Shown here: positions 1-64,000 of the stretch, one piece after another | Numbering within the stretch: position 1 is the first letter of the stretch | Layout: every line of letters starts with the position of its first letter | Origin: Schmidtea polychroa | Lineage: Eukaryota | DNA length: 64,000 nucleotides | Assembly (NCBI GenBank): GCA_044892525.1 | Contig: CM097885.1 | Coordinates: forward strand, 139,934,001-139,998,000 | Reading direction: 5' to 3' | The notes under the pieces: generated by a model | What the model saw: the letters and a program-made list of their open reading frames with translations, nothing else | Told to the model about the DNA's origin: nothing | The model's database searches: none | Translations under genes and position numbers: made by a program

Positions 1-741
1 AATTCTAATTTGATGAACTTGATTCTAAATCGATTACCGTTTCTGTAGACTGTTTTTGGTTTGGTTCTCGTAATGCAGTGGTTCTCAACCCGTGTTCCGC
101 GAAAAAAATGAAATTTTATCTTTACATATAAGATATACATCATCAAAAATCTCAATTAATTTTTTTATAAGATGATTCAATAAGAAAGCCGTTACACAGA
201 TATATAAACATACGAATATGAAAGTGTTTTTATTGCTTGTTATTGTTGCGCGTGGTATTTTCTTTGCTTATAAGGAGGCATTGTTTACGTTTACGACAGA
301 TTTATAGTAATTTGCGATTGGTCACTCATTGTGGGCAAGTATTTTTTTGTCAGTGTTCCGCGTATAAACAATCATGTGAATGGTGTTCCACGGTTTTATA
401 TTAATTGAGAACCACTTTCGTAATGTTTCAGTTAAAATCTTGTCTAAAGTTTGCTGAACTTGGACAGCTTTTTTCCATATTAATTTCTTAATAGCAATTG
501 ATAGCGTTATCAATAGTTCGCGTAACCGTTAAGCATCGATTTTCGTCAGGGTCATTATCTACGAAAATGTCTGTGAAATGCCTGTGAAATGAGTTGCATT
601 GCTTTCGAAATACAACGAGCCATTCACTCCTGGAACTATATCAGGTGTATAAATATCGTCCACCAAAGAACGTTCAACATTTATAGAAATTAAATCTTCA
701 TCGTGTGATATCAATATCTCATTAATATCAACTTCCTCCAT
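1..741 (-). pseudogene. Decayed Tigger/pogo-like transposase C-terminal region, interrupted by a hAT MITE
   Basis: Minus-strand fragments EEVDINEILISHDEDLI, DNDPDENRCLTVTRTIDNAINCY and QVQQTLDKIL resemble the C-terminus of TIGD1/Tigger transposases. Stops and frameshifts are present. Confidence 0.5.
76..417. mobile_element. hAT-type MITE (342 bp)
   Basis: TIRs CAGTGGTTCTCAA / TTGAGAACCACTT. Perfect 8-bp TSD TCGTAATG at 68-75 and 418-425. Confidence 0.85.
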
Positions 742-1632
742 GCCTCAAAGTTTACTTCTCTAGCTAATTCAGAAATTTATCTATGAACAGTTTGTACAAC
801 GTCAACTTCTGCATCTTTATCTACGCTTTCTGGGCATAGTTGACGCCAAACTCCGTTCATACATGTCCAAAAATTTCAAAAACAACGCAAATCGAGGTTT
901 TAGTGTAGATGTGGTAATTGATTGTGTAATAATTAAATTTTTGTTTAAATCATCGATTACATCATCAATTCCCATTTTTTATAACTTTTCATATCAATAT
1001 ACATGAAATTAAATTCTCTATTAAATGATACTGACGTAATCAAAATTGTGAAATTTCATTTTTTAGTCAACCATTTTTGAATTTACTCATCTTTTTAGAC
1101 AACTTGAGATATTTTCACTAAAACAATATATAGATAGAATTTAATTAGTTAATATCATTTTAATTAATTTGTACTTTATGACGGCTGTTATTTTATTGGT
1201 TGAGACCTGGAATTGAGACCTCTAAGCGAAAATCCCATGTGCGCCTTATCCCTATCATTATGTTGGTGTTTGATTAGGAAGGAAGGTAAGTCAGATACTA
1301 GTTCGGTCCCAGTCTTTAAACGCGCATTACTTGTTATTACTTGCCTTATCACTACTCCTCTATATTTTTTCATCGGGTTCTGGACTGCCGTTGGAAGGTC
1401 TAATCGTCATCTCATCGCGATCAGTGAGTCAAGTCTTATTTTCTATACTGGCGCATCTCTCACCGCGCTCACTCCTCTACACTGGCCCTCTCGCTGTTGC
1501 TATGAAAGTAGCAAAACCAAATGAAGACAACTAAAATTCATTATTCAATCCGCACCGTCATGTGTACATCACATTAGGAATCATGTCTTTATCCCTCGCT
1601 ACGCATGGTGTGTTATTGTGAAGTTTCTGGTC

Positions 1633-2205
1633 TCACCAGCCATCTCGCTCTACCTCCGCAAGCAGGGTGTCTAAATTGAACTCATTATCCAGGATAAGAG
1701 GTCGTGTTTCTACCGGCATCTCCCTCGTAACTGCGGGTGGAACTAATATTTTCGCAACTTGAGCCAAAGTGACACGCTTACTTGCATTTCTTTCCGCTTT
1801 AGTAAGGTTCTTTCGTTTCGGTTGGCGTCTGGTGGGTACGCTGAGATCAATTACCTGTATGTCCGTTTGAGGTGCGGTTTTGGGCACCGCAGCTGGGGTT
1901 GGGACCGATATGGTTGAAGACGAGCAGCCTGCACAGGTGGGTGGAAGAATAGAATCAGTTACGAGGTGGTGCGTAGGAATGATGGTATTGTTGGCCAGTG
2001 ATATAAATCCTTACTTTCTGTATTTCTACCTAATATTTTACCAATATTCAATCTTCTTTTCTACAGACAGCGGTAAAAGTAACAACTTTTCTCAGAAAAC
2101 TTCCCCCTCAAATAGATAGCTGTCTTGATGGTCAAAATAAAGAGATGTTTTGCCAAGATTTCGGTCTTCAGTTTCATAGGTTATTGATGGATCATTTCTA
2201 TTCAT
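1633..2205 (-). pseudogene. Degraded homologue of the E1 LTR-encoded ORF (relic of a related LTR, opposite orientation)
   Basis: Translated segments LANNTIIPTHHLVTDSILPPTC, KRKNLTKAERNASKR and FNLDTLLAEVE are colinear with IQDGTNVFPMHHKLAETSSISSC, KRKRLTRSEKNQKRR and VDIDEMLAEGE of ORF 7964-8728. The 5' part is disrupted and the boundaries are approximate. Confidence 0.65.
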
Positions 2206-3230
2206 TTAGTTATTCGTGTGAAGGTGATAAACTTGTTGATATAGATTTCCCTTATCTGATTAAATAGGAGGTTATGTGGCTATGCAAGATGTCAATTTAT
2301 ATGATGAAGTTATGCGAAAATTTAATTGCCCATTGCTCAATCATTTATTTAATAATTTGCTGACATTGATGAATATCGTTTCTATTAAACAAGAGAATAT
2401 CAAATCTATTATATCCAATCATTTGGCTGGAGGGCTACCTAAAGAATTACTGATGAATTTTGTCAGTTTACGATCTGATCAAAAGATTACTCGGTCATTA
2501 GTAGACCTCAAGTAAAATGTTTGTAATTTTTTAATATTCCAGTGATGATGTGATAAAATATATCATTTTTGATTTTTTGATTTTTGCAGCCCTTAAATGG
2601 ATACTTTATGACAAGTCTTAAAAGCTTATCTTGTAGGGACGGAGTTGAGTATTTTATACTTCAATTTAATAAGTTTAGACTGGCAGTTATTTTTCTAGCT
2701 TTTTTTGCAAAGTCATTGATTTTTATTTAAATGAAGTAATCTTTTATTTATTCTCGACTGTTGTCAATATTGCATAAAGTGATGATTTCTTGGTAGCAGC
2801 ATTTATTATTTAAAACAATAAAGTGATAATTTAAGCCTTTTGATGCGAATAATGTATTTATTGAAAATATTTTCGACTATAAGATAGTCCTTGTCAATCA
2901 TTGAGTATTTTCTACTAGTTCTCGGTGGATGTTATATCCCGACGCAAAAGAATAGTTTGGCTCAAATTAGAATCGAGAATCACCCATGATACATATTCGT
3001 CTGTCCGAAACTAGTGTTGATTTTCTGAAAACAGTTATGTTCCTGATTAGCTGCTTTTTGTAACTGGTCAATAAAAAGAAGTGAATTCTATCAAGTATGC
3101 TAAAGAGAATCCAGCTATGTGATTCTGCGTTTCAAGCAGGCAATCTATATGAAGTTCTTAAGTATGTGTCTCGTGGAAGTCCTCTGGACCCAATACTCGA
3201 CACTTCCTGGATCGGTATAGATGTAGACTA

Positions 3231-3447
3231 CCGTATATATTCGGGTATAAGTCGAGTAAATTTTAAGAGGTTTTTAAGTTTTAAATTGGAACCCGCGTAT
3301 AAGTCGAAGTAACAAAAATTAAAAAAAGGTTTAATGATTTGATTAAAAATTAATTTGTACGTTTTTAGACCCGCGTATAAGTCGAAGTTGCTATTTTGGA
3401 TTGAAAATTTGACGTAAATTTTTCGACTTATATGCGAGTATATACGG
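3231..3447. mobile_element. Tc1/mariner(pogo)-type MITE (217 bp)
   Basis: TIRs CCGTATATATTCGGGTATAAGTCGA / TCGACTTATATGCGAGTATATACGG, flanked by TA on both sides. Confidence 0.85.
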
Positions 3448-6400
3448 TATATATAATTTCAAGTGGTGAATTAGAGAGTAGGTGATTTGTAACACAGTGG
3501 CTTGAATTGAAAAGACAAAGTGCCATTTTATTACCAGCATTAGTTGTAAGTTAATTCAGTAACTTATCATGTCATCTATATATCAAATGCATGCATATGG
3601 GTTAATAATATATTCAATCTTTGGCCACTATGCCACACAATCGTAGTATATTCAGATAGCTTGAATGTTCAAAAAATCATTCATCTTAATCTATCCATAT
3701 TAAAACCCTAATTTTAAGTTAACCTTATTAAAAGCGACTTGATTTGCATTTATATTTGTGACTCCGTACAAATCGCTTTAGCAACACAGGGCTCAATCAG
3801 ATTGGCAATATATATTTATAATTAAATTTAATCGGTAGAATACAAGCTCAAAAATCTACAAATTGTCATCAGTTTAGCAATCAAGGTAATATCCTAAATC
3901 TTGAGGGTGTAGAGAAATCAAATAAATTTTTCGCTATTTTCAAAACAAAGGAATCATTTTTGATTTAATTTGAATGATACTTGATTAAAGATTATGTCAC
4001 GCTTCTATGTCCTTAAATCAAATTAAATAACTCCCAACCTGTCGTCTTTAAGTATGGAGTCAACTATTGTTTCATAATTCTAGCAGTGATTTAAAATTTT
4101 GGCTTGTCATTTATTTTAGCATATGAGAGACTGTTTCTAAAAGCAACTCGTTCTTGAAAACAGGTGACCTATACTTTAACCAGTATCAAATTAGTTATGT
4201 ACCACTCATCAGTATCCTCCATGAAAAGGGTTAAATGGTCAACATATCAAAAAGAGAATGCTTCAGCTTGTATTTGTTCTTTTAAATCTTTCAGCAATTT
4301 CGAAAGTCTTCAATTTCATGATTTAAAAAAAAATAAGGATTGAAAATATTATACGTTAGTAAAACTGTATAGGTTACCTCAGTTTTCGAATTTTATTCCA
4401 CAAATATAATAAGGAAAGTAATTTGATCACGTTGTTTCAGTGATTATATGCTTAGATAATTCTTTTGAAATTAAAAATAGCACACTAGGACAAAATTTAC
4501 TGACATATTGATATTTTACACTCGATGTTTATCCCTGGTTTAGTAATTATTTTTAAAATCTTAAAAAATTACAAAGTGATTAATGAAATTGCGAATATTT
4601 CCAAAACTTCAAGGCCATATTTAAGGTCAATGACAACTTTTTTAAGTTTAAGGTTAAATTGTAAACAAGGTAGGTGCAATACAAGTGCATGATTAACAAA
4701 GGCATGTGCAATACATGTACATGACTAACACGTCGAATGTGATATAAGATGTGTGTGTGTAAAATTTCCACTTAATTATTTCTCTTTATTAACAATTTTC
4801 TATACATGTACACACACACTTTCAACTCAAAAACAGATTTTTCATAAATTTTAAAGAAATTTATGTATTTTGATAAAATTTCATAATTTTGTCCTTAATT
4901 ATTGCCCCAAACAAACACACAATAATTCTCTACTCCATAATTTGAATTATGTGTGTAAAAATAAATATTTTAGGTTTTTCACTAATATTTGCAATAATAA
5001 TAATAATAATAGTGATAATAATAATAATCAATAATAAAGTTTAATGGTTGAGTGTGTGCAGTACCCTTACGACTGTTGGGCTAAAATGCGGAGTGGAGAA
5101 AACTGGAGCGAATAGAAAAATAAACCCCGAAAGATAGATGAAATAAAATAAAAATATAAAGTACCATAAAAATCTTACTAGTAAATAGGAAGGAACAATA
5201 AAAGAACAACAAAAGAATAAGAATAAGTAAACAAACTAAATAAAATCCAATAAACCCCTTAAGATTTAGAAATAAAACGGGTTAAGGTACACAGCGGATA
5301 AAATAGAAATAGAATAAGTAAAAAAGTGACAACAAATAAAAGAGAAATTTAAGAAATAAATAAAAAATAAAACTATCTTTAAGTCTAATTAAAACAAAAA
5401 ATTATATTACAATAAAGTAGCAATAAACCTACAGGAAAAATAGGAGGAAAATAATAAAAATAAGAAAATAAATAAAATAATAATAAGAAATAAGTTAAGT
5501 CATTAAAATCTAATATATTATAATAAAAAACATAAAAATGATAATAAATAGTAAAAATACAAGCAGGTAGCGTCCTGATTGGACGAAAAATACTATATAT
5601 GTAACGTGAAAAATTAGACGACAACCACTTTTAATTTTTCACGATTACAGGTAAAATTTTAGAAAAACTTAAAACCACTTTTAATTTTTCACGATTACAG
5701 AGCATAGACTTCAGATATTTCACCGAATTCAGGACTAGAATCGCAAACACTAATTCCAGAGATTTTCAGAACTTACCTTTAATTTAAATTCGATTTCGTT
5801 CCAGTTTTTGAAACTATCAGTAGGTTGATTGATTTATATGTATTAGTTAATTCATTAATGATGAAAAACAAAACTCATTTCGTAAAATAAATTTATTGAA
5901 ATACAAATGGCCTTTTCTTCATGGTGCCGGCGACTGTACCATCTGAGAGCTCCCAGTATGATGTGGACGAGTTGGAAATGTACCACGGTAGAGAACACGA
6001 CAGTGGGAAGGTTGACCTTCTTAAGAAATCCCGAAGATGCTGAAAATGAGAATGTGATATTTGCAGAGAAAGATATTTACCATAGGAGAGATCTACCAAG
6101 GGTATGATGAGGCTGCGGTTGTGTGGAATGAATAACATCATACTTGGAGTCCAAATGATAGGGTCGCCGGGTGAGCTTTATTGATTCATTTATTCTTTAT
6201 TGATTCATTTATTTTTATTGATTCATTTGCTGCTATTTGATTCCTTCATTCATTTTATTATTCATAAATTGTATATTAAATATTGATTTTGTGAAAAACG
6301 AGTCGAACGGTCCCTCATGACGATGCAAGAACGGCGGCAGAGATGATTGCCTTCTTGGGTGGGTCATGAGGGGTGAGGAGACTCCGCAGGTGGAATACTG

Positions 6401-7821
6401 TTGGCAGTGGAATTTCTCACCTCGAGCGCGATCTGATAGAGAATCTTTCGTTTTCTTTCATGAAGTCACGCCGAAGTTTCAGAGTAGATAATGTAAATTT
6501 CCAAAGTCGGAGACAATTTTTCGGATTGCGATCAGTAGTTCGTTGTTGTTAGGAAAACTTGCTTTTCCGTCGAATATTGATAGATGTCTGAGTAGGAATG
6601 GGCGATGAATTGTTAGAGTTTTCACTGGAAGATCTGCTAAGCACTTAAAAATTGAACCCCGAGAGGTACATTGCAGGGACATTAGCGAGTAAACCCATTC
6701 ATTGACTAATTTAGACTTTAGCTTGACATTGAATATCTGATAAAGTTTGGTTTGACGTTGACAGCGGCTCGTCTTAAATGGGAAAGTAAACAAATTTTTT
6801 GATAAGGAAATAAATCACTTGCCGTGAGTCCGAGTGAAGATATCAATAGCGATAGGAGAATCATTAGTTGCCCATGGCCAGATAAATTTCCGACGGGGAA
6901 AATCGGCTGATAATTTGATAAAGTCATCGAACGAGTTGATTGAGAAGGCGGCGGTCGATCGAATGTATTGAGTGGTCTTATCGTGAGTCGACCTAATATC
7001 GAAAATCCAGAATATAGAGTAATTTTTATCTACTGAATCCGCAAGTCACCCACACAATCGAATTTCTTGAGTTTTGGACACACCAACTGAGTACCCTTCA
7101 CAACTAGAGCATCTCTCTACAACTCTACCTCTATAAATCGCTCGCCCACATGTACACATGCATCACACTCAGATTAGGTCACAGTGCACATGTGGATATC
7201 ATCATTACCTAATCATAGGGAGAGAGTCGTACACTGATAACTGCTGGTAGACTACTGGATTGCGTCAGAGAACATGGCAATGCGACGAGAAATTTTTTTT
7301 TCTGTCAGTGTGCAAGTCGCTAGTTAAACGCACCAACATGCATCGTAACGAACCCATCGATAGTTGATGGTATAGATAGACAATCAAATGAACACATAAC
7401 TGCGCCCGATTTAAGCGTCACTATGACGATGTTTATGACGTTAAATTTGAAATAACAAATTTGTAATCCATGATAAAAATTTTAAGCGAGGGTATTATGA
7501 TTTTCTTACAAACCCGAGGGGTCTACATACAAGACGGGGTGTCCCGGTAATTGCCGATTTTCCGTTCATCATACAGCACGCGTAGAATCTAACGACGTAG
7601 CAGCAAAATGAGTAAAATATAATTGTTAAAATTTAACAACGATAATTAAGATAATAGCGTTCATAGTAACGAATTTACCGTTATGCCGTAGTTAAAAATA
7701 GTCAAACCCGTAAAGTAAACCTAAAAGCTAGCATAATGAATTGTTTTCATGAATCCCGTTTTCTTCTCATAAAGTAGTGATGATTACATGGGTCAGTTTA
7801 GATGTTTGAGATTGCATGAAG

Positions 7822-7963
7822 GTGAGTATTTGCCGACGGGGTAGATCGGTAGGCCACTCTTGGATAACTTGGTCGGGGAGGTCTTAAATTTCGTTTTCCG
7901 AACATATGAATAAGACCCCAGCGAATTTTTTTATTTAAAAATAAAAATTTCTTAACAATTTAG
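7822..7963 (+). other. Candidate 142-nt intron in the LTR preceding the LTR ORF
   Basis: Consensus donor AAG|GTGAGT at 7822. Branch-like TTAAC and acceptor TTTAG| lie directly before ATG 7964. The upstream ATG AAG (7816-7821) would join in frame. Confidence 0.55.
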
Positions 7964-8728
7964 ATGAATACTTCAACCAGTTCCGGGAAAACCCTCAGAC
8001 CTTGCTTTTCCTGTGCTGATAAAAATGCCGATATCGCACAGCTCCACTTGTACATCGGGGAATTGAAGAAGAGAATTGACCTCTATGAGGGAACGTGGTT
8101 CTCCCCACCACAAATGAAGGAGGAGAAGAGCAAGATTCTGCGTTTGGAGCACTGCCGTGACAGTCTCCTGGAAGAAAGCAGGTGCCAGAGGTTAACCATA
8201 AAGGCCCAATCAGAGGCACTGCACAAGGTGTATTCCGAATCAGAACTAGCGAAGCGAGTTCGCGAGTACCCGATACAAGATGGGACTAACGTGTTCCCAA
8301 TGCACCACAAATTAGCTGAAACCTCATCAATATCCAGTTGTAAAGGGCATGGCCCACAAATGCCGCCAATTCCCGCCCCAGTCCTTTCAGGCGATCGACC
8401 TATGGCTGGCGGTTCATCGGACCCTATCTTGGCTCCAGTACTCGTGCCACACCTCCTTCAGCCCCCAGCAGAAGCTACACTCCCCCATCGAAAGCGTAAG
8501 CGGCTGACGCGTTCTGAAAAAAATCAGAAGCGGAGGAATGCCATGGCCGCGCTCGAAGCATCGCTATCTGTAGCCACAGCAACTATCAAGGAAATTACAG
8601 TTACCCATTCCATTCCTACAAAGGAAGTATTCCGGGTAGTTCCGGCCGGTAGTATCAAATTCCTCGAAGACCGCCGGCTGCCCGTTGACATCGACGAGAT
8701 GCTCGCAGAGGGAGAAGCATTCTCGTAG
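7964..8728 (+). CDS. LTR-encoded 254-aa protein of unknown function (CxxC + coiled coil, Pro-rich linker, basic NLS-like HRKRKRLTRSEKNQKRR)
   Basis: Open, GC-richer ORF intact in both LTRs (one aa difference), with a diverged homologue at 1633-2205. Confidence 0.75.
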   Translation: MNTSTSSGKTLRPCFSCADKNADIAQLHLYIGELKKRIDLYEGTWFSPPQMKEEKSKILRLEHCRDSLLEESRCQRLTIKAQSEALHKVYSESELAKRVREYPIQDGTNVFPMHHKLAETSSISSCKGHGPQMPPIPAPVLSGDRPMAGGSSDPILAPVLVPHLLQPPAEATLPHRKRKRLTRSEKNQKRRNAMAALEASLSVATATIKEITVTHSIPTKEVFRVVPAGSIKFLEDRRLPVDIDEMLAEGEAFS

Positions 8729-9270
8729 CCAATTCTCTCTCGGGTCTCGATTCCCTGCTATTACGAACGAACTTGAAGAAGCGACGTTATCTCGTGACTA
8801 AACTTTAATGTTTTGCATTTACTTAAACAATGCTGAATGTAATTTGATGTTCCGTTCTAATATAACTGTTCGATTTTCTTTGATTGTGTTAATTGTATGT
8901 ATGATTTGCTACGGTTGAATTGCATGAGAGAAGGATCACGAATATATAGTAGAAACTTAAATGTCGTACCTTTTGGACCAGGGTCAGACTGAATGATGCG
9001 TATAGAATGGGTAAGACCTTCTAAGGCACCGTAGAACCCGAACCGAGAAAGGGTTAGGAGTAGTCCTAACGCAGGGGCTCACCTGCTAACTTTTTCCAAC
9101 CCGTGTGAGCAGTACCAACGTGGAACATCACCACGGGCTCATACGTGGGAATATGCGAACGATCATTTGGAGTGTGTGAGGGAATGGTCTGAGTAGAATA
9201 ATGATACCTGATGCGGATGATAATCATGCCCATACGTTTTCTTTTCCCCCACATACGCCAACATGATTTT

Positions 9271-9288
9271 TGGGGGCTCAGCCGGGAT
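9271..9288 (+). promoter_or_regulatory. E1 primer binding site, tRNA-Pro type
   Basis: TGGGGGCTCAGCCGGGAT, 7 nt after the LTR end. It resembles the complement of the tRNA-Pro 3' end (MuLV PBS TGGGGGCTCGTCCGGGAT). Confidence 0.85.
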
Positions 9289-9738
9289 GAATTCGATTTG
9301 TTGATTACCTATTATTGTGTTATGACGTGTTAGATTAACAATTTAATTAAGTATGATTAAAAAATGGAATCGGGACTGAAACGAATCGATATTGTAATAC
9401 AATAGAATGATGATACGAACTGAAAATAGAGCATGTATGAATAAAGATGAACCTAAATGAGTATGAATGTATATGATAAAGTATGATGAGAGAAGGAAAC
9501 GGGAATTAGTACTTTGTTTAATTTTAATTTATTAAATTAAAAAGGGGAGACAAAAGAAAATAATGACAATAAAATTAAATGATTAAAGTCAAAAATACGA
9601 CGGGGATTGTTAAAGACTAAATAAAATACGAAAGCTAGAAACAATAACAAATAAAAGAGAAACGAATATTAAATACAACGTAATAATATTATTGTTAATA
9701 CTAGTAAGAACAAATAATAACAACACATTCATTTAGAT

Positions 9739-10218
9739 ATGTCAGACGCTAGACAACATCTACAACAGCTAAGCCGGTTCGTCGAAATAGAAAATGATTC
9801 AATAAAAACATTAAGAGAAAAACTGAAACAAATAGAACTGCTAGAACAACAAAGCCACAACGCACCGCTGATATCCAAACAAAACTTTCTCACCGACAGA
9901 TTAGGATCAACAAATACCGATACCGACTTGTCGATTCATTACCAATGGTTTCAGCAACGTCTCGACGACCCAACGCTGAACATCGAATATGTGAGGATAC
10001 GCGAACGAGTCAAAACTCTGTCTCAGCGGATACGAACATCAATAGTAGAGAAAGCAGCGGCCTTGAGAACTTGTAACATTTGTAAGATGCGACCTGTCAA
10101 AATTCTGATTCTACCTTGTGGGCACCTTAGCCATTGTGACGAATGCGCCGCCAGTTTAATCCGGTGTTCTATGTGCACATGTGTAATAAAAGAGAAGCAC
10201 ACAATCTACTTCAGTTAG
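9739..10218 (+). CDS. 159-aa protein with C-terminal IAP/XIAP-type RING finger (putative E3 ligase); no BIR domain seen
   Basis: CNICKMRPVKILILPCGHLSHCDECAASLIRCSMCTCVIKEKHTIYFS* matches the spacing and the terminal hydrophobic tail of IAP RINGs. Confidence 0.85.
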   Translation: MSDARQHLQQLSRFVEIENDSIKTLREKLKQIELLEQQSHNAPLISKQNFLTDRLGSTNTDTDLSIHYQWFQQRLDDPTLNIEYVRIRERVKTLSQRIRTSIVEKAAALRTCNICKMRPVKILILPCGHLSHCDECAASLIRCSMCTCVIKEKHTIYFS

Positions 10219-10802
10219 GTACGTGATCGTCGCTCGGTGAGGGAAATTGGATGGTTGAACAATTAAACTAAAATATTTTAATTTTTTTTTGATTTGATTC
10301 ATTAATATTTTAATAATGGCATCATATATCATATGTAGCATGGACTGAATAATCAATAAATCATTTTTTTGTGTTTATTTCATTTTGCGAAGCTATAATT
10401 TGATCTGTTGTATCATAATTTTCACCATGAAGAAAGGGTATTTTAAAATTTAAATCGAGTACATAAAGTGGAGCTAGTCCCAACATAAGATTAAAGGGGG
10501 AATAAACCGAGCCACCTTCGGGAGGTACGATAGTTGAAAAACCGTTCGGGAGGGGATAACCGATCACCCCGAGTAAGAGATGTAAGGCGAGGTACCATCG
10601 CGAATATTGAAAAGTTTCTGCGGTATGGCTGATCACCATACCAATGCAGAAATGGATCAATGCGATCGTTTTGCGTTTTGAGCAAGGGGGGAAAGGGGAA
10701 ACCTTCCAAAGCGGTACAGATTAAGTCGACAAATAAAAGTAAAAATAGGAAGATGACAGTATAGAATAAAGACAGAAAAGGAACGGAAGCATGCAGAGTT
10801 TA

Positions 10803-11320
10803 GAGATATTAAGGCCGAGCTGTTGAAAAGTCCAGCCGGTCAGGAGAAATTGAAACTGAGCTGTGAAAAGTCCAGCCAGTCGGAGATATTAAGGCCGAGC
10901 TGTTGAAAAGTCCAGCCGGTCAGGAGAAATTGAAACTGAGCTGTGAAAAGTCCAGCCAGTCGGAGATATTAAGGCCGAGCTGTTGAAAAGTCCAGCCGGT
11001 CAGGAGAAATTGAAACTGAGCTGTGAAAAGTCCAGCCAGTCGGAGATATTAAGGCCGAGCTGTTGAAAAGTCCAGCCGGTCAGGAAAAATTAAAACTGAG
11101 CTGTGAAAAGTCCAGCCAGTCGGAGATATTAAGGCCGAGTTGTTGAATAGTCCAACCGGTCAGGAGAAGAAGATTGAGCTGTTGAAAAGTGCCAGCCAGT
11201 CGTAAGGCCGAGCTGTTGAAAAGTCCAGCCGGTCAAGAAAAATTAAAACTGAGCTGTGAAAAGTCCAGCCAGTTCGGAGATGAAGAAGATTGAGCTGTTG
11301 AAAAGTGCCAGCCAGTCGTA
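10803..11320 (+). repeat. 80-bp-period tandem array (dimer of ~40-bp subunits, ~13 copies of core GAGCTGT(T)GAAAAGT(G)CCAGCC(A/G)GTC) in the E1 leader
   Basis: GAGATATTAAGGCC recurs at 10803, 10883, 10963, 11043 and 11123, degenerating toward the 3' end. Confidence 0.95.
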
Positions 11321-11982
11321 AAGGCCTAAAGTAATAGTGAGATAGCATTCAAGCTACAAGTTGATAACATTTAAATTACTAGTGAAATGGAATATTAAAG
11401 CTAGCTAGAAGTAAAGTGAGTTTGAAATATGGTATTTGAATTTAGAAAGGATTAAACGAGCTCGTGGGAGGTAATAATGAAATTTTTTTCAGTGAGAAAG
11501 AGAAACTGAAAAGGAAAACGAATTAAAGAGATAATGAAAATAAAGAATAAGTGATGAGTAAAAGAGGAAGGTGATTAATTAATTAAAAGGGATCCCAGAT
11601 AAGTAGACAAAGTTCTACAGAATTTTTTTGGTTTAAACCGGTTAAACGAATTTTGTTTTGGGTACAGAGTAGAACCAAATAAGGGGAAACAGAGATGAAA
11701 GATTAAGTAAAATAGCGGAACCGCGTAAAAGGATTAAGAAAATATGGGAGGTAATAAGCAGTAACTGACAACGACCTATCGATATTATAAATGCTAACTA
11801 TAGATAATTTATACGACTATATAGATAATTGTTACTACCCCAAATAGATAATTTAAAATCGACGAAAAATATGGGTTGATGGGTAATTATATTCCGCGAA
11901 GAAGTATATGAGGGGAAATGAAGAGAAGTATAACAGAGGCCCTAAAACGGTGTCTGTGCTTGAATGTGGCAAAAAGGAATGA

Positions 11983-14900
11983 TTGATTCGTGTAAGCAAA
12001 GGCAACACGATATCATATTTTCATTGTAGACATCCATCCAACCAAGTCAATTCAGAACCAGCTCAAGAGGAATCCAGAGAATATACAAACAACCCAGGAA
12101 AAGCAATTCAGAACCCGCACAAAGGAAGACAATATCAAAACCGAACTCGACCAATTCAGCAGACGCTAACCGTAGAAAATCCACGTGAAAAGACAGAAAA
12201 GAGTAAAAGGAAAATCACGGATAAACCCAACCTTAGATCTTCAAGTAAGCCAGGAGACGTATTATTTTCAGGAGACGAATTAGATCAACTCAAAAGAGGA
12301 CGATCATTTAGGCAGCAGAGAGGAATATCACAAGGAGCAAAAAGACCCCACAAAACACCGATATACGATCAAGAAAACCCCACAGCCGGACATACGCCCA
12401 GCCGATCTAGAAGTAGAGAAAGTCTATCCGATATAACAAACAACCTAACCGGGTCAACAGAAGAATTATCCGTCCATAGCTTAGCCACATCGCTGGAAAA
12501 TTTAAAAGAAATAATAGAGTTTCAAGAACCAATCAAGATGAATGTGGTAAAAACCGACGAGTATAAGGAAAAATTTAGAGGCGAACCATTCAACGGGAAT
12601 GCGAACAAGTTGGCAACGTTCATAACCAATTTTGAAGTCTATATTGATGTGTGTGGATGGACATCCGAAGCAATTAGTAAACGAATGCCTCTGTTTTTGT
12701 GCGATAGCGCACTCGAAGTATATCTGGAAGCAAAAGAAAGAAATACGAAATTAGACAATTGGGAAAACATCAAAACATTTTTGAGAAAAACATTCGGAGC
12801 CAGCAAACCGATAAACCAAGCGTTAGGTGAACTGGCAAGTAGAAAACAAAGAGCAAACGAGTCAATTACGTTATACGCAAGTGAATTGCGAAGATTGGCA
12901 AAGAAGGCCATGAACGGAAACTTGCCGGAGGAAAACTTAATTGGGTACTTCATAGAAGGACTACGCCGAGAAGAGGTAAGGGCCTCGGTGGGATGTCAAA
13001 TGTGTAAAACACTAGAGGAAGCTATAGATTGGGCCACAAGATGCGAACTACACCTCCCAGCACAAATGAACGTCATGCAAGAGGAGGGAAGAATCGCAAC
13101 AGCAACGGTGAAAACGGAAAATGGGGATAACAATAATCATGAACCCAAGATGAATCAGTTTATACCAGGAGCACATCAAATTTTCAAACCACCACAAGGA
13201 CGATCAAACGGGAATAACAGTGAACGCAACAACTCGAACAATGGGAACAACTTTAATAATCGACGAAATATGAACGATAACAAACAATGCCGAACATGCG
13301 GTAAACCAGGACATTGGGATAGAGATTGTTACCGAAACGCAAATTGCAATAGGTGTGGACGACGAGGACACACGGAAAATATATGCCAATCAAGAGGATG
13401 TTTTAACTGCGGGCAACTAGGTCATATCTCAAGAGACTGTCGAGAAAGGAGCCAACAACAACGACCACCACAGCGAAATAATAACTATGCACCAAATCCG
13501 CAACGACAAAGTAATCCTAGTGAGGGAAAGCAAATGAATGTGATGCAAGAAATTTCACAAATGAAGCAGATGATGCAACAAATGATGAGACCGAGACAAG
13601 AGCAAGTACCACAACCAACCCAGAATATACGCATGATGAGAAGCACCGAGAATCTTAACAATTATGAAGTGCAACAACATGCACAAGAATGGCAAAGACT
13701 ACAAGCTGAAGAAGAAAGGATAAAAAGAGAGCGAATTCAGCAGCGACAAGAACAACCACTACGAATAAATATGATGAGGATGGTAAAGGAGATAAAGGAG
13801 CAATATTGCTACAATTACGGTAAAAATCCAAGAGTTGTACCTATGAGCGAACCAGAGAAACTGAAGGAAACAATTACAGCAGCACAAAAGGAAAATTCAA
13901 CAACACCGCTAAAAGGAAATCAGAGAATTCAGAAAATATTTTGGAAAAAGATAAAAGATAAAATCGAAAGAGAAAATGAGCAAACAAAAACAGAAGCAGA
14001 AGCAGAAAATAACGAAAATGAAAAACAGATTAATCATCTAAAGCATAATATGATACGAGAATTAGACTCAGAGGAGCTAACGATACTCGAGAACAACAAG
14101 TTAAAGAAAGTACCAAGAATGAGAAATTTACGAATTAATATGATGAGGACAACAAAGAAGGTGTTGTCAACAGATGACGATGAGGATTATGTGAGTAGCC
14201 TTGGTGGAGAAATGTTACAGTTAAATGAAAATATCGACCAACTGAGAGAAAAGATCGGAGCAGATGAGGATGAAAGAGAAAGCGACGTGACAAGCGAAAG
14301 CGAAGACGAGAATATCGAAATGAAATTGAGAAAAGAAAGAGAAGAAGCGATAAAACAAGTAAAGGAAATACTTCCAGTGGTGGTAAGAAACCAGGAATTC
14401 ATTGACATCATACCATACCGACGCTTCATACAAAAGATAATGAAACTAGAAAGAAACGAAAAAGACCTAATACCAAACGAGGAAAAAGTGATAATAAAGA
14501 AGTATATGGAAAAAATGAAACAAGCGGAGACAACACGCTATGTAATAAAAATCGGAACGAGTAAAGGACTCGAGAGAATATGGATAAAAAATGCAGTCAC
14601 AGACGAGCTTTTTGATTGGATAAGAGAACATTTGGGCAGCTCGAGAAAGAAAGAGTATTTATATCAACATCAAGGAGAACAAATTAAGCCAGACATGCAC
14701 CTAATAGATGCATTGATCTGGCCAGGAGAAACTCAAATATTGAAATTGTATAAAGAGAAACAACCAGCAAATATTCACGAATGGGCTAAAGACGCCAAGG
14801 CCGAGTACGATTTTAACATCAAGCTGAAGCTGGAACAAATAAAACAATGCACCTTGCGACGAAATCTAGATAAATTAATCAAGCAAATCCAAGAACAAGT

Positions 14901-17900
14901 TGAGGATAATTGGGATTTGCTCATAACAAGACGAACTGCAGACATGCATGAGCTACTGAGCCGATTACGAGATACAGAATTGCTCAGGATGAGCGATTGG
15001 AGAACCATAAATTTGATCCACAAATATGGAAGGTTGAAAGAAACGCAACCGCAGAAATTAGAAATAACCATATGGTTACCAAACGAGGAGAAACGACGAA
15101 TAAAGATGAGTAATCAGAGTACGGTGGATGACTTAGTAACCAAGATAAACCAAGAGATAACGGAAAAAGTACAAAGCGAGAGTAGCGACGGGATGATAGA
15201 TGACGTAGTCATGATGTACGATAAAATAATATTACGGGCCGAGGACGACACCTCGCTAAGCGAAATGGGAATGTGGGATAATCATCAAATCATCAGAATA
15301 TTGCCCATGGACGAATTCCGAACAAGAGATATAACATACCAGAAAGAAATACGAGACAGGATGAAAACGCTATATCAAAAATCAGTAGAGATAATTGAAA
15401 TTCATCAACAGTGGCTAAAAGAAAAAGGGCTTCAAGGAAAAATAAAGAAACTAAGTGTTAGATCTTGCAGACGAACCCCATGGGAAAGGACGTGGAATGC
15501 GGAAAACAAAGAATGGGAAATCAGGAAAGGGATTTTCGTGGAAACAGACATTGGCGAGATAGAAAGCGAATCAGAAGAAGAGGAAGATGAACCTCCAAAA
15601 TACGAAGAGGACGAAATAGAATCGACATCGGACGACGAAAGCGAAACGGATGTTACATCAGAAAGTGAAACGGAAACCAGACATATTCATGCGATGAGAA
15701 AGAAAGAACGCGAATATGCCGATATGGACAGCGAAGAAGCGATGGAAGCTCGAGAACGAGAAGAGAAGGAAAGATATAAACAATTAGGTGATATCTTAGC
15801 AACGGGAACAAAAAATCAAAAACGTCAAGTAATAGCATTGGCTAACATCATCCTAAAGACATCAGAGAATATCCACAATCTAAGAGAAATGGCGAAAGCG
15901 ATTGAGGAATACAGACAATATAACGAATGGTACCCAGAACAGCTAGAACAAATTATTAGGAAATGGAGAAACCAAGAATGGGCACAAGATACCCAGGAAA
16001 GGTATCGTATCCGAGTCAAGTATCCCGACAAAAGCATTGAGGATACAGAAGTACATCCAACAACAAAGATCAGAGAGTTAAAAAAGAAATTAGCATACGA
16101 AACTCCATTTCACCTACAACTATTCGGAAAATCTCTGGATGATAATGCAGATGTCGGAATAACACCCATGAGATTGGGGGAGATCAATGTATTGACAATG
16201 GCAGAAACATTGGGAAAACCGATTAAAAGGAAGAACAAATCCAGTAAACCTACGAAAGGTAGCTTGAGTACACCAAGCCCTAACAAAGTGGCAAGTAAAA
16301 CGAATGAAACCGAGGAAATCGAGGAAATTATATTGGAAGACAGCGATGAAGGAGCTGGAGAAAGATCACCAATTCTGGTAAGATGGCCGACAGGAGCCGA
16401 AATATGGACAACAAGCCAACCGTCAACTAGCTATCAGCAGCCAAATAAGCTGAGTATCGAGGAAATTATCGATAATACAACAGAAACCGAAACCGACGAA
16501 CAATTCCAACGACAGAAAGGACTAACGAAAGCAACACCAGAAGGTCAAACGGACAAAATAATAGACGAATGGAACGAATGGCTGAGAAACAACGATAGCT
16601 CATTGCCAAGAACGGATAACGAGAGGAACCCGAATTATGAAAATACAAGGGAAGCCGGAACAATGATGGAAAAACGGGCAAAAGGGAGACCCAAGAAGCA
16701 AGGAGAAAAACCGGAATTTAAAACTAGAGAACAACTGAAACAAGAACAAGGACAAGTCAGATTAGAGAAACTAGATAAAATAGTGTGGGATCTAAAAGAG
16801 GCCCAGCCAACTATCGAAAGAGGCGAAAAATGGATACGAGAGCTAGTAAAAGATATGCTAATAATAACGAACCCACAATTGCGACGGTTATGGCAACGAA
16901 AAGTAGCAAGCGTAGACGCCAGACAACTATGGAATACAATATCCGGAATAATTCCGAAATTAATCAAAGAGAAGACAAAAACCACTAAAACCGATTGGGA
17001 AGAGACAAGAAGAGTAATTGAACAATTAACTTTAAACGCAAACGACGACGAACATCATTTAGTAGTGTTAACGTATCTAATGTACAATTTGATGGGATTA
17101 GCAGCAAGGAAAATACCTAACAAACAATTCGCAAATCATGTAGAAATGACCGTCACAATCATTGAAAATACAATCGAACCACATATCATCCGCGCCGGTG
17201 GGTGGAAAAGACTCATACAAGCGCCACGAAAAAACGAGCAAGAGAGATCAATGCAAATTCGGTTGAAGAAGTTACTAAATGAGCTAGAATGGGAATTGCC
17301 ATTGAAAGACCCAGCCAGCAGAAAAGCGTCGATTAATTCACTAATGATGACCATGATGATATGGATGCTCTGCACCAGTGGAGCCGCGGGATTTACTATT
17401 TACGACTGTGACAATTCGATAATAGGAGAAAGATACTCCCTGAGAGATATAGAGGAATGTAGACAGGCGTCTCCGAATAAATTAGATATAGTAAAAAAGA
17501 AAGTCTCCTATCACGTATACCAAGAATCAGATTTCATTAGAACGCAAGCTAGAGAATGCGTAGTATCGAAGAAAGTGTTGGCATATTACTGTGGACAATA
17601 CTCATATTCAACCCTCATATTACCTGGATTAGATAAAGAAATAGTACCTATACAACGGGAAGACTGTAAAGAGCTTTTTAGAACCGGAGCGATGAGAATC
17701 AGGGATGGAGTAACAATACACGGACAAAGCGGAATGATCAAGACAGAAAGTATCTATGTCGCCGGACGAGTAAAATCAACTGATGGATCATGTAACGGAG
17801 GCACATATACGATCAGAGGAGAGGTGATATCAGGAGTAGTAGTAATTGAGTCCTACACAGTGGAGTTGAAGGAATACGAAGCACAATTCGACGCAAACAA

Positions 17901-20900
17901 CTATCAAATGAAAACCAACCCAGCATGCAGAGCTACGGAAAACGTGTGTAGAACGGGAATTTCGACTATAATATATGAAGCTAACACCCAAAAATGCCGA
18001 CTCCAATTGTTAAAAAGTGCTCTATTCAATGAAGTAAAAGGAGAAATTTACGAAAACGAGGATGACGATGAAGAGAATGGAAACGTAAGGATGCGAAATG
18101 GGAAACCAGTTCCGCCATCCCCCAAAGAAAAGAGACTCACAACCCAAAAAACACCAACGGCATTAATTACAGATGACCCAGATATCGGCATGAGATTCAT
18201 TAGAGAAAAAGAGACCACCAAATGTGACAGCATAGTATACCGGACGAACTACGCAGGTATCTACATGTCAAGGCAAGTAATAGACCGAGCAGTGGGAAAG
18301 GTAGCAACAGAGGACGTAAAATTGTACCTGTACGCCAATAACAAAATGGACTTTTTATTTCACCGAGGACAAACGACAATGCAAAAAGTGTATTACGATC
18401 TTATACAAAATGACTGTTCATTGAATAAAGAGATACTAAAAACAAAATTAGCCATCGCAATAACACACCCAGATAACACAATGCCATCACTCCCGTTACC
18501 GGATGGACATTTTGGTAGAATGGTGGGAGAGGTAATGTATACATATGCATGTACCAAGACATTTGCGCGACTGCCAAGAAAGCCCACAATCCCACCAGGG
18601 AAATGTGCAAACGAGTTAGAAATTAGTTACAAGGGGCGAAACAGATTCGTTCAACCCGTCACTAGGATAATGAACCCAATTGGATTTTACCCGAACACCT
18701 TTAACTGTTCAAATGCATACGGACCGTTATATGAAAAACCCGATGGGAAATGGATAATGTTACCAGTAAAAACCGAAGTACAAGAGCCTAAAAAGTTTGG
18801 ACTAATAGAACTCGCAACAGAACAAGATTTCAAACCAATTGATGTGTCAAAAGCAGGTATGTACTCACCAGAGGATTTAGAAACGGCACGATTAAACGTA
18901 TTATTCCCAGCAAGACGGGAATCCATTCTATCGAATATGGTTACCATAACTGGGGGAACGAATTTCCAGTCAGGCCCCAATTACGAACTATTATTGTCAC
19001 CTGATCATTTTCAACAAGCCACGTCAAACATGATGAAAGCAATGTGGGGAAGATTTCTAGTATTCGGTCAAATGATGGCGGGAATATTGGGAATCATTCT
19101 TATTATCCAGATTGTCAGAGTAATATTAACTCAAATGTTAGCGTGTTTTGATATCTATAAGAGAGAAAAGAAGGTAAATTGGAAATTGATAGTAGGCTTT
19201 CTACCATTTTTGGCAAAAACAATGGTGTTGCACGGTCATTCTAAGGACATACACAGAATAAAACGATTGATCAAAATACTGACAAAAATAAAAGGAACTG
19301 ACGAGGAAGTCGGTAGACGATTTCGGAAAACAATGTATGATGAAGCAACAAGGACGCAACTGAAAAAGAACAAACCAAAATTCTTAGACAGATTTAGGAA
19401 TCGATCAAACAGCAGCGATAGTGATGATGACGACAACGGGAATGACAAATACCCATATCCAAGTAGAAACCCGAATGAAAAGCCAATAGAAACAGCACCA
19501 TATTGGGAGAAAGAAAAAACAAATACCTGGATAGCCAACGGAAGTTATATACCACCAGATATCGTTGGACAACAAACAGCTTTGACCATGACACAAAATA
19601 TGTATCCACAGTTACCAAGTCAACCAGGGATGAACTATATGCCGACCCGAAGAACGAAAAGTGTAGACCAAGCGGACGACGTAAGAACGATAGCAGTAAT
19701 GAGTTCACCAGGAGGTGCGGCAGTAACAGTCATGATCCAAATCAACGGGAAAGAGACAAGCGCAATGATAGATACCGGAGCAAACGTATCAGCAATAGCA
19801 ATAAACCAAATACCCAGTAAATGTTGGAAAGATATCGAACAAACAACTATCCATATTATTGCATGCAGTAAAGAAACCGTAGACGTAGTAGGAAGATGGT
19901 GGACTACGTTACGATATCAGGATAACGAAATTGAAACGTATCTAGCGGTGATACCCAAACTGAGTGAACCATGTATAATCGGAACGGATTTAATGCCGGA
20001 ATTGTTTAAGGAGGTAGTAATCGATTTAACAACAATGTGTCTAAAAGACAAAATGGGTAGAATATGCAAGATGAACGCAATAATTAGATGTCCGGAGAAA
20101 ATAATTGTACCCGCAAAATCACAGATGATATGTCAAATAAAAGTGGATGCAGGAATGGAAGGAGAAGTCATTTTTGAGCCAAGCAAATCATTCGAAAAAC
20201 GACGAGAATTACCATTAGCAAGAGAAATAATAACAATAAATGAAGACGGGGAAATACCAATTAACATCACAAATTTCGAGGAAGAAGACAAGATCATATA
20301 TGAAAATGAAAGATTGGGTAGATTGACACCCATGATAGACATCGAATTACCAAAAATCATCAACGAAACAACGAAAGCTGACGAATTATGGATAATTGAT
20401 AGCACCTTGCTAACGGAAAAAGAGAAGGAAAGACTTCAACAATTATTGATAGAATATAAAGATATATTCGCAATTTCGGATTTAGATTTGGGAGCATGCG
20501 ATGTTACATTACACGCAATACCATTAATAGACGAAACGCCAATCGCACTACGTCCATACAAACTAGCAGAGAAGCAAAAAGAGATAGCCGAAGTCGAAGT
20601 ACAAAAAATGCTAGATGCACAAGTGATCGAACCAAGTTGTTCGCCATGGCAATTTCCAGTAGTCATGGTGAAGAAAAAAGACGGTACTCAGAGATTCTGT
20701 ATCGATTATCGGAAATTAAATGCAGTAACAAAAAGAGACACATACCCGTTACCAGACATCAATGAGATGTTACTTATGTTACAGGGGGCCGCATATTTTA
20801 CATCTTTAGATCTAAAAAGTGGATATTGGCAGATCAAAGTCAAGGAGGAAGACAAAGAGAAAACAGCATTCACACTGGGCCGAGATCTATACCAATTCAG

Positions 20901-23900
20901 GAAAATGCCGTTCGGACTGACCAATGCCCCAGCATCATTCCAGAGATGTATGAATTTTGTCACACACGGGATCAAGCAGTGTATGGTATATATTGATGAT
21001 TTATTAATATATTCAGCAACATTCGAACAACATTTGGAAGATATCAGAAACGTGTTCGTTCGATTACGACAATGGAAACTGAAACTTAAACCATCCAAAT
21101 GTGATTGGGCAAAAGAAAAGGTTACGTTCTTAGGACACATAGTGTCAGCAAAAGGCAAAGAACCAGATCCAAGAAACATAGAAAAAATAAAAACATGTCC
21201 AGCACCAAAAACTGTCACCCAAGTTCAAGAATTTCTCGGATTATGCGGATATTATCGAAAATTCATCAAAAACTATGCAGGTATTGCGAAACCAATACAG
21301 GAATTAGTGAAAAAGGATATTTCATTTATTTGGGGTGCAGAACAACAAAAAGCGTTTGAAACATTGCGCGATAAATTAATCGAAGCCCCAATACTAGTAC
21401 ATCCTGATTTCAAGAAACCATTCCTATTAGCAACAGATGCAAGTGGATATGCAGCCGGAGCAATATTGGGACAACTCGACGAAGAAGGAAAAGAAAGAGT
21501 GATTGGATACTACAGTAGAACGTTTAAAAAACACGAGAAAAACTATTCCGTAACCGAGAGAGAAGCGTTAGCAATCATACAAGCAATTAAACACTTTCGA
21601 TATTTGTTATGGGGACACGAAATATGTATCACCACGGATCACCAACCATTAGTATGGCTTGGTCAACACAAAGAAGCTTCAAGTAGATTGATGCGATGGG
21701 CAATGCAGTTACAAGAATATTCACCGTTCATAAAATTCAAAGCGGGAAGAGCGAATGCCAATGCGGATTGTATGTCCAGATTTATCTTTCCAGATTTAGT
21801 AGATCACGAAATGCAACGAATATGTCTGATGGTAGCAGAAGATTTAGATTTTTGCCAATTACGGAAAGACCAACAAGAGGATACAGAGTTGAAGCAAATC
21901 ATTGAATATGTGAAAACAGGGAAAGCAGAGGTATATGAGAAAGATCAAAAATTGAAGGAGCATATGGATAAACATCGACATCGATATATTATCGAGAAAG
22001 ATTGGTTATTGATAATGGATGGCGAGAAAAGACTGATGTGCATTCCCGAGAATAGACGTAAAGATCTACTAACACAATACCATGACGGAAGACTCGGAGG
22101 ACATATGTCATCTAAAAAGACGTTGGCACGAATGAAACAAAAATATTTTTGGCCTACATTGACCGAGGATGTAGCGGAATGGGTGAAAAATTGCATAACT
22201 TGCGCAACCAGAAAAAACACGGGAACAAAATGGAAGGCACCATTAAAGCCTATGCCAGTGCCAGCAGAACCAATGACAATGATATCAATGGACGTAGTCG
22301 GTCCACTACCAGAATCAGATAGAGGAAATATATATATATTGGTAATCACAGATTATTTGACAAAATTCCCCGAAGCATTCGCAACGGCAGATCAGAAAGC
22401 AAGAACAATCGCAAAAATATTAGTAGAGGAAATATGTTGTCGATATGGAACGCCGAAACAAATACTGACGGATCAAGGAACGAATTTCATGAGCGAAATA
22501 ATGAGCGAAGTCACCAACTACTTCAAGATCGCAAAATTAAGAACATCACCGTACCATCCACAAACTAATGGTATGACAGAAAGATTCAATGGAACACTGA
22601 TTCAAATGTTATCAAATTATGTCGATCGTCATCAACGAGACTGGGATGAATATATAAAATTATGTCTAATGGCTTACAGAATGTCGATTCACGCGTCCAC
22701 AAAGATGAGTCCGTTCAAGTTGATGTACGGCAGAGAATGCAATATGCCAATGGATTTAGAATATCAGCCACCGATATCACAATACATGGAAATAGACGAT
22801 TATGTAACCAAGTTCAAGGAAAGAATGCAGGAAATCTGGGAAACCGCAGGATTGAATATAAAATTTTATCAAGAAAGTTACAAAGAGTTACATGATAGAA
22901 AGAAAAACGTCAAACAGCATACGTTTCAAACAGGCGAATGGGTGATGATTGAAACACCAGAATTAATTCCAGGAACCACCAAAAAATTACAACGAAACGG
23001 TAAAGGGCCGTATGAGATTCTATTCGTCGGAGAAACTAATGTAAGAGTACGATTAGTGAACAACCCTTTTACAAGACCAATATACGTAAATGTTGCACGA
23101 TGTAAGCCAATTCCGAAAACCGCCACCAGTCAGCCAGAAGGACGTACACTAACGACAAGATCACAAACGTATAGAATAAACATGTTACAGCAAATAAACG
23201 AACCAACAGGTAATCGATTAGGGTTACAACCATCAGAAGCCGAGAAAATCATAAAGGAAGTAAAAGTTAAAATGCCCGGATGGGCAGAAGACAGATTAGA
23301 TTTTGAGATATTGGGAGGTCTGCTAACAATGATCGAAAATTATGCAAACCGAGAAAGAACACACCCATTGCTCAGGGTAGTTAAAAGTCAATGGCCTATA
23401 TTATTCACGATCACAGACCATTACGGAGACACACCCCTGCACAAGCTTTTAAAGGTGGGTAGTAACGAACAGATATTAGAAACAATTGAAGCATTTCGCG
23501 ATTGTAACATTTCGACAGATCAAGAAAACAACCAAGGTTACACTCCACTAATGATAGCAGCCAATCGGGATAAAGCTAAAGATATTATCATCGCATTACT
23601 TGAAACTGGGTCAAAGATAACCACACAAGATCACAACCAGGAAAATGCATTACATCATGCAATCGAAGGGAAAAGTACGGAAGCCTTCATAATCTTAGTA
23701 GATCTATTATCGTACGAGGATAATAGAGAGATAGGAAACATGTATGACGGGCTATTAACTGCAATCAAAGAGAAATTAACAACAATTGCTGGAATACTAA
23801 TTGCATGGAGGAACCCGATAAAAAACGATTATATGGTAGATATAAACGAAACATTTACCAAAGGAGAAAACACCTTGATGAGAGAAGCGATGAGAGGACA

Positions 23901-26418
23901 TCACCTATTCGAAATTCCAAATCAACTACTACAACGTGGCATAAAATTCTCAAATCACAAAGACGAACAACTAATCAGAAAACGAATTACCAACTTCGAA
24001 AAAGCTATATCTCAATTTACCGATAAAGTACAAGTAAAATTTTGGGACACCGTGAGTGTTTTGCATATGATGGAAACTATGAACAACATTCGAGAAACTT
24101 ACCTAAGCATTATTCAAGTTCTAACGGCAGAGGAACGCATTAATAATTCGAACAAGAAAAAGATAAAAAGGAAGAAAGTAAAAGCAGGAGAGTCTGAGGA
24201 ACAAGTCGATCAACCAATAACCGATATAGCAACAACAAGTAAACCAAAGACAATAAACTCCGACCAAGAGATAGTAGTACGTAAGGCTAAAGAAGTATTC
24301 TTTGAAGAAATGCAAGATCTATCCGATGAAGCGATACTAGCAAAAATAACCAAAACAGTACACACCTACGCAAGAGATCAGACCACAAATCTAGACATAG
24401 GAAAAATAAAAACATTTATACCACTAGCATTCACCTTACCAACAAAAGACTCAAGAACACCATTACAACAAGCCATTTTAGCAGCAAAAGAGAACAGAGC
24501 AATAACCATCATAAGAATCCTCAGAGACTTCGGAGAAGAATCTAATGCAAAAAATGGACAAGGAGAAACAGCAATGATGTATGCAGCCATAACAAATATA
24601 CACCCGAAAACATTACATATACTACATCAATCAGGTTCGAGACTTGACGAAAGATCAAACGAAGGAAATTCTACCATGGATTGGGCAACAATACAACCAA
24701 ACTTGGAAATGATTAGATTCATTTGTAAAAATGCTACAAGAACTGAGGTAGAAAATATCTGTAAAAACACGTCACAGTTCCAATGGAACACGATACGGAT
24801 GAACTTAGAAGCCATGAAGTTGCTGCTAACATGGAGAATACCACAAAGCAATAAATATGCAATAAATATAAATGAGTTCTACGAAAACGGAGAAAATGCT
24901 ATGGTTAAAAATACACTAACAAAAGGAGGAACTCCGAAAATCATAATGATCGTATTAAACAGGGAAGATCTCAAATTCACGCAGAATCTAAACGAACAAA
25001 AGCGAATCGGGAAACATCGTCGGATACAATTAAGAGAATTAGTGAAAGAATGGAATAGAAAGAGACATGTAGCAACAGGCAGAAAGGAGTTCGAATTCGA
25101 AGCAAAATTAGCAAGAAACAGAGTGCTAACGGCATACCGCAGATTGTTGAATGATATAAATGTCGAGGACGACATTTTAAACGATAGCGGGGGAGATAAA
25201 GACGATAAAGACGATAAAGACGACAATAATAATGAAAAAGGTCGAAACGGGAATAAAGAGAAAGAGAAATCAGAGGAGAATAATCAAGAAAATAACGACG
25301 CGAGTAGGAAAAAAGAGGAAAATAACCCGAGAAACCGAATGAAGCAAGAAGAAAAGACGAATAGTGGAAAACAGAGGGTATGCCTACTTTTTACCAACAA
25401 AGAAATGGAGACAAATATGATGATAATGATACTCGTACTAACAATGGTGGAAATGATAACAGCCCAGGGAGGAATGAGAACGATAAAAGAAGCCAAAGAA
25501 ACGGAAAATAAGGACAACAAAGAGGAAGAACTAAAACAAGAAAAGAAAAAACAAGTACAAGAGCAGCAATGGGATCTAAAAGAAGAATGGGATTTAAAAG
25601 AAAGGTGTATATTAGGAAGATGTATGTCTAGAGCTTATCAGAGACTAGTGTTAAAAAATGAAGATGCAGAACCAATAACGGAAGTAAGAATACAAGAAGC
25701 ATACCGAAATCGAGAAGGAAAGAGAATAACGAAAGTTAAAGGGAAGGAAGTACACCTGGGAAAAGGAGGTGAGGTAGTGATAACGCAACTCCAGCCAAGA
25801 AAAGAACACAAAGTCTGCATCGCAAGATTAAGACCGGGTGAAGACTGTCTACAATATGTAATACAGCAACAACCTCCAAAAGAATACACAATATGCATCT
25901 GGAGAAAAGATACAGCGAGAGAATGTCGACGATACCCTGGGAAAAGAGGGAAGAAAAGAAAAATCGATGATGAAAAAGATGAGCAAGGAAAACGCAAGAA
26001 AACCAGTGAGAAACATCAAGACAATTATGTATCCGAAGAGGAGATGGAGAAAATACAAAAAATGGCAAAGGAAGGTATGAACGAGGAAATAGCAAGAATA
26101 CGAGGAATGATGAAAGGAAATGACAAAGACGGTAATCTAAAAAGCACAGAAGCAATATCAACAATAACGAGCAAGGAAGAAGCGGAAATTATAAGCATAA
26201 AACAGATGATGTGGATCAGCGGCATAATAATAACAGGGGCCTTTTTAATCATAACGGGGGGGACAATAAAAATAATCAAAGATAGACGGCATCACGGAGA
26301 ACTAGAAATGGCCAGAATAAGAAATTTCCAACATCGTGTAAAACGACCAAGTAATATCAAGCAGGAACAGTGGGTGGAGGCCTGGAATGCTCAGCGCCCT
26401 CCAAGCTCACGTATATAG
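11983..26418 (+). CDS. gag-pol: E1 single polyprotein (~4,811 codons open; first ATG 12538): Gag-Ubl x3-AT-hook-Bcl-2-like-glycoprotein-PR-RT-RH-IN-ANK-FN3/TM
   Basis: Three CCHC knuckles (13288-13440), protease IDTGA (~19768), RT YIDD (20989-21000), RNase H TDASG (~21433), integrase HHCC, DDE core and GPY motif (22080-23110). No internal stop. Confidence 0.97.
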   Translation: MIRVSKGNTISYFHCRHPSNQVNSEPAQEESREYTNNPGKAIQNPHKGRQYQNRTRPIQQTLTVENPREKTEKSKRKITDKPNLRSSSKPGDVLFSGDELDQLKRGRSFRQQRGISQGAKRPHKTPIYDQENPTAGHTPSRSRSRESLSDITNNLTGSTEELSVHSLATSLENLKEIIEFQEPIKMNVVKTDEYKEKFRGEPFNGNANKLATFITNFEVYIDVCGWTSEAISKRMPLFLCDSALEVYLEAKERNTKLDNWENIKTFLRKTFGASKPINQALGELASRKQRANESITLYASELRRLAKKAMNGNLPEENLIGYFIEGLRREEVRASVGCQMCKTLEEAIDWATRCELHLPAQMNVMQEEGRIATATVKTENGDNNNHEPKMNQFIPGAHQIFKPPQGRSNGNNSERNNSNNGNNFNNRRNMNDNKQCRTCGKPGHWDRDCYRNANCNRCGRRGHTENICQSRGCFNCGQLGHISRDCRERSQQQRPPQRNNNYAPNPQRQSNPSEGKQMNVMQEISQMKQMMQQMMRPRQEQVPQPTQNIRMMRSTENLNNYEVQQHAQEWQRLQAEEERIKRERIQQRQEQPLRINMMRMVKEIKEQYCYNYGKNPRVVPMSEPEKLKETITAAQKENSTTPLKGNQRIQKIFWKKIKDKIERENEQTKTEAEAENNENEKQINHLKHNMIRELDSEELTILENNKLKKVPRMRNLRINMMRTTKKVLSTDDDEDYVSSLGGEMLQLNENIDQLREKIGADEDERESDVTSESEDENIEMKLRKEREEAIKQVKEILPVVVRNQEFIDIIPYRRFIQKIMKLERNEKDLIPNEEKVIIKKYMEKMKQAETTRYVIKIGTSKGLERIWIKNAVTDELFDWIREHLGSSRKKEYLYQHQGEQIKPDMHLIDALIWPGETQILKLYKEKQPANIHEWAKDAKAEYDFNIKLKLEQIKQCTLRRNLDKLIKQIQEQVEDNWDLLITRRTADMHELLSRLRDTELLRMSDWRTINLIHKYGRLKETQPQKLEITIWLPNEEKRRIKMSNQSTVDDLVTKINQEITEKVQSESSDGMIDDVVMMYDKIILRAEDDTSLSEMGMWDNHQIIRILPMDEFRTRDITYQKEIRDRMKTLYQKSVEIIEIHQQWLKEKGLQGKIKKLSVRSCRRTPWERTWNAENKEWEIRKGIFVETDIGEIESESEEEEDEPPKYEEDEIESTSDDESETDVTSESETETRHIHAMRKKEREYADMDSEEAMEAREREEKERYKQLGDILATGTKNQKRQVIALANIILKTSENIHNLREMAKAIEEYRQYNEWYPEQLEQIIRKWRNQEWAQDTQERYRIRVKYPDKSIEDTEVHPTTKIRELKKKLAYETPFHLQLFGKSLDDNADVGITPMRLGEINVLTMAETLGKPIKRKNKSSKPTKGSLSTPSPNKVASKTNETEEIEEIILEDSDEGAGERSPILVRWPTGAEIWTTSQPSTSYQQPNKLSIEEIIDNTTETETDEQFQRQKGLTKATPEGQTDKIIDEWNEWLRNNDSSLPRTDNERNPNYENTREAGTMMEKRAKGRPKKQGEKPEFKTREQLKQEQGQVRLEKLDKIVWDLKEAQPTIERGEKWIRELVKDMLIITNPQLRRLWQRKVASVDARQLWNTISGIIPKLIKEKTKTTKTDWEETRRVIEQLTLNANDDEHHLVVLTYLMYNLMGLAARKIPNKQFANHVEMTVTIIENTIEPHIIRAGGWKRLIQAPRKNEQERSMQIRLKKLLNELEWELPLKDPASRKASINSLMMTMMIWMLCTSGAAGFTIYDCDNSIIGERYSLRDIEECRQASPNKLDIVKKKVSYHVYQESDFIRTQARECVVSKKVLAYYCGQYSYSTLILPGLDKEIVPIQREDCKELFRTGAMRIRDGVTIHGQSGMIKTESIYVAGRVKSTDGSCNGGTYTIRGEVISGVVVIESYTVELKEYEAQFDANNYQMKTNPACRATENVCRTGISTIIYEANTQKCRLQLLKSALFNEVKGEIYENEDDDEENGNVRMRNGKPVPPSPKEKRLTTQKTPTALITDDPDIGMRFIREKETTKCDSIVYRTNYAGIYMSRQVIDRAVGKVATEDVKLYLYANNKMDFLFHRGQTTMQKVYYDLIQNDCSLNKEILKTKLAIAITHPDNTMPSLPLPDGHFGRMVGEVMYTYACTKTFARLPRKPTIPPGKCANELEISYKGRNRFVQPVTRIMNPIGFYPNTFNCSNAYGPLYEKPDGKWIMLPVKTEVQEPKKFGLIELATEQDFKPIDVSKAGMYSPEDLETARLNVLFPARRESILSNMVTITGGTNFQSGPNYELLLSPDHFQQATSNMMKAMWGRFLVFGQMMAGILGIILIIQIVRVILTQMLACFDIYKREKKVNWKLIVGFLPFLAKTMVLHGHSKDIHRIKRLIKILTKIKGTDEEVGRRFRKTMYDEATRTQLKKNKPKFLDRFRNRSNSSDSDDDDNGNDKYPYPSRNPNEKPIETAPYWEKEKTNTWIANGSYIPPDIVGQQTALTMTQNMYPQLPSQPGMNYMPTRRTKSVDQADDVRTIAVMSSPGGAAVTVMIQINGKETSAMIDTGANVSAIAINQIPSKCWKDIEQTTIHIIACSKETVDVVGRWWTTLRYQDNEIETYLAVIPKLSEPCIIGTDLMPELFKEVVIDLTTMCLKDKMGRICKMNAIIRCPEKIIVPAKSQMICQIKVDAGMEGEVIFEPSKSFEKRRELPLAREIITINEDGEIPINITNFEEEDKIIYENERLGRLTPMIDIELPKIINETTKADELWIIDSTLLTEKEKERLQQLLIEYKDIFAISDLDLGACDVTLHAIPLIDETPIALRPYKLAEKQKEIAEVEVQKMLDAQVIEPSCSPWQFPVVMVKKKDGTQRFCIDYRKLNAVTKRDTYPLPDINEMLLMLQGAAYFTSLDLKSGYWQIKVKEEDKEKTAFTLGRDLYQFRKMPFGLTNAPASFQRCMNFVTHGIKQCMVYIDDLLIYSATFEQHLEDIRNVFVRLRQWKLKLKPSKCDWAKEKVTFLGHIVSAKGKEPDPRNIEKIKTCPAPKTVTQVQEFLGLCGYYRKFIKNYAGIAKPIQELVKKDISFIWGAEQQKAFETLRDKLIEAPILVHPDFKKPFLLATDASGYAAGAILGQLDEEGKERVIGYYSRTFKKHEKNYSVTEREALAIIQAIKHFRYLLWGHEICITTDHQPLVWLGQHKEASSRLMRWAMQLQEYSPFIKFKAGRANANADCMSRFIFPDLVDHEMQRICLMVAEDLDFCQLRKDQQEDTELKQIIEYVKTGKAEVYEKDQKLKEHMDKHRHRYIIEKDWLLIMDGEKRLMCIPENRRKDLLTQYHDGRLGGHMSSKKTLARMKQKYFWPTLTEDVAEWVKNCITCATRKNTGTKWKAPLKPMPVPAEPMTMISMDVVGPLPESDRGNIYILVITDYLTKFPEAFATADQKARTIAKILVEEICCRYGTPKQILTDQGTNFMSEIMSEVTNYFKIAKLRTSPYHPQTNGMTERFNGTLIQMLSNYVDRHQRDWDEYIKLCLMAYRMSIHASTKMSPFKLMYGRECNMPMDLEYQPPISQYMEIDDYVTKFKERMQEIWETAGLNIKFYQESYKELHDRKKNVKQHTFQTGEWVMIETPELIPGTTKKLQRNGKGPYEILFVGETNVRVRLVNNPFTRPIYVNVARCKPIPKTATSQPEGRTLTTRSQTYRINMLQQINEPTGNRLGLQPSEAEKIIKEVKVKMPGWAEDRLDFEILGGLLTMIENYANRERTHPLLRVVKSQWPILFTITDHYGDTPLHKLLKVGSNEQILETIEAFRDCNISTDQENNQGYTPLMIAANRDKAKDIIIALLETGSKITTQDHNQENALHHAIEGKSTEAFIILVDLLSYEDNREIGNMYDGLLTAIKEKLTTIAGILIAWRNPIKNDYMVDINETFTKGENTLMREAMRGHHLFEIPNQLLQRGIKFSNHKDEQLIRKRITNFEKAISQFTDKVQVKFWDTVSVLHMMETMNNIRETYLSIIQVLTAEERINNSNKKKIKRKKVKAGESEEQVDQPITDIATTSKPKTINSDQEIVVRKAKEVFFEEMQDLSDEAILAKITKTVHTYARDQTTNLDIGKIKTFIPLAFTLPTKDSRTPLQQAILAAKENRAITIIRILRDFGEESNAKNGQGETAMMYAAITNIHPKTLHILHQSGSRLDERSNEGNSTMDWATIQPNLEMIRFICKNATRTEVENICKNTSQFQWNTIRMNLEAMKLLLTWRIPQSNKYAININEFYENGENAMVKNTLTKGGTPKIIMIVLNREDLKFTQNLNEQKRIGKHRRIQLRELVKEWNRKRHVATGRKEFEFEAKLARNRVLTAYRRLLNDINVEDDILNDSGGDKDDKDDKDDNNNEKGRNGNKEKEKSEENNQENNDASRKKEENNPRNRMKQEEKTNSGKQRVCLLFTNKEMETNMMIMILVLTMVEMITAQGGMRTIKEAKETENKDNKEEELKQEKKKQVQEQQWDLKEEWDLKERCILGRCMSRAYQRLVLKNEDAEPITEVRIQEAYRNREGKRITKVKGKEVHLGKGGEVVITQLQPRKEHKVCIARLRPGEDCLQYVIQQQPPKEYTICIWRKDTARECRRYPGKRGKKRKIDDEKDEQGKRKKTSEKHQDNYVSEEEMEKIQKMAKEGMNEEIARIRGMMKGNDKDGNLKSTEAISTITSKEEAEIISIKQMMWISGIIITGAFLIITGGTIKIIKDRRHHGELEMARIRNFQHRVKRPSNIKQEQWVEAWNAQRPPSSRI
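14530..16200 (+). other. Three ubiquitin-like (beta-grasp) domains in the E1 polyprotein (~14530-14760, ~15052-15306, ~16000-16200)
   Basis: For example RYRIRVKYPDKSIEDTEVHPTTKIRELKKKL...HLQLFGKSLDDNADVG and LEITIWLPNEEKRRIKMSNQSTVDDLVTKI...DDTSLSEMGM follow the ubiquitin strand-strand-helix pattern. Confidence 0.6.
16672..17230 (+). other. AT-hook (KRAKGRPKK) followed by a Bcl-2-like domain in E1
   Basis: The BH2-like IIENTIEPHIIRAGGWKRL parallels Bcl-xL YLNDHLEPWIQENGGW, preceded by a hydrophobic alpha5-like helix HLVVLTYLMY. Confidence 0.7.
17341..19230 (+). other. env: Signal peptide + chuvirus(Jingchuvirales)-type glycoprotein ectodomain + TM in E1
   Basis: FTIYDC...YSLRDIEEC, CDSIVYRTNY, YANNKMDFLF...NDCSLNKEILKTKLAIA, GRMVGEVMYTYAC, CANELEI, GMYSPEDLETARLNVLFPA and TM ~19051-19140 match the Cys/motif pattern of chuvirus glycoproteins. 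Confidence 0.8.
23419..24960 (+). other. Two blocks of ankyrin repeats after the E1 integrase
   Basis: GDTPLH, GYTPLMIAA and QENALHHA in block 1; SRTPLQQA, GETAMMYAA and GNSTMDWA in block 2. Confidence 0.9.
25405..26418 (+). other. C-terminal type I membrane module of E1: signal peptide, FN3-like ectodomain, TM, short tail
   Basis: SP METNMMIMILVLTMVEMITAQ, FN3-like VVITQLQPRKEHKVCI, TM MMWISGIIITGAFLIITGGTIKII. Confidence 0.65.
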
Positions 26419-26586
26419 AAAGGATTATGACTGTATATAGATTGTAAAAAGTAAGTAGGAAATATTTATTTATATAACAGTATTCTATATTTTTATATAA
26501 GCGCGGTATCAATAGTATATAATGATGGGGATAATTAATATGAAAATAAAATTAGATAAGGATTGAAAAGTATATATAAATTAAGA

Positions 26587-26946
26587 ATGGAGCGAATAGG
26601 CGAGGAAGTAAACCACAGTACAACAACCGAGGAGATGTGGAAACAACAATGTGCAATGTTAACTCAAGTGATTTCGAATTTACAGGAACAAGGACTCGCT
26701 GTACAAAGAAGCTTAGTCGAAAGTTTAAATAAAGGCTTCAATTATGTAAGAATAATCGAAGACCAACGAATAAAAATAGAACAAATGCAGCGAGAGATAG
26801 ACCGAATATCACGATACAGCCAGGTGCAAGAAGAGGAGTTAATAAGAATCGCGGAAGAGATGGAGCGAGAGGAGATAGAAGACTGGTCAGAATGGTTAAC
26901 CAACAGGGAAGAGGGCGGACAAGAGGCCGACTCTTCCAGCCAATAA
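26587..26946 (+). CDS. Accessory coiled-coil protein (~119 aa from the first ATG)
   Basis: Purine-rich ORF with heptad-like pattern between AT-rich spacers. The ORF track starts it at a TTG (26563). Confidence 0.6.
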   Translation: MERIGEEVNHSTTTEEMWKQQCAMLTQVISNLQEQGLAVQRSLVESLNKGFNYVRIIEDQRIKIEQMQREIDRISRYSQVQEEELIRIAEEMEREEIEDWSEWLTNREEGGQEADSSSQ

Positions 26947-27035
26947 ATATAACCTAACATAGCAATGTAAATAAATGTAAATAAAAATACGAAACTGTAC
27001 CTGTAACGAATATATGTATATATATAATTATAGAA

Positions 27036-28424
27036 ATGGATAAGCGACAACGAGAAGAATTCAGAGAAATTGTTGAACAAATCAGAAAGTCCACCACAAT
27101 TCGAATACACAACCATGTAACGTGTGGAATATGCAAGAGTTTATTAAGAGAACCTCACCAAACCAGATGTGGATGCAGAATGTGCAGAGAATGTGTAGAG
27201 GAGATAATAAAGAAGGGACCACAATGGTGCCCAGTATGCAAAGAAACAATGATAACAAGTTTGGGAGATACAAACGAAGATAAAGCAGCTGTAAAAGATA
27301 TGTTGAACGCAAACCTAGGATGTAAAAACACCCCATGTAATTGGCGAGGAGGGATATGGGAAGTGAGGCAACATATGGAGCAATGTGAGTATAAAATCAG
27401 TCAATGCAAACGTTGCCAAGAAGAGATTAAAGTCAATGAAGAAGCAGAACATCAAAGTCGATGCGAAGAAAGACTAGAGAAATGCGAGTATTGCGGAGAA
27501 AACGACACCTGGAAGAAACTAATCAGTCAACATCACAACATACAAGAGGAGAAAGTGTGCGCAGAATTCAGAGGAGAATGCCCCAACAAATGCGATAAAC
27601 CCGGAGTAATAAAACTCGCTCAACACCTAAAAGAGTGTGAAAGAAAAAAGATAACGTGTGTGCTAGGAAAATGGGGATGTCCGAAACAATTACACCGAGG
27701 GGAATTACCCCAACATCTAGCAGAAAACGTATCAACACACGCGGAAATATGGTCAACGGTATTACAGGAAAACGAAAGGAAAACCGAAAACTTAGAAAGA
27801 GAAATAGTCTCGCTAAAAGCGTTGGTAAAAGAACTATTGGAAGAAAAGGAAGCATTCGAAGAGGCGAGAACAAGTACAAAGATACAGACAGATCTAGTAG
27901 AAACTAGCAACATTATGGTGAAAGAACTACATCAAAAAGTAAGCGAATTAAACCTCAACGAATTAATACCTACGGCTCCGTACATATGGAAAATAACGGG
28001 AGTAAAAGAGAAGATGCAGAGAGCGAGAAATGGAAAGGATACAACATTACTAAGTCCAGCATTCTACTCATGGAAAAACGGGTATAAAATGAAAATGAAA
28101 GCATACCCCAATGGGGATGGAAGTGCATACGGAACGCATTTCTCAGTATTCTTCTTGATGTGCAAAGGGCCATACGACGAGTTAATAGAATGGCCATTCA
28201 AAGCAAAAATAGACCTCGCAATGATGAACTATCAAAGTATACACGAACAGAGTTTCCATACAGCGGGAAACCTCGTATGTTACCAAAGGCCCTTGGAGGA
28301 AGAAGGACCAGCAACTGGAGCACCAAATTTCATCCTACAGCGGAAAGTAGAAGACATGACGAGAAACGACACTATATACATGAAAATAGCGGTGAGGCGA
28401 GACGGGAAGAGTAGGACGGAGTAG
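27036..28424 (+). CDS. Full-length intronless TRAF homologue (RING, TRAF zinc fingers, coiled coil, MATH), 462 aa
   Basis: RING CGICKSLLREPHQTRCGCRMCRECV...CPVC; fingers CKNTPCNW..H..QC, CEYC and CPNKC; MATH YIWKI...SPAFYS...GYKM...YPNGDG...THFSVF...WPF. Confidence 0.95.
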   Translation: MDKRQREEFREIVEQIRKSTTIRIHNHVTCGICKSLLREPHQTRCGCRMCRECVEEIIKKGPQWCPVCKETMITSLGDTNEDKAAVKDMLNANLGCKNTPCNWRGGIWEVRQHMEQCEYKISQCKRCQEEIKVNEEAEHQSRCEERLEKCEYCGENDTWKKLISQHHNIQEEKVCAEFRGECPNKCDKPGVIKLAQHLKECERKKITCVLGKWGCPKQLHRGELPQHLAENVSTHAEIWSTVLQENERKTENLEREIVSLKALVKELLEEKEAFEEARTSTKIQTDLVETSNIMVKELHQKVSELNLNELIPTAPYIWKITGVKEKMQRARNGKDTTLLSPAFYSWKNGYKMKMKAYPNGDGSAYGTHFSVFFLMCKGPYDELIEWPFKAKIDLAMMNYQSIHEQSFHTAGNLVCYQRPLEEEGPATGAPNFILQRKVEDMTRNDTIYMKIAVRRDGKSRTE

Positions 28425-28641
28425 AGAGACGAATAATTTTGTATATACTAATTGTAAATATCGGCGTATATATCCAGTAAAATATTATATAGTAGTGTAG
28501 AAAATTCCCCCAAATCTACCAAAGGTAAACTTAAGCGAAAACTCCTAAAACAACTCCTATAACGAATTATAAAAATAAATAAATAATAAACCAGATATAA
28601 GCGTACAACGTTAAGTTAATGATATCGTTATTTAGACAAAG

Positions 28642-29679
28642 ATGACACAAGAAGGAACTGAAGCCCCAAACCATGAAACCAAAGTCAATAAAATCCATAA
28701 GGGAAAATGGGTCAAAGTAATGTTACAATTGACGAACCAGACCCACAACCATCTCGAAGAGGCCAGGGAATACGAGAATAACAAATATCAGTGGTTAATA
28801 AACAATTTAAGAGCCGAAGCAGAAGCATGCAAAAGAGCCTCTAAGTGGGCATCATTGGAAAACACTCGCCAAGAAGCGCACAGCCACTATTTAAAACAGT
28901 TAGTGCAGGAAGCACGGAAACGATTGACGGACGAAAACACAAAACGAGAAGCAGAAAAACAAAAGGAAGGAAGGAAAATGAATCACCTATTGGCAGAAGC
29001 CCGAAACTGGAAGCGGCAGAACAAAGAGATGAAAAAAGAAATGAAAGAATTGCCTATGAGATTAGAATACGAAAGCGAACAAGGCAAATGGGAGGAAAAT
29101 CTGGTCATAAGAGAAGAACTGAAACGGCTCAGAAAGATTGCGGCCCGAAGCCAAACATGGCAGACCAAAGCCATGGAATTTGAAAGACATCTAGCCATGA
29201 AAATCTCCATAAGGGAGCACGAGAATGCCACAATGGAAGAACTGATACTTCAACAGTCAGGACGACTCGTGGAACTGGTGAATAAGGTCGCAGAACTAGA
29301 ACGAGATGTCAACGGATACCAAGGAGCTCTGGAGCAGAGAAATATGGTACTGGCGGGGAAAAACAAAAAGTTAGAAAACGAAAGGAAAATGTACAACGAA
29401 AATCTTAAAAATCTGGAGATAGAGATCAAGAAATGGGAAAACGGCGAAAAAGCGGAAGAGCTAGAAAAACAGATAGAGGTAAGAGACGATGAAACCAGGT
29501 ATCTAACATACCTGTTGGACGAGGAACTTAACGTGTCAAGAGCACTAAGAGACGAAGTGCAAGAACTTAGAGCGCAGATTCCCCGATACTACATCCCATT
29601 TGATCCCATCGCACTCCAATTACAAACGTCAGTAGAAAGCGATGAGGGATATGTAGGCCAGGAAGAGACCTTTGTATAA
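28642..29679 (+). CDS. Accessory long coiled-coil protein, 345 aa
   Basis: Intact E/K/R/L-rich heptad ORF flanked by AT-rich spacers. Confidence 0.8.
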   Translation: MTQEGTEAPNHETKVNKIHKGKWVKVMLQLTNQTHNHLEEAREYENNKYQWLINNLRAEAEACKRASKWASLENTRQEAHSHYLKQLVQEARKRLTDENTKREAEKQKEGRKMNHLLAEARNWKRQNKEMKKEMKELPMRLEYESEQGKWEENLVIREELKRLRKIAARSQTWQTKAMEFERHLAMKISIREHENATMEELILQQSGRLVELVNKVAELERDVNGYQGALEQRNMVLAGKNKKLENERKMYNENLKNLEIEIKKWENGEKAEELEKQIEVRDDETRYLTYLLDEELNVSRALRDEVQELRAQIPRYYIPFDPIALQLQTSVESDEGYVGQEETFV

Positions 29680-29852
29680 AGATAAAAGGAAAGATAAAAA
29701 ATATAAAAATCGGGACCTGTATCCCAACCAAAAAATTAATGGTACAGTAAAAGTATGAAAGGGACTGTAACCCTGACTATAAAATAACATATAAATGTAT
29801 AAGTATAAGCCGCACTGTAGCGCAATTATTAATTATGTATATATTATAGAAA

Positions 29853-30554
29853 ATGAACACTGAAAACGGACAACCCAGCATAACATCTATAATCGAGTTA
29901 GAAGAGGGAGAAATTGAAGTTGATGAAGTGGAGAGGAAGAAAACTATCAAGGAAGAATTACAAGAAGAGAGACAGGAAAACGAAAGATTAGTTGAAAGAT
30001 GGAGAGATAATCGAAAAATGATTAAAGTATTGAAAAGAGAATATATCTTGTTAGAAGGAATAAAGAAAGAAGTAGAGGAAGAAAACGAATGGCTTCACGA
30101 GCAAAGAAAGCGAGGGAGAAATTGGGAAAAGATCGCGGAAGAATTATGGCAGGAGAGGGCCAGTCGAAAGGCCGACGAAGTGATTAGTGACTATTGGAAA
30201 ACCGAGGCACGGAAACACCAAGAAAGCCTGAAAGAGTTACAACTCCAACTACACCAAAAACAGAAAGAATGTGAGATAATGAGACGAATGAACAACAAAT
30301 ACCAGGAAATAGACAACGAAGAGGACGGGGAAAGGGAAAATGATTTTCTACAGATAATGAACCATAGAAACCTCGAAAGAGCAACACAAGAAATAAAAGC
30401 ACTAAAAGGAAAAATAATAACCCTAAGGCAACAGTTAGACGAAAGAGACAAACAATTAAAAGTACTACCCGAATTGAGAAAACGAGTAATAAAAGCGGAA
30501 ACGAGAGTGATGAGAACATCCGAGAAAACCCGTAAAAAGAAAACCCGGCAATAA
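29853..30554 (+). CDS. Accessory coiled-coil protein, 233 aa
   Basis: Intact E/K/R-rich heptad ORF with an acceptor-like TTATAG just before the ATG. Confidence 0.75.
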   Translation: MNTENGQPSITSIIELEEGEIEVDEVERKKTIKEELQEERQENERLVERWRDNRKMIKVLKREYILLEGIKKEVEEENEWLHEQRKRGRNWEKIAEELWQERASRKADEVISDYWKTEARKHQESLKELQLQLHQKQKECEIMRRMNNKYQEIDNEEDGERENDFLQIMNHRNLERATQEIKALKGKIITLRQQLDERDKQLKVLPELRKRVIKAETRVMRTSEKTRKKKTRQ

Positions 30555-30609
30555 TTAAAGATGAATGATCAATGTAAATAATTGTAAATAAAAATTTTCG
30601 TATAGTAGT

Positions 30610-31236
30610 ATGTGGTTCGGAGTAACCCTGGTGACAATAATGATGATAGCGATAAACGGGATACCCATGTGGCAGCCAATCCCAACATTCTGGGAGAATC
30701 CCGAGAAACAGCAAAACCCTTTAACCAAACTAAAAAGCGAGAGAAAGCTCTCCAACAACATCCCGAAACAATGCTGGAACAAAGTCGTCTGGGAAAAACT
30801 TCAAATGCAACTCCACCTACAAACCCAAAAAATCGAACAGCTCGAAATTCTCTTACAAGAACAAACCACCCAACAATCCTTGAAGGAAATCATCATGAAG
30901 AAGGAAGTAAAAGAAAGCCAAGTCTTACTCTATACTACCATCAGTGAAACCCTTATCATCTGCGCACTAGTCATCTGGAAAGCGTATGATATTCATCGAA
31001 CATGGAGAAGAAACCAGTCACTATCCGAGAAACAAGAAAGAAAGAACCCACGATCGAAAAATAAACATAAACGAGCAGTACATTTTCAACAACCAAACCC
31101 ACCCGACCAAATGCAACAAAATCTATCTCCTGACCAAATGCCTGTTACAATCCAGCTCCCCACGATAACAACTTCAACCAGCCATCCGACCCAGAATTCA
31201 ACCAACCAAGACATTCCGAACCTTGAGATCATGTGA
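30610..31236 (+). CDS. Accessory type I membrane protein, 208 aa (SP, coiled-coil ectodomain, TM, P/Q/T-rich tail)
   Basis: SP MWFGVTLVTIMMIAING, TM VLLYTTISETLIICALVIW, basic stop-transfer residues follow. Confidence 0.75.
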   Translation: MWFGVTLVTIMMIAINGIPMWQPIPTFWENPEKQQNPLTKLKSERKLSNNIPKQCWNKVVWEKLQMQLHLQTQKIEQLEILLQEQTTQQSLKEIIMKKEVKESQVLLYTTISETLIICALVIWKAYDIHRTWRRNQSLSEKQERKNPRSKNKHKRAVHFQQPNPPDQMQQNLSPDQMPVTIQLPTITTSTSHPTQNSTNQDIPNLEIM

Positions 31237-31433
31237 CATCGACCATTCATAAACTTATTGTGTATAAATCCGGTCACCTAAAGTGGCCACTGCTTGCTTA
31301 TATTTGTCCTTTTATCTGTTTGATTAAAGTATTATTTAGTTATTTTAATTTTATGTTTGTGTGAATGTTGACCGTGAAATTAGTTGTTATGCCGAAAAAA
31401 GGTATGAGTTAAACGTATGATATTATGTGAATT

Positions 31434-31467
31434 GCGGGGCGCAATTTTAACGGGCCCCGGAGTGATT
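31434..31467 (+). promoter_or_regulatory. E1 PPT-equivalent region (atypical, GC hairpin)
   Basis: GCGGGGCGCAATTTTAACGGGCCCCGGAGTGATT directly before the 3' LTR. It resembles the E2 pre-LTR GCGGACATTATCTTAACGGCCCAGGGAGGAA. Confidence 0.5.
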
Positions 31468-34400
31468 TGTTGGGCTAAAATGCGGAGTGGAGAAAACTGG
31501 AGCGAATAGAAAAATAAACCCCGAAAGATAGATGAAATAAAATAAAAATATAAAGTACCATAAAAATCTTACTAGTAAATAGGAAGGAACAATAAAAGAA
31601 CAACAAAAGAATAAGAATAAGTAAACAAACTAAATAAAATCCAATAAACCCCTTAAGATTTAGAAATAAAACGGGTTAAGGTACACAGCGGATAAAATAG
31701 AAATAGAATAAGTAAAAAAGTGACAACAAATAAAAGAGAAATTTAAGAAATAAATAAAAAATAAAACTATCTTTAAGTCTAATTAAAACAAAAAATTATA
31801 TTACAATAAAGTAGCAATAAACCTACAGGAAAAATAGGAGGAAAATAATAAAAATAAGAAAATAAATAAAATAATAATAAGAAATAAGTTAAGTCATTAA
31901 AATCTAATATATTATAATAAAAAACATAAAAATGATAATAAATAGTAAAAATACAAGCAGGTAGCGTCCTGATTGGACGAAAAATACTATATATGTAACG
32001 TGAAAAATTAGACGACAACCACTTTTAATTTTTCACGATTACAGGTAAAATTTTAGAAAAACTTAAAACCACTTTTAATTTTTCACGATTACAGAGCATA
32101 GACTTCAGATATTTCACCGAATTCAGGACTAGAATCGCAAACACTAATTCCAGAGATTTTCAGAACTTACCTTTAATTTAAATTCGATTTCGTTCCAGTT
32201 TTTGAAACTATCAGTAGGTTGATTGATTTATATGTATTAGTTAATTCATTAATGATGAAAAACAAAACTCATTTCGTAAAATAAATTTATTGAAATACAA
32301 ATGGCCTTTTCTTCATGGTGCCGGCGACTGTACCATCTGAGAGCTCCCAGTATGATGTGGACGAGTTGGAAATGTACCACGGTAGAGAACACGACAGTGG
32401 GAAGGTTGACCTTCTTAAGAAATCCCGAAGATGCTGAAAATGAGAATGTGATATTTGCAGAGAAAGATATTTACCATAGGAGAGATCTACCAAGGGTATG
32501 ATGAGGCTGCGGTTGTGTGGAATGAATAACATCATACTTGGAGTCCAAATGATAGGGTCGCCGGGTGAGCTTTATTGATTCATTTATTCTTTATTGATTC
32601 ATTTATTTTTATTGATTCATTTGCTGCTATTTGATTCCTTCATTCATTTTATTATTCATAAATTGTATATTAAATATTGATTTTGTGAAAAACGAGTCGA
32701 ACGGTCCCTCATGACGATGCAAGAACGGCGGCAGAGATGATTGCCTTCTTGGGTGGGTCATGAGGGGTGAGGAGACTCCGCAGGTGGAATACTGTTGGCA
32801 GTGGAATTTCTCACCTCGAGCGCGATCTGATAGAGAATCTTTCGTTTTCTTTCATGAAGTCACGCCGAAGTTTCAGAGTAGATAATGTAAATTTCCAAAG
32901 TCGGAGACAATTTTTCGGATTGCGATCAGTAGTTCGTTGTTGTTAGGAAAACTTGCTTTTCCGTCGAATATTGATAGATGTCTGAGTAGGAATGGGCGAT
33001 GAATTGTTAGAGTTTTCACTGGAAGATCTGCTAAGCACTTAAAAATTGAACCCCGAGAGGTACATTGCAGGGACATTAGCGAGTAAACCCATTCATTGAC
33101 TAATTTAGACTTTAGCTTGACATTGAATATCTGATAAAGTTTGGTTTGACGTTGACAGCGGCTCGTCTAAAATGGGAAAGTAAACAAATTTTTTGATAAG
33201 GAAATAAATCACTTGCCGTGAGTCCGAGTGAAGATATCAATAGCGATAGGAGAATCATTAGTTGCCCATGGCCAGATAAATTTCCGACGGGGAAAATCGG
33301 CTGATAATTTGATAAAGTCATCGAACGAGTTGATTGAGAAGGCGGCGGTCGATCGAATGTATTGAGTGGTCTTATCGTGAGTCGACCTAATATCGAAAAT
33401 CCAGAATATAGAGTAATTTTTATCTACTGAATCCGCAAGTCACCCACACAATCGAATTTCTTGAGTTTTGGACACACCAACTGAGTACCCTTCACAACTA
33501 GAGCATCTCTCTACAACTCTACCTCTATAAATCGCTCGCCCACATGTACACATGCATCACACTCAGATTAGGTCACAGTGCACATGTGGATATCATCATT
33601 ACCTAATCATAGGGAGAGAGTCGTACACTGATAACTGCTGGTAGACTACTGGATTGCGTCAGAGAACATGGCAATGCGACGAGAAATTTTTTTTTCTGTC
33701 AGTGTGCAAGTCGCTAGTTAAACGCACCAACATGCATCGTAACGAACCCATCGATAGTTGATGGTATAGATAGACAATCAAATGAACACATAACTGCGCC
33801 CGATTTAAGCGTCACTATGACGATGTTTATGACGTTAAATTTGAAATAACAAATTTGTAATCCATGATAAAAATTTTAAGCGAGGGTATTATGATTTTCT
33901 TACAAACCCGAGGGGTCTACATACAAGACGGGGTGTCCCGGTAATTGCCGATTTTCCGTTCATCATACAGCACGCGTAGAATCTAACGACGTAGCAGCAA
34001 AATGAGTAAAATATAATTGTTAAAATGTAACAACGATAATTAAGATAATAGCGTTCATAGTAACGAATTTACCGTTATGCCGTAGTTAAAAATAGTCAAA
34101 CCCGTAAAGTAAACCTAAAAGCTAGCATAATGAATTGTTTTCATGAATCCCGTTTTCTTCTCATAAAGTAGTGATGATTACATGGGTCAGTTTAGATGTT
34201 TGAGATTGCATGAAGGTGAGTATTTGCCGACGGGGTAGATCGGTAGGCCACTCTTGGATAACTTGGTCGGGGAGGTCTTAAATTTCGTTTTCCGAACATA
34301 TGAATAAGACCCCAGCGAATTTTTTTATTTAAAAATAAAAATTTCTTAACAATTTAGATGAATACTTCAACCAGTTCCGGGAAAACCCTCAGACCTTGCT

Positions 34401-35657
34401 TTTCCTGTGCTGATAAAAATGCCGATATCGCACAGCTCCACTTGTACATCGGGGAATTGAAGAAGAGAATTGACCTCTATGAGGGAACGTGGTTCTCCCC
34501 ACCACAAATGAAGGAGGAGAAGAGCAAGATTCTGCGTTTGGAGCACTGCCGTGACAGTCTCCTGGAAGAAAGCAGGTGCCAGAGGTTAACCATAAAGGCC
34601 CAATCAGAGGCACTGCACAAGGTGTATTCCGAATCAGAACTAGCGAAGCGAGTTCGCGAGTACCCGATACAAGATGGGACTAACGTGTTCCCAATGCACC
34701 ACAAATTAGCTGAAACCTCATCAATATCCAGTTGTAAAGGGCATGGCCCACAAATGCCGCCAATTCCCGCCCCAGTCCTTTCAGGCGATCGACCTATGGC
34801 TGGCGGTTCATCGGACCCTATCTTGGCTCCAGTACTCGTGCCACACCTCCTTCAGCCCCCAGCAGAAGCTACACTCCCCCATCGAAAGCGTAAGCGGCTG
34901 ACGCGTTCTGAAAAAAATCAGAAGCGGAGGAATGCCATGGCCGCGCTCGAAGCATCGCTATCTGTAGCCAAAGCAACTATCAAGGAAATTACAGTTACCC
35001 ATTCCATTCCTACAAAGGAAGTATTCCGGGTAGTTCCGGCCGGTAGTATCAAATTCCTCGAAGACCGCCGGCTGCCCGTTGACATCGACGAGATGCTCGC
35101 AGAGGGAGAAGCATTCTCGTAGCCAATTCTCTCTCGGGTCTCGATTCCCTGCTATTACGAACGAACTTGAAGAAGCGACGTTATCTCGTGACTAAACTTT
35201 AATGTTTTGCATTTACTTAAACAATGCTGAATGTAATTTGATGTTCCGTTCTAATATAACTGTTCGATTTTCTTTGATTGTGTTAATTGTATGTATGATT
35301 TGCTACGGTTGAATTGCATGAGAGAAGGATCACGAATATATAGTAGAAACTTAAATGTCGTACCTTTTGGACCAGGGTCAGACTGAATGATGCGTATAGA
35401 ATGGGTAAGACCTTCTAAGGCACCGTAGAACCCGAACCGAGAAAGGGTTAGGAGTAGTCCTAACGCAGGGGCTCACCTGCTAACTTTTTCCAACCCGTGT
35501 GAGCAGTACCAACGTGGAACATCACCACGGGCTCATACGTGGGAATATGCGAACGATCATTTGGAGTGTGTGAGGGAATGGTCTGAGTAGAATAATGATA
35601 CCTGATGCGGATGATAATCATGCCCATACGTTTTCTTTTCCCCCACATACGCCAACA
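31468..35657 (+). repeat. E1 3' LTR (4,190 bp)
   Basis: Copy of 5074-9263, followed by TSD CGAC. Confidence 0.97.
34358..35122 (+). CDS. 3'-LTR copy of the 254-aa LTR ORF
   Basis: Identical to 7964-8728 except T->K (SVATAT vs SVAKAT). Confidence 0.75.
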   Translation: MNTSTSSGKTLRPCFSCADKNADIAQLHLYIGELKKRIDLYEGTWFSPPQMKEEKSKILRLEHCRDSLLEESRCQRLTIKAQSEALHKVYSESELAKRVREYPIQDGTNVFPMHHKLAETSSISSCKGHGPQMPPIPAPVLSGDRPMAGGSSDPILAPVLVPHLLQPPAEATLPHRKRKRLTRSEKNQKRRNAMAALEASLSVAKATIKEITVTHSIPTKEVFRVVPAGSIKFLEDRRLPVDIDEMLAEGEAFS

Positions 35658-36036
35658 CGACCAATACCCATAGGGGGACAAAATATCTTGTCAGATAAAC
35701 TCTGATTATATATAATAATAATAATGTCTTCGTTAATTGCAATGTCAGTGTTAAAATTGGGGTAGGGAAAACACGCTCAATTAGTTTGATATAGTTTTAA
35801 AAATTTGAAACTTTGAGGGGATAACGCTGACCTTAAAAAATATGACCTTGACATTAAAAATTGACCTTAAAATTTTGACCTTGACCTTTTCTTCTTTTTA
35901 GGGTTTTGAAAACTTGTTATAGTTTTTCTTTTTATTATTTACAAGTTTAAATATTTTGTAAAACGTATAGCTAGCTACGTCCTACCAGGATTTTCCATGG
36001 GATCCACTAAAATTTATTTAGTAAAATTTAAGTTAA

Positions 36037-37084
36037 TGTTAGATGATGAGGGTAGGCCCATCACTACATTCAATTTAGATAAATATTATAGAACAGGGCC
36101 AGGCAAGTACAGGGTTAACGTGTACGCCGAAGAACGCCAGTAAAAGATTTCTCGTCGATACCCATCTATGAAAGCCAGATCGGCAACCAAACAATCCAAT
36201 TTCCCAAGCAAGAACCGATAGTTGAGCAGTGACTTTCATCGATATTCATTTATGTGTCAATAACCTTTATCGATATTCATTTATGTGTCAATAACTTTAT
36301 AATAATTTATTTTATTTCATGTGTGATTTATTGTAAAGAACACCATTTGTGAACTTTAGCAAACTCTGATCTTTTCATCGAATTTGTAGTGTGAATTTTT
36401 ATTTTTCAGTGTATTTTTTAATTTTAAACACAAATAAAAATAATGCATTTAAAAAAGAAATTAATTTAATTTAAAACTTACCACTAAAAATAATTCCAAA
36501 CATTTCCAATAAAATCAAAAGTAAACATAACATTTCCAATAAAATCAAAAATAAACATTTATATTCTGGTGAAAAAATCAATTCTAAAATAAACAGTTAT
36601 ATTAGAAAAATAAAAACCAATTTATTATATTAGAAAAATAAAACCAATTTAAAGTAAAAATAAACATTCGAATATAGAAAAAATAAAATAAATATTTATT
36701 TAATATTAGACATAGGAAAAATTTAGTATATAAGCAATCGTTAAAATCAGTTTATTCGCCCAAAAAATAGCGCAAAGATTTTATATTCGAAGGTAAATCC
36801 TGAGGATAATTCAATCATTTGAATCAGCACAAAACGATTCACAAATAATAAAAGCTTGCTAAGACACAACACGCACACACAACAAATAACAATACATATA
36901 CTTCTTTTTGCACGCATTTTGAGTTGAATAAATTGATAAACAAGTACCAACTTTTTTCAGAATTGTAACTGGATTTTATTTGGTAAATTTTATATTCAAT
37001 ACATTTTATTATATATTCGTCTTTGTTTTGATATATATATAAGAACCAGTAAGTTGGGTGTTCCCGATTATCGAGACCTCAACA
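36037..37084 (+). repeat. E2 5' LTR (1,048 bp)
   Basis: No differences from 48499-49546 in the segments compared by eye. Contains short internal duplications (TCGATATTCATTTATGTGTCAATAAC x2; AACATTTCCAATAAAATCAAAA x2). Confidence 0.97.
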
Positions 37085-37086
37085 TT

Positions 37087-37104
37087 TGGTGCCGCGAACC
37101 GGGA
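37087..37104 (+). promoter_or_regulatory. E2 primer binding site, most like tRNA-Phe
   Basis: TGGTGCCGCGAACCGGGA, 2 nt after the LTR. The vertebrate Phe PBS is TGGTGCCGAAACCCGGGA. The assignment needs the host tRNA set. Confidence 0.7.
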
Positions 37105-37323
37105 CTTTAAAATCAATTATTGTTATTCACAATTTGGGGGATAGGAATTGAGATCAGAGGGTATAGTATTTTATATTGGGAAAATATATTTATAAAAACA
37201 ATATCATTGACCAATTTTTAAATAAATAAATTCAGTTTTGAAAATTATTAAATAATTCAAAAAGATAAAATAGATAATCAACCCGAAATAGTTTATAATC
37301 TCAGAAATAGAATAGTCTATAGG

Positions 37324-39009
37324 ATGAATAATAATAATAATAATTACATAAAAATTTTACCAGTAGAACCATATAGAGGAGAGCCTGAAAAGTTCGACGA
37401 TTTTTTCACTGAGATCGCTCAGTATGCAGAAGCTTGTGGTTGGACACCTGATGAGTTAAAAATGAGAATACCACTATATTTAAAAGGTTATGCGTTACAG
37501 GCATACAATAACTTAGAATGTAAAGGAAATAATTTTGATCAACTCGTAAGATATCTGAGAGCAGAAATAGTAATCGATAGCGACTTACAAAAGATAAATG
37601 TTCAAAAATTTAGAAACAGATACCAAGGTACTAGAGAATCAGTTGGTGAATATGTATATACGATTACGGAGTTAGCGAAAAAGGCATTTGGTGCAGGCGA
37701 GCACACAGCAAAATTAATTGAGGATCAGTTTTGGAATGGTATACAAAAATATTTATATAAAGCACTAATTATGGTAGAATATGGTAATTTAAATGAATTA
37801 GTTCATAAAGCTAAGCGTATAGAAGCAATACAACGAGATAGATTTAGTTCACATGTAGATGCAATGGAAATTCAAAAGCCCATAGAGGTAAAATCTGAGT
37901 TGGGTAAGTCAGATGACAATATCCCCTGGGAGGAGATGAAGCAATTATATTTAAACTTTGTAAAAAATAGACGAAGGGTAAGCCCGAGTCCAGATAGAAG
38001 TCAATCACCTGAAAACAGGAGGAGGTTCGATAATGTGAGAAATAGAAATTTTGAGAATAGAAACAATAGAAATACTTTCGATAGAGACAATCGTAATGAA
38101 TATAATAGAAATAATTATACGAGAGATAATCGAGTCGATTTTAGTAGAAATAATTTGAGAAATAATAAATATGATAGAAATAATAGATATGATAATAGAG
38201 ATAATACAAATGAATTGAGACGTAGACAGACAAGTCCATATAGACAGAATTCATACAGAGAAAGGCGAGGGAGCCCTTATAATAATGATGGTAGAGATAA
38301 AGTAAATTTTAATGGACAAATCAAATGTTATAATTGCCAGAAATATGGTCACTTAGCTAAAGTATGCAATAATGCGCGAAGCGAATCGCCTAATAGAGTG
38401 AGATTTAAAAATGAGCCTGAGATAAAACAGATTAATAGTGCTGAGTTGATATCAGCTAATGATGAAATAAACAGTTTGAGAGAGGAATTAAAAGAATTTA
38501 AAACTCAATATGGGAGACTTATTGAGAGAAAGTTAGAAATGTCATTAAATGAGTTTCAGTGTTTTACCAATGATGTAGATATAGATAATGATGAGTTTCG
38601 TGAAGCAAGAGAAGCGGATGAGAAATTTCTTGCAGAAGCAAATAGATGTAAAGAATTAAAAGAGGAATTGAAAGAGACATTAGAGAAATGGCCTTATGAT
38701 GATAATGAGACATTGCGTATAATAAATAGAGTTCAAGTCGAAGGAATTGACTTAGAATATTTGAGAAATTTGATACCAATAATGGTAAAGAGACAAAATA
38801 TGACAAGAGTATTTGAATTAGAAATAGAATTGAAAGAAATGATAAAATGCTATGGTGAATTTGTGAGAAAAAATCAGAAATTACATGAGTCATTGAATAT
38901 AACTATTGAGGCAAAGGACCTTTCGAGAATACTTATGCGTAGTACAGGGGTACATGTTTGCACAAAAGTGAATAAAGTGAAACAGATGGCCCGAGAAATT
39001 GGGAGATAA
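37324..39009 (+). CDS. gag: E2 Gag (capsid-like, RN-rich linker, one CCHC knuckle, helical extension, first half of a Ubl domain), 561 aa
   Basis: PYRGEPEKFDDFF...YAEACGW...IPLYLKGYAL gag pattern; CYNCQKYGHLAKVC at ~38326. Confidence 0.93.
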   Translation: MNNNNNNYIKILPVEPYRGEPEKFDDFFTEIAQYAEACGWTPDELKMRIPLYLKGYALQAYNNLECKGNNFDQLVRYLRAEIVIDSDLQKINVQKFRNRYQGTRESVGEYVYTITELAKKAFGAGEHTAKLIEDQFWNGIQKYLYKALIMVEYGNLNELVHKAKRIEAIQRDRFSSHVDAMEIQKPIEVKSELGKSDDNIPWEEMKQLYLNFVKNRRRVSPSPDRSQSPENRRRFDNVRNRNFENRNNRNTFDRDNRNEYNRNNYTRDNRVDFSRNNLRNNKYDRNNRYDNRDNTNELRRRQTSPYRQNSYRERRGSPYNNDGRDKVNFNGQIKCYNCQKYGHLAKVCNNARSESPNRVRFKNEPEIKQINSAELISANDEINSLREELKEFKTQYGRLIERKLEMSLNEFQCFTNDVDIDNDEFREAREADEKFLAEANRCKELKEELKETLEKWPYDDNETLRIINRVQVEGIDLEYLRNLIPIMVKRQNMTRVFELEIELKEMIKCYGEFVRKNQKLHESLNITIEAKDLSRILMRSTGVHVCTKVNKVKQMAREIGR

Positions 39010-42000
39010 TGATAAAGTGAAACTGTATTTTAACGGCGTAGAAATGATGAATAATGAATATATAATTGACTATGGAGTAAACGTCATTGATAACAATATT
39101 ATTTCTGCAGTAATAGAAAGGCAAGAAAGTAAAGAAATTGATACACCAACTCCATCAGTAGAATTGAGTATAAACGACGAAAATGACTATGATAAATTAT
39201 TTAGATTGTGGGATGCTTCTTCAGGAGGAGCAATGAGGTCACCAACAGCTAGCGAGGAAATCTTTAAACCTATAGATACTAAATATGATAATTTACATGA
39301 GACAATAGAAAAAATTGCGAAACAAGCAAATATGCAGGATGCAGAGACGATGAGACGAGGTAGGGGAAGGCCTCGAAAATCGGAAATAGCCGAAAAGTCA
39401 GATGACAGAAAGGCAGCAGAGCGTTTAAGAGATATTGCAAATAATATGAGACAGGAAGTCCCAAAAAATCAGGATAATGACAAAGATATAAAGATGATAA
39501 CTGAATTAGTTAAAGCAATGAATATGAGACGATTTCCGGAAGCAAAACCATCAGCGTTAATAGAAAATATAGTTAAAAAGATTAAATTAATGGAAAAAGA
39601 GATTAGAGAATTGAGTGCAGAGGAAGCAAATGAAGAGACAGTGTTAAAGATATTATTTACAACAGGAGTTAATCGAGATAAAGTGATTACGGCAATGGCA
39701 TATTTAATAGCAAGATACAAGAAACTTTTGCGATTGAATCCAAAGAATCAAATAGAAAATATCGCTAAAATGATATATAATAAATTAAAGATAGATGCTA
39801 TGCCATGGATAAAATTAAAGGGAGGATGGAAAATACTGTATGATGAGAGTCTAATAGAAAGTGCTCAGGAAAGCGTAGAAGACAATATTAATGTAGAAAT
39901 AGATGATACGGAGGAAACAGTAAAAAATCTAGTAAATAAAACAACTATGAAACCAAGTCAAAAAGAAAGAAAGTCGACAATGTCAATAGTAATTATAGTA
40001 ATAACATTGTTATTAGATCTGATAAAAGGGAATAATGCGATCATAGCGTATGACTGTCAGAATCCTAAGTGGGGACAGAAATATTCATTATTAGATGTAG
40101 AAAATTGCCCAGAGGCTAATCCAACAAAACTAATTGTTGCAGATCCAAAGATTTTTCACATATATCAAGAGTCTGACTTCATTCACACTGAGGCAGGAGA
40201 GTGTATCGTTAAATATTCAGAGGAAAGTTTTGTATGTAATAAAATAGCGAGAACAATATTAACTCCAACATGGGCACCAGAAGCGATAATAATAGCACCA
40301 AGCGAATGTGAAAATGCATTTAAGACAAAAAGGATAAAAACGCCAGATGGATTTGAGTTAAATGCTCAGATAGGAGCACGAGTAAGGCAATTAGTAAATG
40401 TCGTTGGATGGTCATCAACAGGAGGATATTGTGAAGGAGGAACGTATAAAATATGGGGGCATGTAGCAGACAATATTGTAGTAAGACGACAATATTATAT
40501 TGAATTAAGGAAATTCAAGGCGTCATTTGATAGTTCATCAAAGAAAATGATGACACATAAGTTCTGCACATTAGATGAGACAAGCTGTGATACAGGCGAG
40601 TCAATGATCATATACAAAGTAAACAAATATGAATGCCATCTAACTAAACTAAAGACACTGAAATTCAGAACAATACGAAGTAAACAGTTCACGGATGTAG
40701 AATCCAAGAACATTAAAGACCAAAAACGACGAGCAACGATAATTCAAGAGAAAGATACACCAACGATATATATGTCAGATTCTGAAACAGAAGCGATGAG
40801 ATTTGTGGGGAAAGGTGAAAGTATCAAATGCGGAAAAGCAGTTATACAAACAAATTATGAAGGAATTTATATCAGCGGAAGTGAAATTAAAGAGGCAAAA
40901 TCGAAAATAGATAAATTCGATGTCAAGCTAGCGTCATACTTTAATAATAAAATCGATTACTTTTATCATCATCAGTTAGTACAATTGGACAAAGTATATC
41001 AAGCAACTATTGCAAACGATTGTAAACTTAACAGAGAAATTTTAAGAACAAAGATGGCGGTTGCAGTCACAAACCCAGATTTGATGGCACCAATTTTATT
41101 TGCAGAAAAAGGGACATTTGCAAGAGTCGTCGGTGAAGTGATACAAACATTTCAGTGCAAACCGGTTAGCGTATCTTTAGCAACGAATAATAAGTGCACA
41201 AACGAACTGCCAGTAGTGTATAAAGGAGAAACTGTGTACCTCCAACCAATAACAAGGATATTAACAGATAAAGACTATGTTCCGAGAAAAATTGATAAAT
41301 GTACTAATCTATTGGATCCATTATACAAAATAAATGATGATATGTGGATTACAATGTCAGATAGAAAAGAAGCGACTAAACCACAAAAACTAGAACTAAC
41401 CGAACTTGAGAAAAAGTTAGAATTTCAGGAAGTCAACGAAATGGAAAACAATGGGATGTATACGAGAGAGGCGATAGAAAGCGCCAGAAAACATATGTTA
41501 TTTCCTCATGAAAAAGAAAAAGTTCTTTCTATCATGGTAAACAAAATCATCGAAAATAGTTATGGAGGGAATTACAACTTTGATGTATTATTATCAAAAG
41601 AGCACTTCAAGAAAGTTGTGTATAGAGTATTATACAGCATATGGGGATATTTTGCGATTCTCGGAAATACGTTTTCCACTATATTGGGTATATATTATAC
41701 AGTAGCACTATTGAAAATGATTTGCTCATCATTAGTTTCGTTAAGACAACTGAGACAAGTTTTTGGTAATTCATATAAAATGATAGCATGTTTATGTCCA
41801 TTCATAGCCAAATATTTGATCACTGCGAGGCACGATAAGGAAATCAAACGGATGAAAAGTCGAAGGGAAGAGGGTGAAATAATGATCACCAATGAGAAAG
41901 AGGACGATACAAACAGATCAGAAAATACTGAGCAACCACATATTGGGTTATATGATAATCAAAGAGAACAATTGACAGAATTGAGAAATAATATTGAAAT

Positions 42001-45000
42001 TAGAATCCCAGGTGAAAATGGTAATTGTCATTGTGTTCCAAGGAAAACTTATGGATGTTACGGGTTAGAACTTGATGATATATTAGAAGGGTTAAATGAA
42101 GCAAGGCCTAAATTACAAATAGTGATAAATGATACGATAATAAAGGCATTATGTGACACAGGAGCAGCAGCTTCTATGATTCGTGAAGATCAGTTAACCG
42201 GAAACCAAAAGAAAAATATTGTGAGCACAAGAGATAGAGTAATTTCATTATCATCACATTACATACCATTAAAAGGAGATATCGAATTAACAGTCCACTT
42301 TTCGGATCAAGTGGTTGAACATGTCTTCAAGGTAGTAGCAGAATGTAAATGCGTATGTGTCCTTGGGATGGACATACTCAAAAAGTTAAAAAACTGTGTA
42401 ATCGATTTAACGGATAGTACAGTCAAACGGAAGGCAATATATCAAGACGCAAGATTTACTGAGGTAATTGCATTAGAGACATTTGAACTAGAGTATCAAA
42501 GTGATCATATAATTCCAGTAAAAGTTAATGTTAAAAGTGAGGACACTTTCACTTTCGAGCCTGAAACGGCAATATCACGAAATCATAACGTAATGTTAAC
42601 AGACGAGTGTGTAATTCCAAATAATGGGATAATTCCAATAAGAATCGCGAATTACGAAAGAAATAAAGTAAAAATTCATAAAGGTACAAAATTGGGAAAG
42701 TTGTTCAAAGGTGAATTAGAGCAAACATTTGAAGTATGTGAGATGTCGATGACGAAGGATGTCAGTGAAAGAATGGTCGAACAGAGTAGAGCGAATAATA
42801 TCAAATTTTATGATAAAATTAAAATAAATAATAATTATCTAAATGAAACACAACAACTACAACTACAAATATTACTTGACGAATACAGTGATGTTTTTGC
42901 AAAACACGAATTTGATTTAGGAGATACTGACATTATCAAACATGTAATCGATACAGGGAATGCTAGACCAATAAAACAGAGACCCTATAGTGTACCATAT
43001 AAACTGAGGGAGGAAATAAAACGACAAATTAAAGAATTAAAAGAGGCAGGCGTAATAAAACAAAGTTTTTCACAATGGGCATCACCTATCGTACCAGTTA
43101 GAAAGAAAGACGGGGAAATTCGAATGTGCATTGATTATCGTAAATTAAATGATGTAACAGTAAAAGACTCATACCCATTCCCAAAAGCACAAGAACAATA
43201 TGATAAACTTAGAGATACTAAATATTTCACAGTAATAGATGCAAATAAAGGCTACATGCAAATTCAAATGGAAGAGGGGGAGGCGGAAAAGACAGCTTTT
43301 GTGATAGAAGACGGTTTATATGAATATACAAGATTACCTTTTGGATTAACTAATGCGCCAGCAACATTTCAACGTTTAATGAATACAGTATTAGTAGACG
43401 TACAACATTGCGCAGTATATATGGATGATATATTAATTTCATCAAAAACATTTGAGGAACATCTAAAAGATATAGCTAACGTACTAGAAAGATTAAGAAA
43501 AGCAAAAATCAAAATAAAACATACTAAGTGTAAATGGGCAGAACCTTCAGCATTATTCTTAGGACATATAGTTACAGTAGATGGTATAATACCTAATCCC
43601 GATAAAATTGAAGTAGTTAAAAAATTCCCAGTTCCAAAAACATTACAACAAGTACAGGGATTTTTAGGTCTCACAGGATATTATCGTAAATTCATACAAG
43701 ATTATGCAAAAATAGCAGCACCACTAATTGAATTAACAAAAGGAGTCAAAACAAAGGGAGAGAGTAAAGGAGTGTTAATAGTGCAGGAAATTAACGATAA
43801 AATTAACAAGCCACAAAAGAAATGGAAAGATGAACATCAAAAAGCTTTTGATCAACTAAAAGAAAAATTAATAACAGCACCGATACTAAGATACCCAGAC
43901 TTTAAAAAACAGTTTATTATCATGACAGACGCCAGCGGGAAGGCCGTAGGGGCAGTCTTAGGACAAGAAGAGGAAAAGGGTAAAGATTATGTAATAGCTT
44001 ATGCAAGCAAAACATTAAAAGGAGCACAGATTAGGTACTCAACAATTGAGAAAGAATGTTATGCTATAGTTTTTGCATTAAAACAATTTAAACCATACAT
44101 ATATGGAACTGAAGTAGTAATTAGAACAGACCATAAGCCATTAGAAGGGTTATGGAAACATAAAGATACATCCAGTAGACTGTTAAAATGGGCAATGAAA
44201 ATACAAGACATGCACATAAAGATTGCATACAAACCAGGTAGAATAAACAGGAATGCAGATGCATTATCACGAATTCCAGAGTTAGGAGCACTAGAAGTTT
44301 TTGCATTAGTAACCGAAAAACCAATAGAAATATATGAGGAACAAATGAAAGATCCAGAACTCTTCAAGATAAGAGAAGAAATAAAAAAGGGAACTAACCA
44401 AAAGTATAAAATCTGTAAGAAGTTAATTGTTATTGAGGATTTTAGCGGTAAACAATTAATAGTAGTACCACAAAGATTAAGACAAATTCTTCTGTTACAA
44501 TACCACGATGGTGCTTTAGGAGGTCATTTATCAAGTAGGAAAACAGCAAGCAGATTGATGCAAAAATATTATTGGGACGATTTGAAAAAGGATGTCAAGA
44601 GATGGTGTAATGCATGCACAATATGCGCAACTAGAAAAAATACAGGAACAAAAACTAAAGCACCTTTACATCCAATCCCAGCTACAACATCACCAATGGA
44701 ATTGTGCGCAATGGATTTTTTGTGTAAACTACCCACAACAATTAAGGGGAATAAGCACATACTAGTTTTTAGCGATTATTTTACAAAATGGGCAGAGGCA
44801 TTTCCTACAAAAGATGAAACAGCAGAAACAGTAGCTAAATTACTTGTGGAAAAAATAATCTTTAAAATCGGTACACCGAGAAAATTACTAACAGATAAAG
44901 GGAAAAATTTCATGAGTGAAACTATAAAAAGAGTAGCTAACATATTTAACATGCATAAAATCAACACAACAGCATACCACCCTCAGACCGATGGTTTAGT

Positions 45001-46414
45001 AGAAAGATTCAATGGGACATTGCTAAGTAGATTAGCTGTGTTTGTGGGGAAAAACCAAAATGATTGGGATGAATACGTTAATCAATGTACATACATCCAT
45101 AATATCACACCAAATGAGACAACGGGATATTCACCATATTTTCTAATGTTCTTAAGAGAGCCTGCGACACCGATTGATACGATTTTTGAACCTCGAGTAT
45201 CACAATATTTAGATGCGCCAGATTATGTAACATTAATGCAAGAGAGATTACAAGAGGTATACAAGGTTGCAAATTTAAAAGTTAAATTCAGACAAGAACA
45301 ATATAAAGCAGATTACGATAAAAATAGCAAACCTCATAATTTTAAAGTGGGAGATAAGGTTAGACTTATGTCTCCACAAGTAGGAAAAGGCAAAACAACT
45401 AAATTAGCAAGACCATTTAAAGGACCATACGAGGTAGTAAAAGTAATACATGAAAACCTGCATTTACAAAAACATAAAAATGAGGATCCTATAATAGTAC
45501 ATGTTAACAGATGCAAATTAGCAGAAACAGAGTTAGTAGAAAAACCACCTCACAAATATGGATTACGATCGCAAAAAGCACTAATGATGGCAGCGACATT
45601 TTTAACAATTATAGGGTTGTGTAAATCAACTGAAGTGGAAAACGAAAACATACACTCAGTAGAATACATGGCTGAAGATATTTTAATCAACATTTCACCA
45701 TATAAAATTAGAGTATATAACTTAAATAAATCACCAATAAGAGACTTGTATCTGGAAACTAGGGATAATATACCCAAACTTATGAAAAAAATTGAAAATA
45801 GATCAACTAATGAATTTGAAAGAGGGGATAATGTTGAATTCGGAAATCTGCAACCCAACACTAATTACACACTTTGTGCACAATGGAATACATTAGTTGA
45901 CACATCACAGATAAGGTGTAAAAGACTAAAAACTACTAAAATAAACAGACTAAGAATAAGAAAACCAAAAGGAAAGAAGATATCAACAACCAGAAAAACA
46001 ACTACTATAAATTCAACACCCACACATCCTATATCACAAACGATAACGAATATATATAGGAAAACGACATTTAAAGCGGTTAGACAAATATATAAAAAAT
46101 TAATAATGAAAAATCCAAGACAGTCTGATAGGAAACTGATAAAATTACCTACAGGAAAACCGATAGTTATAAATAACTGGAATGAATTACAAGTATTTCA
46201 AAAGAAAGCAAGCAAACCACAATGGCCTTTTTATATAATAGCTACAAGTGTAGTATCATTCGCGATTTTAGCAATTGTCACTAGTGTACAAGTTTATAAA
46301 AAGTACAAGTGGAAAAGGCAGCGGTATCGGCACCGACTGGTCAAAGAAGCACCAGGGCATTTTCACTTGGACAAATATATCCCTGGACAATATACTCTGT
46401 CCACACTGGTATAA
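38999..46414 (+). CDS. pol: E2 polyprotein in the +1 frame: Ubl half-AT-hook-Bcl-2-like-chuvirus-type glycoprotein-PR-RT-RH-IN-SP/FN3/TM
   Basis: RRGRGRPRK; LFTTGVNRDKVI and WIKLKGGW; IIAYDC...YSLLDVENCP; LCDTGAA; YMDD (43418-43429); TDASG; integrase DDE and GPY; VEFGNLQPNTNYTLCA; TM FYIIATSVVSFAILAIVTSV. Confidence 0.96.
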   Translation: MGDNDKVKLYFNGVEMMNNEYIIDYGVNVIDNNIISAVIERQESKEIDTPTPSVELSINDENDYDKLFRLWDASSGGAMRSPTASEEIFKPIDTKYDNLHETIEKIAKQANMQDAETMRRGRGRPRKSEIAEKSDDRKAAERLRDIANNMRQEVPKNQDNDKDIKMITELVKAMNMRRFPEAKPSALIENIVKKIKLMEKEIRELSAEEANEETVLKILFTTGVNRDKVITAMAYLIARYKKLLRLNPKNQIENIAKMIYNKLKIDAMPWIKLKGGWKILYDESLIESAQESVEDNINVEIDDTEETVKNLVNKTTMKPSQKERKSTMSIVIIVITLLLDLIKGNNAIIAYDCQNPKWGQKYSLLDVENCPEANPTKLIVADPKIFHIYQESDFIHTEAGECIVKYSEESFVCNKIARTILTPTWAPEAIIIAPSECENAFKTKRIKTPDGFELNAQIGARVRQLVNVVGWSSTGGYCEGGTYKIWGHVADNIVVRRQYYIELRKFKASFDSSSKKMMTHKFCTLDETSCDTGESMIIYKVNKYECHLTKLKTLKFRTIRSKQFTDVESKNIKDQKRRATIIQEKDTPTIYMSDSETEAMRFVGKGESIKCGKAVIQTNYEGIYISGSEIKEAKSKIDKFDVKLASYFNNKIDYFYHHQLVQLDKVYQATIANDCKLNREILRTKMAVAVTNPDLMAPILFAEKGTFARVVGEVIQTFQCKPVSVSLATNNKCTNELPVVYKGETVYLQPITRILTDKDYVPRKIDKCTNLLDPLYKINDDMWITMSDRKEATKPQKLELTELEKKLEFQEVNEMENNGMYTREAIESARKHMLFPHEKEKVLSIMVNKIIENSYGGNYNFDVLLSKEHFKKVVYRVLYSIWGYFAILGNTFSTILGIYYTVALLKMICSSLVSLRQLRQVFGNSYKMIACLCPFIAKYLITARHDKEIKRMKSRREEGEIMITNEKEDDTNRSENTEQPHIGLYDNQREQLTELRNNIEIRIPGENGNCHCVPRKTYGCYGLELDDILEGLNEARPKLQIVINDTIIKALCDTGAAASMIREDQLTGNQKKNIVSTRDRVISLSSHYIPLKGDIELTVHFSDQVVEHVFKVVAECKCVCVLGMDILKKLKNCVIDLTDSTVKRKAIYQDARFTEVIALETFELEYQSDHIIPVKVNVKSEDTFTFEPETAISRNHNVMLTDECVIPNNGIIPIRIANYERNKVKIHKGTKLGKLFKGELEQTFEVCEMSMTKDVSERMVEQSRANNIKFYDKIKINNNYLNETQQLQLQILLDEYSDVFAKHEFDLGDTDIIKHVIDTGNARPIKQRPYSVPYKLREEIKRQIKELKEAGVIKQSFSQWASPIVPVRKKDGEIRMCIDYRKLNDVTVKDSYPFPKAQEQYDKLRDTKYFTVIDANKGYMQIQMEEGEAEKTAFVIEDGLYEYTRLPFGLTNAPATFQRLMNTVLVDVQHCAVYMDDILISSKTFEEHLKDIANVLERLRKAKIKIKHTKCKWAEPSALFLGHIVTVDGIIPNPDKIEVVKKFPVPKTLQQVQGFLGLTGYYRKFIQDYAKIAAPLIELTKGVKTKGESKGVLIVQEINDKINKPQKKWKDEHQKAFDQLKEKLITAPILRYPDFKKQFIIMTDASGKAVGAVLGQEEEKGKDYVIAYASKTLKGAQIRYSTIEKECYAIVFALKQFKPYIYGTEVVIRTDHKPLEGLWKHKDTSSRLLKWAMKIQDMHIKIAYKPGRINRNADALSRIPELGALEVFALVTEKPIEIYEEQMKDPELFKIREEIKKGTNQKYKICKKLIVIEDFSGKQLIVVPQRLRQILLLQYHDGALGGHLSSRKTASRLMQKYYWDDLKKDVKRWCNACTICATRKNTGTKTKAPLHPIPATTSPMELCAMDFLCKLPTTIKGNKHILVFSDYFTKWAEAFPTKDETAETVAKLLVEKIIFKIGTPRKLLTDKGKNFMSETIKRVANIFNMHKINTTAYHPQTDGLVERFNGTLLSRLAVFVGKNQNDWDEYVNQCTYIHNITPNETTGYSPYFLMFLREPATPIDTIFEPRVSQYLDAPDYVTLMQERLQEVYKVANLKVKFRQEQYKADYDKNSKPHNFKVGDKVRLMSPQVGKGKTTKLARPFKGPYEVVKVIHENLHLQKHKNEDPIIVHVNRCKLAETELVEKPPHKYGLRSQKALMMAATFLTIIGLCKSTEVENENIHSVEYMAEDILINISPYKIRVYNLNKSPIRDLYLETRDNIPKLMKKIENRSTNEFERGDNVEFGNLQPNTNYTLCAQWNTLVDTSQIRCKRLKTTKINRLRIRKPKGKKISTTRKTTTINSTPTHPISQTITNIYRKTTFKAVRQIYKKLIMKNPRQSDRKLIKLPTGKPIVINNWNELQVFQKKASKPQWPFYIIATSVVSFAILAIVTSVQVYKKYKWKRQRYRHRLVKEAPGHFHLDKYIPGQYTLSTLV

Positions 46415-48605
46415 TAACTTAAAAAATTTTAATTACATAAATTGGTTAATGATATATAATAAAAGTATATATATTAATATTTATATAACTGCGTATAAGG
46501 TTAAACCTCAAATGCGCAACAAGCATAAATATTTATTATTTGTTTTTAGAATAGTAATAAGAAGTTTATCGAGTCAATTCAGTCAAATCAATCCCCAAAT
46601 AAATCAGTCTAATCAAATCGATCCTCCAATAACCCAAAATCAAATCAGCCAATCTAATCAATCCAATCGTCTTCATTCAAACAAATCAATGCACCCACAT
46701 ACGTCAGTTCACATGCATTCTCAAAGAGCAAAACCTCAGCGAAATCCTGAAACTCAGAAAATAAGGCAATACGTGCCGATGTTACAGAAACACTACCACA
46801 GTTTCTATAAAAACCTGCAAAATAAGATCAGTACAGATGGTACTCCCATTACTATTAGAAGTTTCCCCAACCAAGTGTGCATTCCTAATGATATGAAAAT
46901 TGAGATAGAAGAAAGGGAATTGCATCTCATCAAATTCAACGAAGCAAGAAGAGTCAAATTAAGAGAATTAATCGGAGCGTATGACAAATTCCCCAATGCA
47001 GAGGAGGCTGCAAGAGCTGGAAAGAAAGTGCCCCATAGAATTTTATTTCACATCACAAAAACAGAGGTAGCAATATGCCAACAAAGGATACCATTAATCA
47101 CCACGAGCAATTGCACCATCACAATAAAAACTACAAAAAATGATCGCAGTGTCCCAAACGACTACAATGAATTGATAGTCCAAATGAACAGCCTACCCTG
47201 TGTCATAGCGATCGAAATATTATACATACCCACGATCCCAAATCCATTTCAGCAGTTGGAACTCATTAAATCAAACATTTATATGCATGGAGATTTCATC
47301 AGAAGAAAAATGTCATTTACCCACAAAGAATTATCCACGGCGGAGAGACATCATCTGATAATGTTTGTAGATGCAAAATTAGTATGCGACATCAACAATA
47401 ACTTCGGGCCAGTAGAGGTCAGCATACGGAATTTTAAGGGTGTAACAATATTTGATGAGAAAATTACACCTAGAACGAAAATCCTACATTATTATCCAGA
47501 GAAGACAAAGGCCAACAAGGAAAATATCATCGGGAATAAAGATGAATACAAAGCACTGGTCGAAATCCAACAGTTACTTTGCGGAAAAATAGTCGTAGGA
47601 TTCGACATCATCGGAAAACTCAAAGCTCTCACATTAGATCTCTATAATGTTATGGGAGTTAGAGAAATGTCGGAAGATATATTTATGTGCTCGTACGTCA
47701 AAAACGTTGCGCCACACAAGATAAAATTGTCCAACCTGGCATACCAGGTAATCAGACATCACAAAAGGTGGGACAAAGATAAACGCATAAATAGAATGCT
47801 GCGTGAACCCGAACCATTTCCAGCATGGCAAACCACAATGATCGTCAAAGTAATATACGCAATCGTAGAAAATCAATGGGAAGAAGTCGTTAAATGGGAC
47901 TCAGAGGCCTTCAGTGAACAACAAATGAAAGATCAATTATATCCCATTAAAGAAAGTGGTCTAGAGGATATGTCGGACGATGGAGAAGATATTTATATAG
48001 AACCATCGCAAATCGGATTGAAATTTAATAAAGATGGGACACGCAGGACTTTCGAAAATGAATTAATGGAAAGCGATGACGACATAATATTCATCGAAGA
48101 GGAGAAAATACGAATACCTGAAGCAACAGTCAAACTGGAATTACAGGAACCAAAATTCCATCCAGGAAAACTAATGGAATGCGACCTCGACTCTGATGAG
48201 GAATACTTCTCAATCAACGAGCAAGAGGAGGAAAATATGGATATAGACGAATTAGGACCAGAACCAGATATCGCAATCGAGGAGGAACCCAATTTTATCA
48301 TACCCAAGGAGAAGGAGCAGATTACAGAAAAGGAATTGACCCGACATTTTGGAAGGCGTATAAATGATGGCGACACATTAAATCTCGCATTGGCAAAAGG
48401 GTTCAACAGAACGAGGATGCTGATAAGAGACAGCGAAATCGAGCTGGTACGCAGTATAAGAGATAATGCGGACATTATCTTAACGGCCCAGGGAGGAATG
48501 TTAGATGATGAGGGTAGGCCCATCACTACATTCAATTTAGATAAATATTATAGAACAGGGCCAGGCAAGTACAGGGTTAACGTGTACGCCGAAGAACGCC
48601 AGTAA
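46275..48605 (+). CDS. E2 accessory ORF with a degenerate DEDDh (ISG20/REXO4-like) exonuclease domain (~47349-47875) and acidic tail, ending inside the 3' LTR; true start probably ATG 46512 or 46689
   Basis: IMFVDAKLV...VSIRNFKGVTIFDEKITPRTKILHY...IQQLLCGKIVVGFDIIGKLKAL...VREMS...IKLSNLAYQVI follows the REX4/ISG20 pattern. Confidence 0.75.
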   Translation: MSLVYKFIKSTSGKGSGIGTDWSKKHQGIFTWTNISLDNILCPHWYNNLKNFNYINWLMIYNKSIYINIYITAYKVKPQMRNKHKYLLFVFRIVIRSLSSQFSQINPQINQSNQIDPPITQNQISQSNQSNRLHSNKSMHPHTSVHMHSQRAKPQRNPETQKIRQYVPMLQKHYHSFYKNLQNKISTDGTPITIRSFPNQVCIPNDMKIEIEERELHLIKFNEARRVKLRELIGAYDKFPNAEEAARAGKKVPHRILFHITKTEVAICQQRIPLITTSNCTITIKTTKNDRSVPNDYNELIVQMNSLPCVIAIEILYIPTIPNPFQQLELIKSNIYMHGDFIRRKMSFTHKELSTAERHHLIMFVDAKLVCDINNNFGPVEVSIRNFKGVTIFDEKITPRTKILHYYPEKTKANKENIIGNKDEYKALVEIQQLLCGKIVVGFDIIGKLKALTLDLYNVMGVREMSEDIFMCSYVKNVAPHKIKLSNLAYQVIRHHKRWDKDKRINRMLREPEPFPAWQTTMIVKVIYAIVENQWEEVVKWDSEAFSEQQMKDQLYPIKESGLEDMSDDGEDIYIEPSQIGLKFNKDGTRRTFENELMESDDDIIFIEEEKIRIPEATVKLELQEPKFHPGKLMECDLDSDEEYFSINEQEEENMDIDELGPEPDIAIEEEPNFIIPKEKEQITEKELTRHFGRRINDGDTLNLALAKGFNRTRMLIRDSEIELVRSIRDNADIILTAQGGMLDDEGRPITTFNLDKYYRTGPGKYRVNVYAEERQ
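48490..48498 (+). promoter_or_regulatory. E2 polypurine tract
   Basis: AGGGAGGAA immediately before the 3' LTR TG. Confidence 0.75.
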
Positions 48606-49546
48606 AAGATTTCTCGTCGATACCCATCTATGAAAGCCAGATCGGCAACCAAACAATCCAATTTCCCAAGCAAGAACCGATAGTTGAGCAGTGACTTTCA
48701 TCGATATTCATTTATGTGTCAATAACCTTTATCGATATTCATTTATGTGTCAATAACTTTATAATAATTTATTTTATTTCATGTGTGATTTATTGTAAAG
48801 AACACCATTTGTGAACTTTAGCAAACTCTGATCTTTTCATCGAATTTGTAGTGTGAATTTTTATTTTTCAGTGTATTTTTTAATTTTAAACACAAATAAA
48901 AATAATGCATTTAAAAAAGAAATTAATTTAATTTAAAACTTACCACTAAAAATAATTCCAAACATTTCCAATAAAATCAAAAGTAAACATAACATTTCCA
49001 ATAAAATCAAAAATAAACATTTATATTCTGGTGAAAAAATCAATTCTAAAATAAACAGTTATATTAGAAAAATAAAAACCAATTTATTATATTAGAAAAA
49101 TAAAACCAATTTAAAGTAAAAATAAACATTCGAATATAGAAAAAATAAAATAAATATTTATTTAATATTAGACATAGGAAAAATTTAGTATATAAGCAAT
49201 CGTTAAAATCAGTTTATTCGCCCAAAAAATAGCGCAAAGATTTTATATTCGAAGGTAAATCCTGAGGATAATTCAATCATTTGAATCAGCACAAAACGAT
49301 TCACAAATAATAAAAGCTTGCTAAGACACAACACGCACACACAACAAATAACAATACATATACTTCTTTTTGCACGCATTTTGAGTTGAATAAATTGATA
49401 AACAAGTACCAACTTTTTTCAGAATTGTAACTGGATTTTATTTGGTAAATTTTATATTCAATACATTTTATTATATATTCGTCTTTGTTTTGATATATAT
49501 ATAAGAACCAGTAAGTTGGGTGTTCCCGATTATCGAGACCTCAACA
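48499..49546 (+). repeat. E2 3' LTR
   Basis: Copy of 36037-37084, followed by TTAA. Confidence 0.97.
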
Positions 49547-49742
49547 TTAATAGTGCGGATGGTATTCCTACTACCATCTATATTTTCAATAATGAAATAT
49601 TAATAAAATGTAATATTGTTTGTTTTTATTGTCTGAATATTTAAAACTCTCATAAAACTTTTTATTTTCCTTATTTTTCCTACTTTTCCTCTAAAATGTC
49701 AGTGCCGATGACAACTTTTATTTGTCGCTCATCAGTATTATT

Positions 49743-50896
49743 CAGCGGTTTCTAAACTTTATGCTACTACGCCTGCCTAAAGCAAATTTTTTCTAGGCAC
49801 CTCCCAACCTTAATAATTTTATAGGTATAATAAAATATTAATATAATATTTATTTTTATATTAAATTACTAAATAAACTATCTCTAACGCATCAAAATTT
49901 AATGTTGTTTATTTGCACAGCTTATCAAATCTTAAGGGCAATGTGGAGAGTGTCACTCGTAACTAATTTTCTATTATTAAGCTGTCTCGATATTTGGTTT
50001 TCATTTTAGCTAGTGCCAAAAAACCCGTTTTGTATAAATAGGAGGTTACAAAATGGTTGAAGCACTTGTATTGCTTTGTAAAACAAAGATTCTTAGTTTC
50101 CACAATAATTCGTTTAACAATAAAATGATCGTTCCTACACAATTATGCTTCTTCATGATGGTTTTCTTCGAGAAATGTTGTTATTTCTTCTCTGAGACAA
50201 AACACCATTTGATTCATTTTTGCACAAGATAGCCAGCGAACTTCAGAATAATACAAAAGTGAAGTATAATCAGCTTCATATCAATACACAGCTTTGCAAA
50301 CAGCCTAGCTCTCAATTTACTGCTGTTAATGTAGTTTATAATTTTTAATACTTCTGTAAAAATGCTGTTCAGTTCCTCGCTCATATTTTTATACACTAGA
50401 GGTACTCTGTGAATCATACAGTGCGTCCAGATAGCATGATTATGCTTTCCCTTTAACCAATGTTTGAAGACATGGTTTTTGTCCGGACATTGAGTGAGCT
50501 CCGTTTGTAAACAGTCCAACGCAATTATTCCACGTTATATCATTTTCTTCAAAAAAGAATTCTACATACCGACAATATGCTTCCGTTGACACTTTAACCA
50601 CGAGTGGCGTTTAAATTTGAGGTTATTGTTTCATGCACCTAGCGGCCGTTCTGTGCATTACCGAAACAGTGTTTGCAAAAGCGCTATTTTTAAAATCTTT
50701 TCTCTCGAGATTTTTATTTAAGAATTAAATGTGTATAAAAATGAAAGAAAAATAAAAAGAAACATTTATCTAATGCAATTTTACTGTTAAGTTATGATAT
50801 GATGTCATATTTAATTGTAAAAATTATTTTTTATTAAAGTTTGAGGTTTTTAATAATAAAGTTTTTATTAATTCTCCCCCAGTTCTGAAACCACTG
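49743..50896 (-). mobile_element. Non-autonomous hAT (Buster/Charlie-like) element with transposase relic
   Basis: TIRs CAGCGGTTTCTAAACT / AGTTCTGAAACCACTG. TSD GTATTATT vs GTCTTATT (one mismatch). Minus-strand WTHCMIHR and frameshifted YSEVRWLS motifs. Confidence 0.85.
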
Positions 50897-51728
50897 GTCT
50901 TATTGGAATAGTCTATGAAAGTTTTGCTAATTAATTTTGTGTTTTAAAATATATTCTTACTCTATTTACATTTTTTTAAAATTAATTTTTGTATTATATT
51001 AACTTTTCTTACTAATTTTATATATATTTATTTTACTTTTTTGGCTTCCTTTTCAAGTTTACATTTTTCGCATTTTTTTGTTTAAATATAATTTTCTTGG
51101 ATTTTCGCCAACACTAACAAATCGATCTTAAATGTAACAAACTTACATTTATTACGTTATTAAAATTATCAACAGTAAAAAAGAATTTAAAAAAATTAAG
51201 GGAAAACAACGAAGATTAGCCACAAAAGTTTCTTTACTAGATCGTATCCAATGCAACTTTTTATTGAGTATATAACAAAAAATGCTCTTTCTAAAATAGA
51301 AATCCAACTTTTCAGCTAATAGATATTTTGAGTAGTCAAAAGGAAGCGTATTCAACAAAATCAATAATTTATATAAACAAAATACAGGCAAATCAATAAA
51401 TAGATCAATTCTGTAAATGTTCATTTAGAGATCAGCGAAATACAATAAAATCAATCCTATAATTTATTTCCAACGCTATCAATTGAATGAAAACAAATTA
51501 GTAAAAACCTTTGAAAACTTTACCAAGCACAAAGGGTCTAACATTTCAACTCTATAATATTTCTTATCAAGATCCAACAATTTTTTAATATCGTTTATAT
51601 ACATGACGACAAACCAGTTTAACATCAAGCAAATAATTGGCTACCAAAACACGCATTTATAATCTAATTCATTATTTATCAATAGCAACATAAAATAAAC
51701 CAAACTTGTAACCAGAAATAAGCGATAA

Positions 51729-51764
<36 letters not shown>
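51729..51764. repeat. (AAT)n microsatellite, with a TA/TGTA run at ~51829-51888
   Basis: Direct reading. Confidence 0.9.
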
Positions 51765-51766
<2 letters not shown>

Positions 51767-52088
51767 ACGATAAAAATAAGAACGACAAATAACTAATAAC
51801 TTTCCGAAAAGGTTGCCAATGTCAAAAATACTATATATATATGTATGTATGTATATGTGTATGTGTGTGCTTGTGTATGTGTATGTAAAAATGAAAAAAC
51901 TAAATGCAATGACCATGGGGATTCATGTAAAGATGGATTGATAAATTGACAGAGGCAGAAAAGTTCCATAAAAACAGTTGTACATTATGAATCATAATCA
52001 TAATAATATTAATAAAGAATAGGATGAATTAATCATGTTTTGTCCATTCATAAAAAGTCAATGTTTATTTACACTGTTAATTTCTCAT

Positions 52089-52238
<150 letters not shown>

Positions 52239-52817
52239 TTAGAAAATTTGTCAGTGTGTTTCAATATGTACTAACAAACTTGGAAGGAAAAAGGACTAGA
52301 AGAAATTTTGAAATTAGAAATTAATATTTTTTCAAAGGTTTCTGAGTTCGATTGAAATATTCGCAATTTCATTAATCACTTTGTAATTTTTTAAGATTAT
52401 AGAAATAATTACTAAACCAGGGATAAACATCGAGTGTGAAATATTCTTTAAAAATTTTGTTTAATTTTTGGAAGAAAACTGAAATGAATTAAAAATTATA
52501 GAAAATATAAATAAAAATAGAAATTAATTTGAAAATATTGTTTTTTTTGGATCGGGATTCTGTTAGGGCCCTTGGTGCACTTAAATGCAGACTTACTGAA
52601 TCAAATGAGTTAACAGAGCAAAAATTACCCGTATAACGAGCGACGAACTATTAACTAGTGAAATGAATTTATTAACAAGAATATATATGAGTGTTTCCGA
52701 AAGAACTTCGAAAAGTGCACTAAAGAATGTTTTCAGTTTTCGTCTTGTGAGTGTTTATTTTGGTTAAGAAAATGAATTGTTTTTAATCTCAAATTCTATG
52801 TAAACATTCCTCTAATT

Positions 52818-53030
52818 CAGCGGTCTTCAAATTTCAAAAGCTCGCGGAGCCCTTATATGAAATGATGCATTACAAATTAGATTTTATTTAAGTTTTTTTA
52901 TGAAATTCTTGAAATTTTTATTTGTTGTTTGATGAAAAATGAAAAATTTTTATTGATGTTTTTTGGTGAGAAATGAAGCAATTTCTTTTGGTACCCTATG
53001 GTTCCGCGGAACACAGTTTGAAGACCACTA
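52818..53030. mobile_element. hAT MITE (213 bp) in a SMAD intron
   Basis: TIRs CAGCGGTCTTCAAA / TTTGAAGACCACTA. Perfect TSD CTCTAATT. Confidence 0.9.
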
Positions 53031-54278
53031 CTCTAATTTATTAAAAAGAGCTTGAAGACTATCACTCAGTAATCATATCGATGTTTTTGATATTCACGAA
53101 TTTTCGGTAATGCTTTTTTCAAGTGAATTTGATCTAATTTTCCTCTAATTATCTTTTATGTTAGCTCGGAAAAATTAAACAAAGGTTTTCCCTTTGGTTT
53201 CTGATGAAGCTCCTACACACGAAATTAAAACTAAGTGAAAAATTAATCCAAATGTTTAAGAATCACTGCTCCAGTTTACCCTACAATCCTTTTTATATGC
53301 ATGTTGCATACACGTTTTTACTGGAAAGTATCTTATAAGTTTGACAGAACTTGCATTTGAATTTTTTTAATATTATAATTTTTAGTTTATTCTACAACCC
53401 GCTGGAGAAATGTTGTCAGTATAATTATACTTGTTATCACTCGTATCAAATCTTTTTTGTAATTTAGTTAGCAAAAGTAACAAAACTTGGCACATCTAAA
53501 TGATAATATTGGTCATCAATTTGCACACGATTTCCGTTAATGGTAAACAATTCCATTGATCTGTGTAACATGCCTTGGAATAACTGTTCCTCAATGATTT
53601 TTATTCATTTCCCCTACATTTTCAAATCGAAATCAAACGTCAACAGTTTTAAGCAACGGCTCAAAATTAAATAATGTAAAATGTTTTGAAAAAATTATAA
53701 AATTAATTGATATTATTAAACTAAATTTTAATCTCGAATTTAATTTCAATTATTTCTAAAAAGATACAAAAAAATAATGAAAAATCATTAAGATATTATA
53801 ACGCTTTACATTTCCCTTTATTCCTGGCTTGAAGTTTGAATTATTATGGTATCCTCATGTAAACTACCTATAGTCTGAAAATGGATTCTCATGTTAGGCA
53901 CCTTAACCAGATGTTTGGTTCATCCAATATTACCAGTTCTGCTTATGAAAAATGTCCTGGTGGAACTCTTAGCCTCTTTTGAAGTATCCATTAGGGACGT
54001 CCCCTAAGAACGATGATAGGCTATTCATAACCGAGATAAATGGGGACAATATGAATGAGGTTCGAGAAATGAGTACATAAACCATTACCACCTTCAGGTT
54101 CAGTTTATACTTTCATTAAAATCCGCCTATAACTTTCTGACTATTATTTAACTTGTCATTTGCAAGAAAATTTAATTACCACAAATTATTTGGAATTTTT
54201 TAGTAAGATTTTCTGTTGAAAATTCATATAAAACCCAACACCCTTGTTATTTGAATATTATTTTATCAGTTCTTTTAA

Positions 54279-54484
54279 CCCTTTAAATTTCATAAAAAGT
54301 TAGAAAATGTGTCAATTATCCGTCAAAAAAAAGTTAAAGATATCACTGTGATTTGAAACACGCGTAGGACGACCAAGAGAGCATAATACATTTATAATAT
54401 ATTAAAAAAATTTCCCTTAGGGGTTGTTAAAAGTAGTTACAAAGGTATATTCAATAATATTCGGATTTATCCGCATCTAAAGGG
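54279..54484. mobile_element. piggyBac-type MITE (206 bp)
   Basis: TTAA|CCCTTTAAAT ... ATCTAAAGGG|TTAA. Confidence 0.7.
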
Positions 54485-55450
54485 TTAATAGAGTCTATAA
54501 ATGATTCTGTCTCAATATTAGCTGAGGTTTTGTCTGTGTCAAAAACTGTCTACAGAAATATGTTTGATATTATAGATCACAATGAAAGAACGAGTAACCT
54601 TTAGAAACTTTCTCCAATATTTTATTAGTTAAGAAACAGTTGTTTGATCTTTATATATAATTTTATTCTGGAAAAATGTGTTCTATTTAAATACGATAAA
54701 TTTTATGTCCTGAATTTCTTCTGGTTTTGAAGGAGTCTCCCAAAAAGGGACAATGGGGAGCGGGTAAAAAAGGACGTAATTAATTTCAATATGTTTGAAA
54801 ATTACATCGACATTAACTTGATCTGATGCGTGGTTAAAGAAATAAATCACAAATAAATCTAAAGTTGTTAATTAGATCAATGACAACAAGCGCTTGTTCA
54901 CATTTATTTTTTAAATTTGCATATTTATTGTTATTTAATTCGTTTATAAAAAACAAAAATTTCTGATATATTTCATATATTAAAATATTTTGATTAAGAT
55001 GAGAAACAGTCCCAACCTGTGTAAAACATTCGAAAATGTTTTGTTTTAAACGATTAAATTTTTATGGTAAACTAGAAATATTATTAAATTTTATTATAAG
55101 AACTTTTTTTTCAGATTTCACCACTGATTTCTTTTCCATTGTATTTATTAAATAGTTTGAAGACTAAGAATCAGTAAATATATCGATGTTTTTGATATAT
55201 TGACTGATTCATATTCTTCAAACTTTTTAATAATTATTTAATTTTATATGCAATTACTAAAAATAAGGGTTTTCTAAAGTGTAAAAATATAGTTGTAGTT
55301 GTTTCTTCCCGACCGAATGATAACATTGATCCTATGGAAATAAATCGTATGTAATGTTCGTGTGGAGTTTTAAATGTTTTATTTTTTCACATTTAATCTG
55401 TTTTTATTTTCTCTTAACATTGAATTTATTTTCATTACGATTATATAGAT

Positions 55451-56372
55451 CAGTGTTTCCCAAACCGGGGTACGCGATGGAATTTGTTGGGGTACGCAGG
55501 CCTTTTCAGATATATTTTCTGTTTTAAATTGTCTCAATCTATCTTTGCAAGGCAAAGAAGTTTCAATATTTCAGGTTCACGATAAAGTAAAAGCTACTAT
55601 AGAAAAATTAAAGCTTTGGCAAAGACAAATTCTAAATAAAGAAGTGGATTCATTTTCATCTCTTCATGATTTTATAATTAATTCTGGTAATACAATTGAT
55701 GATGATATTCTGAGCTATATATCTCAGCATTTGGAGAATTTGCAAGTTGGTCTCGAAAAATATTTCCCTGATTTAAAGAAAAATATAGAATGGATAATAT
55801 ATCCATTTGATATTAATATAACATCGATGCCAGAAGGATTATCATATGCAGAAGAAGAAAGCTTATTAGAAATATCTTCAGATGGTTTCTTGGAAAAAAA
55901 GCATATGAAAGGCTCTTTGCCATCATTCTGGTTACACCTACAATCAACATATCCTTCATTATCAGAAAAGGCCCTGAAATGCATCTTTCCCTTTCCAACA
56001 TCATATTTATGTGAAGTTGCTTTTTCTACATTTGTAGATATTAAATCGAAAAAAAGAAATAGGCTTTTAGATGTTGAATCTCATCTAAGATTAAAATTAA
56101 CCAAAAGAGAACCAAATTATGATGAATTATTATCTCAGCATAAGCAATTTCATCCTTCTCATTAATTACAATAAATTAAGTATATTATTTTTTATTTTAC
56201 AATATTTCAGTTATTTAATTTTTCGTTAATGCTATTAATTTAAAGGTCGTATATTTTAAAAAAGATATTATAAAAAAATTTAGTCATTATATAAAATTTT
56301 AAAGCAAATGGGTACATTATATAATGAAAATGACCAAGGTGGTACGCAGTATCAAAATTTTGAGAAACACTG
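55451..56372 (+). mobile_element. Internally deleted hAT (Buster-like) element retaining the transposase C-terminal dimerisation region (55545-56165)
   Basis: TIRs CAGTGTTTCCCAA / TTGAGAAACACTG. Perfect TSD ATATAGAT. Motifs FWL..YPSLSEKAL..FPFPTSYLCEVAFS and KKRNRL. Confidence 0.92.
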
Positions 56373-56465
56373 ATATAGATCTATTTCCCCCTGTATAACA
56401 CAAATTAATTAAAAAAAAATTTTAAAAACTTAAAATTTCAATAAATTATTGAAGTTTAAATATTA

Positions 56466-56633
<168 letters not shown>

Positions 56634-56797
56634 TTACTTTTCAGGTGTTTGAATTAGTATAAACCAACAATATTGATAATAATATATAATAGTTCACTTT
56701 ATATAAAAACAATTTTTCAGATGAAAAAGATGATTGATTAAAGTTTGGCTAATAATGCAATAAAATTTAATTTGCATTTTGATTAGACTTTCCAAAG

Positions 56798-57082
56798 NNN
56801 NNNNNNNNNNNNNNNNNNNNNNNNNNNNNNNNNNNNNNNNNNNNNNNNNNNNNNNNNNNNNNNNNNNNNNNNNNNNNNNNNNNNNNNNNNNNNNNNNNNN
56901 NNNNNNNNNNNNNNNNNNNNNNNNNNNNNNNNNNNNNNNNNNNNNNNNNNNNNNNNNNNNNNNNNNNNNNNNNNNNNNNNNNNNNNNNNNNNNNNNNNNN
57001 NNNNNNNNNNNNNNNNNNNNNNNNNNNNNNNNNNNNNNNNNNNNNNNNNNNNNNNNNNNNNNNNNNNNNNNNNNNNNNNNNN
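56798..57082. other. Assembly gap (N run)
   Basis: Direct reading. Confidence 1.
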
Positions 57083-58121
57083 TATTTTCAACAAGTGCCA
57101 AAACAATTTTCTTAAATAAATAATGCCAATTTTAAAAATTCAAATTTTTTATTAAAATCATTCATTAATATTACTGCTAATTTTTCACAATCAATTGGAT
57201 CATCATTCATCGCTATTTTAAATTGAATATTTAAAATTGAATTTAGTAATCGATTTCTGTGTTTATTTTTAATTATTTTCAAAACTGATCTCTTTCGACT
57301 GTAGATTAATAATATACAATAATTATTGATTTCAAGGTTAGGGAAATTGCTTCGAAAACTTTAACAAATATGGAAGTTTACAGAGTGGCAATAAAAAGGC
57401 CAACGTGTGCCAAATTTGGCACACCTGCCACACATTGGGTACCACTAAGGTATAATATAAATTATAAAAGCCTTCCAAAATATGTTAAATTAGACATTAT
57501 TTAAGTCTCAATAAAATATCCAAGTAATATTCCAATAAAACAAAATTATTTTAATAATTGGTAATGTAATGGGATTAAAATTCACATACTAAATTCAGCA
57601 AACTATTTTTTAAAATAAACTTTTGAATTCTAAATAAACTCTCCTTGTAATTGACTTCTCAAGTTTCCTTGACATATGTAACCTGTCAAAAGCGGTGCTA
57701 AGTTGGTCTCAGAATCGTCAGTAGCAGTTTGCAATACGAAGTCCAGAAACGGTTGTTTTTATTATCTCTGTTAATAATGCCATTAGCAAATTATCATGTG
57801 AAATAATTAGACACTTTGATATATAATGTATTGTATTTCTTAAATGAACATGGTTAGTGTCAAAAAACCTGTTTTTCATTATAATTATGCTTGTATCATT
57901 GTTCATCTGATTTTCAGAATTCTAGGAAGTCCTGCATAATAGCATAACATAAAAAAATTGATCTTTGGGAACCCTTATGATCAATTATAATAATTTGTAA
58001 TGGCAGACTCTACTAGACTCTTGATAAAATTCGTAGTTTCCTCTGTATCTGGACTGACAACCTCACCATTTACTTTGAAATTGTGTATATAGGTTATGTT
58101 TATAAAATGGACATTATGCAC

Positions 58122-58763
58122 CAGGCACGTAGCTAGGAAATGGGGCATAGGAGGCATTTGTTCCCCTCCAAAAAATAAATTATAGATGATCAAATACAAA
58201 TTAGAGATGAAATATTTTAATAAAACCTTTATTTTGGTTTTGCTATGAGAATTGAATGAGAATAAAAAGACAAAGTATATTTTTAGTTAAGTCTTTTCAA
58301 ATCCAAGACAGTACAACTATGCTCGCGCTAGCTATTCTTGTAGTTTTTCGGTCTTTTCGGCACAACAATGACATAAACAAGTGCCGGTTTAATCGTCTCG
58401 GTTATATGTATCGTTGTGCTCGGTTATGCGTGCAAACCACCCCAACTTCTCCGTATTTGACACATTTATCTGTATTAGAAATACCATGGGAAAAGGTTAA
58501 ACGGTTTGGCTATGTTATATATTCATCAAGACATTAAAATAAGCCCGGATGAAATAATTTCTGAATTAATGAAGGGACAAAGACGAATTAATACTATATT
58601 GTAATATATTCTATGTAACATACATTGTTAATCATTAATAATAAATTTGTTAATCATCTTAAAATATTTTCTATTTTTCCCTGTCAACTTTTAACATTGC
58701 TCGATGAATTGCAATAATTAATAATTTTGCCCCCCTCCAGCTGAAATGTTGGCTACGTCCCTG
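58122..58763. mobile_element. hAT-type MITE (642 bp)
   Basis: TIRs CAGGCACGTAGC / GCTACGTCCCTG. Perfect TSD TTATGCAC. Confidence 0.9.
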
Positions 58764-59662
58764 TTATGCACTAATTACGCTTTAAATAATGATATATTTT
58801 AGTTTTAACTTACAAACACTTGAAAAAGAATGCCACAATTTGTGTAAAATATCGATCTATAGTCCAGAACTATATAAGGATAAAGAAAATTTGGTAAAAT
58901 GTCACATAAACGTATTGTCATTAATTTTGATTGAACACAGTTTAGATCGTCCAGTTTAAACTGCAATCTATTTAAGCCTTATTTCTAACTAATTACGTTG
59001 TTTAATAAGAAGTATGTCAAGATTTAGCTTTTAAAATGATCGATAAGTATCGCAAACAAATTAGAGAACATGCAAAAATATGGGACACATTTTCTTTTAT
59101 CTTTAGAATCCTATTTACATTTGTTCGACATAATTAATGGTTATGCAAAAAAGTGCAATTGATTGCACTCTACGAAATCAAAAGTATGAAACCTTACTGA
59201 TATTGTAATCATTTCATTTGAATATCTTCGTTTTTTCTGATTCTTAATCTACTGTTCATACAAAATAGAAATATAATTAGGGAAATCATCTTAAAACATT
59301 TTTTATATTGTTTTAAATATTAAAGAATTGTAGTTGGTTGAAACCTTTTAATAATAAATATTCATATAGCCTTAGTAGTAAAATATTGTTAATAATATTT
59401 TGTAAATGCTACGGGTTTTAATATCATAGATGTTAGATAATATAATTAACAATTTAATTAAAAATTTTGTGAATGTATATTATTGATTGATGTTATTTGA
59501 ATAATATTATCGATAATTTGAATTAATAAAATTTATAATATTTAGAACTTTTAATTGTGGATGTTATAAATACAAAAAGTACTCTAGCTAATAAAAATAT
59601 TTAATATACACAAATAAATTCATTGTCATAATAAATTTATAAGTATATAATCAGAATTATTA

Positions 59663-60361
<699 letters not shown>

Positions 60362-60841
60362 TCAATTCAAAGACAATTCGAATAGTTTTTTAAGCAAATA
60401 TAATACGAAAATTATTATTACCCATAAAATTATATTTTAAAATGTGGAGTTAATGATTTTTAGAAACATTTTTTAATTTTAAAACTTTGAAAGCATCAAA
60501 TTTCTTGTTAGCAAAAAATCCAAATTTTTCTTACGATTTGGAATCAATTATTTTTTTTTGTTAGCTGTACTTGCAAATGTTATTTCACATTATCATATAA
60601 GATCCGATTTATTTATTCTTGTGGTTCGTACTATTTAATCGTTGCATATTAATCAAATTTAATGTAATAAAAAATGAGATAATTTAATTTAAGAAATTGA
60701 TTTATTAGATTGAAATCATGTAAAAATGTCACATAGTACATTTATTTATTGCTTCGAACCATTAAAATTATTGTTTCATAATTCTGAAAATTTGTTAGTC
60801 TTGGTAATAAATCATTGTTTTAAAATTATAGGTTATTCCGT

Positions 60842-60975
60842 NNNNNNNNNNNNNNNNNNNNNNNNNNNNNNNNNNNNNNNNNNNNNNNNNNNNNNNNNNN
60901 NNNNNNNNNNNNNNNNNNNNNNNNNNNNNNNNNNNNNNNNNNNNNNNNNNNNNNNNNNNNNNNNNNNNNNNNNNN
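60842..60975. other. Assembly gap (N run)
   Basis: Direct reading. Confidence 1.
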
Positions 60976-62616
60976 ATTTCACTAACCAAATCATAACAAT
61001 CTGTAGGGAAAGAAATTATTCTTAACTTACCATCACATTTCAACATGTAATCATTGCTACAAACATTACATTCACTTAAAATTTGAGATCCAAAATCAAT
61101 TAAGAAATTTTATATTTTAACAAAAATAATTTTATTCGACTAAAAAATTCCGAAACACACCCTGAAAGACATTTGTATTAAAATTTAAATCACAACGAAT
61201 GCAAATTTAATAGAATTGATAATAGTTTTAAATATTAAAAAAATAATAATTAAATGAATACCTAAAAACCTAAAAATAAAACAAAACAACTATTCGGTAA
61301 GAGTAAAGTGCAAACGAAATGTCAACAAACTTGATTACAAATTATTTTTAAAAAATATATGCCAAGAATAATATGTTGGATTTTTTTAATTTCAAAATAA
61401 TGAAGTCATGAAGTTAGAGCTCGGTTGATTTTTATATAAAAAAGATTCATTATTAACAATAATTATAAATTATAAATTATAAAGTTTAAATGCCATTCTA
61501 TTATTATATGCGTGAAATGATTGAAATAAATATGCAATAAATATCATTTAATAATTTATTAAATATGTTAGTAGATGAATTATATAAAATATTCAATTGT
61601 GAGTATTTATCATATAGTCGCTTTGCATTAAATTTAATTTGTATATTTATGTCAAGAAAAAAAGCAATATCATCTTCTGAATTAGTACAGTCAAAAAAAC
61701 ATGTTACGTTCAATTTATGAGCCTGGCATTAAAAAATTCTTTAATCATGACATACAAACAATCCATGTTATTTTTCAAAGAAATTTCCATGACTATTAAT
61801 GCTTTTTTTGTTATTGAACAGTAAGATGCTGCATATGCTATTTAAATGTAAATCACTTAGTCTACACACTACTTGAGAAGATCAAACCTGAGAAAACTTA
61901 AACCTAAAAGATGCGAATGCCTTGTAAGACCAGAACTCTAAATTATTCTTGTCAAAATCTCTGGTATTAATAAATAATAAACACGTTTTACACTTTCTTC
62001 TGGTATGTTGTAATTTGTGTTAAAATTTCAACGGTTAATATGAAATGCTTCCAAGCATAAATAATTCGTATGTATTATCACGTTTTCCCGAAATTTGCTT
62101 CAGTTCTTATAACTAATTTACTTTTGAAAGTGTACTTTTCATAAAATCAAACATATTTTGAGAATATGTCGTAAAAATTGTCATTGAATACATTTTTACT
62201 GTTTTAAAACCACTTACGTAAGAAATACAATAGTTTTTGATAAGTAAGTAAGTAAGTAAGCAGAAAACCATCAGATTTCGCGCTGGCATTCCTAAGCACA
62301 CCTATATTCAATTTTAACCGTTAAAACTGATATTTCTTCAAACAATTTCACATTCTTTCCGAATTTTCGACTATCACAAGAAGGTTGTTGTACTAACATT
62401 TTATGATAATTAGAGAGGGGCACTTTATCAAAAACAGTACTCGATTCAATTTTTATATTTCTAATTTCTCTTTTCCAAATCCAAACAGAATAGACTTTAT
62501 TTAAATTTACCAATTATAATGATAATAATAAGAAGAGAAACATTAACTGACGATATTTAAATTGATATATTGTTTAAATATTCAGATTTTACAATAAAAA
62601 TATATTTGAAAATAGC

Positions 62617-64000
62617 GTGTTAGTTTTAATGATTTTTAATGAAAATGTTACTGGCGACCACGTCGAAATCGCAGCTCTGACGAGATCACAGCAAAGGCAG
62701 AAAATTGTTGAATCTTTGCCAAAGAATATTCAAGATTCAATTTATCCAGTGATAAAGAAGTTTTTTGGAGGAAAAGAAGAAAATGCACAGGACTGGCTTG
62801 TATCTATTGAAGAATTTGTAATGATAAATTCGCTCAATTTAAGAGCAGCATTCGATTTGTTATTACATGGAGACGCAAAAGAGTTATGGATGGCCTTTAA
62901 GGAAGCACAAAAGACTCCGGCCTCAGATCAATAGATAAAAAGATGGTTTATTTTAAAATATGTAAAATTCAAAAGTTTTTTGCAAATTATCGAAGACATG
63001 AGTCTGATAAAGCAGGTATCGGACGAAAGGTTTGAAAATTTTGTAATCAGAGTGAGGAAATTAGTGCGCAAAGTTCTTTCGCAAATCAAACACAAGACAT
63101 GATTGTCAAGGATATTGTAAGAAGACCTATGTATTCAGAAAAGGTTAAGGATGCAATTGCAATGAACCCAGAAGTATCTCTTACAGAAAAAGAGAAAGTG
63201 TGGCAGTCCAGTTTTAAAACCGGTAAATATGGCGCTCAGAGGGGCGTTTGGAAATAATCGCTTAGGTGACTTTACAACTTCGATTGTTTGGAATGAATTG
63301 TGTCAGAAAGTGAATGTAATTGTGGTTAGGGATATAAGTCCAAGTTTTGTGGGTGGAATGAATTTGATTTTAGCTTTTCAAATAAAACTTGTGCCAGATG
63401 CATCAATTGCATTAATAGATTGAGATACGGTTGGTGTTAGCTACAGTGATACCGAACGATGTAAAAAAGCGCTGGATGTTTTGGGACCAAATTCAGACCC
63501 AAAACTGTTGGAGTTAGTAACCATGTATAGTACGATCTTCATGCCATCAGATTTTGATCTAGGTTGTACTACTTTGGTTACACATAATATAAAAACGTCT
63601 GGAAATTCAATTATTCAAAATCATAGGCGCATGGCAATGCAGATAGAATCAAAAGTGGACGATATGATTATTAAATTATTAAAAATGGAAAGTTGGATCA
63701 ATCAGGATGTGTCAAGATATTAAGAAGGTTAATGAAGTTACTGAAAAATTCAGTTTTCCAATGGCAGATCCTCAAACAATATTCGATTCTTTGTCCGGAT
63801 CTTCAGTTTATTCGTTCCTAGACTTGGGGCAGGCATATTATCAGGTACATGTGGATGAAGCGTCTCAGTTAAAAACAGCGTTTTCTACAAAGAAAGGACA
63901 GTTTTGCTACAATCGAATGCCATTTGGATTATCCACAGCTCCAGCAACTTTTTTTTCAAAGACTTATGCACATATTATTTGATGATATTTTGTATAACGG
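62617..64000 (+). pseudogene. Decayed Ty3/Gypsy element (gag and RT fragments), probably intronic and antisense to SMAD; continues past the window
   Basis: KFFGGKEENAQDWL (gag), DLGCTTLVTHNI, and LDLGQAYYQV...KTAFST...RMPFGLSTAPATF (RT), with many stops and frameshifts. Confidence 0.88.

Follow-up and report, generated by a model that had tools for sequence, protein, structure and literature searches.

Does a retroelement of the planarian Schmidtea polychroa carry a member of the Bcl-2 family between its Gag and its Env, and what would such a protein do for the element that encodes it? The question is raised by a stretch of 64,000 nucleotides (the window, by which we mean the whole stretch that was analysed), for which an original prediction had proposed a retrotransposon-encoded Bcl-2 homologue preceded by an AT-hook. 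Bcl-2 homologues count as a hallmark of viruses with large DNA genomes (herpes-, pox-, asfar- and iridoviruses), and the candidate resembles these in being a host-type cell-death regulator aboard a virus-like element, but its carrier is a reverse-transcribing LTR element. A BCL2-like motif in Burro retroelements is already known and has been in print since 2018/2019: according to the review PMC6431247, which cites Grohme 2018, planarian Burro elements have a cassette of a Ubl, a BCL2-like motif and an in-frame env, with the BCL2-like motif placed between a Ubi2/SUMO-like domain and the env. Neither modelling nor functional testing of this motif was found in the literature searched. The value of the window lies in its two intact, very young copies, one giant and one compact, and in a testable reading of how the module may be anchored.

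Results

Two intact and young LTR retroelements

The window holds two intact and young elements, here called E1 and E2. The candidate module of the original prediction belongs to E2, whose main parts are as follows.

36037..49546, + strand: E2, complete LTR retroelement of 13.5 kb with TG..CA ends (direct-repeat search)
36033-36036 and 49547-49550: target-site duplication TTAA, 4 bp (flanks read)
37324..39009, + strand: gag ORF, 561 aa, with one CCHC zinc knuckle (PF00098, 21.1 bits)
38999..46414, + strand: ORF2, 2471 aa, in a frame different from that of gag, with which it shares 11 nt
39011..39115, + strand: C-terminal half of a SUMO/ubiquitin-like domain at the start of ORF2 (PF11976 Rad60-SLD)
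42098..44983, + strand: Pol, with protease (42098-42391), RT (43097-43573), RNase H (43823-44209) and integrase (44465-44983)
46275..48605, + strand: ORF3, 776 aa, extending into the 3' LTR

That the Bcl-2-like stretch is hosted by a retroelement is supported by the LTRs of E2, whose two copies (36035-37086 and 48497-49548) do not differ over 1052 bp (100% identity), and by its target-site duplication, gag and PR-RT-RH-IN. ORF2 runs from the Ubl half (a weak match to Rad60-SLD, E=0.072, profile positions 40-72 of 72, and to a family that PMC6431247 also names for Burro) through the hook, the Bcl-2-like module, a signal peptide and a class III glycoprotein to PR, RT, RNase H and IN, followed by a C-terminal extension that contains a hydrophobic segment; for ORF3, no family was matched in the Pfam search. 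A chance ORF or a product of the opposite strand was rejected for the module region, where the minus-strand ORFs measure 61-83 aa against a + frame inside the 2471-aa ORF.

The second element is far larger, and it encodes a counterpart of the same cassette.

5074..35657, + strand: E1, Burro-like giant LTR retroelement, 30,584 bp, with target-site duplication CGAC
11983-26418, + strand: single ORF of E1, 4811 aa, from gag to ankyrin repeats
16672..17214, + strand: E1 counterpart of the cassette, comprising the hook KRAKGRPKK (16672-16698) and a helical module (16747-17214) that ends in GGWKRL

The LTRs of E1 are 4,190 bp long and 99.93% identical. Its single ORF contains gag, CCHC, Ubl, hook, module, Env, PR, RT, RH, IN and ankyrin repeats, and the element additionally encodes a RING ORF and a TRAF-like ORF (RING, TRAF zinc finger, MATH).

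Burro, or GYPSM1, comprises giant Ty3/gypsy retroelements of Schmidtea mediterranea (Grohme et al. 2018 and Jurka 2007, as reviewed in PMC6431247), with an internal region of up to 25 kb, a total length above 30 kb and a polyprotein of 4,873 aa (PMC6431247). Compared by published description, E1 resembles Burro in its size (>30 kb), its very long LTRs and its single polyprotein of about 4,800 aa, as well as in its Retrotrans_gag with CCHC knuckles, Ubl/SUMO-like, BCL2-like and env parts, PR-RT-RH-IN, ankyrin repeats and MATH/TRAF accessory; the Burro env is in frame and matches mononegavirus fusion glycoproteins, and so does the env of E1. It differs in where its TRAF-like protein is encoded, namely in an ORF of its own downstream of Pol and not within ORF1. 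E2 shares the cassette order (Ubl, hook, Bcl-2-like, Env, Pol), but it is compact (13.5 kb, with 1-kb LTRs) and lacks the giant size that E1 has, its gag lies in a separate frame, and it is without the TRAF, RING and ankyrin parts. Other features of Burro-type Ty3/gypsy elements were found, namely LTRs with a target-site duplication, gag with CCHC, the order PR-RT-RH-IN, an in-frame env between gag and protease, and Ubl and BCL2-like motifs before the env.

Profile evidence for a Bcl-2-like module in E2

The following features of ORF2 bear on the Bcl-2 assignment.

39401..39838, + strand: Bcl-2-like helical module of E2 (Pfam-matched part 39563-39829)
39425-39448, + strand: LRDIANNM (exact position in ORF2)
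39641-39703, + strand: BH1-like stretch and start of the central helix, VLKILFTTGVNRDKVITAMAY (HMMER alignments to Bcl-xL, three-way alignment)
39800-39829, + strand: BH2-like stretch MPWIKLKGGW (three-way alignment, HMMER alignment to Bcl-xL)
39353..39379, + strand: AT-hook-like RRGRGRPRK, aa 119-127 (GRP core with basic flanks)

All four strings quoted in the original prediction are present at these positions, in frame, in the + strand ORF 38999-46414. When the E2 piece was searched against Pfam, the Bcl-2 family PF00452 came out as the top family (E=2.3e-6, 28.5 bits against a gathering cut-off of 31.4, profile positions 17-100 of 100), and it was also found in the whole ORF2 (E=9.3e-5). 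For equivalently placed pieces of E1 and of L001, a metagenome contig and the single useful one from our second metagenome scan, PF00452 was the sole apoptosis-related match, again below the cut-off of 31.4 bits (E1: E=0.038, 15.0 bits, profile positions 35-100; L001: E=0.031, 15.3 bits). The three alignments share their register and all stop at profile position 100, the W of GGW.

All three copies (E2, E1, L001) share this GGW without variation, and it aligns with that of Bcl-xL; the BH2-like pattern around it reads P-W-I-x-x-x-G-G-W in E2. The BH1-like and BH2-like strings proposed at the outset therefore stand as far as their register is concerned, which agrees with both the HMMER alignment to Bcl-xL and PF00452, but the WG pair of BH1 (GVNWGR in Bcl-xL) is absent from all three copies. 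E2 has G-V-N-R-D-K at this place, with G-V-N retained, W-G replaced and a Lys at the Arg position, which is occupied by Lys in L001 and by His in E1. The reading of LRDIANNM as BH3-like is not supported: the string belongs to predicted helix 1 and not to helix 2, some 73 residues upstream of BH1, its register is that of BH4/helix 1, and it lies outside every profile alignment. In helix 2 no recognisable BH3 pattern was found, and the profile alignments stop short of this region.

Searches against the PDB gained strength from one to three module sequences. As a single sequence, the E2 module retrieved no Bcl-2 protein, and the only two matches, both marginal, were to ribosomal protein S8 and were set aside. 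A two-sequence module profile had Bcl-xL as its best match at E=0.15, and the three-module profile (E2, E1, L001) reached Bcl-xL at E=9.8e-4, a 150-fold gain upon adding L001, with all 60 of the best chains listed being Bcl-xL or Bcl-2. Neither the module region of the ORF nor the three-module profile retrieved anything in word-indexed protein searches, and four ORFs of the window, looked up as exact sequences, were absent from the protein collection. The sole phmmer match among 1.84 billion representatives, an acidic tandem-repeat protein, was spurious and covers the acidic linker only. Taken together, the profile similarity to PF00452 and to the PDB chains supports the proposed Bcl-2 homology, the Pfam scores lie under the curated cut-off, and we regard the module as probably a divergent homologue of the Bcl-2 family.

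Homologous modules and the AT-hook-like motif in related elements

The module is found in collinear order with hook and Env in E2, E1 and L001. In BLASTP, one continuous alignment (E2 aa 111-953 with E1 aa 1554-2427) spans hook, module and Env at 30% identity (E=2e-115). The three modules have pairwise identities of 21-26%; with the hook removed, they align locally with one another at z = 4.8, 11.3 and 9.9 (500 shuffles), and 0 of the 500 shuffles reached the observed scores. Judged by these alignments, all three modules are homologues.

Further relatives were recovered via the Env domain, and all seven share the position of Env between gag and pol. This order and a class III fusogen link E2 to the GAG-ENV-POL 'errantivirus'-type Ty3/gypsy elements with a class III (gB-type) Env that have been described from Platyhelminthes, Nematoda and Bryozoa in PMC13524379, a paper with 0 mentions of apoptosis or Bcl-2. 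Unlike E2, the errantivirus-type relatives fetched lack a Bcl-2 signal in the stretch before Env: three relatives scanned whole had no Pfam Bcl-2 signal, the correspondingly placed pieces of five relatives did not match Bcl-2 at E<=2, and the three-module profile found no convincing match in the seven relatives. A possible counterpart in P0006 was excluded from the profile, since with it the PDB signal became weaker (0.06, against 1e-3 before). Scanning IMG/VR and, in a first scan, metagenomes for the module yielded no matches.

The region from hook to Env is highly variable between relatives. In 7 of 10 related elements a GRP core with basic flanks precedes Env, with the motif at the equivalent place in E1, L001, P0002, P0004, P0007 and P0008. 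In P0007, it is followed by a disordered linker without a helical domain. The AT-hook proposed to precede the module can accordingly be kept as a conserved GRP motif with basic flanks (10.7 bits for RRGRGRPRK with Pfam AT_hook, PF02178, against a cut-off of 17.4), but it is not specific to the module. Given that sister elements are without a detectable module and that P0007 has a disordered linker instead, the module is dispensable for such elements.

Structure prediction

AlphaFold, run with an alignment of the two window sequences (E2 and E1, with L001 left out), gave low-confidence models for both the full cassette and the trimmed domain (pLDDT 42.6 and 44.5). In this low-confidence model the E2 module is all-helical, with six long helices and a short terminal turn; four of the helices precede the BH1 turn and are followed by helices of 21 and 24 residues. 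The predicted number and order fit a globular Bcl-2 bundle, in which 7-8 helices pack round a hydrophobic hairpin at the centre. Foldseek searches of the PDB with the same low-confidence model found no significant match (best E 0.38, TM 0.3-0.46). About 45 of the 50 best matches, none of them significant, belong to the Bcl-2 family and cover several paralogues (Bcl-xL, Mcl-1, A1, BAK, BOK and Bcl-2) as well as one asfarvirus homologue.

A hydrophobic segment between module and Env

Behind the module, the chain continues in frame into the glycoprotein.

39974..40042, + strand: hydrophobic segment, putative Env signal peptide and putative C-terminal module anchor (Kyte-Doolittle scan)
39986..41938, + strand: class III viral fusion glycoprotein, Env (PF24664 Monjiviricetes_fusion, E=8.4e-90)
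17338-17391, + strand: signal-peptide-like segment of E1 (hydrophobicity scan)

In E2, the hydrophobic residues (aa 326-342) lie 48 residues past the GGW, with an acidic linker between, and Env is placed in frame between module and protease with a membrane anchor of its own near 41681-41737 (hydrophobicity scan). E1, L001, P0007 and P0006 have a comparable hydrophobic stretch, after which come small residues and [YF]DC, as in E2. The segment occupies the place of the C-terminal membrane anchor of the Bcl-2 family, and the chain would be cleaved after it. As the same segment would double as the Env signal peptide, the module would have an anchor only if the chain is cut after the segment. The module ORF of L001 stops before the signal peptide, and there the anchor would remain unattached unless read-through occurs.

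Discussion

We propose, with a probability of roughly 55%, that the Ubl, the GRP/AT-hook-like motif and a divergent Bcl-2 domain form an accessory cassette between Gag and Env of Burro-type Ty3/gypsy endogenous retroviruses, and that the Bcl-2 domain would act in a pro-survival manner from a tail-anchored position. As the original prediction supposed, the module may be released from the polyprotein and may have an anti-apoptotic or anti-immune role. In the scheme we favour, cytosolic ribosomes would translate the polyprotein, and the hydrophobic segment right behind the module would serve as Env signal peptide and target the chain to the ER. The Env ectodomain would enter the lumen, the glycoprotein's own anchor would return protease and Pol to the cytosol, and signal peptidase would cleave ahead of the [YF]DC with which the ectodomain begins. 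After this cut, the Bcl-2-like domain would face the cytosol and stay fixed to the membrane through a segment at its C-terminus, as tail-anchored Bcl-2 proteins of cells are arranged, and its N-terminal side may be freed by the element's protease. Held in the membrane, the domain would be a pro-survival factor through which element-expressing cells stay alive; in E1, the module is accompanied by TRAF-like, RING and ankyrin accessory proteins. Taken by itself, we would give the pro-survival, tail-anchored mechanism slightly less than even odds. Its most specific part, in which one hydrophobic segment serves two proteins, as Env signal peptide and then as tail anchor of a pro-survival module that is delivered to the ER as Env loads the ER, is a tentative suggestion.

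The comparison with cellular Bcl-xL, Bcl-2 and Mcl-1 cuts both ways. Likenesses are the collinear BH1-like and BH2-like stretches with GGW at the end of BH2, the all-helical layout of the low-confidence model and the hydrophobic segment C-terminal to the domain. The E2 module differs in its score under the Pfam cut-off, its replaced BH1 WG and its unrecognisable BH3, in the length (about 48 residues) and acidity of the linker to the membrane segment, in that this segment would be the signal peptide of the next protein, and in its place within a retroelement polyprotein.

A Bcl-2-type fold might also work without any action on cell death, by binding signalling adaptors and damping innate immunity (of the TRAF/NF-kB type) in the manner of the sequence-divergent poxviral Bcl-2 folds, which was the second option of the original prediction. 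The loss of the BH1 WG pair in all three copies and a BH3 that could not be placed would fit such a role, and the TRAF-like ORF, the RING ORF and the ankyrin repeats of E1 point to targets in signalling or ubiquitination, as is also remarked in PMC6431247. Against this speaks that what similarity can be detected points to cellular proteins with several BH motifs, Bcl-xL first, and includes the BH2 GGW. Poxviral immune-modulating Bcl-2 folds retain neither multi-BH similarity nor this GGW. Furthermore, none of the poxviral Bcl-2-like Pfam families matched the E2 ORF or piece, and viral Bcl-2 proteins gave no significant match by sequence or by the low-confidence model. Among the predicted viral structures of BFVD, viral Bcl-2-like proteins came no higher than rank 28 (ranks 28-44, E about 5). 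We consider an immune-damping function unlikely.

The likeness to Bcl-2 could alternatively be due to chance or convergence in a fast-evolving helical spacer at the Gag end, which would have no role in host cell death and might connect the capsid with membrane and Env or act jointly with the GRP motif as a chromatin tether. Such a spacer would explain why every Bcl-2 score stays under its curated threshold and why the AlphaFold models are of low confidence, and it accords with a hook-Env region that varies among relatives and is sometimes a disordered linker, as well as with a GRP motif whose conservation is independent of the module. It accounts poorly for three sequences of 21-26% identity that all pick PF00452 in the same register and with the same end residue, for the rise of the PDB signal when the third was added, for same-position pieces of five relatives that have no such match, and for a Foldseek top list that is almost purely Bcl-2 family, even if none of it is significant; in our estimate it is somewhat less probable than immune damping. 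A BAX/BAK-like member that permeabilises membranes and serves particle release or spread from the expressing cell seems very improbable. BAK and BOK structures do occur among the Foldseek matches and a membrane segment follows the module, but sequence profiles rank Bcl-xL and Bcl-2 first, at a divergence where sequence cannot separate the two classes, and a constitutively lethal domain translated before Pol would presumably harm the element.

The pro-survival reading would have consequences for the host as well as for the element family. In planarians such elements are abundant and are transcribed in differentiated tissues upon loss of PIWI control (PMC8532177), and with expression in such tissues a pro-survival module could bear on the persistence of element-expressing cells. 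If the dual use of the hydrophobic segment is true, Burro-type elements would be the only reverse-transcribing elements known with a working Bcl-2, and the logic of its processing would resemble that of a flavivirus polyprotein. A retrovirus-like Bcl-2 beside TRAF-like, RING, ubiquitin-like and ankyrin parts would, if true, mean that reverse-transcribing elements also collect host genes for cell death and signalling.

Two apparently recent retroelement insertions

The two LTR retroelements of the Schmidtea polychroa window, E1 and E2, are arranged head to tail on the + strand, and the Bcl-2-like module, a helical stretch of ORF2, lies in the second. A gap of 379 bp separates the end of E1 from the TG..CA start of E2 (36037). 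The long ORFs of both are uninterrupted and their LTRs identical or nearly so, so that each appears to have been inserted very recently.

Elements and reading frames in the window
5074-35657, +, E1: 30,584 bp; LTRs 4,190 bp, 99.93% identical; flanking 4-bp duplication CGAC
9739-10218, E1 small accessory ORF between 5' LTR and gag: IAP-type RING (zf-C3HC4_3)
27036-28424, E1 TRAF-like accessory ORF downstream of Pol: RING, TRAF zinc finger, MATH
28642-31236, three further E1 ORFs: 345, 233 and 208 aa, without family match
36037-49546, +, E2: LTRs about 1,050 bp, 100% identical; flanked by TTAA
37324-39009, +, E2 gag ORF: CCHC knuckle
38999-46414, +, E2 ORF2: 2471 aa, frame different from gag
46275-48605, +, E2 ORF3: 776 aa, ends inside the 3' LTR

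In ORF2, Pfam finds a weak Bcl-2 match (PF00452), Monjiviricetes_fusion (a class III viral fusion glycoprotein, here Env; E=8e-90), retroviral protease, RT, RNase H and integrase, in this order, which marks E2 as an endogenous retrovirus of the Ty3/gypsy type whose in-frame Env stands between Gag and Pol. A long extension past the integrase includes a hydrophobic segment (aa 2408-2433), and a search for family matches to ORF3 found none. E1 has a single 4811-aa ORF (11983-26418) that encodes, in this order, gag, Env, Pol and ankyrin repeats. Both of its LTRs contain the same 254-aa ORF (7964-8728; 34358-35122), for which Pfam finds no family; an LTR that codes over such a length is unusual. 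In E1, 80-bp units form a tandem array at 10723-11202, between the 5' LTR and gag. Runs of N occupy 56798-57082 (285 bases) and 60842-60975 (134 bases) of the window.

A Bcl-2-like module upstream of Env

The original prediction of a retrotransposon-encoded Bcl-2 homologue rested on four strings, all of which occur in E2 ORF2, at the positions it gave or no more than a few bases away.

Strings in E2 ORF2
39353-39379, +, RRGRGRPRK
39425-39448, +, LRDIANNM
39641-39703, +, BH1-like string
39800-39829, +, MPWIKLKGGW (BH2-like)

When the E2 piece 39353-40033 was scanned alone, PF00452 was the top family (E=2.3e-6; profile positions 17-100 of 100), with 28.5 bits, which is below the curated cut-off of 31.4 bits. 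The E1 counterpart is collinear, running from a hook (KRAKGRPKK) through a helical stretch to GGWKRL, and a single BLASTP alignment of E2 aa 111-953 with E1 aa 1554-2427 spans hook, module and Env. A third counterpart lies directly upstream of Env in L001, a metagenome contig found through its Env domain. Pairwise identity among the three modules is only 21-26%; aligned to each other without the hook they gave z = 4.8, 11.3 and 9.9, with the observed score reached by none of 500 shuffles, and they are clearly homologous to one another.

The E1 and L001 modules matched PF00452 independently (E=0.038 and E=0.031), and in all three the match stops at the last profile position, the W of GGW. Searching the PDB with a two-sequence module profile placed Bcl-xL at E=0.15, and with a three-sequence profile at E=9.8e-4, the best 60 listed chains all being Bcl-xL or Bcl-2. 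As a single sequence, the E2 module matched no Bcl-2 protein in the PDB and had no genuine match in a set of 1.84 billion representative proteins, and none of the module's individual Bcl-2 scores passes a curated threshold. As negative controls, five related elements were sampled at the corresponding place upstream of Env, and none of the five pieces matched Bcl-2 at E<=2. Taken together, we put the probability that the module is homologous to the Bcl-2 family at about 0.8.

AlphaFold, run twice on the module with an input alignment of two rows (E2 and E1), returned low-confidence models (pLDDT 42.6 and 44.5). Their predicted secondary structure is all-helical: four helices lead up to the BH1 turn, two more (21 and 24 residues) follow it, and a short turn closes the series. 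This predicted helix order is the Bcl-2 layout. In the PDB, Foldseek with the low-confidence model found nothing significant (best E 0.38, TM 0.3-0.46); of the best 50 matches, none of them significant, about 45 nevertheless belong to the Bcl-2 family and represent several of its paralogues. A search of predicted viral structures gave no significant match, with a few viral Bcl-2-like proteins only at E about 5.

BH motifs and the AT-hook-like motif

HMMER aligns the BH1 and BH2 strings to BH1 and BH2 of Bcl-xL, as had been proposed. In all three copies other residues replace the WG pair of the BH1 turn, and the BH1 Arg position retains a basic residue (Lys, Lys and His). LRDIANNM, put forward as BH3, appears misplaced: it lies about 73 residues N-terminal of BH1, in the first of the predicted helices and outside every profile alignment, and by register takes the helix-1 position. 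The Bcl-2 reading thus stands as likely family membership, from profile similarity, with BH1 and BH2 rightly assigned but BH3 not; its function is one that we infer.

The AT-hook-like motif is real and conserved, but it also occurs without the module. E2, E1, L001 and four of the seven relatives identified by their Env domain have a GRP core between basic residues, at a distance of 110-235 residues upstream of Env; the E2 hook scores 10.7 bits, below the Pfam cut-off of 17.4. In P0007, one of these relatives, the hook is followed by a disordered linker without a helical module, and it is therefore part of the element backbone and not of the Bcl-2 module. DNA or chromatin contact, a nuclear signal and a processing site are candidate roles of the motif. 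Upstream of the hook, E1, L001, P0006 (another relative) and E2 have a weak ubiquitin/SUMO-like match. At the start of E2 ORF2 (38999-39115) only the C-terminal half is matched (PF11976 positions 40-72), so that the domain seems to extend across the frame change between gag and ORF2.

P0007 (L002) also has several aspartic protease domains in tandem. In two contigs of ENA sample ERZ25039515 (entry: L002, L005, L006), bacterial-looking genes (TetR, luciferase-like monooxygenase) adjoin the element, which suggests a chimeric assembly. Metagenome JGI 3300027940 (Ga0209893) contains at least two different elements of the E2/E1 kind, L001, whose Bcl-2-like module is clear, and L003, whose only counterpart is doubtful, with D-E-W in place of the terminal G-G-W.

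Relation to Burro elements and a possible topology

Burro/GYPSM1 are giant gypsy-like elements of Schmidtea mediterranea, >30 kb, whose 4,873-aa ORF1 combines gag and CCHC knuckles, MATH/TRAF, a Ubi2/SUMO-like domain (PF11976), a BCL2-like motif, an env in frame before protease with matches to mononegavirus fusion glycoproteins, and ankyrin repeats (review, Arkhipova and Yushenova, PMC6431247). According to the account in that review, the motif was noted in Burro-2, -3 and -4 by Grohme et al. 2018. A Bcl-2-like domain in a Burro-type retroelement is so already known, at the level of motif annotation; our literature search found no structure and no functional test of it. Compared by description, not sequence, E1 fits the published account almost point by point, a likeness that points to a dugesiid planarian host. 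E2, a compact relative, shares the cassette (identity to E1 41% in Pol, 30% from hook through Env). Platyhelminthes are also known to have gypsy elements of GAG-ENV-POL order whose Env is class III, from an article that leaves Bcl-2 unmentioned (PMC13524379).

The cassette lies within one ORF in E1 and downstream of the gag/ORF2 frame change in E2, while in L001 a 997-aa ORF (L001:67-3060) ends with the module and the Env reading frame comes next. An acidic linker directly follows the E2 module and leads to a hydrophobic segment (aa 326-342), behind which small residues precede the [YF]DC with which the Env ectodomain starts; the arrangement from hydrophobic segment to [YF]DC is common to E2, E1, L001, P0007 and P0006. 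The Env anchor of E2 lies at aa 895-913. We infer that the hydrophobic segment is a signal peptide in mid-polyprotein, in which case Gag and module would be cytosolic, the Env ectodomain luminal, and protease and Pol cytosolic again past the Env anchor. If signal peptidase then cut the chain, the Bcl-2-like domain would stay on the cytosolic side of the ER and keep a membrane segment at its C-terminus. This reading of one segment as shared signal peptide and tail anchor is the part that we did not find in the literature, and it would give the cleaved E2 module the same topology as cellular tail-anchored Bcl-2 proteins.

What the first reader, a model, noticed from the sequence alone, without database searches (positions are those of the whole stretch)
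39980..41830. E2 carries the same glycoprotein in the same position
Seen: SP MSIVIIVITLLLDLIKGNNA, then IIAYDC, YQESDFI, CGKAVIQTNYEGIY, NDCKLNREILRTKMAVA, GEVIQTFQC and GMYTREAIESARKHMLFP, all colinear with E1 despite clear amino-acid divergence. Inference: the gag-env-pol layout is an old feature under selection in a whole clade, not a one-off rearrangement.
Basis: partly seen in the sequence, partly recalled or inferred. Interest (0 to 1): 0.8.

Follow-up and report, generated by a model that had tools for sequence, protein, structure and literature searches.

The report
Envelope gene inside a retroelement polyprotein
E2 is a freshly inserted gypsy-type retrovirus-like element whose envelope protein, a membrane-fusion glycoprotein of the kind chuviruses use, sits between gag and pol exactly as in its neighbour E1; the unusual gene order is real, old and conserved, but has already been described in other invertebrates.

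Summary
Window 39980-41950 (+) encodes a complete glycoprotein with a signal-like segment, an ectodomain and a membrane anchor. It matches Pfam PF24664 (Monjiviricetes fusion glycoprotein) at E 8e-90. It is colinear with the E1 glycoprotein (34% identity, E 4e-111). Its model resembles chuvirus-type G proteins most closely and herpesvirus gB among solved structures, so it is a class III fusogen.

E2 (36037-49546) and E1 (5074-35657) are both LTR elements with near-identical LTRs, 4-bp target duplications and Ty3/gypsy-type pol. In both, G lies upstream of PR-RT-RH-IN and in the same reading frame.

The inference is supported:
- Twenty-one gypsy-linked G proteins, including E1 and E2, form one clade (181/200 bootstraps), separate from the mosquito BEL/Pao capture.
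- G and pol divergence are tightly correlated (Mantel r 0.90).
- Two pairs of relatives give G dN/dS of 0.02-0.03.
- E1 versus E2 is saturated at synonymous sites, so that pair gives no estimate.

The layout is not new. GAG-ENV-POL gypsy elements with gB-type envelopes were reported in nematodes, bryozoans and flatworms (Sacco 2022; Chary and Hayashi 2026).

What may be new is the in-frame embedding, which suggests translation through an internal signal peptide, and a set of accessory genes: Bcl-2-like, exonuclease-like, TRAF-like and ankyrin.

The parts
36037..49546 (+). E2, complete LTR retroelement (13.5 kb), flanked by the 4-bp target-site duplication TTAA at 36033-36036 and 49547-49550
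   Evidence: Direct repeat found and extended (1052/1052 identical, including 2 chance-matching bases on each side). TG..CA termini and the duplication were read.
36037..37084 (+). E2 5' LTR (1048 bp)
   Evidence: It is 100% identical to the 3' LTR.
48499..49546 (+). E2 3' LTR (1048 bp)
37087..37104 (+). Primer-binding-site-like 18-mer beginning TGG, 2 nt after the 5' LTR
   Evidence: Read directly. The matching tRNA was not identified, and no tRNA gene lies in the window.
37324..39009 (+). E2 ORF1, gag (561 aa) with a CCHC zinc knuckle
   Evidence: It is homologous to the N-terminal part of E1's ORF and to the gag parts of relatives L005, L001 and L002 (E 6e-24 to 9e-20).
38999..46414 (+). 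E2 ORF2 (2471 aa): pre-G segment, G, PR, RT, RNase H, IN and a post-IN membrane module, with no internal stop
39416..39898 (+). Pre-G helical segment with weak Bcl-2-family likeness
   Evidence: Pfam Bcl-2 E 9e-5, 23.4 bits, below the 31.4 cut-off. Bcl-xL in PDB sequences scores only E 1.4-2. The AF2 model is low-confidence (pLDDT 46.7), yet all top 50 Foldseek PDB hits are Bcl-2-family chains at E 6e-3. It is alignable to E1 16750-17262 (23% identity).
39980..41950 (+). E2 glycoprotein G, the finding: signal-like segment 39980-40039, ectodomain, membrane anchor about 41681-41737, then the start of the cytoplasmic tail
   Evidence: Pfam PF24664 E 8e-90. Hydropathy peaks at ORF2 residues 326-344 and 895-913. 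AF2 pLDDT 84.8. Foldseek finds gB at E 4e-14 and chu-like virus G at E 2e-41. phmmer finds 1215 relatives, including a named chuvirus glycoprotein.
42098..42391 (+). Retroviral-type aspartic protease domain
   Evidence: Pfam RVP E 6.5e-7, residues 1034-1131.
43097..44983 (+). RT (43097-43573), RNase H (43823-44209), integrase zinc-binding and core domains (44465-44983)
   Evidence: Pfam RVT_1 3e-34, RT_RNaseH 2e-36, Integrase_H2C2 5e-18, rve 5e-9. The best solved relative is the Ty3 Gag-Pol polyprotein 7q5b at E 3e-109.
45551..46414 (+). Post-IN tail of ORF2: signal-like stretch, about 220 aa, then a strong membrane anchor (46232-46288)
   Evidence: Hydropathy 2.19 at residues 2412-2430. Hydrophobic post-IN segments occur in every relative that extends past IN. 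There is no significant sequence similarity to E1's equivalent.
46275..48605 (+). E2 ORF3 (776 aa), an accessory gene homologous to the exonuclease-domain ORFs that follow the polyprotein in relatives
   Evidence: No Pfam hit of its own. BLASTP to L005, L002 and L001 downstream ORFs gives E 7e-16 to 3e-12. Those ORFs carry Pfam RNase_T above threshold.
5074..35657 (+). E1, the comparison element (30.6 kb): LTRs 5074-9263 and 31468-35657, target duplication CGAC
   Evidence: (4187/4190 identical).
11983..26418 (+). E1 single ORF (4811 aa): gag, long spacer, G, PR, RT, RNase H, IN, ankyrin repeats and a membrane-anchored tail
17326..19314 (+). E1 glycoprotein G
   Evidence: Pfam PF24664. phmmer envelope at residues 1782-2444. 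BLASTP to E2 G.

Best explanation
E2 is a very recently inserted, apparently complete Ty3/gypsy-type (Metaviridae) endogenous-retrovirus-like element of an animal genome. Its envelope gene is a class III membrane-fusion glycoprotein of the Monjiviricetes/chuvirus G family. An ancestor of a whole lineage of gypsy-type elements captured it once and kept it between gag and pol; E1 and E2 are two deeply diverged members of that lineage (shown). G is not a separate gene. It is embedded in frame in the Gag-Pol-type polyprotein: upstream sequence, hydrophobic signal-like segment, ectodomain, one strong membrane anchor, tail, then PR-RT-RH-IN (shown). The likeliest mode of expression is inferred, not shown. 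The ribosome reads through G and the internal signal segment targets the nascent chain to the ER. The ectodomain then enters the lumen while gag-side and pol-side parts stay cytosolic. Host signal peptidase would cut on the lumenal side and the element's own protease on the cytosolic side. This resembles the membrane-threaded polyproteins of flaviviruses. The released trimeric G would let particles fuse with membranes of other cells. In E2, gag lies in a separate overlapping ORF, so G-Pol would be made less often than Gag. In E1 everything is one ORF.
For: Element anatomy: identical LTRs, TG..CA ends, 4-bp duplications and a PBS-like site. Pol is of Ty3 type: Pfam domains in PR-RT-RH-IN order and the Ty3 Gag-Pol structure 7q5b as best hit at E 3e-109. 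G identity: PF24664 E 8e-90; a named chuvirus glycoprotein among the homologues; AF2 pLDDT 84.8; Foldseek top PDB hits are herpesvirus gB (E 4e-14, prob 1.0); top viral hits are chu-like, qin-related and xinmovirus G (E 2e-41 to 3e-31); 11 cysteines are invariant over 74 sequences. Shared ancestry and age: one clade of 21 gypsy-linked G proteins at 181/200; Mantel r 0.90 between G and RT-IN; E1-E2 G 34% and pol 41% identical. Selection: G dN/dS 0.03 and 0.02 in two pairs of relatives. In-frame embedding: G and PR-RT-RH-IN share one ORF in E1, E2 and every relative whose DNA was fetched (L001, L002, L004, L005, L007, L008), and in the more distant P0027, P0030 and P0024. Internal signal peptide: a hydrophobic segment precedes the conserved YDC motif in all 24 embedded G proteins, and 6 of the 24 have no methionine there from which G could start on its own. 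Hydropathy shows a signal-like peak and one strong anchor flanking the ectodomain.
Against: No transcript or protein data exist, so translation through G is inferred from reading-frame continuity alone. A splice joining an upstream start codon to the signal segment, or one removing G to make Gag-Pol, is not excluded. Several relatives, and weakly E2, show a second moderately hydrophobic stretch about 30 residues after the anchor. If that stretch spanned the membrane, pol would end up on the wrong side. E2's coding capacity is split into three overlapping ORFs, which means two changes of frame. I cannot tell whether these are programmed or defects: the one relative with a separate gag ORF (L002) changes frame in the other direction, while E1, L005 and L001 need no change. 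The trees are neighbour-joining on simple distances, and the core split holding E1 and E2 has only 63-70% support. The dS values used for dN/dS are high (1.4-1.7), so the ratios are approximate. The host species is unknown.
Confidence: 0.8

Rival explanations
1. The element and ancestry are as above, but G is expressed like a conventional retroviral env, from a spliced subgenomic mRNA. Pol would then be made from a message in which the G region is removed as an intron. Reading-frame continuity through G would be a by-product, not the route of expression.
For: E1 and E2 both have methionines at the start of the signal-like segment, as do 18 of the 24 embedded G proteins. Spliced env messages are the rule in retroviruses and Drosophila gypsy (established knowledge). 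Equimolar Gag:Env:Pol from E1's single ORF would be an unusual stoichiometry.
Against: Frame continuity across both G junctions is kept in every element examined, down to 23-27% G identity. That is unexpected if ribosomes never cross the junctions. Six of 24 signal segments contain no methionine. No splice signals were tested.
Confidence: 0.3
2. E1 and E2 acquired their glycoproteins independently from different exogenous negative-strand RNA viruses, and the shared position is convergent.
For: Capture of chuvirus-type G has happened more than once: the mosquito BEL/Pao elements carry a separate G lineage placed at the C-terminal end (PMC7642597). The published POL trees do not place all GAG-ENV-POL elements in one clade (PMC13524379).
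Against: E1 and E2 G fall inside one clade made only of gypsy-linked embedded G proteins (181/200). No stand-alone G is closer to either than 26% identity, against 34-40% within the clade. G and pol distances co-vary.
Confidence: 0.03
3. The G region is a decaying passenger, a non-retroviral chuvirus fossil that landed in a retrotransposon, with no present function.
For: Most Jingchuvirales-derived glycoprotein fossils in arthropods lie next to fragmentary LTR elements without evidence of capture (PMC10084718).
Against: There are no stops in about 657 codons in either element despite 66% amino-acid divergence between them. The cysteine scaffold is conserved and the model is confident. dN/dS is 0.02-0.03 in relatives. 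G is in frame with pol. No chuvirus N or L genes are nearby.
Confidence: 0.03
4. E2 is a non-autonomous or defective copy. Its two changes of frame between gag, the G-pol ORF and ORF3 would be lesions carried over from a defective template, and only E1-like single-ORF elements would be competent.
For: E1, L005 and L001 encode gag-G-pol in one ORF. E2's frame change at the gag junction is in the opposite direction to that of relative L002.
Against: Identical LTRs leave essentially no time for decay after insertion. Separate gag and pol ORFs joined by frameshifting are normal for Ty3/gypsy elements (established knowledge). ORF3-type genes are separate ORFs in all relatives too.
Confidence: 0.2

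Closest known systems
GAG-ENV-POL 'errantiviruses' of Nematoda, Bryozoa and Platyhelminthes (Chary and Hayashi, eLife 2026, PMC13524379; bioRxiv 2023)
   Same: Ty3/gypsy-type pol, an envelope of the herpesvirus-gB-like class III fold, env placed between gag and pol, intact multi-ORF copies with near-identical LTRs, and the conclusion that the arrangement is ancient.
   Different: That paper treats GAG, ENV and POL as ORFs and does not discuss in-frame fusion, polyproteins or how env is expressed: 'polyprotein', 'fused' and 'in-frame' each occur 0 times. It discarded LTR pairs more than 14 kb apart, so an E1-sized element (26.4 kb spacing) would have been missed. Whether E1 and E2 belong to one of its clades could not be tested because its sequences are not held.
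Non-canonical nematode endogenous retroviruses (Sacco et al., J Gen Virol 2022, 103:1739; known here only from its title and its citation in PMC13524379)
   Same: A metavirus (gypsy-type element) that captured an RNA-virus glycoprotein gene, with env and pol in flipped order.
   Different: The paper is not held, so no sequence or detail could be compared. Its hosts are nematodes; the host here is unidentified.
Anakin and other mosquito BEL/Pao elements with chuvirus-derived glycoprotein (Dezordi et al. 2020, PMC7642597)
   Same: The same glycoprotein family: PF24664, 23-25% identity to E2 G, E 9e-42 to 2e-35.
   Different: They have a different retroelement superfamily (Pao protease PF05380). 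G lies at the C-terminal end, after pol. Their G proteins form a separate clade, 200/200, that never joins the gypsy-linked clade.
Glycoproteins of exogenous Jingchuvirales (chuviruses) and related Monjiviricetes
   Same: Homologous over the full length (22-26% identity, E to 1e-47), with the same cysteine scaffold. They give the best structural matches.
   Different: Those are stand-alone genes of about 650 aa in negative-strand RNA genomes. Here the protein is a segment of a reverse-transcribing element's polyprotein.
Herpesvirus glycoprotein B (class III fusion proteins)
   Same: The fold: Foldseek E 4e-14, probability 1.0, about 600 aligned columns to postfusion gB.
   Different: Only 10-12% identity and TM-score about 0.4. 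No sequence-level match to any PDB chain. The likeness is structural, not family membership.
Flavivirus-type membrane-threaded polyproteins (works-like comparison, from established knowledge)
   Same: A cytosolic structural part, an internal signal sequence, a lumenal glycoprotein, a membrane anchor, and cytosolic enzymes in one translation product.
   Different: No homology. The topology here is inferred from hydropathy and frame continuity only.

Membership tests
Ty3/gypsy (Metaviridae) LTR retroelement | Long terminal repeats with TG..CA ends and a 4-6 bp target-site duplication | tested here: met
   E2: 1048-bp LTRs, 100% identical, TG..CA, duplication TTAA. E1: 4190-bp LTRs, duplication CGAC.
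Ty3/gypsy (Metaviridae) LTR retroelement | Pol domain order PR-RT-RNaseH-IN, with RT/IN closest to Ty3/gypsy | tested here: met
   Pfam domain order. The best solved relative is Ty3 Gag-Pol 7q5b at E 3e-109, against 3e-40 for a caulimovirus and 1e-28 or weaker for retroviruses. No phylogeny against a reference set of gypsy clades was possible.
Ty3/gypsy (Metaviridae) LTR retroelement | Gag with a CCHC nucleocapsid knuckle, and a primer-binding site next to the 5' LTR | tested here: met
   zf-CCHC in ORF1. A TGG-initiated 18-mer lies 2 nt after the LTR. The cognate tRNA was not identified.
Monjiviricetes/chuvirus-type fusion glycoprotein (Pfam PF24664) | Full-length match to the family profile above the curated threshold | tested here: met
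   302 bits against a cut-off of 27, profile positions 4-636 of 653. E1 scores 195.7 bits.
Monjiviricetes/chuvirus-type fusion glycoprotein (Pfam PF24664) | Named exogenous-virus members come back as homologues | tested here: met
   P0036 is the putative glycoprotein of Wufeng shrew chuvirus 2, E 3e-42. The top BFVD hits are chu-like virus glycoproteins.
Monjiviricetes/chuvirus-type fusion glycoprotein (Pfam PF24664) | Type I membrane-protein layout (signal peptide, ectodomain, C-terminal anchor) and a conserved disulfide scaffold | tested here: met
   Hydropathy peaks at both ends. All 11 invariant cysteines are kept. No dedicated signal-peptide or topology predictor was available.
Class III viral fusion proteins (gB / rhabdovirus G / GP64) | Class III fold | tested here: met
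   Model pLDDT 84.8. There are 114 PDB matches at E 1e-3 or better, and all 50 listed are herpesvirus gB.
Class III viral fusion proteins (gB / rhabdovirus G / GP64) | Trimer formation, bipartite fusion loops, fusogenic activity | not tested
   Only a monomer was modelled and coordinates could not be inspected. Activity is not testable with these tools.
GAG-ENV-POL errantiviruses (PMC13524379) | ORF order gag, env, pol with an HSV/gB-type ENV on a Ty3/gypsy POL | tested here: met
GAG-ENV-POL errantiviruses (PMC13524379) | Placement inside one of the published POL/ENV clades, and their cysteine-bridge configuration classes | not testable with these tools
   The published sequences and supplements are not held.
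GAG-ENV-POL errantiviruses (PMC13524379) | Multiple copies above 98% identity in the same genome | not testable with these tools
   Only one 64-kb window is available, and it holds one copy of each element. Relatives occur as 20-21 near-identical sequences across samples.
Non-retroviral endogenous chuvirus element (EVE) | A glycoprotein fossil without functional linkage to a retroelement's genes, usually degraded | tested here: not met
   G is intact and in frame with PR-RT-RH-IN inside an LTR pair.

The most novel reading that the evidence does not exclude
E1, E2 and their metagenomic relatives may represent a lineage of large enveloped reverse-transcribing elements (13-30 kb). They would make their class III fusogen from inside the Gag-Pol polyprotein through an internal signal peptide. 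That is a membrane-threaded polyprotein strategy not described for retroelements. They would also carry host-manipulation-type accessory modules: a Bcl-2-like domain just before the signal segment, which would then act as its membrane tail anchor; a post-integrase membrane protein; an exonuclease-family gene; and, in E1, ankyrin repeats and a TRAF-like gene. Such a gene repertoire is more typical of large DNA viruses than of LTR retrotransposons.
Probability: 0.3. Interest if true: 0.7.

Novelty: new member of a known kind. Interest (0 to 1): 0.45.

Why it matters
The finding adds two intact, very young and deeply diverged members, one of them 30 kb long, to the recently recognised gypsy-type elements that carry a class III envelope between gag and pol. 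It supplies quantitative support that the envelope and polymerase have travelled together under strong purifying selection. The frame continuity gag-side/G/pol in every member examined turns a descriptive oddity of gene order into a testable question. Can a retroelement translate its envelope as a membrane-threaded segment of its polyprotein? Transcript and peptide data from a host species could settle that. The accessory genes suggest these elements are more virus-like in gene content than retrotransposon annotation implies.

Tried and rejected
I used moderately diverged relatives instead. A near-identical pair (L005/L006) had only 5 differences in G, too few to use.
- Host identification failed by every route. 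No tRNA genes. The flanks give only a SMAD MH2 exon and a hAT-like ORF. The closest G, pol and TRAF relatives are all unnamed ENA, JGI or Logan metagenome sequences. Accession searches in the literature found nothing usable. One distant relative lies in NCBI assembly GCA_029980105.1, whose organism I could not look up.
- Sequence search of G against PDB chains gave no hit. Only the fold comparison worked.
- The C-terminal membrane modules of E1 and E2 show no significant similarity to each other (E 2.6), so homology is not claimed.
- The pre-G regions across the clade are too diverged to build a useful profile. Only E1 and E2 align.
- The supplements of PMC13524379 and the Sacco 2022 paper are not held.
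- The Troyka paper (PMC12440569) was read and is not relevant: different termini, and no env.
- Assembly artefact or chimera was rejected because both elements have matched LTRs and target duplications.
Full report
**What is there.** The window holds two LTR retroelements side by side on the + strand.
- E2 spans 36037-49546. It has 1048-bp LTRs with no differences, TG..CA termini, a TTAA target duplication and a TGG-initiated primer-binding-like site 2 nt after the 5' LTR.
- E1 spans 5074-35657. It has 4190-bp LTRs differing at 3 positions and a CGAC duplication.
- E2 codes in three overlapping ORFs: gag 37324..39009, a 2471-aa ORF 38999..46414, and a 776-aa ORF 46275..48605.
- E1 has one ORF of 4811 aa, 11983..26418.
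- No in-frame stop interrupts gag, G, PR, RT, RNase H or IN in either element. E2 has two changes of frame between its ORFs and E1 has none. I cannot tell whether E2's frame changes are programmed.

**The observation.**
- Pfam places PF24664 (Monjiviricetes fusion glycoprotein) on residues 330-980 with E 8.4e-90. PR, RT, RNase H and IN follow in the same ORF.
- E1 has the same family between its gag and its PR-RT-RH-IN.
- The two G proteins align colinearly: 34% identity over 575 residues, E 4e-111.
- They are the only two G copies in the window.
- Hydropathy shows a signal-like segment at the start and one strong membrane anchor at the end of the E2 ectodomain.

The G region extends about 120 nt beyond the stated end.

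**What the protein is.**
- An exhaustive phmmer search found 1215 relatives. Stand-alone proteins of about 650 aa match at 22-26% identity. One of them is annotated as the putative glycoprotein of Wufeng shrew chuvirus 2.
- An alignment of 74 family members has 11 invariant cysteines, all kept in E1 and E2.
- AlphaFold2 on that alignment gave a confident model, pLDDT 84.8.
- Against predicted viral structures, the best matches are glycoproteins of chu-like, qin-related and xinmo-type viruses, E 2e-41 to 3e-31.
- Against the PDB, all 50 listed matches are herpesvirus gB, best E 4e-14 and probability 1.0. No PDB chain matches by sequence.

So 'chuvirus-type G' is right at family level, and the fold is class III. 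This is what Chary and Hayashi call an HSV/gB-type ENV.

**What the element is.** RT-RH-IN of E2 matches the Ty3 Gag-Pol polyprotein (7q5b) at E 3e-109. That is far ahead of caulimovirus, foamy-virus and gammaretrovirus enzymes. With the domain order and LTR anatomy, E1 and E2 are Ty3/gypsy-type elements. E1 and E2 pol are 41% identical over 1168 residues.

**Is the layout shared, old and selected?**
- A search restricted to long proteins returned 12 polyproteins (1582-4029 aa) from environmental assemblies with G at 36-40% identity to E2. All 12 carry PF24664 and a retroviral-type protease, and eight also carry RT, RNase H and IN.
- More distant ones (P0027, P0030, P0024; 25-31% identity) have the same order, and P0024 includes a gag domain before G.
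- In all six relatives whose DNA I fetched, G and pol share one ORF.
- In a neighbour-joining tree of 52 G domains, the 21 gypsy-linked embedded G proteins, including E1 and E2, form one clade in 181 of 200 bootstraps.
- The three mosquito BEL/Pao-linked G proteins, which sit after pol, form their own clade in 200 of 200 and never join.
- The inner split holding E1 and E2 is weaker, 63-70%.
- Across 11 polyproteins with both domains, pairwise G identity and pairwise RT-IN identity correlate with Mantel r 0.90, exceeded in 0 of 5000 permutations.
- Two pairs of relatives at a usable distance give G dN/dS of 0.03 (640 codons) and 0.02 (664 codons). This equals the RT-IN value of 0.03 in the pair where RT-IN could be estimated. 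The other segments range from 0.08 to 0.24. With dS at 1.4-1.7 these ratios are approximate, but pN of 0.03-0.04 against pS of 0.64-0.68 is unambiguous.

The inference is therefore supported, and the stated refuting outcome did not occur.

**How it probably works.** The following is inferred, not shown.
- G is never a free-standing ORF in this clade. Upstream protein sequence always precedes it and, where the sequence extends beyond G, a protease domain follows it in the same ORF.
- A hydrophobic, signal-like segment immediately precedes the conserved YDC motif in all 24 embedded G proteins. In 6 of them that segment and its approach contain no methionine, so G cannot start there on its own.
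- The simplest reading is that ribosomes read through G and the internal signal segment inserts the chain into the ER. The ectodomain would then be lumenal, with the gag-side and pol-side parts cytosolic. Signal peptidase and the element's protease would release the pieces.
- This works like a flavivirus polyprotein, but there is no homology to one.

Reasons for caution:
- There are no transcript or peptide data.
- Splicing is untested.
- A second, weaker hydrophobic stretch follows the anchor in several members.
- The low-confidence loop of the model (G residues about 239-251) contains dibasic residues in both E1 and E2. This could be a proprotein-convertase site, but it was not tested.

**Comparison with what is known.** The gene order is published.
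- Chary and Hayashi (PMC13524379) report Ty3/gypsy elements with HSV/gB-type ENV arranged GAG-ENV-POL in Nematoda, Bryozoa and Platyhelminthes. They argue the arrangement is ancient and not monophyletic on POL.
- They credit Sacco et al. 2022 for nematode elements that arose when a metavirus captured an RNA-virus glycoprotein. That paper is not held.
- They also note that the chuvirus-like glycoprotein of mosquito BEL/Pao elements occurs next to gypsy POL in arthropods.
- Dezordi et al. described the mosquito capture (PMC7642597). They later found gypsy fragments near such glycoproteins but no clear gypsy capture in arthropods (PMC10084718).
- The eLife text does not mention polyproteins, fusion or reading-frame continuity. 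Its pipeline excluded LTR pairs more than 14 kb apart, so E1-sized elements would be missed.

I therefore rate the finding as a new member of a known kind. The in-frame embedding and the accessory genes are possibly new aspects.

**Other things seen.**
- *Bcl-2-like segment.* The segment just before G in E2 has convergent but individually weak Bcl-2-family signals. Pfam is below threshold and Bcl-xL scores E 1.4-2 by sequence. The model is low-confidence (pLDDT 46.7), yet its top 50 PDB matches are all Bcl-2-family chains at E 6e-3. E1 has an alignable segment in the same place. More distant relatives do not.
- *ORF3.* E2 ORF3 is homologous to ORFs that follow the polyprotein in relatives and carry an RNase_T exonuclease domain. 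In the alignment, E2's copy does not keep all the positions conserved in the others.
- *Post-integrase modules.* Every polyprotein that extends past IN has strongly hydrophobic post-IN segments.
- *E1 accessory content.* E1 has ankyrin repeats after IN. Inside its LTR pair it has an intronless RING-TRAF-MATH ORF at 27036..28424, whose nearest database relatives are only 23-29% identical. The element's strong A-over-T strand bias continues through that region.
- *Relatives in assemblies.* Some relatives are the longest or second-longest contig of their assemblies and recur nearly identically in about 20 samples.

**Limits.** The host is unidentified. The trees are distance-based. The expression mechanism is inferred.

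Noticed in passing
window 39416-39898 (E2) and 16750-17262 (E1): A helical segment immediately upstream of the G signal segment shows convergent but weak Bcl-2-family likeness. Pfam is sub-threshold. The AF2 model is low-confidence, yet its top 50 Foldseek PDB hits are all Bcl-xL, Mcl-1, Bcl-2 or A1. If G's signal segment stays attached after cleavage, it would serve as a C-terminal membrane anchor, as in cellular Bcl-2 proteins.
   Followed up: partly
window 27036-28424 (inside E1, between the polyprotein and the 3' LTR): An intronless 462-aa ORF with RING, TRAF zinc-finger and MATH domains, that is, a TRAF-like protein carried by the retroelement. Its best database relatives are only 23-29% identical and unnamed. 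Three further ORFs (28642..29679, 29853..30554, 30610..31236) have no significant family match; the last has only a sub-threshold Otopetrin hit.
   Followed up: partly
window 46275-48605 (E2 ORF3); L005 14249-15688, L008 9547-11622, L002 19559-21613, L001 13230-14729: A conserved accessory gene downstream of the polyprotein carries an RNase_T (DEDD-type exonuclease) domain in relatives. E2's copy is homologous but falls below the Pfam threshold and does not keep all conserved positions.
   Followed up: partly
window 45551-46414 (E2) and 25390-26415 (E1); post-IN parts of P0001-P0012, P0027: Every polyprotein of the clade that extends past integrase ends with one to three strongly hydrophobic segments, forming a second membrane-protein module in the place where env normally lies. 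E1's and E2's modules are not detectably similar to each other.
   Followed up: partly
window 23400-25300 (E1 ORF, after IN): Two blocks of ankyrin repeats lie within the E1 polyprotein (Pfam Ank_2, E 6e-17). Relative P0002 also has ankyrin repeats.
   Followed up: no
window 5074-9263 and 31468-35657: E1's LTRs are unusually long (4190 bp). Each contains a 254-aa ORF (7964..8728 and 34358..35122) with no family match. The E1 leader has an 80-bp tandem repeat at 10723-11202.
   Followed up: no
window 39300-39400 (E2), about 16650 (E1), and L002/L008 pre-G regions: An AT-hook-like basic Gly-Arg-Pro motif recurs in the pre-G region of E1, E2 and two relatives (alignment).
   Followed up: no
L005, L006 (ENA ERZ2272167, ERZ2272266) and clusters of P0006, P0008: Relatives of about 16-17 kb are the longest or second-longest contig (NODE_1, NODE_2) of their assemblies. 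They recur in about 20 sequences (two looked up came from different samples) at over 90% protein identity. The two copies compared differ at only 35 coding positions (whole-ORF dN/dS 0.14). The sample type is unknown.
   Followed up: partly
L002 2334-5753: Fragmented bacterial-type genes (MacB, ABC transporter, YknX-like, TetR) lie next to a relative of the element on a long metagenomic contig. This could reflect horizontally acquired genes in a micro-invertebrate host or a chimeric contig.
   Followed up: no
window 59660-60271 (-), 55545-56165 (+), 62617-64000 (+): Host flank: an exon encoding a SMAD MH2 domain (Pfam E 2e-36), a hAT-dimerisation-like ORF, and at the window's end the start of a third, different RT-bearing element (42% identity to E2 RT over 88 aa).
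   Followed up: partly

Follow-up and report, generated by a model that had tools for sequence, protein, structure and literature searches.

A predicted ISG20/REXO4-like pseudo-exonuclease encoded by a Ty3/gypsy retroelement of Schmidtea polychroa and reading into its LTR

Analysis of a 64,000-nucleotide stretch of the Schmidtea polychroa genome (hereafter the window) revealed a young gag-env-pol Ty3/gypsy retroelement at positions 36037-49546 (+ strand) that carries an accessory gene, E2, 3' of pol. By predicted fold and descent E2 is a member of the ISG20/REXO4 group, and it fails membership as an active DEDDh enzyme. It combines the traits of a DEDD pseudo-nuclease: a fold predicted to be kept, catalytic residues lost and a sequence under selection. 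An earlier note on this DNA had read the gene as an ISG20/REXO4-like pseudo-exonuclease, and sequence, predicted structure and selection bear this reading out.

The retroelement and its accessory gene

The element is bounded by identical LTRs of 1048 bp and a TTAA target-site duplication (Table 1). It possesses LTRs, the PR-RT-RH-IN order and a gB-type env between gag and pol, as GAG-ENV-POL errantiviruses do. An env in this position is described for flatworm GAG-ENV-POL errantiviruses (PMC13524379) and for planarian Burro elements (PMC6431247), with which the element also shares a Bcl-2-like module and accessory ORFs; the main texts of these two papers, as searched, hold no mention of an exonuclease or cupin ORF. 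The LTRs are identical, but a comparison with four other copies reveals a frameshift at the gag-pol junction near 38,990; the window copy is therefore young but polyprotein-defective.

A giant Burro-like gypsy element occupies positions 5074-35657 (4190-bp LTRs 99.93% identical, CGAC target duplication). It encodes a 4811-aa polyprotein, contains 80-nt tandem repeats near 10800-11320 and carries two ORFs labelled by eye as TRAF-like (26985-28424) and RING-like (9721-10218); no relative of E2 was found within it. Nesting of the E2-bearing element inside this giant was considered and rejected, as the former starts 380 bp beyond the end of the latter. Fragments resembling a DNA transposase by eye lie at 50214-56165, and a pair of 91-nt inverted repeats (4511-4601 and 52354-52444) brackets both retroelements.

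E2 is an open reading frame of 697 codons, from an ATG at 46512 to a stop at 48603-48605. A search of the genome with its nuclease region gave 1045 candidates, and all 150 matches that were scored were accepted, with identities of 56-100%. Many copies of E2 carry stops. Several internally deleted copies lack pol, and some also lack env (L041, L042, L045, L093, L095, L096, L099); their accessory ORF is largely or wholly open, and some carry an in-frame gag-Bcl-2-tail fusion.

The signals upstream of the ORF likely represent an internal promoter and/or a splice unit (mini-intron or splice acceptor), judging from their sequence. The acceptor-like site lies 50 nt after the GT of TATAAG/GT in all 28 loci with the motifs, out of 31 examined. 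Translation may start at M1 (46512) or at M60 (46689), and the evidence is split. In two other subfamilies an ATG is found 4-31 nt past the acceptor-like site, which favours a downstream start. Upstream coding, on the other hand, is favoured by the in-frame conservation of the first ATG and by a distance from the acceptor to M60 that changes in steps of 3 only (139, 154, 160, 163). Four runs of contigs of uncertain kind showed no usable splice joint into 46550, which speaks neither for nor against splicing there. The earlier placement of the gene at 46512-48605 holds for its 697-codon frame, with an uncertain start at 46512; the N-terminal cupin-like domain had gone unreported. Upstream of the ORF in L083-L098 we observed ATTGG, a TATAAGG-like motif, very short GT...AG segments (about 30 nt, or more in loci with expanded ATT repeats) and then an A-rich ATG, a layout suggestive of an internal promoter and a very small 5' intron.

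Table 1. Features of the E2-bearing retroelement, in window coordinates.
Feature	Position	Strand	Basis or remark
5' LTR, 1048 bp, TG...CA, preceded by TTAA target-site duplication	36037..37084	+	Identical to 3' LTR
Primer-binding-site-like sequence (TGG...) just past 5' LTR	37087..37104	+	Sequence and position
gag with CCHC knuckle, cut off from remaining polyprotein by frameshift near 38,990	37252..39009	+	
Bcl-2-like segment, Monjiviricetes-type fusion glycoprotein (env), PR, RT, RNase H, IN, membrane-anchored C-terminal tail	38981..46414	+	Pfam; Bcl-2-like segment E 9.3e-5, below Pfam cut-off; tail read by sequence
Upstream signals ATTGG, TATAAG/GT and pyrimidine-rich acceptor-like TTTTAG at 46549	46443..46549	+	Conserved in three subfamilies
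Accessory ORF E2, 697 aa from first ATG; next in-frame ATG M60 at 46689	46512..48605	+	
Cupin-like double-stranded beta-helix domain (aa 111-240)	46842..47231	+	Predicted structure
ISG20/ISG20L2/REXO4-type DEDDh domain (aa 278-462), 12-aa basic insertion before ExoIII	47343..47897	+	Catalytic positions in window copy: D287, K289, K369, F436, T441
Linker rich in acidic residues (43 D/E in 132 aa), containing short islands of conservation	47898..48293	+	
SUMO-interacting-motif-like island in linker (aa 522-528)	48075-48095	+	Resemblance to motif consensus
Conserved C-terminal domain (aa 595-697), last 35 codons within U3	48294..48602	+	
Polypurine tract by position, in frame as part of the Gln-Gly-Gly-Met codons	48490..48498	+	
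3' LTR, followed by TTAA target-site duplication	48499..49546	+	LTR pair identity

Predicted folds and lost catalytic residues

A phmmer comparison of E2 with the PDB returned two matches at E<=10, ISG20 (1wlj, E 1.9e-4) and ISG20L2 (7yw5, E 0.0068). An AlphaFold2 model of aa 107-462 reached a pLDDT of 85.5; it was built on 20 rows including intact relatives, which favours a nuclease fold. Foldseek ranked ISG20 first for this model (E 2.6e-8), and VIA-align superposed it on ISG20L2 over 159 residues (Z 17.9, rmsd 2.3 A). The unaided E2 sequence, however, already matches ISG20. The segment aa 278-462 is predicted to take the RNase H-like DEDD fold of the ISG20/ISG20L2/REXO4 group; a DEDDh fold over 47349-47875 had been set beforehand as the point on which the pseudo-exonuclease reading would stand or fall, and these searches recover it. 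E2 resembles ISG20, ISG20L2 and REXO4 in fold (Z 17.4-17.9, rmsd 2.3-3.4 A), in sequence and in its C-terminal helix. It differs from them in lacking four of the five catalytic residues and in being a mobile-element gene, and it adds a cupin, an acidic linker and a C-terminal domain.

Pfam returned no relevant family for the E2 protein and nine clade members, and word-indexed protein searches gave no match for E2 or for one clade alignment; the same kind of search with an intact sister protein gave three. A profile of 26 intact relatives matches ISG20L2 at 1.3e-31, and 19 of the 26 match PF00929 at E<=1.

Catalytic positions were counted in 50 clade loci, made up of the 30 nearest and 20 picked for diversity, window copy included. 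The window copy keeps D287 and has replaced the four other catalytic positions (K289, K369, F436, T441). Its ExoI motif reads D-A-K in place of D-x-E; position 287 is an acid (D or E) and position 289 is K or R in all 50 loci. The ExoII aspartate is K369 throughout (50/50), and D94 of ISG20 aligns with this lysine without a gap. In place of the ExoIII H-x4-D, F436 is found in 50/50 loci and position 441 is T (44/50), I, N or M. None of the 50 loci has an acid at position 289, 369 or 441, and a D occurs at position 440 in 14. The degenerate motifs described earlier (ExoI DAK, an altered ExoII Asp region, no clear ExoIII H/D) are confirmed by alignment, and the check proposed at the time, inspection of other copies, finds K369 and F436 without exception and position 289 always K or R.

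These residues bear directly on whether E2 could still be a nuclease, one whose site is rearranged or poor in metal and which, like human REXO4, would assist RNase H in removing the RNA of hybrids. The constant acid at 287 and the D at 440 in 14 loci could be taken in its favour, as could the report that REXO4 degrades the RNA of hybrids together with RNase H1 (PMC12915616). We consider residual activity very improbable, as the window copy lacks the histidine and three of the four metal ligands, and in ISG20, where D11, D94 and D154 are needed for nuclease activity, single D-to-G changes abolish it (PMC7756014). A hybrid-clearing role would fit the intact sister proteins better than E2.

The first half of the E2 model is predicted to form a cupin-like double-stranded beta-helix barrel (aa 111-240). 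Foldseek matched it to cupins (E about 1e-4), and it superposes on the Cupin_2 structure 6b8w over 92 of 95 residues (Z 8.9, rmsd 2.8 A), a middling score for a domain that was modelled together with the nuclease region. Metal-binding cupins are recognised by the consensus H-x-H...E...H. The HxH metal motif was not seen in E2, where a single His (180) and a single Glu (235) are conserved.

Intact sister families, selection and the LTR

Searching the genome with PF00929 brought up sister families in which this two-domain gene lies about 2 kb past the integrase, 3' of pol as in the E2-bearing element. Their RT is about 49% identical to that of the window element. The nuclease motif reads D-E-E-H-D in 24 of 28 sister-clade loci; the L059, L080, L083 and L088 families have intact nucleases with a Glu at the ExoII Asp position. 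In a tree of nuclease domains the element-borne rows group against five cellular rows (support 93/92, not starred), and the stem leading to the dead clade measures 2.08 changes per site, with short branches in its crown; long branches meet in this tree, its cellular rows form an open fork, and it does not fix the donor gene. Host genes labelled by similarity as REXO4-like (L120; intact motifs, intron), REXO5-like (L122) and ERI1-like (L051) were also recovered. Among solved structures ISG20 is the nearest to E2, but the host gene nearest to the E2 nuclease is the REXO4-like one, with motifs intact, and the analogy with the interferon-related ISG20 is for this reason one of fold only.

A profile search of 1.84 billion representatives returned 47 proteins at E<=1e-30. 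The wider family was drawn from the best 150 matches, of which 53 include the cupin part; 10 truncated ones were dropped and 43 kept. Among these full-length relatives 27 are intact (16 D-E-E-H-D and 11 D-E-D-H-D) and 16 degenerate. On a quick tree of the 43 relatives and 10 rows from this genome, the intact or dead label requires three changes, two of them forced by starred branches. Catalysis appears to have been lost more than once in the cupin-DEDDh family, as read from an unrooted tree on which loss is the simpler direction because the cellular relatives are intact. In the other dead lineages the same catalytic positions are replaced by other residues, not lysines. None of the 23 proteins looked up had an informative name. 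The one genomic context obtained comes from a metagenome contig, in which a gypsy pol is immediately followed on its 3' side by a distant intact relative; two queries of viral contigs and one further query of metagenome contigs found no relatives.

Live and dead rows have P125, N126, H180, E235, P320, R321, D344, G382 and R384 in common, which points to a shared non-catalytic function. E2 might act purely as a protein scaffold, in which the nuclease fold is the structural partner of the cupin and a pocket of N126, H180 and E235 binds a small ligand or protein, with no nucleic acid involved. Conservation of the cupin residues across live and dead rows would suit such a scaffold, and so would the differing replacements at catalytic positions among dead lineages. 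We nevertheless judge it unlikely: K369 and F436 are invariant and position 289 is always basic across synonymously saturated loci, which suggests that the old pocket is still doing something.

Selection was estimated roughly, by the Nei-Gojobori method, in 11 pairwise comparisons, most of them saturated at synonymous sites. In the saturated pairs the nuclease domain has pS 0.71-0.90 against pN 0.13-0.26. The two unsaturated pairs gave omega values of 0.040 and 0.069 for the dead nuclease domain, 0.063 and 0.086 for the cupin, 0.23 and 0.13 for the linker, and 0.078 and 0.048 for the codons inside U3; a decayed copy, L044, departs in its U3 codons (omega 0.42). These low values in the dead domain and in the LTR-encoded tail argue that both are maintained as protein. 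They also refute the idea of a decaying relic or chance open frame, to which we give almost no credence in spite of the stops in many copies and the broken gag-pol junction of the window copy. Omega is far below 1, and a frame of at least 740 codons is present in 23 of the 30 nearest loci; in 300 shuffles of the sequence the longest frame averaged 98 aa and never exceeded 211.

The 3' LTR starts at 48499 and contains 107 nt of E2, stop included, so that the earlier claim that the last 35 codons are the first 107 nt of the LTR is upheld. The polypurine tract had also been described as coding. The nine purines at 48490-48498 are indeed read in frame; they probably are the polypurine tract, a reading based on position, since purine runs of at least 9 nt number 10 in the E2 ORF. 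The same in-frame LTR edge occurs in 40 of the 50 clade loci and was confirmed by an LTR pair in L036, one of four dead-clade pairs tried. In the intact clade LTRs were found for three of seven pairs; in these three the distance from the end of the ORF to the LTR is about 270, 830 and 2,360 nt, and a separate G-rich tract precedes the LTR. As the intact sisters stop before the LTR, overlap and lost catalysis mark the same lineage in this genome. HIV nef and foamy-virus bet likewise overlap U3, and foamy-virus tas and bet are accessory genes. These are analogies to E2 by position or function only; the comparison with nef made in the earlier note stands for gene position and extends no further.

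The conserved C-terminal domain gave no Foldseek match, and its model has low confidence (pLDDT 64). Homology between the tails of the dead and intact clades looked plausible by eye, but was rejected on an hhalign probability of 0.7% (E 0.077). SUMO-interacting-motif-like sequences were found in 10 of 41 tails against about one in shuffles, with 0 of 1000 shuffles as high; the patterns were written after the motifs had been seen, and three of the 10 matches are close kin.

Deeply diverged versions of E2 and U3 sit on near-identical gag-pol backbones. L112/L036 are 95-100% identical to the window element over gag-env-pol, but at E2 and the first part of U3 their identity to it is only 64-71%; a further version is present in L116/L034 and L031 (66-79% identical), and L026 pairs an E2 core 91-94% like that of the window with an LTR merely 63-77% alike. 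We conclude from these mosaics that E2, the neighbouring membrane tail and U3 recombine as modules on one backbone. The tail, which is beta-rich, Thr-rich and membrane-anchored, forms the part of the pol ORF past the integrase (45500-46414) and changes along with the E2 cassette, at 75-90% amino acid identity where RT is 97-99% identical.

Joint exchange of E2 and U3 in the L036 and L031/L034 types would be consistent with a protein that transactivates the LTR or internal promoter of its own element, by analogy with foamy-virus Tas, with the acidic linker (43 D/E in 132 aa) serving as activation region; the promoter-like signals upstream and the overlap with U3 could be read in the same way. 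Such a role seems improbable to us, since L026, with its window-like core and different LTR, indicates that core and U3 are not strictly matched, and no DNA-binding motif was recognised in E2.

Possible role of E2 and comparison with known systems

The reading that we favour, tentatively and at somewhat less than an even chance, is that E2 is a non-cutting RNA-binding adaptor serving its own element. Gene position, motif loss, selection, sister families, LTR overlap and exchange are observed; both folds are predicted, and RNA binding, target, nuclear role and the link with SUMO are our inferences. A gypsy-clade ancestor would have acquired a nuclease of REXO4 type and fused it with a cupin. 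Loss of the metal-binding acids would have followed, here and independently in one or more further lineages, and the replacement of two acids by fixed basic residues would favour gripping of the phosphate backbone without cleavage. E2 is likely made from its own short transcript and would bind the RNA of the element or an RNA:DNA hybrid, while its acidic tail with SUMO-binding-like motifs would contact the nuclear machinery of the host, so that this RNA is protected, expressed or exported. The LTR edge would have come to lie inside E2, so that the C-terminus of the protein now travels with U3. Two observations appear to count against the adaptor: the other dead lineages have no lysines at these positions, and the domain has made no general gain of basic charge, since its 30 K/R and 24 D/E match the 29 and 23 of the intact domain. 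As to its target, own RNA, host RNA and protein would fit the results alike.

A doubtful rival is that E2 acts as a decoy or dominant negative that blocks host RNA surveillance or piRNA processing generally, for example by occupying RNA 3' ends or the partners of REXO4-like host enzymes. LTR elements are piRNA targets in planarians (PMC8532177), and SIM-dependent recruitment of SetDB1 belongs to piRNA silencing in Drosophila (10.1101/533091); the predicted dead nuclease fold would suit a decoy, and host conflict could yield several deeply diverged E2 versions on one backbone. However, selection is purifying, not diversifying, in every part measured, and no host target was identified. Moreover, live and dead forms have the cupin partner and the non-catalytic core in common, so the core job of the family seems independent of deadness.

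A bolder extension, which we think unlikely as a whole, is that E2 belongs to a clade-wide, undescribed cupin-REXO4 accessory family that repeatedly turns pseudo-nuclease and that here, as a swappable U3 cassette, would use its SUMO motifs to intercept SUMO-dependent piRNA chromatin silencing at its own transcripts. If true, this would be a dedicated retroelement anti-silencing protein built out of a host RNA-processing enzyme.

The adaptor reading has precedents in proteins that bind without cutting. The PXL domain of PML keeps one of four DEDD residues, has no nuclease activity and binds RNA, and Exuperantia is another pseudo-exonuclease that provides, with PXL, a precedent for binding without cutting (PMC13659232); Maelstrom and EXD1 are also named among DEDD pseudo-exonucleases (PMC5408684). 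All share with E2 a DEDD fold with lost catalysis, and Exuperantia matches the E2 model with Z 10.2. As described, Exuperantia and PXL are host genes of other DEDD branches with a SAM-like partner, whereas E2 is a retroelement gene of the REXO4 branch whose N-terminal partner is a cupin and whose low-confidence C-terminal model had no match. CERV of Cer1 in C. elegans is an LTR-element accessory protein, like E2, that handles the RNA of its own element (PMC10309623), a functional analogy only.

DEDD ORFs on transposons are already known. The Juno and Vesta LTR retrotransposons and the Terminons of bdelloid rotifers carry a DEDDy ORF3, in which DEDD is changed to DEED and for which no proven activity or role is reported (PMC5408684). 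Like E2, it is a separate ORF of DEDD 3'-5' exonuclease type on an LTR element, and the DEED change parallels the D-E-E-H-D of the intact sister genes, although the elements are unrelated. The rotifer ORF3 is RNase D-like, with its acids intact; E2 is REXO4/ISG20-like, of DEDDh type, fused to a cupin, dead and laid over PPT and U3. The tyrosine of the rotifer type, taken here by its description, contrasts with the H-x4-D of the intact relatives of E2. KolobokD also carries a DEDDh domain (PMC9587614), but is a DNA transposon whose domain is described as similar to Exu, TREX and ERI1, not REXO4. By motif, E2 appears to match neither rotifer ORF3 nor KolobokD. In the literature searched (listings, abstracts and some passages of main texts), we found no cupin-REXO4 retroelement protein, nor, within the same scope, repeated loss of catalysis, selected PPT/U3 coding or exchange of gene and U3.

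Within the one S. polychroa genome, some young multi-copy families carry this gene intact and others carry it dead, at an equivalent place in the element. Together, these families allow a direct test of what use a captured nuclease is to a retroelement, and of whether cutting matters.
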